Source: Perkinsus olseni
Lineage: Eukaryota
NCBI GenBank assembly: GCA_013115125.1
Contig: JABANN010000344.1
Location: 1 to 37,209, forward strand
DNA: 37,209 nucleotides
Direction: 5' to 3'
Notes under the pieces: generated by a model
Databases searched by the model: none
What the model was told of the DNA's origin: nothing
Seen by the model: the letters and a program-made list of their open reading frames with translations, nothing else
In this document: positions 1 to 37,209 of the stretch, in pieces
Layout of the letters: every line of letters starts with the position of its first letter
Numbering within the stretch: the stretch's first letter is position 1
Position numbers and translations under genes: made by a program

Positions 1-72
1 CGCCCGAAACGACAACATCATCTCCTGTGCGCTGCTATTTCACCTTCCGTACCTAAACGGTACTCCTCAAGA

Positions 73-175
73 CCGATTATCGAGAAACCTAAGGAGGTAA
101 CGCAAACAACTATCTATACACGAGGGGATCACACAGAGAGGGTTCGGTAGTACAGGAAACGATCACGATGAATAG
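73..175 (+). CDS. Possible 3' end of a gene entering from the left, ending ...TQRGFGSTGNDHDE* (resembles dUTPase motif V)
   Basis: The frame at 125-175 reads GITQRGFGSTGNDHDE-stop. An in-frame stop at 98-100 would need a short intron (GT at 97, AG at 123-124). Only the GFGSTG motif supports the call. Confidence 0.25.
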
Positions 176-234
176 TAGGAACAATGGGGATATACCAAAA
201 ATGCAGGAGAAGATGGTCGCTGTCGTCGAGGTAC

Positions 235-1681
235 CTAGTCAACGGCGAGGGGGATATGAGAGACACCCATGGCGTTGGTTATCATAACGCAGACCGCAAA
301 GAGGGCTACGATGGTGATGATGACGAGGGTCCTAATGGCGAGCTTTCCACTCAGTCGAGAGGCCTCCTCCTTCATCACTTTCGCGAAGATGATGCAAGGA
401 CAGGTAACGAGAAGGAGAGTTCCCAGAGACCCACCCAAGAGAGATACGACATCAGCTATGCCAGGCACCAATATGGCAATGGTCAAAGTAACCACGAGTA
501 ACACCAGTGAAATGGAGATACGGAGTACTTTCTCGCCCCGACTCTCAGAACGGAGAGCTGAGGGAAGCCTGTCACGACGTCCGAGGAGCGGTTGACGGCG
601 TGATGTCATCTCTTTCATCGACGAAATGAAGTGCACTGCAGCTCTCGCAGTCGGGTTGGTGTTGATCGGGATGGAGCACATAAGGCTGAGTGCGAGTGCC
701 AAACGACAGAGGTTGATAAGAACGTCGTCGTGAGAGTAGTTGGTGATGTAATTCTGGTGAGTAGTTCCCAAGAAGCTGAGGTAACCGGACACACCGATGA
801 GGACGTAAAAGCCCAACTGCAACGTAGCCACTCTGAAACTGACCTGGAAGCATCTTTTTGGTGTGGGGTCCACGAGCTCGTTGGCAACGGGAACGACATT
901 AGTATGGCAGATGTAGGCGAAGAGGGTGATGGTCAGACACTTTAGGAGAGGCCACCCGAAACTGGCGAGGCTGACCGGAAGATCCTCTGGGAGAATCTCC
1001 GCGCGGCCAGGCGCTTCAATAAGGGTGCAAATTGCCGTAAAGATGAGGGCGGCTGTCGATATCGGTGTCACATGTCGTAGAACAGAAAGCTTCTCTGGAA
1101 GGACCAGTGGAATAGCTACGACCGCAACCAGAATTATGCAGAATGTGCGGGAGACGTTAACACCAATCCAAGCAAACAACGCGGGTAGGAAGTCGCCTTC
1201 TAGGATGAGGTAGGCAGTCATCGTACCCATGCCATAGAAGAACATAATGGCGTCCATGAGGGCCGCTGCCCAGCGACCGCAGCAGCTGCCTAGTAAGGAG
1301 CCATAGGAGCCTCGGCCTGTCCTCTGGGCTGACTCCATGAGAAGGTACATAGTGAGGACGGCTATGGCGGCAGAGATAACTAATAATAAAACACCGTTGA
1401 TGATACCCGCCTGAGAAAAGCTGCGATGAATCGATGGAAAACCGGAGCGAAAGCGGGCGCACCTGTTTCATGACGTAAGGCAGGCAGAGGACACCACCAC
1501 CCATCGATGTTGAGATTAAAGTAAACATCGACTGAGTGACGCCGCCAGGGGTGAGCTTGAAGGATCTCCTTTTCTTCTGAGAAGCTCCTTGACGGCTCAG
1601 ATCAGGTGTGGCCCTGGTCGCCACGCTCTCTTCTGATCCGAGACGCTGGTACACGGGCTTACTCTCGGGCACTGCCGGCAT
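235..1681 (-). CDS. Amino acid transporter (Aa_trans/AAAP, SLC38-like), 2 exons
   Basis: ATG at 1681 (MPAVPESK...), motif FTLISTSMGGGVLCLPYVMKQ, GT-AG intron 1411-1462, then a multi-TM ORF with FAYICHTNVVPV and GYLSF motifs to the stop at 235. Confidence 0.92.
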
Positions 1682-2072
1682 TTGATGAGGCAAGAGACGA
1701 ACAAGCAACTGCTGAAAGTTAAGCTAGGTACGACGACGAAGAAAAAAAGTACACAATAACACAAGACACGCAAGTTGAAACCGTTGAGACCCTGGGGGGC
1801 TTGCGTCAGTGAAATCGTACGACAGCTAAGCTCTTTGCTTCTAATGAATCTACGTCAAATGTCGCGGCTGATTCTCCACGTCTTTCTAAGAAGACCCGAC
1901 CACTAAAAAATTCTATCATCACCACCGCCATACGCAGGTAGGCCGACGTCGTAGGTGACCGCGCAGTTGAATTACTTGACGATGGAAGGGGGAACTAACG
2001 ATAGACAAGCATGGGTAGAGAGCACAGGTTAGCTCGGAAAAATGATCCAAACCGGTACGATCAGTTGGTAGA

Positions 2073-3621
2073 CTAGTTCACGGTCAAGGGGAGATGAGTA
2101 ATCCTCATAGCGTTAGTAACCATCAGACCGACAGCTGTCATAGCCACCACGGCTGCGACTGTCAGAGACCATACCACAACTTGCCCTAAAACTGTCCTGG
2201 ATTCGGTCTTCATGATGGTTGTAAAGATATAGAGTGGGCATATGATCATGATAATAGTACCGAGGGACCCGCCTAGCAAAGAGACAACATCGGCCACACC
2301 TGGCACCAAAATCCCGACCGTCAAGGTAACGGCCAAAACCAGGAAACTGAAGAATATCCTCATCGCTCTCGCCCCGTAAGTCTCCTCGTTGGCCGAGGAC
2401 ATCACCCGCCTTCTCGTAGGGAGGAGCTGATCTCCTCCAGAGACGGCCATGAGCTCTCTGATTGATTGGAAAAAATGTACCGCGGCCTTGGCAGTCGGAT
2501 TGGTGTTTATCGGGAGGGAAAACAGAAGACTACACGAAAGGGAGAGTCGACATAGACTGATGAGGATGTCGCCGGGAGGGTAATTAGTAATGTAGTTTTG
2601 GTTCGTCAGGTGGGAGAAACTGATGTACCCGGCGACGCCGATGACGATGTAGAACGACAGTTGAACGAATGCTACTCGAGAAGTCACCTTCAGGACTCTG
2701 GCGGGAGTTGGGTCGACAAGCTCTCCGGCGACCGGCACGACATTCATGTGGCAGATGTAGGCGAAGAGGGTGATGGTGAAGGACTTCAGCAGCGGCCACC
2801 CGAAGAGGGCCAAGTCCATCGGAGCTTGTGGGGGAAGCATAGTAGACTGTCCGCGAGCCTTCATCATCGTGATGGCAGCTGTCAGAATGAGGGAGAATGT
2901 AGCCACTGGTGAGACGTACTGGAGAGCCGACAAACGGCGAGGGAGCACAAACGGCACCGCGAATGCTGCGGCACCGACCATGCAGATGGTGCGACTGGCT
3001 CCAGGTACCCCGACCAATTCAAAGAGGGCAGGGAGAAAATCGCCAAGCAGTATGAAGTAGGCGATGACCGCGCCCATGCCGTAGAAAAATAGCACGACAT
3101 CCAGCACTGGAGCCACCCACTTCCCTGCACAGTAGCCCAGGAGCGAGCCGTAGGAATGCTTGTTGACTCTGATGGCACACATGATGAGGATGTACATCGT
3201 GACGAAGGCGATGAGCGAGGATATGCTCAAGAGAAGCACTCCGTTGATGAGACCAACCTGAGCAAAATGGGTTGGTCCTGGGTGGAACGACGACCGACGG
3301 TCTCACACGCGAAATCGACGAGTCATAAGCTGACGATAAACGGCGAATCCCGAGAAGCTGAGAATCACTAACCCGACAAGAGACTATTGCCACTACCTGT
3401 TTCATAACGTACGGCAAGCAGAGCACTCCACCTCCCATCGCCGTGGAGATGAGCGTGAATGTAGACTGCCTGATGCCTCCCGCAGTGAGCGGAGCGAAGG
3501 ATCTCTGCACGAAGCCCTGACGATAGGGTACAGGGCTGGCCGAGGAGGAGAAGTCCAATGGAGGGGCATTAACCGCCGATGGATCGAGAAGTCGAGTAGA
3601 CATTCCCTTTGCTGATTCCAT
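2073..3621 (-). CDS. Amino acid transporter (Aa_trans/AAAP), tandem paralog, 2 exons
   Basis: Same motifs (FTLISTAMGGGVLCLPYVMKQ; FAYICHMNVVPV). Intron 3258-3396 lies at the same codon as in the neighbouring paralog. Confidence 0.92.
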
Positions 3622-3865
3622 ACTCGGAGGAGGCTAGTAAAACTGCGTATGGCCGTATGGCAATGAAAATTTGTCATCGTTTCGGTGTCGATGCAAAAAG
3701 CGCGCGCCCGAGTGATCGGACAAGACGCGCATCTTATTGTGCTTCACGACGACAGTGTAGCAAGGCAGGAGCTTCGCTTGGGCGACTTGTAACACAACAG
3801 GCTGATGGGCATGCCAATATGGTGATGATACACTTCTTAAAAAGACGATGATTTTCCCCATGATG

Positions 3866-3921
3866 TTGCTACTGCTACTGCAACCCACAATACTGAAGCT
3901 GCTGCTGCTGCAGCTGCTGCT
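3866..3921. repeat. Imperfect CTG/CTA trinucleotide microsatellite
   Basis: tgctactgctactgc ... gctgctgctgctgcagctgctgct, between transporter 2 and the F-box gene. Confidence 0.6.
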
Positions 3922-4135
3922 ATCCGCAGTTACACACAGTCAAAGTAACCGCATCGAAAACAAGTAACTCCAATCTACACACTTTTCCTCGAGTGATGAT
4001 GAACTGCAAGCAGCAAGAGCCTGCGCACGGCGCCGGCGCCAGCGGAGCGATACCAGCAAGTGGCCACATCGAAGTCGTCGTCGTCGTCAGACAGATGACA
4101 GTCAACTCGGCGAATAATCGAAAACAAACGTCGTA

Positions 4136-5203
4136 TTAATTCAAATGGTGCTCCTGCAAGATATGACCACCGACCCCTTCATCATCATCCGAAGCGTCCG
4201 AAAGATACTCCCAGCCGTCGGTGGATTCCCAGTCCAATGGCTGCCATCCATCCTCGCTCATCACAGGTGGCTCGAGTGAGCTTCTCTTCGGGGCTCTCGG
4301 AGGGCAGTAGACCCCAAGTCTTCTAATAACAACATGATAGATACCGTTATCGCGGAAAGCTATACAGGGCGTCACATGCTCGCCCTGAACCCAGGAGAGG
4401 TCTGTGACAACACCAGTGCACTCCCAGGGCGAACCGGGCAGTCTGCGGTAGAACGTCAGACCCTCACGATTCAGCAGCATCCCCATCAGCCCCTCGAATC
4501 GTGTAAGCACCAGCGAGCTCTTCGGTTGAAGCTGTTGTATCTGCGCCAAAGGTTGCCGATAGGAGCCACGGACCTTTCTCGGGTTCTCCTGAATCTTAGA
4601 TTCTTTAATTACAGCTCCGGTGTCCGGCGAAAAGGTTACACTGCTCTTTCCACCAGAATCGAAATCGACGCAGGCCAGGCTAAGATTGTCAGCGTTTTTC
4701 TGGACAAGCACTTCTAAATAGATACCATTGCCGCCGCACGACCTCAAACAGTCAACCTCGATGCGGGCAGAAAGATACGCCACATGATCTCTATCATCGA
4801 CGAACGTCATAGTAGGTCGGTCAGTCTCTCTGAAGGTCTTAGAGAAAGCATTGAAGAGCTTGTAGCGGGACTTCCAGTCCACGCTGACTCGCTTCGCCGT
4901 CGTCTCTCCGCACTTGCCGACCAGGAAAGATTCCCCGCTCTGAAGCTGACCATGGAAGATATGAGCACCCAGCTCACGCCAAAGATTTAAGGTCCGGCAC
5001 TTCCGCCGTGCCTCCTTGCAAGACGTCTCGAATGCCGCCAAGTCCTTGGGTCCGAGGCTCCTGAGGACGTGCAGGAGAACTCCCTCAGGGAGGTCGAGGA
5101 GTGGCAGACCGCCGATACGCCCTCTCTTGGCAACGCGCCTTGTAGTGCCAACAGGCTTCTTACGGCGGACGCGCAGGGCAGCGGCTGACGGCGGGGGTGC
5201 CAT
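4136..5203 (-). CDS. F-box domain protein, intronless; C-terminal part possibly a SPRY-like beta-sandwich
   Basis: Long ORF with first ATG at 5203. F-box-like LLDLPEGVLLHVLRSLGPKDLAAFETSCKEAR, basic N-terminus and acidic tail. The SPRY-like call rests on resemblance only. Confidence 0.75.
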   Translation of the reverse strand: MAPPPSAAALRVRRKKPVGTTRRVAKRGRIGGLPLLDLPEGVLLHVLRSLGPKDLAAFETSCKEARRKCRTLNLWRELGAHIFHGQLQSGESFLVGKCGETTAKRVSVDWKSRYKLFNAFSKTFRETDRPTMTFVDDRDHVAYLSARIEVDCLRSCGGNGIYLEVLVQKNADNLSLACVDFDSGGKSSVTFSPDTGAVIKESKIQENPRKVRGSYRQPLAQIQQLQPKSSLVLTRFEGLMGMLLNREGLTFYRRLPGSPWECTGVVTDLSWVQGEHVTPCIAFRDNGIYHVVIRRLGVYCPPRAPKRSSLEPPVMSEDGWQPLDWESTDGWEYLSDASDDDEGVGGHILQEHHLN

Positions 5204-5378
5204 GTGGAATGACAACGAACGAGCAGCGAGCGAGGGGTCGCCAACAGCAGCAGCAGCAGCCGGCCCTGCAAGTAACAGTATGGATAGAAATCAAATGGCT
5301 ATATTGCACGTAATGGGGCATCTAATGATATGGACAGCAGGTGGGAGCGATAGCATGGTACGTAATATGCACGCCAAA

Positions 5379-6995
5379 TCACGTTAGGGCATCCTCCTCC
5401 TCCTCCTCATCCCCGTCTTTCTCCTCAGGATAATCCAGAGGCTGATAGAGAGGGACCATGGGCCCACTTCGGCCAGTCGGACCTCCTACATCCGAAAGAT
5501 CATCAGCGTCAACTCCACCACCTGGTCGAGCGTACGCCGGTGTGTTGTCTAATACCTGTCAATGACGGCGGTCAATTAGAGTGGCGTATCTTAACGCACC
5601 TCGAAGAGCCATTGCTGAGAAATCTCCCCTTCCTCGAGACCATTGCCGCTCCGTATCCACTCCGCTAAGCCATCCAATTCGCCTTTACTCCGCAAGAGGA
5701 AGCCAAAGCACATCGACGAGTTGAGCCGAGACCAACCGAGCTGGACAGAAGGCCGCTCGTCACAAGGCCCTCGCCCTGGGGGGAGGGAAGCACTACACTG
5801 TGGGGCTTCAGTTGATGTATGCAAGTCCCTTCCTGTATCCGGTCGGGGTCTGTCAGAGCCGGCTGAGTGGCTAGGTGCGGGTCCAAATAGTAGAGCTGAA
5901 AGGAATCCTAGGTTGCAGGCAGACGATGGCGGGAAAGGTGACCCCTCCCGTCCACGCCGCCACGAAATAGAGTGCGCTGGTGGTCGACTCCCCGCTGCTG
6001 AGACCGACGAAGCCGGGTCTTCGAAAGCAAGCCAGGATGAGGGGTATGTGGCTTTGAGGGATGGTGGCGTCCTGGCCCTGACAAGAACGCCGATTGACCT
6101 AGCTATGAACGTGAGTGTCCGCTGCGAATAAGCCTTACCAGTCTGACACAGAGTAGCACCAGTACTGGGAGGGCGCCTTCCTCAGCCAGTAGCGGCTCTA
6201 CTTGATCCTTGTACAGCACTCCATCGTCGAAGGCAACACAGTGGAAGGGCACTCGAGGGGCCCGACCGGCGGCTTCGTCCTCCTCGTGAGCCGCCTTGAT
6301 AAGCCGCGATGCCACCTGTCATTCAAGTGGTAGACCAACAACGAGCGTGACCTACCATCCCTCCACTGGTCGGACCGAACCATGTGCCAGGGCGTTTGGC
6401 CAGGACCTCCTGACCCATTCTAACCATACGATGCAGCGATAGCGGCGCTGATGGATCGTCCAAGAAGAGGCTCAGTACGGCACTAGTGTCAGCAGCATCT
6501 GCATGCCATAAAGTGACTCCCTCTAGAAAGTACAATCCGCTACCTTTTCCATCAGCAGTTTTCTTAGCCTCTCGGACGGCCTGGGCCAACAGCATTTGAG
6601 TGGCGCGTATCTGCGACGTCACCATCGACTGCCACCATGCATCAGTCGTTCGATGAGCCCTACGGCGCACCCCCAACCCTTGTCGCTGACGCTGGCCGGG
6701 CCTGTACAACCTTCGATGGGCTTGAACCCACTCCGGTAAGTGAAGAGGATGACGTTCACGTAGGAATGATACAAAGGACTCTCTTCTGGGGGCGGAGCGA
6801 TGCCGTCATCATCCATCAGTGGCGGCGAGTAGGTGTGGCCTGAGAGAAACAGATCGTCTTAAAACGAGCGAGGGAAGGCCTCAGAGTACCGAGCATGTGG
6901 ACGTCTTCAGTCAGCGGGAGTTTGAAGGGCATCAGCCAGGTTTGCAAGGAGTGGAAAAGGCGGGCCAGGGTCGGGGCGAAATTGTCGAATGCCAT
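5379..6995 (-). CDS. ATG4: Autophagy cysteine protease ATG4 (peptidase C54), multi-exon
   Basis: The spliced reading gives FTYRSGFKPI, SDKGWGCA|IRATQMLLAQA (catalytic Cys), KRPGTWFGPT and LDPH. ATG at 6995, acidic tail ending at TGA 5379. Confidence 0.9.
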
Positions 6996-7233
6996 GGGGA
7001 CGGCTCGACAGGGTAATTGCCTGAATGAGCTCGAATCTGCAGTCTGAGACTCCCAGCCCGCAAATATCTTCTCCTAAACCGTGCAAGATACGAATTAGGT
7101 CAGATTTTGACAATGAGAACGGGCAGCACGCGTGAAAGCCATCTCCGGATCGTGGACACTTCGTGCTGAGCGAGTATTTCCAACTCAACGCAGCATTACC
7201 TACTGAGCCATCATACGGTATGGGGTTATGGCC

Positions 7234-9626
7234 ATGACCCCAAGCTCTCGGCGGCCTCCCGGCGGCTTCCTACGAGAAGTACGCATGCCGCCGATTCGTC
7301 GCGCGCCCTGAAATTATGCGCCGAACCCGAGGAGCAAGATCCGGGGGAAACTATCGTCCTTTAGTTTGTTGCATCAGAAGTCCAGTTCTCTCCCCAGCAG
7401 AATGACAACCGGCCCCAGCGTGGAAGACCAGGTGATGGCGATGGTCAGCATCGCCGATAAGAGAGTTCGTGCCATGAACGAGGTCAGCGGACGACGATCA
7501 TGTTCCGCTTCATCTTGTTTTTGCTTTCAGACCGCTGCTGAAGCTGACTTCGAAAGTGCCCCGACGCCAAGGCTTTGGAGCAAAGACAGTAGGCCGTCTG
7601 CCACCTGATGATTTGCGATGACACCTACTTTTCAGTGCCTAACATGAAGGTCGGAGCGGTGGTCAATGTCGGCTCTGCGCTGGAGGAGACCCTCACGGAG
7701 GAGTAGCAGGACCTCTGAGGGAGTTTCTTCTTTGCATTGTCGTTCGTGCCAGGTATTTCAGCAAGCTATTGAGCGGCGGTGCTTCTGTCATCGTGTTGGA
7801 CACCACCAAGGGAGTTTTCACTGAGGGAGGTAGTATCCACGAGGGCCTTTGCGCCGCTATCTACTGACGTGCCTGTGGTCTCCCCAGTCAACCCTCAAGC
7901 CTTGGTGGACAAGCTCAACATGTGCGTACAGAAAATCAGTGAGTCACCACGGCAATCCGCCTGCCCGGTGTGGGAGATGTACTTCTCAGGAGCTGCAGGG
8001 AAGGGCAGCGGGGTCAATCGTCCCTTCTCACTCGCCCTGTCTGTGGGGAACAATGAGCTGGCTAAGTTGTGCGTCACTAAAGTGGCCATACCACGCGGCA
8101 TTGGTGCTGTGATCATCCCTCCGGTCCGGACTGGCGCCGAAGTGAGCATGTTCCGCAGCTCCGTGTTGGGCATGAGAGGCAGGAGGATAAAGATATTCGT
8201 AAGTCGGCCGGCGTACGACAGCTCGATACCTCGGTCTTCTTCTCTCCTGCTCGCTGGGGCAGTATTCCGCCCTTGTTCGGAATGAGCATTATTACAGCTG
8301 CTGTGTGCCAGGTCCATACTACAACTACCAAGAACATTGAGGACTTCCTCCCGACTGTTGATGGCATTGTAAGTGCTCGGCCGTGTATGCGTCGTTTGAG
8401 TGTGAGGAAGTCAGATCGTCCCGCCATTGACAGTCAACTTCCGGAGCATCTGCGCCTCTGCCAACCTGGCCGGAAAATTGGTAGGAATCTTGGGGGAACG
8501 CCTCCACCCGCAGTGCCCACAGTCTCGCGATTCAATCTCTTCCTGCTCACATCGAGCCAAGTGCGACCGTGTGGGTGCATCGTCCACCTTCCTTCGCGGT
8601 CTATAGTTGCGTTTATCGCAGTTCGGGAAGTGCTTAGTGATGATGACAGGCGCCTTTTCCGTGCAGGTCATCACAGACTGCGGTGCTTCTCCTGTCGGCA
8701 ATCTCATGGCGGCAGTATCGGTGCAGAGCGATACGGCCTTGGTGAGTCGCCTCCTCTCCCCTAGTAATTCCGATCGTGTCTTGTGTTAGCTCCCTGATGA
8801 CGCAGCAGCCCATGCGGCCGCTACCATCCACACGCTGGAGGGTCAGGTCAGTTGCCTCTCCTCCTCTCAGGGTCATCAAAACGATCGCTTCTTTTGTGGG
8901 CATCTGGGTCGTTAGAGGCCGCAATTTCGGCGCCTCTTCAGGCCTCTACAGCAGCCGTCTCCTTCTCCTGTTCTACTGGGACAAACTCTGTCGTTGGGGC
9001 GGTCGTCGAGAGGGCCATCGCAATGCAGATGGACTCAGCGAATAACACGAAACTCATAGTGGTAATTGCTCCTGCCCCTCATTAAACGTGCTGATGCCGC
9101 CGGGGTGTTTAGGCGTTTTCGGATGACGGCACTACCGCGGCGATGCTGTCCAGGATGAGACCAACCTGCAAGGTAACCTGTGGGTTTGGGATTGCCTAAT
9201 ACTTGCTTCGTGAAGATACTGGCGATGTCCGCTTCCGAGGCAGTCATCAACTTCTTCACTACACTTTGGGGCGTCGAGCCATTGCAGACGGCCAGGTGAT
9301 TGAAGGCTTGCTATCATTATTTGATCACTCTACAATTTCTTTTGATAGTTACCAGTCCGCAGAAGCTGTCATTCAGAACGTAAAGGACTTTTGCAAGGAG
9401 ACGGGCCTTGCGGCCTCCGGTGGGAGCTGCCTCCTCACGGGGTCCGCGTTCTTCAGTACCGCGCATGCTGCAAGGTACGAATCTCGTAATTGTTCGACCG
9501 ATACCATCTACGGCCACATTTGATGAGCTTGACGACTTGGACACGTTCGTCGAATTGGTGGAGGTAAGAGAGAATGGGGATGTGCTTGCTTCTTACTCGG
9601 TCAATCACTGCAGCGCGGGCATGTGA
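7234..9626 (+). CDS. Hypothetical multi-exon protein
   Basis: A run of plus-strand open segments separated by about 50-nt GT-AG introns (e.g. ...RAMNE|TAAEADFES..., ...YQSAEAVIQNVKDFCKETG..., ...ENGDVLASYSVNHCSAGM*). No family recognised; start and exon chain are uncertain. Confidence 0.5.
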
Positions 9627-9786
9627 GATCGTTTCCTGGTCGCCACGAGTCTCCCGAATCCCATCCCTTCCGGCGATGGAATGCTTGTGATGACGCCCTC
9701 TCTCAGGTTTGATTTGAGTTACCTGGCCTCGGGCCAATCGATTTTTATTTAAGACGTTGAGAGCTAGGGGATAGTCGTGCGCGGGG

Positions 9787-12120
9787 ATGTCGGCTGTTCC
9801 TGGGGAGTCAGTCATATTTTCAAGATTTTGGCGACTGGTAGTAGTTGTGTTGGAGTGTCGCTCCAGGAGTGCGGGCTTGAGCAGGCAGGGCACTGCACGG
9901 AATGCCAGGGAAGTGCTGAGGGGTTCCCTTCACAGTTATTCGTACATGATTCCTTCCTCCCGCAGCATAACGTCACTGAGCAGGACGGCGGTGGTGATCG
10001 GCAGTCGAGCGAGGCAACAGCCGCCGAGGACTGTCTCTCAGCAGCGGAACAACTCCTCGTTTATCAGACAGGTAAAGGGCGGACGAACTTCTCCTTTGGC
10101 GCGAGCGTAGATGATGTAGGTGATGGAGCAAGTACGGCGCGAGGCGGAGAGCGACCCGAAGTTGAAGAAGGCCTTCGAAGAAGTAGAGAAGACGGCGTCT
10201 CGGGTAGTGCTGGAAGGCTGACGTCGCCGGCGGAGGGATCTGGCAGGCGCTGTTCAGGTGACGGAGACGAATGAGCAGCTGCGAGCTCGGGCAGATGCCC
10301 AGGAGGCGAAATTAGCGGCGATGCGCGAGAAGATGCAAAGCGCGAAGTGAGATCGAGAAGAGTGTGCGAGGAGGGAATAGAGTTTCAGGGATCGCACCAA
10401 GAGTCTGTACGAGGAGTTGCGGAAGCACATGCCTGAAGGAGGAACTCCGGAGGCTGGGGAGGCTGCTAAGCGTGAGCTGTCTGGGAGTGTTGGGTAGGGG
10501 AGCCATGGTGAAGTTGTAGGCACGACGCCTGAGTGGATGAAGCCTGTGCTGGAGCAGCTGTCAATGGCGAGCGCCAGGGCACGGGAGGCGACTTCGACGG
10601 TGAGAGGGTCGTGGGGATGGGAAGACAGCGAATAAGATGGTTGCTTGTTAGCTAGTGGACAAGGCAAGCGGATTCACCAGGATGATGGATAAGGAGAGTT
10701 CGCAGGGAGTGGAGGAGAGGCTTAAGCAGTTCCAACGGGCTCAGGCGGTAGGCAGCCTGGTCGTCTGTGTTTTCTTTGACGCCATGCTCACCTCTAGGCG
10801 ATGCGCGACTTGGAGAAGGATAAGGAGATGCGGGAAAAGGCGGCCGAGGACCCCACAGTACTCCGGTTTGTCGTGTAAAATCGGTGAGCGTGCAATTGCA
10901 GGCGGAACCCCTTCCGGAGAATCCACACGGCTCGGCACTAGTGGTTTCGGAGCGAGCTCAGTCGACCTGGGAACGGTTCGGCTTCACGTCGAGTGAGGAC
11001 TCGAGATTCCTCGGCGGATTTTTCGAGAATCCGATGGTCGACAGGTGGGTGGGCTTGGTGGTGCTAGCTTAATACTGGAGTTAGGATTTTCGGAGAGACG
11101 GAGATCGCTCAATCGATAAGGGAGATGAAGGAGACGGACCCGAACTTCCGACTGTCGCAGATGGCAGAGGATATCGAGCATGTGGTGGCTCCTAGAATCA
11201 TCCGATGGTATCTAGAGGTAGTGATCGGGGTAGCTCCACAACGCTTGTGACGAGATGGGCTTCCTGTGAGAGATGGGGATATTCGAAAGGATCTCATCTG
11301 TAGTCTGATTGATTGAGATGTGGCAGGCATCGTCAGGGTTGCCTGCAGTGCTCAGTGTTCTGTAGGGTGATGTGGAACGACTGGAGGCCCATTGTGGAGA
11401 GGCTGCCTTCGCCGCCGTGAATGCCTCTGTTAATGCACGCCATACGCAGAAGCTGACATTGGATACGAATATATTGCAGGTGAGTGTATGGACTGGTTCC
11501 TCGGCGGGCGGCTTGCAATTTATTTCTGGCTTCCTGCTAGCCCCCAATGGATGTTGAACTGAAGGGAGCCAAGACGGCCTCGGAGGTCGATTCGCCCTGC
11601 TTCATTTTTACCTTCTCGACGCAGCAAGTCAACTGCCTGCGGAATGAGTTTGGTAGGAACGGCGCTCATCTCTGGCTTTGAGCCGCTACCTCAGGAGAGG
11701 TTGTTGAAGGGGCGGTTGATGACATCAGGCGTGTCTTCTATGCTATGGCCGTCCAGAAGCATCCCGAGCCTGAGTCACGGGTAGGCATTGGTTAAGTGGA
11801 CTTGGTAATCACGTGCTCGTCTGTGGCGACTCGGCAGTTTAGGATAAGGTGACTGCCATTATGCTTTGGGAGCAATGAATTTGTGTTCGATGTTGGTATC
11901 CCCGGCCTAACAGTTTCACCGTGCTAGAGACAACAGACGCGATTGACGGCCATTCGCAGATCGTTCTCTCCTCGGGCGCAACAGTTTGGCGCTTGGCCCG
12001 TCGGTTCTCTTTTCGCTGCCTGCAAGCCAAGTTGATGCCTGCGCTACTCCTCTTCAGGACCTAGAGCATCCTTGGCGAATACAGGAGCTAGCCATCATAG
12101 GCAACCAGCCATCCTGGTGA
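9787..12120 (+). CDS. TIM44: Mitochondrial import inner membrane translocase subunit Tim44, multi-exon
   Basis: Coiled-coil N-half, then a Tim44 domain: EMKETDPNF, HCGEAAFAAVNASVNAR, FIFTFSTQQVNCLRNEFG|EVVEGAVDDIRRVFYAMAVQ, final exon DLEHPWRIQELAIIGNQPSW*. Confidence 0.9.
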
Positions 12121-12457
12121 CATCAGATGTGAGTCCGTCTGGGGGCTGCGAGTTGTGCCATGCTCGGTGGTCTAGTCAGTTTTTCCTTGGCAAACACTTT
12201 ACCGAAGTAGAAGGTGCTGATGCAGCAGCTGCCTTTCAACGTAGTTTAACCACCGTTTCAGATTTTATGCTAAGATGAGCGTGTAGAGTTCGGGCCTGCT
12301 CGAGGGGTGTTCGATTGAGGTAGTCAGACTTCCGTATTAGTTCTGACGCTGGAACGATAGAAGTTGGTCTCCACGTGTCACGCTCACCGGCTGGCCACAA
12401 CGAACGAAGGCCTGCATCGGTAACGGAGATAATCACGGGTCCTTGTTGGTTTTAGCA

Positions 12458-13961
12458 ATGATTCTGTCTGTGGCCTTTGCTCCCCTCCGGCGAAGTTCTG
12501 GGACCGTCCTCGGAACTGGCCGGGTGGTCAGGGTTCTCCGGATACGAGGTTTCGCCAGCAAGGGCACCTCTCGTGGCGAAAAGAAAAATTTTTACGACGT
12601 AGCATTGGCAGCTGTCTGACAATGCTGAGCTGGGGTGATCAGATCCTAGGAATTGAGCAGAAGGCGACTGGAGAGGAAGTAAAGGAGGCCTATCGAGAGA
12701 TGGCGAAAAAGTGGCATCCCGATCGGAACCCCGACGACCCTCTGGCTGCGGATAAGTTCAAGGAGGTCGGAGGTTCTCACCACGGCGGCGGCTGCGGTAC
12801 TACTGTTGGGGGTTTTAGGTTTGTGAGGCCTATGCCACCTTGGGTAATCAATGGAAGAGAACGATCTACGACCAGGACATGCAGTTCGGCGCGGCACTGG
12901 ACAGCCAGGCGAGTCCTTGTGAACCTCCATTCGCATACGCTGGTCATCTCGTGTTCGCCACTTCGGTTCGACTCGGCCTGAGCCGACGGGGATCCATCAA
13001 TTTCGTGGAATTAAGTATCTTTTATTCAAGCCAGCACTTCTGCAAGGGCGGCTCCGAACCGCTCAAGTGGCTCAGGCTTACAAACACGTTTCCTTCAGGC
13101 GAAAGGTGAGGACTGGAAGGAGCACTACAACAAGGAGACGCCGGAACAAAGAAACGCCCGACGAGAGAGATATCGGAGGTCCGCCACCGCTGACTCATCA
13201 GCCTGCGAGAGTACGCTCAGTGTAGGTACGCTAAGGGAGAACGGAATGATGTGCCCCAGGATGAGATGCCGTTGTCCATGATGATCAAGTTGCTCATCGC
13301 CGTACCAGTTGTAGTGTAAGCGAGGGGGATTCGGGAGTGGTTCATTTGTACGGCATTACCTCAGGTGGATCGGGTGCATCCTAGCGCCTGAGTTTGGTCC
13401 CGGCGAGAGGCCCTCGGAGCCATCCCGCAACGATCCTGGCTTTGACGATAAGTCAGTCCCACTCACACGAGCGTAGGTGTGGGAGTGTCGTGGGCGACTT
13501 CTCTGTCGCATGGCAACCTCACAGGTATTATAACCCGATACTGGAGAGATGGGAGAAGCTGAAGGGAGTTGAGGAGCCCCCTGATCCTGAAAAGTTCTAC
13601 GACGTACATCTTCGGGATAGCCCGGGCTCACCTTCTGTTTCGTGGCAAGACTTTCGTCTCCACGGCCCTTCGGGTTGTCGCACTGGGTCGTTACTTGGAA
13701 TTCTCTTGTTAGGTTTACGAGAAGAACAGCGCCTACGCTCGGCGGACGATAGATCGAGACTACTTACCGCAGAACAGGCTCACGGTTTTGGATGTCCCCA
13801 AGACGAAGGTTCATGAACCATCGGTTTCTGTCGACGGTAGGGGCGCTGGGGGCTACTGGAGGCTATCGGCTGTTGCCGTTTTAGATTCCGGAGAGGTGAC
13901 CCCGAATAACCGCAGCTTCTACGAAGGCTTGGCAGCAGTGGCGATAAAGGAGAATAAATAA
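12458..13961 (+). CDS. DnaJ (J-domain) protein with a likely mitochondrial presequence and a TM segment, multi-exon
   Basis: Arg-rich N-terminus, KKNFYD|ILGIEQKATGEEVKEAYREMAKKWHPDRNPDDPLAADKFKE with the HPD motif, and hydrophobic MMIKLLIAVPVVV. The 3' end is approximate. Confidence 0.85.
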
Positions 13962-14373
13962 TGCATTTAAGTTGACATAGTGTACATTGCAGAGCGAGAG
14001 CTCGGCAGCTGCTCATCATCATCATGTTGTGGGACGCCATCACGTTTCGGAATTCACGATGAGACTGGAGTTACTATGCTTCTCTTGAGCGGCATCCGAG
14101 TAGCTAGCCCTGTGAAGAAGCCGAGACAGGACAACGGACACCAGGGTTCTCCAGCCAACCGAGCCAGAAACTATGGATCCATCCTTGGATTGATTTGTAC
14201 GAGCCAGAAAGTATGCCAGGATCAATCCTGAGACTCGGCGAAGGCTTACACTGAAAATCGTCGTAGTCCCATGTCGCGGCGAGGCGGAGCGAAGCGATTC
14301 ACGTTCCAAAAAAAGCCACAAATGATGTACTTCATGTCTCAGTAGTTTCTCTGTTACTCTCTTCTCTATCTTC

Positions 14374-15252
14374 ATGAACCTCATATTATTCGAGGAATCC
14401 GAACTCGAGTACCCCTCGACGGCCTCGACGAGCGTAGAGGAGCCCGAGAAGGCTGCCACTGTCGCCTACGTCAGGCTGCCGGCATCAGACTCCCGGGCCA
14501 AGCACGTTCAGAAGGTCCTCAAGAGCGAGCCAGGCGATTGGATCAGAGCCGGGGTTATCGATGGCCCTCTCTGCTCGGTCATGATCGAGGAGAGCAGCGT
14601 CGAGTTGGGCGTGAGATTCCGAGTGGATTTCGGGGCTCCCATCCAAGGGGCCGGGGCAGAGGCAGGCGACATGGCCGACCCTGGGGTGGATCTTATCCTG
14701 TGCGCTCCACGGCCGAAGGTGATGGCCCGACTCTGGCCGACTATCGCTCAGCTCGGTGTGAAGAGGATCTGCATCATCACCGCCGAGAGAGTCGAGAAGG
14801 CCTTCTGGGCCACGCACGTGCTCCGACCGGAGTTCTACCGACCGTTGTTGTTGAAGGGCCTCGAACAAGCGAGCGTTGATACGACCCCTACCAAAGTTTC
14901 CGTGCATCCTAAGTCCTTCGAACGCTTCCTCAATGGTGAGCTGGAGAGGTCCTTCCCTGAGGACCGGTACTGCAGGCTGGTCTGCCACCCTTATGACGGT
15001 TGCAGTCAGCTGCACGAGGCTGTCGTGAAGTCCATCCGAACGGCCAACGACGGTGAAGCACCCAAGCGAGTGGTGCTGGCCTTGGGTCCCGAAGGCGGGT
15101 GGCTGGACTATGAGATCGACATGCTTCGGGAGAAGGGCTTTGAGTGCGTTACGACGATGCCAAGGATATTCAGCACGGACGTTGCCCTTACCTCACTGAT
15201 CTCTGTGGCGGCTGATGCTCGAAGATTTGCTCTCGAGCAGGAACGTGAATGA
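14374..15252 (+). CDS. rsmE: RsmE-family SPOUT RNA methyltransferase (16S rRNA m3U1498 type), intronless
   Basis: 292-aa ORF with HVQKVLK, IAQLGVKRI, LEQA, the VLALGPEGGW SPOUT knot motif and RIFSTDVA. Confidence 0.9.
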   Translation: MNLILFEESELEYPSTASTSVEEPEKAATVAYVRLPASDSRAKHVQKVLKSEPGDWIRAGVIDGPLCSVMIEESSVELGVRFRVDFGAPIQGAGAEAGDMADPGVDLILCAPRPKVMARLWPTIAQLGVKRICIITAERVEKAFWATHVLRPEFYRPLLLKGLEQASVDTTPTKVSVHPKSFERFLNGELERSFPEDRYCRLVCHPYDGCSQLHEAVVKSIRTANDGEAPKRVVLALGPEGGWLDYEIDMLREKGFECVTTMPRIFSTDVALTSLISVAADARRFALEQERE

Positions 15253-15295
15253 AATGTACTGTACTAGTGGATGACTGTTGGGTTATACATAGAGA

Positions 15296-15887
15296 TGGGA
15301 AGCTGTCTATCGCGGGAGCCGTCCGTTACCGGTGGTCGTCTGTCCCCGTTTTTGGTTAGGGCCTGTCCAGCGTTCTCTTGCCAGCATGAGCTCCCAAGGG
15401 TGTGGTTACTATTGGTTCAAGTCTCATCCGACCACTGATTGGTATGCCAGAGAGGTTATGAGAGGGACGGGGCAGAGACAGACGAGAGGAAGAGTAGTAA
15501 GGGTTGGGGGGGGGAGAGCGATTTCCATGGACATCTTGTCCGGCCTGCAAGTCCCTGGGCGCGTGGAGTAGATTCGACAGGCACCATCGAGGCATTTAAG
15601 GAGGAGCCGCAGTGTGGACGTTGGAGCAGTGGCACCGGCCGGCATTTACAGTGGCCATCCCGTGCCTTACGACGCCATCACTAAGTTCGGACTATCGTGT
15701 CCGAGGTACGGCCGATCAGGTTAGGCCGCAGGTTCTAACCCCGGCGCTGTCGTTTAGGTTTTGGCGCGCGGAGGAGCCCAGGTGTGTGGTAACCAGCCAT
15801 ACGTTGCCTCGTCGATGGATGAGTGTCAAATACAATGCTCCTGTTTGGGAGCCGAGAGTGGCTAGTCGGAATCATGAAAAAGTCTAA
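15296..15887 (+). CDS. Possible small spliced hypothetical gene (MGSCLS... start)
   Basis: ATG GGA AGC TGT start resembling a myristoylation/palmitoylation signal, and several GT-AG intron-like segments. Exon chain not resolved. Confidence 0.3.
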
Positions 15888-15969
15888 TGGTGTTCTTGTG
15901 CTTTCGTTGTGATCGAGTTGGAAGGGGAGCCCGATCGACTACCTGCTCCCGCAGCTGTTCCTTGGTCAA

Positions 15970-18347
15970 ATGCTTCGACGTAACGTACGGCTGAGGAAGG
16001 AGTATCTGTACAAGAAGGCTTTGGAAGAGAAAGAACGTGAGCCGCTCGGTTGGATCGACTGCCTTGGTTTCGGAAGTTGGTTGTTGTCAGGAACGACTCT
16101 CGAGAAGAAACGGAAGCTCAGGGATGCCTTGGAGCAGAACAAGTCTGTGCCAACTGAGCTCAGAGGAGATACTAAGCTGAGGACGACGCTTGACTTGGAG
16201 GATGATAGAACCAAGGTCATATCATTGGTGGTCTTTCTGTCGTAGGCCGTTGTAGTCCGCTTCGCTAAAGAAGTAGCGTCTCGGCCGCCTCCTGCCGTAC
16301 TGATCACGAGACTCCTGATGAGAATCCACTCATCTCTTTGATTGAAACAGTTTACAGCAAACGCAACCGGCGCGATTGCTTACTCAGCTCCGGTCTTGGG
16401 TGGCGATAGGCTCGAGTAACCATGCGCTATGGTGATAGGAAACTCATCATCGTACCGCCCCTGCACAGGCCGGTGCTTCGATCCGTCCAGGGCATTGATT
16501 CTAGGACGGCATCCTTGTACCCGCCTCGGTCTCATCAACGGTGAATGCATTATGTGTGCCTTCAACAGTGGGATGCTCGCGAACTTGTTCAGTCCGACAC
16601 ACGTCAATGTTATCCAGCATAACACTTGTCAACTCTATAACTATAGTTGGCCACTTTGTATATAGCAATACGTGTCAGGTTTCTGTATAATGATGCTTAC
16701 CAAATTTTTATGTATCGATACTCATTTATTTTGCTGTGAAGTACGACATCTGTTGGTTTTGTATGGTCCGACGCTTGCTGACTCAGTCAAGCAAAGTTCC
16801 TCTTTTCCTTGACCTCAGCGTTTTCGTCCGAACGTGTTGATGCGGTTTGACTGCCGGTTGTAGGTTCAAAGACTGGCCATCGATGACGAGTATCAATACC
16901 TCGGAGTTCGAGAGCCGAGGGTGCTAGTTACCACTAGTCGTAACCCGAGTTCGAGGTAGTAGGCCGAATGGCGGGTCTGTAGTAGCTGATGATGGTGGAT
17001 TAGGTTGGGGAAGTTTGTGAAGGAAGTGAGGCTGCTGATACCGAATAGTCAGCGTATTAACCGGGGCACCTACGTCATGAAGGATCTGGTCGACTTATGT
17101 AGGAAAAATGACATCACCGATATGGTAAGAAATCGCCGCTGTAACAGTTTGCGTTCACTTTCACCTGCAGGTTATCGTTCATGAGCACAGAGGCCAGCCA
17201 GATGGTCTTATCGTATCCCATTTGCCTTATGGGCCAACGGCTTACTTTGGCCTGTCGGACGTGGTAATAATACAGGCTTTCACTACATTCCAGGACGTCT
17301 CCTCATGCCACCTACATCACTATCACTAATTCTACTACCGTTCCGATGATATCTACTTCTGCTGCCACTATCGCTGCTGTTTCTGTGATATCTACTTCTG
17401 CTGTCACTATCGCGGCTGTTTCTGTGATATCTACTTNNNNNNNNNNNNNNNNNNNNNNNNNNNNNNNNNNNNNNNNNNNNNNNNNNNNNNNNNNNNNNNN
17501 NNNNNNNNNNNNNNNNNNNNNNNNNNNNNNNNNNTGCCACTATCGCTGCTGTTTCTGTGATATCTACTTCTGCTGTCACTATCGCGGCTGTTTCTGTGAT
17601 ATCTACTTCTGCTGTCACTATCGCGGCTGTTTCTGTGATATCTACTTCTGCTGCCACTATCGCTGCTGTTTCTATGATATCTACTGCTGCTACTATTGTT
17701 ACTGTCCGGATATCTGTTCTCTGCTCAGGTCCTGCGGCACGATCTTCCTGAGAAGCCACCGAATATGCCAGAGACGTACCCTCATTTGATCTTCCACAAT
17801 TTCGGTGGAAATATCGGTACTAGGTCTGAGGTCGTCAGGCTTGCTTGATCGCTCTCTGGTAAGGTACGCGTGTACAGACTATCCTTTCGGCACTGTTCCC
17901 ACCTTCAAAGCCTGACAGTAAGTTGTCCTACGGCGGGATGGAACCCTCGCGGACGAGTGGTATGTGGGTTTCTCGTAGGTACACGAGCAATCACTTTTGC
18001 CAATGATGGTGGTGACTGCATCGGCTTCCGTCACCACACCTTCGAGAAGCCCACGAAGGCTACTAAGAATCGAGCTGATGTGAATGCCGATGACGTGAAG
18101 CTGTACGAGCAGGTAATATATCCTACTCGTAAAGGCGGTCCACAGAGAACTGCATTCAGGGTCCACGGTTCAACATGCAGCTGTATCGCCTCGAGCTCGG
18201 CACGTTAGATATGCCTGATGTCAAGACTGAATGGGTGCTCAGGCCCCACTTCAATAAACAGCGATCGGTAGGCCTGCTGGGCCCGGTGGGAGACTAAGAA
18301 GTCTTTTTCCGTAGATACTTGCAGGGCAGGCTGTGGTGGAGGAGTGA
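15970..18347 (+). CDS. IMP4: U3 snoRNP protein IMP4 (Brix domain), multi-exon
   Basis: [81 protein letters not shown] and [19 protein letters not shown] all join through GT-AG introns. Confidence 0.95.
17347..17700. repeat. 39-bp tandem minisatellite inside an IMP4 intron (17264-17728), interrupted by an N gap (17437-17534)
   Basis: Unit tgatatctacttctgctgYcactatcgcKgctgtttctg is repeated on both sides of the gap. Confidence 0.95.
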
Positions 18348-18810
18348 GTAGCACCCTTCTGTCGGCTATACTGTCTATTGGTACTTATTCGCCAGACAAA
18401 CGTTTCTCTCTGGAGATTGGCGTGTTGGGTGTCGCAGTGCTCGGTCCTACTGAATGCGGCCACCGTATCTCGCTCACAAGCACACTGAAAAATGCCGCCG
18501 CCCTGAATCGAACCCGGGACCTCCGGAGTGAAAACGCGCCTGCCATATCGATCGATTGAAGCGAAAGTCCGACGCATCATCTGCTAGCACGGCGGCGGAA
18601 ATCCTCAGCTCTCGGCTGATCAGAGGATCCCAACTCGACCGCTGTCAGACGTGGATAAGGACGGCCGGAGCCTCAGTTCCGTTTTATAATTTTACCAAAA
18701 TTTTTTCTCCTGCCTCGGTGCCGACTTTCAACCTGCCTCCGCTGTCGGAGGGCCAGCAGCAAGACGTACAACCGCAGCAGCAGCAGCCGCCGCAGGCAAC
18801 GACGCTCACG

Positions 18811-19857
18811 ATGCCACCGGAAAGCCCACTCGATGTAGTATCTTGGGCGGACCTGTAGTATAATAATCTGGTCCGCTTCAGGGAGGGTACGAGCAGCTCC
18901 ATTTGGATCCGTTGTTCCCTGTCTTCCCATCGTCCATCCATACCGAAGAAATGCCGGTGATGGAGAGCCCCGTCCCGGTGCCGCTATTTCCGAACCCTGA
19001 GTTGATCCATGAAGCGGCCCGACTCTCTAACGAGGTGGATTTAATAGCGCTCACCACTGCCGGAAATGGCGGCTCCAGTAGCACCAGCCCGCGGTCTCGT
19101 GCTAGCTCAAGCAGTAAGGGCTCGTCTAAGACGAGGAGAGCGTCGAACAATAAGGGGAAGTGTGCTTACCCGCTCGGATGCAACAAGTACAGACAGAATG
19201 GTGAGTCCATACGGAGCAGTCACGCCTCGTTGTTAGGCATAATTCAATTCAGGGACACGGTTTTGCGTGAAGCACGGTGGGGTGCGGCGATGTGCGGTGC
19301 CAGGGTGTCCCAATGCTGCTAAGCGCGGTGACACTACTAAGGCTGTGTAAGCGCTCTGGCTAGACTGTAGCACTTCCCTCTTGTTGCCGGAGTACCCATT
19401 GTCTAGGTTCTGCATTCGTCACGGCGGCGGCAAGTCCTGTCGTGTGCCGGGTTGTGGAGTGTCCGCCAGAGGCTCCACGGGCTACTGCTACAAGCACCGG
19501 AAGCTGACTACTGCGAGGTCTCGAAAAGATTCGACAGCCTCGACCGCGTCGGGCTCTGGGTCTGAGGAATCTCTGGTTGATCAAGGCCTCCAGCTCTGTA
19601 CAATGAGCCCATCGGCGCCCTGTGATGCTTCTGGGGTGGATCTTCAAGTGCCCGGTTTGACGGCTTCCCATTTGGACTACCCCTATTGGGGCAGCTCATC
19701 AGCAGCTGGAGAGGGCGATCCAAATCTGGCATCTCTCAATTTCCTTGGCGTAAGCGACGAGAAGTGGACTTCCTTCGTGAAGCCTATGGAGCCGCTGCCG
19801 GAGCTGCTCACGAACCATATCGACCCAGATGCCCCTGGAAAGCTCAATCTTTTTTAA
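18811..19857 (+). CDS. WRKY19-like C-x4-C...C-x2-HGG zinc-finger repeat protein (paralog A), spliced
   Basis: KCAYPLGCNKYRQNG|TRFCVKHGGVRRCAVPGC...|FCIRHGGGKSCRVPGCGVSARGSTGYCYKH. The start is uncertain and may extend upstream into the Q-rich frame. Confidence 0.8.
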
Positions 19858-20498
19858 TCGTTCACTCTGCTGTCGTCCAGGTCTCGGATCAGGTCGACTG
19901 GAGAGGAGTAGTTTGTAGTTCCTCCTCACTGTTCTTTGTAATTCAACAAGTAGTTCTTCGAGTCCACCTCTAACGTATCGTGCTACCTTCTCTTGCGTCC
20001 TCACAAGACGTCTCTTGCTTTTCATCTTCAACGAGAAGTTCAAGTACAGGCGGCTCGTGTCACCGTCCAATCAGTCGTTATCAAGGGAGGGTGTCCAACT
20101 CAGTGTATTTCTCGAGCTATCGTGACGACCTCTGGAGCGGTCAGCGCCTGTCCATTGCGCATTTGTTTTGAGCGCAATAAAGTTGACTACAAGATTGGCT
20201 GATATACGCACGAGCGCCTCCCGGTACACTTATAGCCTCCCATCTCAATTCCTGATTTCAGTAATGCTTCACCCACTCTGTCCACGATACGCTTCCACTA
20301 CCACGACTACCACTATAACTGTCCTGTCGTTTCGGCCCTGTCGCTAATTCATTGGGCCATCCATAAGTAACGCTGTGTCTCGTTCTATCGGCTATGTTGC
20401 GTTGCGGAGTTGATAGCTCGGGAGCTCCGCACAAACTCCGCACAAACTCGTCTTTTTTTTCAGTTTCGTACGGCTATTGGTGGCCGTTTGTCGTGTTC

Positions 20499-21233
20499 AT
20501 GGCCTTTGAGGTGGTAGGCCCGGCGAAAAAAGGGGCAGAGAAACGATGGCGCTGTGCATTCTCTGGAGGGTGTCAAAAGTATCGCCAGAATGGTGAGTTC
20601 CGCTCTCGACCTTAATCAGTCTAATAGATCATCGCCCGCGGTGGCTTAGGCACTCGATTTTGCGTGCGACACGGCGGAGCGCGAGCCTGCGGATTTCCAG
20701 GATGCACGGCTACATCGAGGAAAGGAGGTGAGGGAAAGTAAGTCCACCCAGGGAGGCGCTTTAAGAGCGTTATAATGAAGCTCCGGTATAGGAGCGCGGA
20801 GCGGACGCTGATACATCGCCTCAGATATTGCATACGTCATGGTGGTGGGAGACGCTGTACCTATCCTGGCTGCCATACCGCGGCGAGAGGAAGAACTGGT
20901 TTCTGCTATAGACACAAGAAATGCAGCAAATCGTCAAATGGAATCGATAGCAGTGCCATAGCCAGTTCCGGCGGCGCGGATTCTCTGATTGCTCGTTTGC
21001 TCCGCGACATCGACCAGCCCACCTCGTACGAGCCTTCGGAGTCCTCCAGTGAGACCACCGATATCACCGTGGATTCACCCACTGCCAGGCAATCGAAACA
21101 ACAACTACAACAACAACCACAACAACAGCAGCAATCGCAACTCTTTTCCTCTGCCGTTGATTTGTACGACCAGTGTTGCTTCTCTAGCAGTTCTGCTAGG
21201 GCTTCGGCGGTTCCCATGGTCTATCATTTATAG
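20499..21233 (+). CDS. WRKY19-like zinc-finger repeat protein (paralog B), spliced
   Basis: RCAFSGGCQKYRQNG|TRFCVRHGGARACGFPGC...|YCIRHGGGRRCTYPGCHTAARGRTGFCYRH. Introns fall at positions equivalent to paralog A; poly-Q tail. Confidence 0.82.
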
Positions 21234-21535
21234 TCGCTCATCCGTTTCATTCGGGCTGTTCCGGACTGGCATTGCCAGTGGGGTGAAGCCTTCGACACGG
21301 TTCAAGGTCAGGTTTCGAAGTACAGTATTTGCGATGTAACGTCGCGCAATCTTTCCCCGACTAGCGTTTTCTCTCCGCTACCGTTCAATATCGTCCAAAG
21401 CTCAACCGTATTGGTTTTAGGATTTAGGCTTCAGTCTGATGTACCTCTCGAGAGTGTCGCGTTAGGAAAAACGTCAATTATTGACCCTGCTCCTTAGTGT
21501 ACCAGGGGAGACGGTAACGGTTACAGTGCGGATTA

Positions 21536-21594
21536 AGATTCCATGCAGCGGTTACCCCTGGTAACTTACCAGGGGTAACCGCTGCATGGAATCT
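21536..21594. repeat. Perfect palindrome, 29-bp arms, 1-nt centre
   Basis: agattccatgcagcggttacccctggtaa-c-ttaccaggggtaaccgctgcatggaatct. Confidence 0.97.
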
Positions 21595-21777
21595 AGTCTA
21601 TCCGCCATAGACGATTCACGAATATCTCAGAATTTTATATCTCCACACTGGAGGAGCTTTCGCGAGTCACGCTAGCTCACATTAGCAGCTGTATCCCAAA
21701 TTTAGTGCACTGCTACGGGTTCCATCATCTATTCTTGGCATGGTTATCACCTTGAGTGATAGTCAGCCTGGCTAAGT

Positions 21778-21824
21778 CAGGTGATACACCTATTCTTACT
21801 GAGTAAGAATAGGTGTATCACCTG
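21778..21824. repeat. Perfect palindrome, 23-bp arms, 1-nt centre
   Basis: caggtgatacacctattcttact-g-agtaagaataggtgtatcacctg. Confidence 0.97.
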
Positions 21825-22158
21825 TCTTCGACCGTTGGCCACCGTAGTGATACCGGAGATGGTTCGAGACTCGGATCCACTCGGATTCCGAGTGAGTCTC
21901 ACGCCGGCTGAGACGACGAATAGGCCGACTGAGTCCCTTTTTCGTCAGCGAGTCACTAGGCATTTGAGGCAACCTACTGTCGTCCGTCTGTTGCGACTCT
22001 CTGCCTGTGAGCAGCTTGTTGACTTTTCCGGTGTGCTATCTCTCAGCTAGAAACTAACAGCTACTCCAAGCCATACCAACAGTTAGCACTTTCTCACGAA
22101 ATCCAGCGGCAACGAACCGGTGAGTCTGAGCAGCGTAGTCATGTGGCCCTATGTTTCC

Positions 22159-24222
22159 CAGGAAATTTTCCTGCGGAAAACTATTCCTCTTATTTCATAG
22201 GAAGAAATTCTTCATAGGTTCGCATTCAATGCGATCCAAGTCACTGACCTCTAAACTGACTTGAAGCCAGCTCAGCAAGGTCGAGGACACTGCACCGAAG
22301 ACATTCAATGAGGAAACAACCGAACTCCTCATCAACGTGGTAGTGGGCCGTTCAGGCCCTGAACTTCAGGGCCATGGTTGCCAGGCTGAGCAGTTCCTGG
22401 CGGCAACTCCCATGAGCTCCTGCCACTCTCCCCGGCGGAGAAGGTGAGACTCCGAACTCTACTATATCACCTCACTTCCAGTGACAAACCAGAATACGTT
22501 ATACCCTCGCGTCGCCGAATCACTCGGTCAGACACATGCACCCAACCGAGTTGGGCTGTCAGTCGCAGCCGCTCTGTACTCGATAATCAGACGATGACTA
22601 CTCAGAGGTTCTGCTGCTCCAAATATATCTCAAGTCTCGAGAATCTCAAGAGTTGAGATTCAAGAGTATGACGTCAACAGTAGTTGACTCCGAAGGTCGT
22701 AGCCGCGTCAAAATCATTCCTGCGCTGATCCACGATGGCACCGTCAGTGTTGGCGCCAACTTGGCGCCTATGCCATGCGCGCTAAATCTATGGTATTACG
22801 GATCGATGAAGCGGTCGAATTACTCTGCTTTAAATATGCGAAAGCCGATACAGGCTTTTCATTGAAAAATTTAAAAGTTGGCCAAGCTCACGGGCAACGC
22901 TTGGGAAATTAATCCGACTGATACGTTCAACCGACCCGCACATGCGATTGGACAGGTTGGGCTTCGGCGTCAATATAGCTCCCAGTGTCCTTAGAAGGAT
23001 CATAACGCATATTCTTCGGAGGGCTCCGAGATGAGAAACATATCCGACCAATCGACGAAGTAGAGCTGGAAGCCGCATTAAGAGGCTCAGGGTGGCAAAT
23101 TTAGGGAAACATTGGGCGAAGCTTCCTTCTTTCCGAAATTCCATGGAAAATTCAAGCTAATCAAACGCCGCCGTGAGTTCGAGTTCCTCAAGCTCATGAA
23201 GCGACATTGTCGCTGCGACATAGCGAGCTGAGTCCCTCAAGTGCATCTCCGTCATCTTGATCTAACTAATCTTGTTACCCAGCTTGCTAGTAGCAAGTTG
23301 CTACGGTAGCCCAGTTATCAGCGGCTCGCTGCATTGAAGTAGCACACCGGTCCTGGATCAGCTGTCAGGATCGGCTAAGCCGATTCGGCTTCCGTATCCA
23401 CGGTTGTCAGGCTAAGCAGTTCCTGGCGGCAACTCCCATGAGCTCCTCATACCGAATCCCGCTCCCAGGGAGCGTTTAACGGTCGTTATTCGAAACCAAA
23501 CTCAATGCGAAAGCAAACTATGTCAGTCACGTCGACGACGTGTGAATCGGCTGCTGACAGCTACTTGGCGTGGAATCTACAGCGTGGATGTATCAAACGA
23601 GAGCTGAACTTTGTCAGCCAAGGTACGTAACACTCGTGCAGAAAGCAATAGCAGAAGCCGGCGTTTCCACTCGGGCAACCGACCTCGCAGGCTGCACGGA
23701 AATGCTGCAATTTACGAACATCCAGAAAAGGCTCACTGAGTCAGGGTTGAGCGAATAATTCCCGAGTTCAACTCGGCAGCTCGGCGAGCTGCCAGAGGGA
23801 AGAGCCCGTCGGGTGGCTGGTGAGAGTTGCAGTATGACAATGACAATTTGAGCGGAAAACGAGATGAATGTTGCAAATTGCATCCCGCAACGCGGACGCG
23901 TAACCGAGCAACCGAGCCTCGTTCGACTTCACCCGAGGTCGAAGCTGAAGTCGAAGCAGTTTTCGACTACTTATGACATGACTTCGCGTAGATGCGGTGT
24001 CCCCTGACTCAACTTGGATTGAGTCTCGTGAACATGCCGTGGTGAATGTCATTCAGTGAATGGCTAGTACTCCACTTTGAATAATAGTAGAGACCATTGC
24101 TAGACGCCGCTGTGCGCGGCGGTCACAGCGGCGCTAGGCACATGCATCGCACACGATGCATCGGTCCGATGCCATCGGAGCTAACAGGTCTTAGTAACTT
24201 AGACTAAGTTAGACCGTCTAAC
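22159..24222. mobile_element. Cluster 1 of putative hAT-type excision footprints (T1-7 + rc(T) + T2-8)
   Basis: Perfect at 22350-22371, 23283-23304, 23370-23391 and 24158-24179. One mismatch at 22159-22180 and 23200-23221. Compound at 23762-23791, nested at 24187-24222. The sequence pattern is clear; the transposon origin is inferred. Confidence 0.8.
22372..23447 (+). repeat. 50-bp direct repeat (22372-22421 and 23398-23447), 3 mismatches
   Basis: ccaYggttgYcaggctRagcagttcctggcggcaactcccatgagctcct occurs twice, 1026 bp apart. Confidence 0.9.
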
Positions 24223-24429
24223 TGATACAACAAAGATTTCGCTCATCAAATGGAGGTCGATTTCTCACTGCTAGCCCCTAGTATACACGCTGTAGACGCA
24301 TATCTCAGTCAAGAGCTCCCTATCACTACCAGGATTGACTTAAGAGACTTCAGAGCGCGACAAAGGCGTTTAGATAGAGGAAAGACAGTAACGTTTGGTG
24401 AACTCCGAGGAGATTATCTACCAGTGAAC

Positions 24430-26678
24430 TCAGGATAAATCCATGGCAGCGGGGGCAGTGAACTGCCTGAGTGACGGGAACGGGTCATTCGAGGCACCTG
24501 TGAAGTTGATAATCTCTAATACTTCATGTAAAGCAACGGTACCTCCAGCTGGAGGCAATCCGGCAAGCATCTTCCCAGTGCGCGTATCTTCAGCAGCGCT
24601 CAGCTCCCGTCGAATTTCAATCGTGATCTGCAAAATGAAGTCAGCAACAGACCGGCTCGGTGTCCACGGTCAACCTGTGATACGTGCCGATATATCCATA
24701 ATTACCTCTTTATGAGGATGAGCCTTCATGACCGCCTTCAACGTTTGGATCTCCGATTGCGACAGCTCGTGTTTGTACCTGATACTTCCCAAATGGCAAG
24801 AGAGCGCTCGAGCGTAATGAGCGCACCTCTGCACGAATGCGAGGAGGGACTGATGCCACAGGACTGGCATCTCCCTCTCGTCCGGTATGAACCCCTTGTA
24901 ATGATCAACAACAGCAGTGACAGCTCTCTTAGGCAAAGAGTACCTCAGGAGAAGAGCGATGGCCATAGGAACAGCCCTATGGGCCTACTTCTTGTTGATG
25001 ATGGTCCTGATAGCGATGCTAGCGGTTGGACCGGGCCAGGAATAGCCAGAGAGCTGGCAAAGTCTGACTAGGGCAGCCGCAGAATGAAGCACCGGGAGGG
25101 AACACTTAGACAGCACCTGCAGATACTCGAACTCAGGAACACGAAAGCCGTTCAGATTGTTCACATAAAACAAGCGCCCCACAACCAATTTCACTCAGGG
25201 CACACGATTTACTCGCAGGCCATCACAAGTGCGGGAAGGACGCTGTTCAATCGGAAAGACAAGACCGGAACGTTGGTGGCAGTGCTCCCCAACCCGCATC
25301 CCATACTACACTGCAAACGATGACTGCCTCCCTGATGGTACAAGTAGGGCAGATAATCAACGGCAAGAAGATACCCTTGAACCACGCTGCTGGCTTGAAA
25401 GTAGCGGCCTAGGTTGAGCGGGAAAAATCGAACAGTTGAGAGGAGGCAGTTTACTTTGAGAGCCTCATAGTAGTGGAAATTGAGTCGTTTATTCACAGCA
25501 ATGTCCTCTCGAACAGCGGGAAGGAGCACCTGGAAAGACACTAATGAGAGCCAGCCTGATCCAAACGAGCAACAACGTACCAAGTTGAGGTATCTTTGCG
25601 CTTGCTTAGGGCTGAGGTTGGAAACGAAGATCTTCGTAGCTTCACGAGTAGCGGCAGGAGTCCATTCCACAGGATTAGTGATGAATAAAACCTGACCTCG
25701 GGACCACATGCCTTCTCCTGAGCAAGATCATCGCGATTACTTCTTCCCAGTTGATCAGACTCGGGATGATCTTGAACGCCTTAGGTATCTTACCGGACTT
25801 GTACGTACTCAACCACTTACCAATGTCAGAGTATCTACGAAAACACAGTCCCTTTAGCAGAGCGACTGCTGTAATTTTCCCTACACTCTCACAACCTGAG
25901 GGTTGATAGCCTCGCTAGCATCCTCAGCCGACTGAACCTTGGATCCTCCACCACTCGACCCAGCTTCTCGCTCACGAAGCTGAGCAAATTTCCTTCGTCT
26001 CTTGATCGTACATCGCGTAGTACCTTCTGTTCAATGATATCTGCGAGTGTCAATCTTTTGGGCTCCTCTTCGTTCGATCTGAACTGCGCCTGCGCGGCCT
26101 CGTCTGCCTCCGTGACCTCGGCTCCAATCCGGACCTAATTCCAATCAATGTTGACCGAGGCGAGGCGGCTATCAGCAACCCAAGAGCAACTCTTACACGG
26201 CCTTCTTCGTCCACTTCTACTTCGCCAGCTTCGACCTCGGGAGTCTGAGAACTCGCGAAGTGCCGTATGTACGGAGACATTCGCGTTACTTTAGCATCTC
26301 CATCTTCAGCTTCTTCCAACTGCTGCTGTTGTGCAGCTTTAAGAATACGTTCAGTAATCTTCGAAGGGACAGACTCCATGCCCTGACTTTAACCCGCTAC
26401 TCACTCTCCATTACAGAGTGTATGCTTCCTCACCTCGTCCGGCCCACCAGTCCCTCTATGGCGGCCCTTCTTCTCACGAGGCACTTTCGAAATCCCTGCC
26501 TCAGCATCAGCCTGATTAAAAGCATAATTATTAGAACGTTTTGTAAGATCCACGGGTAGGCGAATAGCCGTCCCTTTGTTCTGGCTAACCCCCCCGGTAG
26601 TACCTTCAAATCCTCGAGGAGAGGACCGCTGCGGAGCTTCTTAGTGTCCGTGGCCGAAGATCGAGGGGCGCGTGGCAT
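24430..26678 (-). CDS. BYSL: Bystin / Enp1 (40S ribosome biogenesis factor), multi-exon
   Basis: [93 protein letters not shown] and ITIEIRREL. Confidence 0.95.
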
Positions 26679-26923
26679 CAAATGTATAACTAAGCGACCT
26701 CAGGATACAGTAACGACTTCAATGCGGGTCGCCCGTGAGCGGGGTAAGAAGCATAAAAAATTGCAAGTCGTGAGGGTCGAACCTGGGACTTTCCGATAGC
26801 CACGGCACCTTATCGCGCGACTTGCTCTCTGGTATTTTCTCAACTTTCACGAACAAGACTGGACGGCAGGCACGCCTGGTATTATTCCAGTCTCAGTCAG
26901 TTTCTCCCTCTCCGTATTGAAAT

Positions 26924-28120
26924 ATGTGGAGGGCTGGTGTCCTCATAGTGAATCTATTAGTCATACACGTAAAGCTGAGTAACTTCTGCGAAGGAGCAAC
27001 TGGTACTGCCCGCCCCTACAAGAACGCCCTGGTTAAGATGCCTATCGAGGATGGGCATGTTACTGTGAATATTAACGGGCAGGATCAACACCTTCGTCTC
27101 GATACCGGCTCTTCTCAGCTGCGTGTCGTGGATGGTGACTGGTATGAGAGCCGATACGGTGAAGATGCCTGTTTGACGCCTAATAAAGGGTGTTTCTACT
27201 GCCCCAAGGAAGCGCTCTGTGACTTTGACAAGGATCCAACTCTCACGACATCGCACTCTGCTGACGGATCTATCATCAAGAGTCTGTCCCGCCATGGCTC
27301 CTTGACACTGGGTAGCTGCCGGATCGACAACTTTCCTTTCAGAGTGTCAAGAGAATTCTCGCCGAAACTCAAGCCACCACCGAGAGGCTACTTCGGCATC
27401 GCTGCTCCCCCGCAAAGTTTGCAGGGTTATCCTGACGGCTCGAGCTTCCTTGAATCTCTCTCTCGCTCCGGGACCATCACCAAGCAGGTTTACTTTGTTC
27501 GAGCACTCCCAACAAACTACTCAAAATACATCACTGGCGAACTGACGCTCGGTTACGGGATAGACAAATCCATGGCGGGGAGGAAAATCGGCTCCTTTCG
27601 CTTTTTTCATGGCCCATTGAGTCATCAGGGGTTCCCAACTGTGCGAATTGTCTTTGTGGGATTGTCGAACACAGGTGAGAGCCCCTCAGGTGGAGAAATG
27701 TATGCACACCGATATCGGAAAGTATTCCCGTCCGTCCTTGACACCGGGTCCACGGCGTTGTTCCTGCCACTACCGACCTTACTCGAAGACATAGTGATGG
27801 AGCTGAGAAGGAATCTTAGGGCTAAAGGGTACGAGGAGCGTGTGATCGCGAGCAAGTATCTTCTCAAAGACGGTAAGCTGGCGGTGTACAAAAACGTTGT
27901 GGACGCTCTACCAGTTCTCAACATACGTATAAGTGATCAAGGAATGAGCGTCCTTGTACAGCTGCATCCGAGGCACTACTGCCAGGATGCAAGGGTGCCA
28001 AATTCTTGTCAAGCTGCTGTAAGTTCTAGTAGTATCTCTAGCTTGGGAACTCCCTTCTTCTTGGCCTATAGTATGCAAGTCGACCACACGAATCATGAGA
28101 TATCTTTATTCGAGAATTGA
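26924..28120 (+). CDS. Secreted pepsin-like (A1) aspartyl protease, intronless
   Basis: Hydrophobic signal-like N-terminus, two catalytic motifs LDTGSS and VLDTGST, C-terminal LGTPFFLAYSMQVD. Confidence 0.9.
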   Translation: MWRAGVLIVNLLVIHVKLSNFCEGATGTARPYKNALVKMPIEDGHVTVNINGQDQHLRLDTGSSQLRVVDGDWYESRYGEDACLTPNKGCFYCPKEALCDFDKDPTLTTSHSADGSIIKSLSRHGSLTLGSCRIDNFPFRVSREFSPKLKPPPRGYFGIAAPPQSLQGYPDGSSFLESLSRSGTITKQVYFVRALPTNYSKYITGELTLGYGIDKSMAGRKIGSFRFFHGPLSHQGFPTVRIVFVGLSNTGESPSGGEMYAHRYRKVFPSVLDTGSTALFLPLPTLLEDIVMELRRNLRAKGYEERVIASKYLLKDGKLAVYKNVVDALPVLNIRISDQGMSVLVQLHPRHYCQDARVPNSCQAAVSSSSISSLGTPFFLAYSMQVDHTNHEISLFEN

Positions 28121-29221
28121 CAGTGCGAGAAACATGCTGCGAGAAGTTATGATCATGTTGCTGTTGTGATGTTGTTCTGAACCGACATCTGTGAGTGATG
28201 TGTCGGAGTACTCAGTGTTCTGAGTGTCAGTACCACCCAGCGAATACCCGCAGAGGAGCGCTGCCGGTAAGAGGACCCTTTGGATCTCCTTGAGGCCAGC
28301 GGACGATCTGCCGATGTGACTCAGGTTGCTCAGACTCTGAGTACTTAGTCGCTGGGCTGTACTCTGAGTATCTGAGTAGTTAGTTGCATTACCGTAGTAA
28401 CCTACTTTGAACCGCTGAACCTTGCCCAAAGGGAAAGCTTATCGGCTTCGAAGTGCCTTGACGTCAAAGGATAACCACCGAAGTGCCTGCGCGTTTATAC
28501 CACGATATCGCTCCCTAGTAGACACCCTCTCTGTGAGGAACTCGCCCCTCATTACGCAAGTGCGATACTGCCACAGTATGCCATCTCAGCTGAGTTTCAT
28601 CTTGATATAATAATCATCAAACCCGAGTATCTTCGGGTCCTGGAGCTGGTGGACCAGCCAGCCGATGCCTTGCTACAAAACCCTTGTGAGGTTCTATCTG
28701 TCGCGAAGGTTCAGCCACCCGGGCTCGAGCGGTTAGCGACTGTTACACATGCAGAAAGGCTCAGCGGCGGCGCCGAGCGAACGCGCTCTTATTACCTGCC
28801 GAGTCGGCAGGTAATAGTCGGCAGTGCCGACTATGTGAGTCGGCTATGTATGCCGCAGCTATGTGAGTCGGCAGTGCCGACTCACTAACACAACTACCTT
28901 GCAAGTCGCAGGTATTACTTAGCGACAAGTAGAGATGAGATGAGAGAGATCGAAGAGCGAAGAGATACTTATCGAAAGGGATTTGTTTTAGCACCGTGAA
29001 ACTTCCACTAGAGACTTTGCCCCAGTCGAAGTTCACCAGCTGAACTACCTATGCTTATTATACCTGTTACAGATGACGTATATAGCACTCCGGTAGAATG
29101 TATCGAACAATGAGCTTTCTGCCCTCGCAGGTTGCAGGAGCCTTCACTTGAGTAGCGAGCAGTGGGCACTATGTGAAGAGCACACAGGGTACATGACCTT
29201 CTGAATCGTATCACAGACTCT

Positions 29222-29633
29222 TCAGCAGTTCCCATTCTTCAGGACGTACACTTCGCAGTCACCTCGAGGTTCGAGGATTATGACATCAGGCCCAGGGAAG
29301 TAAGCCACACGCTGCCAAAACTGGGGATATAAGGAATACGCTTTGGCAAAGTTTGTGAACTGCTCGGACGACACATCGACCTCGATACGATGGTCTGCGA
29401 AGCCTAGGATGGGAATGCCGTCGGCACGGACCTGTGTGTCACCCGTCAAAGTGAGAATAGTCATGGTGCCTTCCGACTCGGAAGGCACCTCTCGGAAGTT
29501 CCGAGAAACCGAGCGCCCAATCGTACCCGCGCGCCTCTCTACACGGAGTACAGTAGTGCTCACTGCGAGGAGTGAAGGCCTCGGTGCTCCTAACTGCGAG
29601 GGCCACCAGGCAGAAGATAGCGGTGCTTATCAT
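29222..29633 (-). CDS. Small, probably secreted hypothetical protein (signal-peptide exon plus second exon)
   Basis: Signal-like MISTAIFCLVALAVRSTEA, a GTGAG donor-like site, then another open frame ...GTMTILTLTGDTQVRADG...DVIILEPRGDCEVYVLKNGNC*. Splice junction not fixed. Confidence 0.55.
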
Positions 29634-31126
29634 AGATCTTTCGGTAACTCTGACAAAAGCCTAACAAGGTAGCGTGTCTTGAGGCATTGAAACTGGCCCT
29701 CACTAAAGTTGAGGATTCGCTCCAAATCAAACTAAGCGCGAAAGTGAGGAGCGTTGACGGGCAGGTCACAGCGGTGCAGCTTACAGGGTTCTAGGCACGG
29801 AATAGCTCAATGGATTGCTGTAGGGCACAACTTGTGCCGCACAAGCTGCGCCCATCTGACGGGAACGGGCAACCAGGGATTGGGGCCTCTGCACACTGTT
29901 TGACTTTTACGGCGAGGCCTCTCAGCGGTGATAGCCCCCCAACTTGGCTGTCTCGGGAATCCCGAGTCGGGATCCCCTCTCTTCAGCGAACTACTGCTGA
30001 TAACGCTGGTCCTTTTTGCCTTTACGTCTGTTGAAGGAGACACATTATGGCGATCAAGGCTTGAGCGTAGCTCATATGTGCATGCGTCGAAAGCTCTGCG
30101 GGCGTGTCTTAGCTGCAGGTCGAGTCTTCCCAGTGCCAACTCGAGGGCGTCATTGACTGCAAAGTTACTAGAAAATTAGAGAGATACTAAGTATGATTAG
30201 GATATCATCAGGCAAGTCATACTCATAGTTTCATGTTTCGGGAGTAATCCGCAGCTGCAGTACGTGATGCGTACTACGCATATCCATAGCTCAGTCCGCT
30301 ATGTCCCTGCCTGCAGCGGAGCGGTCGTCAGCATATTCATGAAAAGTAGGCTTCAATTAGGAGCCCTTCTTAAAGAGTGCTGTGCGCAGCACCAACCTTA
30401 GGGGACAGACTTTTTGTGTTATTTGGGGAGAGGAGCCTTTTTAGGCGCAGTTTCAGCCTCGAAATATGCCAAAACCCCAGAATCTGGAGCCCATATTCTA
30501 GAGTCCACAAGATCCTCGACAAGCTACCTTCGGAACATCGTTGTCCGGACTAACGCCGACATCGTCGGGCGCAGCCCAACATTTAGGAAACGGAAGTGAC
30601 TCAATCTCGGCTCAGCCGGCAGTGTACTTACGTGACGTAAGTATATGTAAGCACGTAAGTATAGATAACTTACCTAAGGTAAGTTACGTACCTCACGGGG
30701 TAGTCATTGCATGCGGTCGCATTGGTGCCGAGTCGGCACTGCCGACTATCCCACTCGCCGAGTGGCACCAAGCGTATTTCACGCTAGCATTGTCACCCCG
30801 CATTCGGGAGTACCGCAGCGGGGCATGAAGTGTAGAGATTGTCCCTATATTGCACAGTGATTGTCTCATATTATAAGTTTTTGCTGCGTGACACAGCCTG
30901 TGTCGTTCATACCGTGACGCTAGAGCGCATTACTCAGATGCTATTGTTATTTTAGCTCGTGCAAAACCCGCGACCTTTGCTCATACGGAGTGCTTTGGGT
31001 TCGCGTGGGGTTTAACTTACTACGAAGTGCGGAGACAATTCCGGAAAAGTTGTTTCGGCATCTCTGGTATACCGCCAAGTCCGTCGCGGTAAACCGGCGG
31101 GCATTCCGGAGATTATGTATCACACG

Positions 31127-32338
31127 GTGACAAACTCAACATTCTGGAGATGATTGGTTCATCAGCTTTAAAAGCTGTGCTACAACTCCCTCTTAAATCC
31201 AGAATCTGAATAGCATCTTCCTCATACGTAAGAGGCGAAATAATGGGTCGGGGAGATATGCTGACTCTAAAAACTGTGGAACGCTCCCGTGTCCTTCATG
31301 AACAGTTCAAGAGACATCTCGAGCGGCCTCCCGGATTGAGTAGGGAGAACCAGAGGCTCTGGTCCAGAGCTGCTGTCGTTGTCTGTAATCTCGGCTTCGA
31401 AGCCCTGAAGAGAGGATAATACCACTCTCGAAGAATCAATCCACGGAACGCGTCTGTGTACTTCTGATACTCTAGGGGGGACTAGAGTTGAGTCTGTCGG
31501 ACTGCGTACGACCACGTCGGGACTGGTTGGACGGGGAGTGGGTGGTGATGTAGACCTCAAACACGTCCACGGCCACGAGAACGAGGATCTTCTTTTAACC
31601 TGCTCGTAATCCCGTGACACCCGTTCTAAGCCGAACATGTGAAGAAAGGATCTTATTCCTGCTCACTGTCCGGTTATGTAGAGACTGGACGGCCAGAGCA
31701 CTCATATGCTCTCTTCTCATGTTCTGCAAGGATTTCCTCCTGTCATTCCATTCCCTGTTGTCGCACCACAGCTGACGAATTGTTTGTAAATTCTCGTCGT
31801 AGAGCTTCTGACGATGCTGACAATAGAGAGCTCGATATTCAGTTGAAGGAGTAGATAATGGCAGTGACAACAATCACAACGGGAAGCTGCGCCCGCATGA
31901 ACGAGGAAATCTGTACGGACGTTTGGGTCCTCACCTTAATTTCTCTGGAATGCATTCTCTCAAGTCTTTCTTGCTCCTCAGCGCACTTCCGCAGCTTCTG
32001 TTCCAGCAGTCTCGCGTATTCTTTGAGACCTTCGTAGTCTTCACGCGGCACAGTCATGTTAAGCTGTAAAAATCTGCGGAATATGGGTCTTCCCTACTAT
32101 TGTTATGACTCAACACCCAATGAGTTGCTGAATATTCGTGGTATGCAGCATATAGACTCAATTAAGCTGAGACGCCATTCAAGGCAGCACCGGGAGTGAT
32201 GCTGCCTTCAGGGCCACTTTACACTCTCGAGGCCTCTTACTACGTCTATCATCAGAGAGGCTCTGGTAGAGGATTTCGTGATAGCTGAACAGAACGAGGC
32301 CCGACTTCGTGACCTGCAGAGGGCTCCTGAGTCGTTTC
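31127..32338 (+). repeat. 1.2-kb segmental duplication, copy 1
   Basis: Colinear with 35942-37138. The offset is 4815 at the left end and 4800 at the right, explained by indels of 14, 3, 1 and 1 nt. Confidence 0.97.
31267..32057 (-). CDS. Hypothetical spliced coiled-coil protein, copy 1
   Basis: MTVPREDYEGLKEYARLLEQKLRKCAEEQERLERMHSREIK|HRQKLYDENL... with GTGAG donors. The phase of the 3' exons is uncertain; may be a pseudogene. Confidence 0.55.
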
Positions 32339-34103
32339 TGAGTGTCATTGACGGTGAAACGTTGATGGAGATCATTGCTGTTACCTGTGCTTCCGGGCGA
32401 CTCTTGCACCATCTGTTTCAAAGACTATCCGCCCTTCGGGCCCCACGGCTACTTCTGAGAAGTGACATCTCGTGATGAGAATCTCATCCTCGTTACACGC
32501 TGTCACGTTCAACACCGTATGGTCTATTCACGCCGGCAGTTGTACAGAATTGATCTCCGGGACTGTTATCCAATCATTGTCAGCATGTTAGTACAATAGC
32601 GACTTCATCAATCCATAATTCTCCTGAGATTATCTTCGGTCACATTGCGATAATCGCCGATATCTGCATAACCGTGGTTGCTGAGCAGTTATGGGCAAAA
32701 TTCGAAGTTCGAGGGGTGTGACCCCAATTAGCACTGCTAATTTAGCAGCCTTGAAGGTTGCTTGTTGAACCTTCATGTTGTCAATGAGAGCTTATCATAG
32801 TTTGAGCTTCTCCAAACGCAAAGCTCCTATACCCCAATAGTTTTCCCAGCCGACTGCGAGAGGAACGCTCCGTGAGCGGCTCACGGTGAGCCTCAAGTCG
32901 TGACACCTGCGTTTGAAAGCAAAACTTGTGACACGTAGTACGGGAGCATATTGAAGATGCCCCCTTCTATATCCTCAACCATTATATTAACAACACCACT
33001 ATCAAGAGCTTTCGAAATTCCTCATAACGTTTCATGCCGGCCACAACCATCGACTGAAGATGCTCCAAAATCCCGTACTGTTGTCTCGGGCTCTCCTCTT
33101 GTACCTATATCTTCAACGTACAAGATTCAGAATTGTAGGGGTCTGAATGTGTTGTTAGCGGTATGTTACCGCCGGTAACCAAGGGTTAACGGTGAGAACG
33201 GACGCATCCAAGACTTGGTTTCCAAGTATGTCGAGTGAATTAAACTTAAATGCGACGTGTGAATTTCGCACGCTTGGTGGTGAGAATCATGAGAGTGAGA
33301 CGGGTCTCGGGGCCCTCGTCTGAGGAGCACGGGTCCGACTCGGACCCTGAGTAGACTCAAAGGTTGCCCCAAAGGGTCATTAGGGTTACAAGCAATTACA
33401 AATCGCGAGCTTGCCATTACGATAATATCTTCGCTCGACTCGCATTCGCAATCGTGCCCTCAATCGTATTCCGGGCCGGAATATGCACGCAGTAATAAAA
33501 TTCGGGTTTGGCATACTTAGGATTTCAGCAAGGATTTCTCACTGGTAATTCAGAATAGGCTACAATCGCACTCTCGGGTCAAGACTCTTGACTCAAGAGT
33601 CTCGCCGCCACCTTCGTCAAGCTTGCACGAGAGGAGGTGTAACCGTTACACTGCGATGAGTAAAACACTGTGAAACTGTCAGAAATGTTGGAAAATTTTC
33701 TGTCAATTCTTGTAACAAAACTATGGACGTTCGAACATTCCACCCTCTGACTTCTTGAGCTTCCTCGTCAATTCATCAATTTCGGTTTTTGCCCTGGCCA
33801 GCTCGAGTGCCTGAGAAGGCCCAAGAGTCCATCGCGTGGAGACTTTCACGATCGAAAAGTGACTTTTCAAAAGTCGCTCAGTGCAAGGGCGGCCCTTGAA
33901 GGGTCCCTTGCCAAGGGGTAAAGATTAGCGACTACTTGTGCGGCACAAGTTGTGCCGAGTAGCGGTTCCGGAGTGTACTATACTGCTTCTCGAGCGCTTG
34001 CGCATCACTGGTCCATAATCCACCACCAACCTGCAATGGGGCAAGATTCTGCACAAGACCTACCGGACTCATGAATTATGATGATTGTCCAACCCTAACT
34101 GTG

Positions 34104-34310
34104 TCACACACAAACCATGAGTGGCACCTTAGCTACCCATGGAATTTCGGACGCGACTTCAACTGCCATCTCAGACGCCTTCCGGGCTGTCATCTCGAGC
34201 GCCATCTCAGTCGTCATCTCAGTCGCCATCTCAGTCGCTATTTTATTCATAAGTCTGTCGCGGGCTTGCTCGACTTCCCGCCTCCGCACCATCTCTTTTG
34301 CCATGAGCAA
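34104..34310 (-). pseudogene. Gene remnant with 12-bp repeats (ATEM/TTEM/ALEM)
   Basis: Plus strand shows gtcgccatctca-type 12-mers repeated about 34165-34218. The minus-strand frame is helical-looking but has no clear start. Confidence 0.35.
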
Positions 34311-35544
34311 ACGGAGCTGTCTCTCTGTAGCAGATGTCTGGTCGGCGCCCTACCCAGGACGCACCGACTCATGATGTACGACAAAAAGTTGCCGGCAATC
34401 CATCTAGCATAAACTTTGCTGATGGTCCTACTGTAGGACCATCAGCAAAGTTCCTACATCCGGTCTTGATTTGAGCAGGCCACACAGGCGATAGGTTCTC
34501 GAACGCCCCTGAAGCGAGAAAAGATTAACTCGCAGCTGGTACGCCTTCGTGATAGTGATCTCTGGCCCACCGAAAATTCCGGTGCGCCTAGTTATTCCCG
34601 GCTGCAAAACGTTCCTGGTTGATGCTCATCGTTTGGAGCAGGCAACAATGGGAAAGTGAGAGAAGAGGAATATCCCTTCAGCTTACCTCCGATGACGTCG
34701 CGGCATGATGGTATCTTTGTAGGTCCATTTGAAACCCGAATGAGTCTTTAGTCAAGGCCAAAGACTTGATCACCCGACAAGAGTGGCCCCACCAATTCTG
34801 ACTGTGGGGTCGAGCTGTTGGCTAGTGACAAACTCAACGTGGTCCTAAGCACTAGCCGGGTTGGTTTAACCCAAAAATTCCGGGCCGAAATACTTCGCTA
34901 CACGAAGTAACCCCTCACAGCTGAGCACACCGACATCCACTTATGAAAGATAACGTTTCGACGCTGCAACATAGCGTCCCTGACCACCATTTCAGCTCCG
35001 GTACCCTGACGAGAGAATACTGCGACACTCGGGGAGTCCGAAAGTGAGTTTCTCCATCTCTGGTGAGCTCGGTGGGTTTAGAGTTCAGTGAGAAGAACTG
35101 AGCCCGAGCACATCAGAGCTGGTTGGACGGGATTCTGGTCCACGGGAATATCGGAAACACCAGCTATCCCCCGCTAATAGTGCTCAATTAATGACGCAAT
35201 TCCCCATGAGTTGCTGACTATTGTTCTGTCATTGCTCACAACACGATCATCAGTATGTAGGACCGGAGCCGCCGGAGTCCGGCGGAACGTAACTACTGAC
35301 AACAATAGACCGAGCATGACTGAGATTTATCTAGAGGAGCCTTGGTCAGATGAGTCCGCTAGCCTCTAACGCACAGCATCCCTTCGGCTAAGGATAGGCC
35401 CCCGAAAAGAGCAAGACTTCCGTGGTCTCCCGACAATTAACGCACGACGCGGAAGCGGTTTGAATCTAAGGGCTGCTCTAAGAACGAGACACCGGTTCCA
35501 CGATTAATCGAAGATTTTTTGGACTTCGGATTTCGAAAATGCGT

Positions 35545-35730
35545 TCAGCGGCTCACCTGCTTCACCCTGAACAGCTCAGGCAACCCAGCCTTGAAATTTT
35601 TCAGGTCAATCTCAACACCGTTGATCCCAAACAGGACACGATCGCAAAGCTTCGTCATGAACTTCGTGACACGAAGTCGATCCCCCCAAGAAAACCAGGA
35701 ATCGGCAGGTAGCAATCGGTACTGTAGCAA
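35545..35730 (-). pseudogene. Isolated exon-like segment of an unknown gene
   Basis: CAG|YRLLPADSWFSWGDRLRV...ELFRVKQ|GTGAG, bounded by canonical splice sites. Confidence 0.35.
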
Positions 35731-35847
35731 TCGGTGAAGTGTACATATCTTTGTGGATTCCTCTACCTATGCTCATGTTGTCCTCCTCCTGGTGCGTTGT
35801 CGCGCAGCACGACTCAGGCTCATCAGCCTTGGGTTAGGAGACTAAAA

Positions 35848-35928
35848 TCTAGCCGCTAAAGTGTGTAATAATTACTAATTAATAATTAGCTAGCCCCTAG
35901 ATGATTATTACACACCTTAGCGGCTAGA
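35848..35928. repeat. Inverted repeat, 25-bp arms (1 mismatch), 31-bp AT-rich spacer
   Basis: tctagccgctaaagtgtgtaataat ... attattacacaccttagcggctaga; the spacer contains ctaatta-a-taattag. Confidence 0.92.
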
Positions 35929-35941
35929 GCTATGTTACCTC

Positions 35942-37138
35942 GTGACAAACTCAACATTCTGGAGATGATTGGCTCATCAGCTTTAAAAGCTGTGCTACAG
36001 CTCCCTCTTAAATCCAGAATCTGAATGACATCTTCCTCATACGTAAGAGGCGAAATAATGGGTCGGGGAGATATGCTAACTCTAAAAACTGTGGAACGCT
36101 CCCGAGTCCTTCATGGACAGCTCAGGAGACATCTCGAGCGGCCTCCGGGATTGAGTAGGACGAACCAGAGCTGCTGTCGTTGTCCGTAATCTCGGCTTCG
36201 AAGCCCTGAAGAGAGGATAATACCACTCTCGAAGAATCAATCCTCGGAACGCGTCTGTGTACTTCTGATACTCTAGGGGGGACTAGAGTTGAGTCGGTCG
36301 GACTGCGTACGACCACATCGGGACTGGTTGGACCGGAAGTTGGTGACGTAGACCTCAAACACGTCCACAGCCACGAGAACGAGGATTTTCTTTTAACCTG
36401 ATCAGTGATCCCGTGACACCCGTTCTAACCCGAACGTATGAAGAAAAGGATCTTATTCCTGCTCACCGTTCTGGTATTCTGAATTGAGGCGATTAGCCCC
36501 CGCCATTGCTGTCTGAGGCGTAGCCAAGAACTGTTCAACTTCTCTTCCCGCTGACTCTCATCGTACAAGAGTCGACGAAGCTTTTTTAAGTCCTCGTCGT
36601 ACAGCTTCTGACGATGCTGACAATAGAGAGCTCGGTATTCAGTTAAAGGAGTAGATAATGGCAGTGACAACAATCACAACGGGACGCTGCGCCGGCATGA
36701 ACGAGGAAATCTGTACGGAGGTTTGGGTCCTCACCCTCATTTCTCTGGAATGCATTCTCTCAAGTCTTTCTTGCTCCTCAGCGCACTTCCGCAGCTTCTG
36801 TTCCAGCAGTCTCGCGTATTCTTTGAGACCTTCGTAGTCTTCACGCGGCACAGTCATGTTAAGCTGTAAAAATCTGCGGAATATGGGTCTTCCCTACTAT
36901 TGTTATGACTCAACACCCAATGAGTTGCTGAATATTCGTGGTATGCAGCATATAGACTCAATTAAGCTGAGACGCCATTCAAGGCAGCACCGGGAGTGAT
37001 GCTGCCTTCAGGGCCACTTTACACTCTCGAGGCCTCTTACTACGTCTATCATCAGAGAGGCTCTGGTAGAGGATTTCGTGATAGCTGAACAGAACGAGGC
37101 CCGACTTCGTGACCTGCAGAGGGCTCCTGAGTCGTTTC
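35942..37138 (+). repeat. 1.2-kb segmental duplication, copy 2
   Basis: Matches 31127-32338; both copies begin gtgacaaactcaacattctgg and end gggctcctgagtcgtttc. Confidence 0.97.
36082..36857 (-). CDS. Hypothetical spliced coiled-coil protein, copy 2
   Basis: Near-identical exon 1 (MTVPREDY...) and a strongly diverged exon 2. The stop is at 36082 or 36122 depending on splice phase. Confidence 0.55.
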
Positions 37139-37209
37139 CAAAGTCGCCCTGGCTTCGTCAGTCCATATGACGTGACTGAAGTCACGTTTCATATTATCGC
37201 GGGCCCACT

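Follow-up and report, generated by a model that had tools for sequence, protein, structure and literature searches.

The excision footprints of Ac/Ds are the closest described counterparts of the structures considered here. Excerpts of PMC5873905 describe them as palindromic insertions whose centre is complementary to whichever base adjoins the element, in yeast with arms of up to 20 nt and with microhomology in 88-89%; together with excerpts of PMC1978519 they depict a heterogeneous class, with 28 types among 128 Candida revertants. Hermes, hobo and Ac make 8-bp duplications with the target preference nTnnnnAn (PMC10368747, in part). These elements imply a hairpin on the flanking DNA, offset by one base. 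Zhou et al. 2004 are said to have described such an offset flank hairpin for hAT elements. Off-centre opening of hairpins also produces palindromic additions in the case of Transib and, through RAG, as the P nucleotides of V(D)J coding joints. The cuts that RAG and Transib make lie exactly at the border, so that their palindromes are even-centred, and Transib makes 5-bp duplications. The MULE Muta1 likewise forms flank hairpins, with duplications of 8-9 bp, and its excision in yeast is mostly precise, footprints being rare (PMC5499845, in part).

We analyzed a 37,209-nt stretch of Perkinsus olseni DNA (contig JABANN010000344.1), hereafter the window, that carries a dense field of related structures. 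Off-tip hairpin opening, joining by microhomology and an 8-bp duplication are features that these would share with Ac/Ds footprints in yeast, Arabidopsis and Candida (PMC5873905 and PMC1978519, in part), and the one-base offset with Hermes, hobo and Ac. The differences are also clear. In excerpts of the same two papers Ac/Ds footprints are short and heterogeneous, with arms mostly of a few bases, whereas in Perkinsus one full-8-nt product dominates (32 of ~56 palindromic events). Ac/Ds footprints come from reporter assays, but the Perkinsus scars are a standing, polymorphic genomic population; Hermes, hobo and Ac have known elements, whereas the Perkinsus scars are known from footprints alone. 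Unlike the products of RAG and Transib, they are odd-centred with a duplication of 8 bp, and unlike those of Muta1 they are not rare.

We define "scars" as copies of the 22-mer T[1-7]+rc(T)+T[2-8], in which T is a deduced 8-bp target. The window was scanned for the general pattern T[1..k-1]+rc(T)+T[2..k] with k = 3-13. Thirteen perfect scars lie in its non-coding DNA, at 22350-22371, 23283-23304, 23370-23391, 24158-24179, 29824-29845, 29952-29973, 30725-30746, 31349-31370, 32727-32748, 32871-32892, 33578-33599, 33854-33875 and 33935-33956 (neither these nor the features below are assigned to a strand). They are the 13 copies of the initial annotation, each found where it had been placed and with the three-part structure described there. 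The peak at k = 8 that it anticipated is sharp: perfect matches in the whole window number 13 at k = 8, one at k = 5, one at k = 6, and none at k = 7 or k = 9-13, with 0 in the shuffled controls, which were run for perfect matches at k = 8 only. Allowing at most one mismatch gave 25 matches at k = 8 (0 in shuffles), one at k = 7 (0.2), nine at k = 6 (2.0) and none at k = 9 and k = 10. Segments with 0, 1, 2, 3 and 4 mismatches at k = 8 number 13, 12, 10, 25 and 76, against means of 0, 0.03, 0.33, 3.5 and 33 in 30 block shuffles. When the two loops between three 6-nt arms were varied over 25 combinations of 0-4 nt each, only (1,1) was populated, with 16 cases compared to 0.0 in shuffles. All bases in the scars derive from T, and no foreign sequence is common to them.

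Once overlapping registers are removed, the window contains 33 distinct scars with two mismatches or fewer, 32 of which lie within 21551-35889 and the remaining one at 9851. The 19 imperfect copies in the field (~0.4 expected by chance) include the five previously reported, at 22159-22180, 23200-23221, 30883-30904 and 33884-33905 with one mismatch and at 30260-30281 with two, by majority rule; those five are genuine, and the earlier tally was an undercount. Single mismatches are also carried by the scars at 21551, 21760-21781, 30662, 33158-33179, 33206-33227, 35655-35676 and 35868-35889, and two mismatches by those at 24042-24063, 30475-30496 and 34870-34891. Nested, overlapping scars begin at 24189 (one mismatch) and 24201 (two) within 24189-24222, and a pair with two mismatches each begins at 32450 and 32467 (32450-32488). 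Scars 29824 and 33935 have the same 8-mer in opposite orientation and unrelated flanks. The field, originally delimited at 21536-34458, has wider limits, approximately 21265-35992, and it also holds many two-armed odd palindromes.

The scars and ~24 other odd-centred palindromes, with arms of 7-29 nt, occupy two non-coding stretches at 21.2-24.3 and 28.8-36.0 kb (first field, 21265-24300; second field, 28790-35992). Almost no odd-centred palindromes were found in the genic part of the window, 62 of 63 falling inside 21265-35992. Perfect palindromes with 1-nt centres number 37, 14, 3 and 3 for arms of 7, 8, 9 and 10 nt, and one each for arms of 11, 12, 13, 20, 23 and 29 nt; 1.45 are expected by chance for arms of 7 nt and 0.3 for arms of 8. 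Palindromes centred on 0 or 2 nt occur at chance level only, so the enrichment is confined to the one-base-offset centres of a hAT footprint. The longest is a perfect 59-nt palindrome (arms 29 nt) at 21536-21594, which encloses a fourth arm as well as the scar at 21551, and where X8 contigs skip 51-53 nt. Others span 47 nt at 21778-21824 (arms 23 nt) and 41 nt (arms 20 nt) at 34412-34458, the latter running directly into the final 6 bases of its deduced 8-mer. A cluster at 30625-30690 combines a palindrome at 30625 (arms 9 nt) with the scar at 30662, which has an extra arm. Two-armed palindromes start at 21265, 21878, 22220, 22752, 23460, 23528, 23762 and 23775 in the first field (15-19 nt), and at 30751, 31163, 33331, 33467, 33637, 35269 and 35978 in the second, 31163 and 35978 being paralogous. 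Most of the 24 lone palindromes are without remnant of a second T copy, and the distribution is near that of the control; the exceptions are one 6-nt and three 3-nt matches to T. This counts against the excision reading given below.

Contigs of two strains, X7 and X8, that are ~2-5% diverged from the window were used to compare alleles. Both strains are shorter by exactly 14 nt at 29953, 30483, 30726 and 31350, positions that belong to the scars 29952-29973, 30475-30496, 30725-30746 and 31349-31370. Among the 12 indels listed of 92, all six of at least 14 nt are accounted for: these four absences, a 28-nt absence at 29471, and a private 14-nt insertion behind 29674, where the window has an empty site (29672-29679) and X7 and X8 have scar geometry with at most one mismatch. 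X7 record 11 (30323-31125) includes just 28 gap letters, and therefore the remaining scars of that interval are present in X7 too. Opposite the scar 31349-31370, a paralogue at 35942-36833 keeps a single 8-mer intact (36164-36171). The single intact 8-mers in the paralogue and the two strains indicate that the scars are +14 insertions, that they are polymorphic, and that they are not assembly artefacts. The 8-bp duplication of a hAT footprint is seen both in these empty alleles with one 8-mer and in the restriction of the pattern to k = 8. In four X7 contig pieces (3.6 kb), 145 gap letters were counted versus 92 substitutions.

Two sites preserve more than the three arms. At 29465-29506 a left palindrome (arms 12 nt) abuts a right one (arms 8 nt), and X7 and X8 lack the 28 nt at 29471, retaining a single 8-mer. 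At 28790-28885 the left palindrome has arms of 13 nt and the right of 11 nt, with templated, partly inverted filler between them, and both strains skip 78 nt (28796 to 28875). One ancestral 8-mer, flanked by both full palindromes, is found at each site, and the palindromes at 31349, 29465 and 28790 are centred on bases complementary to those that end and begin the ancestral 8-mer. These two-palindrome sites look as two unannealed hairpin ends would, and their +28 and +78 forms stand beside the +14 product.

The deduced targets (n = 35) follow nTnnnnAn. The second base is T in 16 of 35 and the seventh is A in 19 of 35; pooled, the two positions agree in 35 of 70 cases compared to an expected 25% (binomial p = 1e-5). 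Hermes has this preference together with 8-bp duplications (PMC10368747, in part), while the Buster-type preference nnnTAnnn (PMC3499496) was not seen among the deduced targets. The preference is thus that of Hermes/Ac-type hAT elements.

We consider it probable, at roughly 0.78, that the 22-mers are donor-site scars of a hAT-type cut-and-paste transposon that duplicates 8 bp. The reading of the field as hairpin-mediated hAT-type excision goes back to the initial annotation and was supported by every test run. From the footprints we infer the element, its transposase, the site of hairpin opening and an annealing-driven, microhomology-type repair. By hAT chemistry, a nick one base into the flank would lead to each flank being sealed as a DNA hairpin on excision. 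The left hairpin would join T[1-7] to the bottom strand with the complement of t8 at its tip, and the right, its mirror image, would have the complement of t1. Opening on the far strand, at least 8 nt beyond the tip, would leave 3' tails ending in rc(T) and T, which could anneal over exactly 8 bp; once two 7-nt gaps were filled and the strands ligated, the product would be T[1-7]+rc(T)+T[2-8], with 14 nt gained. The annealing geometry proposed earlier was derived again strand by strand, and tails from such an opening do pair over 8 bp and yield the 22-mer. Joining without annealing would keep both full palindromes (+28, +78), and alternative processing would produce single palindromes. The +14 outcome, which had been called fixed, is dominant and not fixed, since ~24 other palindromic products accompany the 32 scars.

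Published hAT footprints, in the excerpts available, are short and heterogeneous, and a near-uniform +14 outcome needs an unusual repair regime. The +14 product was not found described in the portions searched of the Ac/Ds footprint literature, a search outside which Yu 2004 (PMC321453) and Lazarow 2012 fall. The initial annotation knew of no description of such scars as a genome-scale signature in this lineage, and no description of them was found in the literature searched here.

The search for the element was negative, and this result and that for occupied alleles bear only on these 37 kb. Neither a transposase nor any other transposon domain turned up among 116 stop-to-stop ORFs of at least 60 aa at 20.7-37.2 kb or among 18 larger ORFs elsewhere in the window. 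Identical 8-mer pairs 40-8000 bp apart flanking inverted ends gave 0 candidates in the window, where no hAT transposase or TIR elements with 8-bp duplications of the kind suggested earlier were found. The larger indels at 22401-22682, 34786-34973 and 35404-35600 are without terminal inverted repeats or duplications. As to the allelic states that had been proposed, empty and scarred alleles were found; the 8-base overlap of an occupied/empty pair occurs in 0 of the 15 strain joints listed of 26. In the literature searched we found no hAT element of Perkinsus, the DNA transposons reported there being Dada, Merlin relics and Tc1-like elements only. A conservative element would leave one scar per hop, so a few locally hopping elements could have written a dense field from which they are absent today.

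The same hairpin-and-anneal process might have been run by another superfamily with 8-bp duplications, Mutator-like (MULE), Merlin or other, although we regard this as unlikely. Flank-DNA hairpins and duplications of 8-10 bp are known from MULEs (8 or 9 in Muta1) and are compatible with the window, but the scar duplications are all exactly 8 bp, with none of 9 or 10, and excision of Muta1 in yeast is >90% precise (PMC5499845, in part). Merlin relics with 8-9 bp duplications have been reported in Perkinsus marinus, but the copies there are without recognisable ends and duplications, according to excerpts of PMC8101967. No long inverted ends were found in the window, and nTnnnnAn is the Hermes-type hAT preference. 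WRKY-type zinc fingers are linked to MULE transposases, and two ORFs adjoining the field contain one, at the Pfam threshold in one case and just under it in the other; no DDE domain was found near either.

Templated insertion during break repair or replication, in which a polymerase switches template or snaps back and no transposon takes part, is more improbable still. Such repair typically yields inverted copies of the flanks, and the filler at 28790-28885 fits this description. However, snap-back priming depends on microhomology that is already there and on a loop several bases long, and results in variable lengths, whereas >50 events have exactly 7-nt arms and 1-nt centres; only one of 25 loop combinations and one of 11 k values are above chance. 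Three T copies from one duplex would seem impossible without a prior 8-bp duplication, and template switching leaves the nTnnnnAn preference unexplained.

That the 22-mers are sequencing or assembly artefacts is scarcely credible, even though the window has an assembly gap at 17437-17534: X2 contigs, which may come from the window's own source sample and hence not be independent, match 21098-35900 with 0 differences at an ordinary depth of ~83-100, some of the scars recur in two diverged strains, where others are missing as absences of exactly 14 nt and one further scar is private, the scars are limited to non-coding stretches, and a paralogue in the same assembly shows the empty state.

Two further footprint types were rejected. 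A Transib/RAG-type origin would have called for k = 5, where there is just one match, and for 0-nt-centred palindromes, which are at chance. A P element leaves traces of its inverted ends behind at the donor site, next to an 8-bp duplication; the scars consist of T-derived bases and share no foreign sequence.

Returning to excision by a hAT-type transposon, we advance a wider picture tentatively, as a conjecture that is more likely wrong than right. One or a few hAT-type elements of great mobility, or else a small element moved by a hAT transposase that the host has tamed, would hop locally through the non-coding DNA of Perkinsus, adding about as many scar bases between strains as there are substitutions. 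This alveolate would open hairpins at a distance of ~8 nt or more from their tips and seal breaks by annealing instead of classical Ku/ligase IV joining, and the 22-mers would form a genome-wide, datable log of transposition.

Excision footprints are usually studied at one reporter locus, and Perkinsus holds dozens per 10 kb. Each 22-mer spells its target three times, so that target preference and repair outcome are readable from the sequence, and mismatches between the arms make scar age readable as well. In an alveolate parasite that is not a model organism, one could thereby measure how often transposition occurs, how locally elements hop and how double-strand breaks are repaired, with no need for genetics. 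Strains differ in approximately half of the scars, which makes these high-information markers for isolate typing, of use in an economically important mollusc pathogen; if a locally hopping hAT element is indeed responsible, the 22-mers are a ready set of strain markers. The scars would also speak for a DNA transposon active in the Perkinsus lineage, and would provide a natural record, in a parasite of molluscs, of transposon traffic and of the mending of DNA breaks.

Scars, defined here as 22-mers of the form T[1-7]+rc(T)+T[2-8] in which T is an 8-mer target, form a real pattern in the window that is highly specific and far above chance. All 13 perfect copies claimed by the initial annotation were recovered in place and in form, and its five imperfect copies each carry one or two mismatches. 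The same annotation had suggested looking for a peak at a target length (k) of 8. A scan of the window over k = 3-13 contains that peak: 13 perfect matches were found at k = 8, with 0 at k = 7 and 0 at k = 9-13, and when up to one mismatch was allowed there were 25 matches at k = 8 (0 in shuffles), one at k = 7 and none at k = 9 and k = 10. The k = 8 windows with 0, 1 and 2 mismatches number 13, 12 and 10, compared to 0, 0.03 and 0.33 in 30 shuffles. Removal of overlapping registers leaves 33 separate scars with up to two mismatches, 32 of them between 21551 and 35889 and one at 9851. When three 6-nt arms were combined with 25 loop-length combinations, only the combination (1,1) was populated, with 16 matches. 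Subterminal repeats of one element were ruled out, the scar sequences being unrelated, and tandem or dispersed repeat families were rejected, as was an RNA structure family (the Rfam scan was empty). Rfam and tRNA scans detected no RNA genes.

Strong enrichment is also seen for perfect palindromes centred on one base. Those with arms of 7, 8, 9 and 10 nt number 37, 14, 3 and 3, against expected counts of 1.45 (arms of 7) and 0.3 (arms of 8), and there is one each with arms of 11, 12, 13, 20, 23 and 29 nt; palindromes whose centre is 0 or 2 bases long occur at chance level. Of these 63 odd-centred palindromes with arms of at least 7 nt, 62 lie within 21265-35992 and 24 stand outside three-armed scars. 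With complex sites counted once, about 53 events are spread over two stretches, 2.9 and 7.2 kb long (4.6-6.8 per kb), and almost no scars or palindromes are present in the 21 kb of upstream genes or in the genic region at 24.3-28.8 kb. The 8-mer deduced for a 41-nt palindrome at 34412 reappears, in its last six bases, directly after the palindrome. Second-copy remnants of T were mostly not found beside lone palindromes, where their distribution was near that of the control; lone 15-mers may stem from the annealed-tail intermediate described below, with the third arm missing (+7). Overlapping scars, or scars with a fourth arm, occur at 21551-21579, 24189-24222 and 30662-30690; they suggest re-insertion into an existing scar, in which the preferred target is present three times.

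Comparison of paralogues and strains revealed the sequence that preceded the scars. A direct repeat of about 900 bp (31127-32033 and 35942-36833, 4.8 kb apart, 89-96% identical) slips by 14 nt in alignment precisely where the first copy bears the scar at 31349; at that place the second copy has a single intact 8-mer (36164-36171). The two copies have a palindrome in common (31163 and 35978), and one scar is found only in the first copy. Neither a longer homologue nor any other protein homologue was found for the repeat's 131-aa ORF (31270-31662). Contigs from four public sequencing runs, coded X2, X7, X8 and X9, were compared over 21000-35900. X2 showed 0 differences from the window at ordinary depth and may be its source sample, and X9, with no cover over 27-36 kb, was left out of the evidence. 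X7 and X8, from the same coded organism, differ from the window by about 2-5% substitutions; they are without exactly 14 nt at 29953, 30483, 30726 and 31350 and without 28 nt at 29471, and they carry a private 14-nt insertion behind 29674 that has scar geometry with at most one mismatch. Among the 12 indels listed of 92 for X7 and X8, six are at least 14 nt long, and all six are these scar-type differences. One X7 alignment (record 11, 30323-31125) contains only 28 gap letters, and the other scars in that interval are therefore shared with X7. From the strain and paralogue comparisons it follows that scars arose by insertion at intact 8-mers. Some of these events are old and common to both lineages, and others happened recently in one lineage or the other. 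Of the three allelic states that the initial annotation had proposed to seek among strains, empty and scarred alleles were found; the occupied state (T-element-T) was not seen among the joints listed for X7 and X8.

Two sites preserve longer products. At 29465-29506, where the other strains have a single 8-mer, two palindromes with arms of 12 and 8 nt lie end to end (+28); at 28790-28885 two palindromes, their arms 13 and 11 nt long, stand on either side of templated filler (+78 relative to X7 and X8). At both sites the palindromes are centred on the complements of the ancestral 8-mer's last and first base. These products match the expectation for two opened hairpins joined without annealing, and they reveal the 8-bp duplication without recourse to the 22-mer. 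The +14 outcome, previously described as fixed, is dominant, and is accompanied by the +28 and +78 forms and by the palindromes outside three-armed scars.

The best reading of these data is hAT-type excision by way of flank hairpins, in which we infer the element, the transposase, the opening distance and an annealing type of repair. The nick made by Hermes is reportedly offset by one base, a finding said to be that of Zhou in 2004. The left hairpin would consist of T[1-7], the complement of t8 and the remainder of rc(T), and the right hairpin, on the bottom strand, of rc(T)[1-7], t1 and T[2-8]. If each were opened at least 8 nt past its tip, 3' tails ending in rc(T) and T would result, and their pairing over 8 bp, with two 7-nt fill-ins, would yield the 22-mer. 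Since an element that moves conservatively leaves a single scar with each hop, a few locally hopping copies could have written the dense field and now be elsewhere. In Ac/Ds footprints the inserted bases form palindromes whose centre is the complement of the element-adjacent base; arms measure up to 20 nt in yeast, and most joints show microhomology (PMC5873905; PMC1978519).

The deduced targets also resemble those of a hAT element. Of the 35 8-mers deduced, 16 have T at position 2 and 19 have A at position 7; together the two positions fit in 35 of 70 cases (25% expected, p = 1e-5). The preferred target of Hermes is nTnnnnAn, with 8-bp duplications (PMC10368747). The Buster-type preference, nnnTAnnn (PMC3499496), was not seen in the 35 targets. 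One 8-mer was used twice, in opposite orientation and between unrelated flanks (29824-29845 and 33935-33956), the sites at 28790-28885 and 30725-30746 share a 7-nt core, and several targets contain TCGG/CCGA; these recurrences may reflect a target preference beyond nTnnnnAn. The hairpin-excision reading of the initial annotation is thus supported by the restriction to k = 8, the odd centres, the empty alleles, the unannealed products and the nTnnnnAn preference. That the same process was driven by a different element, a MULE or a member of another 8-bp superfamily, is unlikely. Transposon-free template switching is more improbable still, since the fixed geometry of the scars speaks against it. 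A sequencing or assembly artefact is excluded for practical purposes by the polymorphism between strains.

The hAT transposase and the element with terminal inverted repeats and 8-bp duplications that had been anticipated were not found within the 37-kb window. Pfam detected no transposon or transposase domains in the 116 ORFs scanned from 20.7-37.2 kb or in 18 ORFs elsewhere in the window; the domains seen were Bystin, aspartyl protease, WRKY-type finger, Aa_trans, F-box, RNA methyltransferase and peptidase C54. A window scan for inverted ends with 8-bp duplications returned 0 elements. Differences from X7 and X8 of 282, 188, 197, 162, 80 and 43 nt were rejected as elements, being without inverted ends or duplications; the first three are segments of the window (22401-22682, 34786-34973 and 35404-35600) that the X7 and X8 contigs skip. 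A multi-copy repeat of about 240 bp at 30107-30350, where X2 contig depth reaches about 1655 over a baseline of about 83, is bordered on each side by many loose contig ends (X2, X7 and X8) and was likewise rejected for want of clean inverted ends or a duplication.

Several neighbouring features deserve mention. A 50-nt repeat has two copies in the window, 94% identical: 22372-22421 follows the perfect scar at 22350-22371 directly (0 nt), and 23398-23447 lies 6 nt downstream of an unrelated perfect scar at 23370-23391. Strain contigs have joints at both copies (22400 to 22683, and 23450 back to 22444). The arrangement may be coincidental, or the repeat could be captured filler or a preferred landing structure; with two copies and an unremarkable fold (z = -2.2), it was rejected as a special structure or family. 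An X9 contig (coded organism B) matches 24997-26132 in five exact pieces, 24997-25114, 25308-25407, 25579-25689, 25739-25834 and 26024-26132; they look spliced, cover the Bystin-like gene and suggest RNA-derived sequence and at least four short introns. The aspartyl-protease ORF is 95-100% identical to Perkinsus olseni proteins. Two amino-acid transporter genes (Aa_trans) lie in tandem at 235-3239 on the minus strand, and a 39-bp tandem repeat (region 17347-17691) flanks both sides of a 98-N assembly gap at 17437-17534. Directly upstream of the scar field, at 19381-21230, are two adjacent ORFs with WRKY19-type zinc fingers, one at the Pfam threshold and the other just below it.

The accessible Perkinsus literature on transposons records Dada (PMC3706591), Merlin relics (PMC8101967) and a Tc1-like element. 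No description of such scars was found in the accessible text of that literature (transposons, hAT, palindromes, genome assembly, end joining), and its repair-pathway papers offered nothing informative in the passages covered, a CRISPR paper mentioning end joining in general only. The +14 product was not found in the main-text passages covered by a search of the general footprint literature. The kind of footprint is itself known, and the Perkinsus scars extend it; what is new is the occurrence of hAT-type footprints as a dense, stereotyped and polymorphic genomic population in Perkinsozoa.

Follow-up and report, generated by a model that had tools for sequence, protein, structure and literature searches.

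The closest described relatives of the structure considered here are the footprints of hAT transposons. The transposases of this superfamily are described as cutting the non-transferred strand first and sealing the flanks into hairpins (PMC6900584), and Ac/Ds footprints, known from plants, Saccharomyces cerevisiae and Candida albicans, are palindromic insertions whose central base complements the one that adjoined the element and which arise by hairpin opening and mostly by microhomology joining, with arms of up to 20 nt in budding yeast (PMC5873905, PMC1978519). The footprints of Perkinsus olseni resemble them in geometry and probably in origin, but those of Ac/Ds are varied and mostly short, with 28 types among 128 in Candida, whereas P. 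olseni has one dominant format that adds 14 bp, uses the whole inverted duplication and lends itself to reading in layers, being preserved in fossil form at about 166 per Mb of the DNA sampled.

Repeated insertion and loss at a single site, with footprints across lineages, are also described for Stowaway in a beta-amylase intron of Triticeae; that element belongs to another superfamily, and its events were deduced from a tree of separate alleles, in contrast to the two that appear stacked within one allele here (PMC1925063). Our search of the literature, covering few subscription journals and no supplements, returned no report of Perkinsus footprints or of nested hAT footprints and none on the ploidy of P. 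olseni. The locus described below lies in a stretch of 37,209 nt of P. olseni DNA, which was analysed as a whole and is called the window. It makes up an entire contig (C2618) of a 39.9-Mb assembly, and one of its frames shows 100% identity with a named protein of P. olseni.

The scar format in the window and in a wider sample

The scar format is defined as target[1-7], the reverse complement of the target and target[2-8], i.e., 22 nt from an 8-nt target with a net gain of 14 bp. The window was scanned with 112 formats (targets of 5–11 nt, 0–3 nt lost per side), and 40 third-order Markov shuffles served as the null. It contains 13 perfect, 10 one-mismatch and 9 two-mismatch scars against 0, 0 and 0.2 in the shuffles, and among the long formats of the 112 geometries only the 8-nt target losing a single base on either side was enriched; a 9-nt format with the same loss and a format without loss were both unseen in the window. 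For hAT footprints, PMC5873905 gives a palindrome about the complement of the base that adjoined the element and the loss of a single base from each flank, and this is what was found here. Wrong geometries gave 0 for three formats and 1–2 for three others, which were read as shadows of the true format. Random 14-nt deletions gave 31 matches per 200,000, those traced being edges of existing scars, members of a long-arm class or the nested site itself, so that this null is an unclean one.

The derivation of the scar from a plain 8-bp target is borne out at two places where both states are present:

23577 to 23584, no strand assigned: plain 8-mer in the window, at which runs X7 and X8 carry an exact 14-nt scar insertion, a reciprocal polymorphism
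31349 to 31370, no strand assigned: perfect scar carried by one of the two copies of a direct repeat of 1.1 kb, the other copy having a 14-nt gap near 36150

The two copies of this repeat (31127–32250 and 35942–37060, about 1.1 kb each) lie 4.8 kb apart and are 94% identical over the aligned stretch, with the last 250 nt nearly identical and a diverged patch near columns 580–690.

All 32 scars of the window are confined to 21.5–35.9 kb. The gene-rich first 21 kb is free of scars; open frames at 235–3239, 19381–21233 and 26924–28120 represent tandem amino-acid transporters, two WRKY19-type zinc-finger proteins and an aspartyl protease. Two perfect scars, at 29824–29845 and 33935–33956, are exact reverse complements of each other (the same target in opposite orientation) at a distance of 4.1 kb, and at 32450–32488 two degenerate scars overlap with an offset of 17 nt, the collapse of one improving the other. 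Long palindromes with a single central base occur at 21536–21594, 21774–21828 and 34412–34452 (arms of 29, 27 and 20 nt), where hairpins were probably opened at a distance from their tips; the stretch 21518–21572 is skipped in X8.

A larger sample of 603,412 nt, consisting of the window and 91 pieces of a 39.9-Mb assembly (G000), was searched after low-complexity matches had been dropped. It yielded 62, 55 and 57 scars with 0, 1 and 2 mismatches, 174 in total. The density of scars in it was put at about 166 per Mb, or about 6,600 scars when extrapolated, both figures coming from a non-random sample, the pieces of which were picked partly for hAT matches and are skewed to contig starts. Over 117 scars, with both orientations pooled, T at target position 2 and A at position 7 were enriched (44% each), as were C/G at the target ends (positions 1 and 8). 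Hermes, with its target preference nTnnnnAn, has a similar T2/A7 bias together with an 8-bp duplication and flank hairpins (PMC10368747, PMC6900584), whereas the bias of P. olseni is weaker than that described in PMC10368747, the full pattern being present in 23 of the 117 targets, and is joined by the C/G preference at the ends.

A second class of footprints, in which both inverted target copies are kept and longer arms are combined with filler, was represented in the sample by 21 rows, 12 of them exact and with arms of 7–17 nt, a count that has no null behind it. The same hairpins as those proposed below, when opened distantly and failing to pair over the duplication, are predicted to give this outcome. 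Two examples lie in the window:

28796 to 28831, no strand assigned: second-class footprint that retains both inverted target copies; the arms of its palindrome measure 13 and 10 nt and are joined over 3 nt
29470 to 29505, no strand assigned: second-class footprint with arms of 12 and 8 nt

The nested footprint and its alleles

The structure of main interest and its surroundings are as follows:

24187 to 24222, no strand assigned: nested footprint, an outer 22-nt scar that a second event enlarged by a further 14 nt; over its 36 nt it departs from the two-step model by 1 mismatch
24189 to 24210, no strand assigned: inner, younger scar, the 8-nt target of which straddles the outer scar's left junction; mismatch at 24192
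24190 to 24203, no strand assigned: 14 nt missing in one allele of run X8, the removal of which leaves a perfect outer scar
24158 to 24179, no strand assigned: neighbouring perfect scar, kept in the X8 allele that is without the inner scar
24042 to 24063, no strand assigned: degenerate scar of the same local cluster, 2 mismatches
24670 to 25914, minus strand: exon frames of a Bystin gene; some 450 nt separate the last matched one from the nested scar, which is situated in non-coding DNA

A first-pass annotation had divided these 36 nt into 22+14, with an inner scar on the target tctaagtt containing one mismatch, an outer scar on ggtctaac that becomes perfect on collapse, and another perfect scar next to it. 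The sequence and coordinates agree with it on every point: the sole mismatch is in the left arm of the inner scar, the collapse does restore the outer scar, and the neighbouring scar is perfect and separated from the nested one by 7 nt. The inner target begins 2 nt within the outer scar and consists of 5 bases of the outer left arm and 3 bases of the outer inverted middle. Repeated collapse revealed no third layer at this site. If the four bases were equally frequent, a perfect outer scar would appear on collapse with a probability of about 6e-8 per scar, which amounts to 2e-6 over all 32 scars of the window. Chance as the origin of the nested scar was rejected on this value and on the 13 perfect scars of the window, against none in the shuffles. 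Just to the left of the 24158 scar, at 24105–24157, two more inverted-repeat stretches do not fit the 22-nt format, and the alleles vary around them (a joint at 24046–24090 in X7 and a loose end at 24144).

Four runs (X3, X6, X7 and X8) were compared over 21400–25400, while X9–X11, with a share under 0.1, were left out. The contigs of X3 and X6 show 0 differences and 0 gaps over 23418–25400, and both runs are possible sources of the DNA of the window. One X8 contig (record 22; 747 nt, depth 67.4 of 94, 3.1% substitutions) lacks 14 letters at 24190; placements of the gap at 24190–24192 leave a perfect outer scar, while other placements leave mismatches. Its length and gap total imply 17 missing letters, and since all 17 are itemised, it retains both the outer scar and the 24158 scar; the outer-scar state rests on these itemised gaps. 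This X8 allele is the intermediate with the outer scar only, the very state that the first-pass annotation had proposed to look for, and peeling the nested scar recovers a state that exists in another isolate. A second allele, present in X7 and X8, is 10.7% diverged, with 41 letters left out at positions that are not itemised, and is thus unread at the site; none of the intermediate states seen was incompatible with two +14 events.

An assembly artefact was rejected, the X3 and X6 contigs being identical and the diverged X8 allele having the outer scar too; as X3 and X6 are possibly the source of the window itself, the X8 allele is the stronger argument. When 23900–24500 was compared with the G000 assembly in search of a paralogous copy, only the site itself was matched.

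The contigs of X7 and X8 that span the scar at 22350 are each 14 nt shorter than the window, with a single gap at an unlisted position. Both runs also have a 282-nt skip at 22400–22683, in which no duplication or terminal repeats could be noticed by eye, and a 50-nt direct repeat is situated at 22372–22421 and 23398–23447, about 1 kb apart, with a joint in X7 and X8 going back 1,007 nt between its copies.

The order of the two events follows from the anatomy of the scar. The junction created by the outer scar is part of the inner target, which was therefore absent before the outer event, so that the outer scar came first and the inner one second. Together with the outer-only allele of X8, this supports the earlier suggestion that two successive events occurred at one spot and can be ordered in time. 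The two-step order holds, the X8 allele being without an outgroup and hence compatible with a later 14-nt reversion as well.

Nesting and local scar density

Collapse of all 174 scars exposed an outer scar in four cases, namely at 24187 and 33883, where it was perfect, at one of the sampled loci (L049), where it had 1 mismatch, and at 22153, where it had 2. The other two cases of the window are:

33883 to 33918, no strand assigned: second nested footprint, with the inner target 1 nt into the outer scar and 1 mismatch in 36
22153 to 22188, no strand assigned: weaker nested candidate with 3 mismatches in 36

The local density of neighbouring scar pairs was used as the null for nesting. The four cases stand against 1.1–2.0 expected over 603 kb (Poisson p = 0.03–0.15), a count that is small and biased by the choice of the window for its nesting, and outside the window one case was observed against 0.7–1.35 expected (p = 0.5–0.7). 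The check proposed in the first-pass annotation, whether nesting exceeds the random level, came out negative.

These counts bear directly on the idea that there were two events, but that the element prefers to re-hit at or near old footprints by local hopping with relaxed target choice. It is an extension of the two-cycle hAT explanation, compatible with it, and in our opinion rather unlikely. Two clean nested cases in the window against 0.3–0.6 expected speak for it, as does a scar shifted by 1 nt beside one of the element copies described below. The inner target of 24187–24222 fits the target profile poorly (5 of the 117 targets score as low or lower, leave-one-out), and scars with a neighbour within 100 nt (26 vs. 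91) have poorer targets at p = 0.04, a weak value given that three cut-offs were tried (p = 0.07 at 30 nt and 0.55 at 300 nt); together these give a weak hint of local hopping. Against it are the overall and outside-window counts, the selection of the window for nesting, and a density of scar pairs that hardly changes between 50 and 500 nt. The view that nesting points to targeted re-insertion was likewise not supported, since the counts match the expectation from local density and scars are not markedly better targets (mean target weight 1.10 inside scars vs. 1.00 in the flanks). The nested overlap is best seen as an expected product of a dense, locally clustered footprint record, for which no new mechanism is needed.

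Probable origin of the scars and what they may record

Two separate cycles of hAT insertion and excision are, in our opinion, the likely explanation of the nested scar, which by its sequence looks and would work like a hAT excision footprint. The scheme is built on what was observed, namely the geometry, the order of events, the intermediate allele, other sites that occur both empty and scarred, and a hAT element flanked by an 8-bp duplication. In the first cycle, an element would insert and duplicate its 8-bp target X. On excision, each flank would be nicked one base outside the element and sealed as a hairpin. The nick of Hermes is offset by one base into the flank in the same way. By our own derivation, the hairpin of the left flank would be X[1-7]+rc(X) and that of the right flank rc(X)+X[2-8]; host enzymes opening both at least 8 bases from the tip would produce complementary overhangs, the annealing of which across the inverted duplication would give X[1-7]+rc(X)+X[2-8] and a gain of 14 bp. 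In a later cycle, limited to the lineage of the 36-nt allele, an element would insert 2 bp into the outer scar and leave likewise, adding 14 bp more, and the single substitution would have arisen with or after this second cycle. We infer that such hairpin chemistry operates in P. olseni. Loss of classical end joining as a cause of the uniform scar was not supported: a Ku-like gene is present, with two above-cut-off matches to the Ku domain on one contig.

Eleven matches to PF05699 were found in G000. Contig C521 (L104, 1–2953), a collapsed repeat of 2,953 nt, has an 819-codon open frame in which PF05699 scores above the cut-off, together with DUF4371; a protein 76% identical is found in P. marinus. 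Scored with the catalytic motif patterns of hAT transposases, this frame matched the three acidic residues, CxxH and RW of the signature. It is, from these features, a full-length-looking and putatively autonomous hAT element. Two left and two right flanks (L109–L112) point to two copies in the assembly, the pairing of flanks across contig ends being deduced from shared 8-mers. Both ends of copy A carry a 16-bp terminal repeat, and the identical 8-mer on either side of it forms an exact duplication. Copy B has nibbled ends, a left flank of X[1-7]+rc(X) and a right flank of rc(X) (7/8) followed by X[2-8], beyond which there is a further scar with the target shifted by 1 nt. In our reading, copy B either was joined again to its own flanks after their hairpins had been opened or was inserted into the middle of a scar; either way, it ties the C521 family to the scar format, and this family may have made the scars at 24187.

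Some observations fit this explanation less well. No element-filled allele of 24187 was seen among the rows listed for the four runs over 21400–25400, a listing that is short of 241 substitution rows and 67 indel rows; the score of the inner target is one of the lowest 5 among 117, and a minority of targets carry the full Hermes-type pattern. Furthermore, with two copies against some 6,600 extrapolated scars, long serial hopping or other hAT families would be needed. The ends of L116 (G000:C366) and L119 (G000:C1571) resemble related hAT ends, with 2 mismatches to the 16-bp repeat and a G-rich subterminal stretch, and possibly belong to such other families. When the window and an early set of loci were scanned for terminal repeats combined with an 8-bp duplication, simple repeats alone were detected.

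The genome has 18 matches to the domain of MULE transposases, which likewise form hairpins on the flanks; several of these matches are in open frames of 600–935 codons (those of 693–935 codons being on G000 contigs C204, C226, C433 and C45), and a MULE or some other transposon with an 8-bp duplication might have produced the scars instead of hAT. Muta1, a MULE, resembles the present case in its flank hairpins and duplications of 8 or 9 bp (PMC5499845). It differs in its mostly precise excision in yeast (>90%), and the same source reports no base lost in the hairpin, which was sized on a gel as 43+43 nt, a resolution at which one base could escape. The window has neither a 9-nt format with a one-base loss nor a format without loss, and the flanking of hAT copy B by two half-scars also argues against this origin, which we regard as very unlikely. 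The IS1595/Merlin domain, as a further alternative, had no match in G000.

It is also highly improbable, in our estimation, that one complex repair event made all 28 extra bases and that the X8 allele later lost 14 of them by slippage between short direct repeats. The arms of the inner scar are indeed direct repeats 14 nt apart and able to slip, complex footprints with extra templated filler are present in the sample, and the X8 allele is not polarised by an outgroup. Against this, the inner 14 nt have the exact fixed format centred on complemented bases, which a random fold-back need not yield, and they copy the outer junction, while the long-arm class copies the flanks. Moreover, an exhaustive search for interrupted scars gave 14 with a 14-nt interruption, 3 of which fit the nested model at 1–2 mismatches in 36, while the other 11 have at least 5. 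Replication template switching without any transposon makes short reverse-complement copies (PMC8794818), but it has four free switch points and gives no reason for a fixed geometry or a hAT-like target bias, and it can hardly be credited here.

The likely explanation thus remains that of two successive hAT cycles, and the new data on it are the intermediate allele, the nesting null and the hAT element, which has terminal repeats of 16 bp, a duplication of 8 bp and a second copy lying between two half-scars. A broader picture may tentatively be sketched, which we put forward as a conjecture of fairly low probability: a hAT family of few copies has hopped thousands of times in Perkinsus, with a tendency to strike again where it had been before or close by, and near-uniform +14 repair has turned these sites into a self-writing, layered record. 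If this is true, one could count successive jumps, put them in order and use them to mark lineages among isolates. The footprints of most transposons vary too much to be recognised once the element is gone, whereas the fixed format found here allows them to be peeled layer by layer. As the format is fixed and peeling recovers a real allele, the scars would be usable as ordered and nearly homoplasy-free lineage markers of Perkinsus, and they may also serve as a gauge of past hAT activity and of break repair in an alveolate.

Follow-up and report, generated by a model that had tools for sequence, protein, structure and literature searches.

A 22-bp scar with the build of a hAT-like excision footprint in one copy of a duplicated Perkinsus olseni gene, and its recurrence across the surrounding DNA

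One copy of a duplicated gene of Perkinsus olseni carries 22 letters in its last exon where the other copy holds a plain 8-bp site, and we consider it probable, at roughly 0.7, that this 22-mer was left behind by the excision of a cut-and-paste DNA transposon, one whose insertion duplicates 8 bp of target and whose departure caps the flanks with hairpins, i.e. an element of the hAT type exemplified by Ac/Ds and Hermes. Our confidence in hAT in particular is somewhat lower than in a transposon footprint in general. The scar is called hAT-like because of its build, the exclusive 8-bp size of its target and a target bias toward nTnnnnAn. The same build recurs through the stretch of DNA that was analyzed (37,209 nucleotides, hereafter the window), and the density and uniformity of these scars is the real finding beyond the single site, as the mostly non-coding surrounding 17 kb has been hit dozens of times and isolates are still diverging by the same process.

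The two gene copies lie on the minus strand within duplicated segments at 31127–32338 (copy 1, comprising the gene and its 5′ flank) and 35942–37138 (copy 2), which self-BLAST of the window aligns with 91.0% identity over 1223 columns. Across the site copy 1 reads gaACCAGAGGCTCTGGTCCAGAGCtgctg, with the 22-mer at 31349–31370 composed of ACCAGAG, the middle GCTCTGGT and CCAGAGC, and copy 2 reads gaACCAGAGCtgctg, with the unaltered 8-bp target ACCAGAGC at 36164–36171 in a flanking context that otherwise matches. Pairwise alignment of the copies places one gap of exactly 14 nt at the site and no other gap there. The first-pass annotation of this DNA had given the letters, coordinates, and 14-nt arithmetic for both copies, all of which proved correct when re-read from the window, and its proposal that the 22-mer corresponds to one plain 8-bp site is borne out by the 8-mer seen independently in copy 2, where an RNA contig of sequencing run X9 is identical to the window. 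A contig of run X3 covering 31233–31414 has zero differences from the window and, because it matches the region of the 22-mer exactly, excludes an assembly error as the origin of these letters. The 12-mer AGAGGCTCTGGT, which occurs upstream of both copies (32256 and 37056), was considered as a template for the insertion and rejected, as the target itself fully explains the 22-mer. No obvious element end was found at the copy boundaries, 32338 and 37138.

The build follows a simple rule in which a target N1 to N8 becomes N1–N7, the reverse complement of N1–N8, and N2–N8, giving 7 + 8 + 7 letters. This rule imposes 14 letter constraints, with about 1.4e-4 sites expected in 37 kb. The 22-mer is made up of two overlapping palindromes, each with a single letter at its centre. 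One centre is G, complementing the C at the end of the target (N8), and the other is T, complementing the A at its start (N1); the complement-centre rule is also true at three sites where the 8-mer is independently known. Palindromes centred on the complement of the adjoining base, as found here, belong to the definition of hAT footprints in the available part of PMC5873905. The same part of that source describes Ac/Ds footprints in plants and yeasts as deletions together with insertions that form palindromes around the complement of the transposon-adjacent base, attributes these to the resolution of flank hairpins, and gives arms as long as 20 nt in budding yeast, with microhomology often used; in Candida, 28 different footprints were counted among 128 Ds excisions, mostly with 0–3 added letters. 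Hairpins on the flanking DNA are described for hAT, Transib, MULE, and RAG in the accessible portion of PMC5499845.

We infer that the unfolding of both flank hairpins followed by annealing is the simplest route to the exact 22-mer. The target ACCAGAGC, within the last exon of copy 1, would first receive an element and thereby be duplicated. Excision would then seal each flank as a hairpin in which one strand, ending one base short of the element, is linked to the base complementary to the outermost letter of the target. A one-base offset of the first nick in Hermes was reportedly described by Zhou et al. in 2004. Both hairpins would then unfold by at least 8 nt to leave 3′ tails, the reverse complement of N1–N8 on the left and N1–N8 on the right, that could pair with each other along precisely the 8 bp that were duplicated. 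The tails would anneal at this microhomology, the longest on offer, and once the flaps were removed and the gaps filled in the product would be N1–N7 + the reverse complement of N1–N8 + N2–N8, of 3 × 8 − 2 = 22 bp, with a net gain of 14 nt.

Perfect 22-mers of this build number 13 in the window and 0 in 100 Markov shuffles, and the excess persists in relaxed searches, with 19 sites against a shuffle mean of 0.02 at up to one mismatch, 31 against 0.15 at up to two, and 46 against 1.94 at up to three. When builds were scanned over target lengths k of 5–15 with 0–3 letters lost per side, the only enriched build was k = 8 with one letter lost on each side (13 matches); all others with k of at least 7 gave 0–1 matches. 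This exclusive size, together with the 8-mer in copy 2 and in other isolates, agrees with derivation from an 8-bp target-site duplication, as in hAT footprints. In addition to the scar in copy 1, perfect scars stand at 22350–22371 (target GTTCAGGG), 23283–23304 (CTTGCTAC), 23370–23391 (ATCGGCTT), 24158–24179 (GCATCGGA), 29824–29845 (GGCACAAG), 29952–29973 (CTCGGGAT), 30725–30746 (GTGCCGAC), 32727–32748 (ATTAGCAG), 32871–32892 (CGTGAGCC), 33578–33599 (GTCAAGAG), 33854–33875 (GAAAAGTC), and 33935–33956 (CTTGTGCC); runs X7 and X8 are without the 14 nt at those with targets GTGCCGAC, CGTGAGCC, GTCAAGAG, and CTTGTGCC.

Single palindromes tell the same story. Those with a 1-nt centre and arms of at least 7 nt occur 63 times, against a mean of 3.0 in 20 shuffles, and those with a 0-, 2-, or 4-nt centre occur twice each, which is the chance level. 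Arm lengths around a 1-nt centre peak sharply at 7, with 37 cases at that length as opposed to 2 for a 0-nt centre and 1 for a 2-nt centre. From the letters of the window, the 13 pairs and 37 single palindromes suggest some 50 events in 17 kb, a density of about one per 0.35 kb. Three long palindromes with a 1-nt centre, of 59 nt (21536–21594, arms of 29 nt), 47 nt (21778–21824, perfect arms of 23 nt), and 41 nt (34412–34452, arms of 20 nt, where X7 and X8 are without 26 nt), would fit the same model with a longer hairpin unfolding. The distribution is strongly uneven, as 62 of the 63 palindromes are located beyond 21.2 kb and there are zero in the first 19 kb. Positions outside any frame of at least 100 aa make up 25% of the first half of the window versus 55% of the second, and this higher coding density of the first half explains the absence of palindromes only in part. 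Fifteen of the 19 scars with up to one mismatch lie outside any 100-aa frame, and the scar in copy 1 is the only one shown to be within an expressed coding exon.

The palindromes also reveal a target preference. Of the 63, 30 have an A directly beside the centre (p = 9e-5) and 31 a T six letters out from it (p = 3e-5), i.e. A at position 7 and T at position 2 each in about half of the sites, and the outermost positions are mostly G or C, giving the consensus S-T-n-n-n-n-A-S. Since this contains 5′-nTnnnnAn-3′, it fits the preference of Hermes, for which the available part of PMC10368747 gives 8-bp duplications and the preference 5′-nTnnnnAn-3′.

Elements of other superfamilies that make 8–9-bp duplications (Mutator-like, Merlin, or P) could also have left such scars, and we regard this as unlikely. 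Dada and Merlin-related elements are named in the literature for Perkinsus marinus, the latter as frames in PMC8101967, where Merlin is stated to make 8–9-bp duplications, and the literature surveyed shows no hAT element in Perkinsus. The MULE Muta1 forms flank hairpins and 8–9-bp duplications according to the accessible portion of PMC5499845, but its hairpin measured 43 + 43 nt and was symmetric, more than 90% of its excisions were precise, and odd palindromes are not predicted from it. The nTnnnnAn bias and the complement-centred palindromes, by contrast, are described for hAT in the available parts of PMC10368747 and PMC5873905, respectively. An 8-bp size fits the 8–10-bp duplications of Mutator-like elements, and a 9-bp class is absent from the window (k = 9 gave 0 matches). 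P-element footprints keep element ends. At the scars here no element ends are kept, which argues against a P-element origin.

A resident element was sought in the window as identical 8-mers 40–6000 bp apart enclosing inverted ends, with 0 candidates. The segments that X7 and X8 skip, of 188, 197, 162, and 110 nt (34786–34973, 35404–35600, 30137–30298, and 30168–30277, respectively), have no inverted ends and no 8-bp duplications, and no occupied allele of a scar site, i.e. one with an element bearing inverted ends and an 8-bp duplication, was seen in the window or the four runs (X3, X7, X8, and X9). A Pfam scan of the 10 largest of the 25 frames of at least 150 aa in the window gave no transposase; the matches were to amino-acid transporters, F-box, RNA methyltransferase, bystin, aspartyl protease, and WRKY19-type zinc fingers. 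The zinc-finger frames, at 18.9–21.2 kb, resemble ordinary DNA-binding proteins. The literature on Perkinsus, taken apart from its supplements (where repeat tables may lie), yielded nothing on palindromic scars, footprints, or hAT elements. To our knowledge, some 50 events in 17 kb is far above the densities of transposon footprints known elsewhere. The density, the near-uniform product, the empty first 19 kb, and the lack of an element in the window and of a transposase among its 10 largest frames all count against the hAT reading.

The same observations speak for a process free of any element, in which a host enzyme (e.g. a domesticated transposase) or an unknown form of break repair would make 8-bp staggered, hairpin-ended breaks at nTnnnnAn and turn them into the 22-mer. 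The 10 largest frames show no transposase, the window shows no element, scars of one uniform product are packed very densely, and the events are strongly regional. However, the triple build can arise only if both sides of the break bear identical 8-bp sequences, which amounts to a target duplication, the normal product of integration, and one locally hopping element would equally leave many scars and no element. We know of no element-free process of such geometry. We therefore hold this explanation to be rather improbable and nevertheless keep it as a real rival, because the density and uniformity are well beyond those of the described Ds footprints.

A replication template switch of the quasi-palindrome kind could write the exact string if the nascent strand left its template after N7, copied the opposite strand across the 8-mer from N8′ to N1′, and returned to N2. 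Events of this class make inverted repeats, and Loytynoja and Goldman reportedly described, in 2017, template switches that create them. Yet a template switch offers no reason for exactly 8 nt each time, when only k = 8 is enriched, nor for a preference for nTnnnnAn, and the local sequence has almost no priming homology, so that we give this explanation very little weight.

Contigs of the four runs were compared over 30000–37209, where 12 of 25 indel places are listed; among these 12, nine differences of the window from X7/X8 are exactly 14 nt and one, at the 41-nt palindrome, is 26 nt. At least nine such 14-nt differences between isolates therefore fall within 7.2 kb. Six of them, at 30483, 30726, 31350, 32872, 33579, and 33936, are 14-nt stretches that the window has and X7 and/or X8 lack, five being perfect 22-mers and one a 22-mer with two mismatches. 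The other three go the opposite way: here the window has only the plain 8-mers TTGTCAAT, CCATGAGT, and GTCAAGGC, and the 14 nt found in X7 and X8 convert these into the identical 7 + 8 + 7 build. Over the same interval there are 141 substitution places for X7 and 150 for X8, and set against these counts the 14-nt indels show that scars make up a sizeable part of the differences, with new ones gained in both lineages. What looked like a back-joint in X3 (30747/30731) was dismissed as a mapping effect, the contig coming from 28833–28865 and having aligned via a shared 19-nt palindrome.

To place the scar in copy 1 within its gene, the exon structure was taken from copy 2, where a 630-nt contig of run X9 is identical to the window and skips three segments with GT..AG ends on the minus strand (36205–36261, 36396–36464, and 36617–36734), and is therefore spliced RNA. 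Copy 2 accordingly has four exons, i.e. exon 1 with the 5′ UTR at 36735–36875 (ATG at 36855–36857), exon 2 at 36465–36616, exon 3 at 36262–36395, and the last exon, covered by the RNA contig over 36002–36204 (stop TGA at 36122–36124). All three introns keep their ends when this model is carried over to copy 1, which gives a coding part of exon 1 at 31935–32057 (ATG at 32055–32057), the variable exon 2 at 31665–31816 with only 57% identity to copy 2, exon 3 at 31461–31597 (placed by homology to the RNA-supported model, with ends ambiguous by 1–2 nt), and a coding part of the last exon at 31267–31404 that ends in the stop TAG at 31267–31269. The 8-mer and the 22-mer lie in the coding part of the last exon. 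Run X9, which we guess to be RNA, has zero contigs on 31205–31927 and is uninformative on the expression of copy 1.

The 163-aa protein of copy 2 ends in ...ITDNDSSSG-SSYSIPEAARDVS, and the predicted 182-aa protein of copy 1 ends in ...ITDNDSSSG-PEPLVLPTQSGRPLEMSLELFMKDTGAFHSF, its last exon encoding GFEAEITDNDSSSG and then 31 frameshifted residues. The 14-nt frameshift is thus predicted to replace the final 13 residues by 31 others and to lengthen the protein, with no truncation, the ancestral ...SSSG-S[PS]YSI.EAARDVS becoming ...SSSG-PEPLVLPTQSGRPLEMSLELFMKDTGAFHSF. Protein P0008, annotated in two P. olseni assemblies, is 100% identical to copy 1 over the last exon, and its exons 1 and 2 match the prediction for copy 1 by eye. 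A search of 5.8 billion proteins with the frame across the site returned one relative of similar length, the P. olseni hypothetical protein P0001, and among 1.84 billion representatives no outgroup was found for the C-terminus, the matches being P. olseni proteins that share the N-terminal coiled-coil part. By these matches the window belongs to P. olseni or a very near relative. The first-pass annotation had placed the indel in a last exon-like segment and had it shift the frame between the copies. The RNA-backed model, which also settles the splice phase in copy 2 that it had proposed to fix by RNA, puts the site in the last exon, and the translations of the two copies differ after it; of its suggestion that the C-terminus was rewritten or broken, rewriting from 13 to 31 residues stands and breakage finds no support.

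Several lines of comparison support the view that the 8-mer is the older state and that the 14-nt insertion is derived in copy 1 after the duplication, as the earlier annotation had suggested. The plain 8-mer state is seen in the paralogous copy 2, in contigs of runs X7 and X8, and in the annotated P. olseni relatives P0002, P0003, and P0004, all three of which end in the un-inserted frame, ...SSG[ST]PYSI[PL]EAARDV(S). P0003 ends in ...SSSGTPYSIPEAARDVS, P0002 in ...SSSGSPYSIPEAARDV followed by a different splice, and P0004 in ...RSSGSPYSILEAARDVS. The very divergent exon 2 of P0004 is of the copy-1 type, which makes it the counterpart of copy 1 in another assembly. In X7 and X8, 374-nt contigs over 31280–31666 are without the 14 nt and differ from copy 1 by 12 letters; among the nine listed, six agree with copy 2 and three are private, and as the contig retains the GGG of copy 1 at 31540–31542, it represents a copy-1-like or mosaic allele. 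Downstream of the scar, copy 1 still holds SPYSIREAARDVS and then a stop in the un-inserted frame, an intact frame that points to a recent event. Outgroup copies with the 22-mer, which would have made copy 2 the product of a deletion, were looked for and the opposite was found, P. olseni relatives carrying the plain 8-mer state. That the 22-mer is ancestral and slippage between the CCAGAG repeats removed 14 nt from all other copies is hardly credible, for although a hairpin flanked by 6-nt direct repeats at a spacing of 14 nt is a classic deletion substrate and the reversion would be exact, it requires independent identical deletions in copy 2, the X7/X8 alleles, P0002, P0003, and P0004 in place of one insertion, the conserved C-terminus is the un-inserted one, and the origin of the 22-mer would still be left to explain.

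A single scar of this kind is a textbook phenomenon, and the uniform 22-bp product, the density, and the turnover between isolates were not found described. We tentatively propose, at somewhat short of even odds, that P. olseni harbors a very active, undescribed hit-and-run process that would turn nTnnnnAn 8-mers into uniform 22-bp triple-target scars, be it through a hAT-like family or a transposase in the service of the host, and that would be a leading class of indels between isolates (10 of the 12 indels listed in 7.2 kb), with regional clustering, longer palindromes, and occasional rewriting of gene ends. The gene pair provides a clean natural before-and-after case of a probable transposon footprint making a new protein tail, already annotated as P0008. 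Footprints are usually rare, varied, and hard to recognize, and here they are marked by one exact 22-bp signature by which past transposition may be counted at single-base resolution, timed relative to substitutions, and compared among isolates of a mollusc parasite. If the pattern is genome-wide, it would imply a cut-and-paste element or transposase-derived enzyme new to perkinsids and an unusual repair of hairpin ends by unfolding and annealing over the whole target duplication, and it would supply simple presence/absence markers for the typing of isolates.

The closest known system is Ac/Ds (hAT), which in the available part of PMC5873905 shares with the scars of P. olseni the complement-centred palindromes from flank hairpins, their opening and joining by microhomology, and the 8-bp duplications. 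Unlike Ac/Ds, the arms in P. olseni are almost always 7 nt, the joint spans the whole 8-bp duplication, and there is one uniform 22-bp product; Ds in Candida is varied (28 types in 128 excisions, in the same part of PMC5873905), and for the P. olseni scars, at about one event per 0.35 kb over 17 kb, no element was seen. Hermes and hobo, the insect hAT elements, share the 8-bp target duplications and the preference 5′-nTnnnnAn-3′ given in the available part of PMC10368747, whereas the P. olseni sites also favour G or C at positions 1 and 8 and the window holds no inverted ends or transposase. The P nucleotides of V(D)J recombination by RAG likewise derive from sealed hairpins opened off-centre into short palindromic additions, a related chemistry according to the accessible portion of PMC5499845. 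The RAG additions, however, are short and variable, and they arise at coding joints without a target duplication, so there is no triple build. RAG and Transib make 5-bp duplications. Template-switch mutations resemble the scars in that a single step copies neighbouring sequence in inverted form, but their length is not set and they favour no motif, whereas the scars of P. olseni have a constant length of 8 and a biased target.

The two copies of the duplicated four-exon gene on the minus strand (copy 1, 31127-32338; copy 2, 35942-37138) are 91.0% identical over their length, and this similarity is interrupted at exon 2, where copy 1 (31665-31816) and copy 2 (36465-36616) share only 57% identity within flanks that are 92-100% identical. 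Both exon-2 types are also present in other P. olseni assemblies, one being carried by the annotated relatives P0004, P0008 and P0009 and the other by P0001, P0002 and P0003. P0001 is itself mixed, as it joins an exon 2 of the copy-2 type to a copy-1-like exon 3. The recurrence of both types across assemblies, together with this mixed relative, suggests that the exon-2 types are old variable cassettes that have been shuffled by gene conversion.

Exon 3 (copy 1, 31461-31597; copy 2, 36262-36395) is left out of the public gene models P0002, P0003, P0004 and P0008 and is present in the spliced RNA contig from run X9, which is identical to copy 2. The annotated proteins of the models lacking this exon are probably 45-46 residues too short.

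In contigs from two further sequencing runs (X7 and X8), the left flank of copy 1 runs directly into the start of copy 2, at a junction (31125 / 35938) that leaves out 4812 nt and has 34 letters on its shorter side. The junction reflects either a mapping effect of a copy-2-like allele where the repeat begins, or a haplotype carrying one fused gene copy.

Both copies also carry the 12-mer AGAGGCTCTGGT ~200 nt upstream of the start codon (32256-32267 in copy 1 and 37056-37067 in copy 2), and the same 12-mer forms the core of the 22-bp palindromic scar in the last exon of copy 1 (31349-31370). Allowing up to one mismatch, there are four matches to it vs 0.24 expected, occurrences that are probably accounted for by chance plus duplication.

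Directly before the onset of the scar-rich region, at 18867-21233 on the plus strand, lie two adjacent sets of reading frames with WRKY19-type zinc-finger motifs (CxxxGCxKxxQxxG... and CxxHGGGxxC...), which look like a tandem pair of predicted DNA-binding protein genes. An assembly gap (N run 17437-17534) is flanked by a tandem repeat of period 39 nt (17347-17691), which in one frame would translate into a repetitive peptide. Dispersed repeat families lie at the edges of the scar-rich region (30000-30481 and 36989-37209); here the summed contig depth of run X3 reaches around ten times the local level, and many contigs continue into other sequence at 30107, 30158, 30350 and 37137.

At 28790-28885, 29465-29506 and 30725-30765, palindromes that have a 1-nt centre and 8-13-nt arms lie next to one another in clusters. 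Nearly the same target (GTCGGCAC / CTGCCGAC) is reused in these clusters, and a 19-nt string is common to three places among them. The clusters may represent a favoured target that was hit repeatedly, being recreated by each scar.
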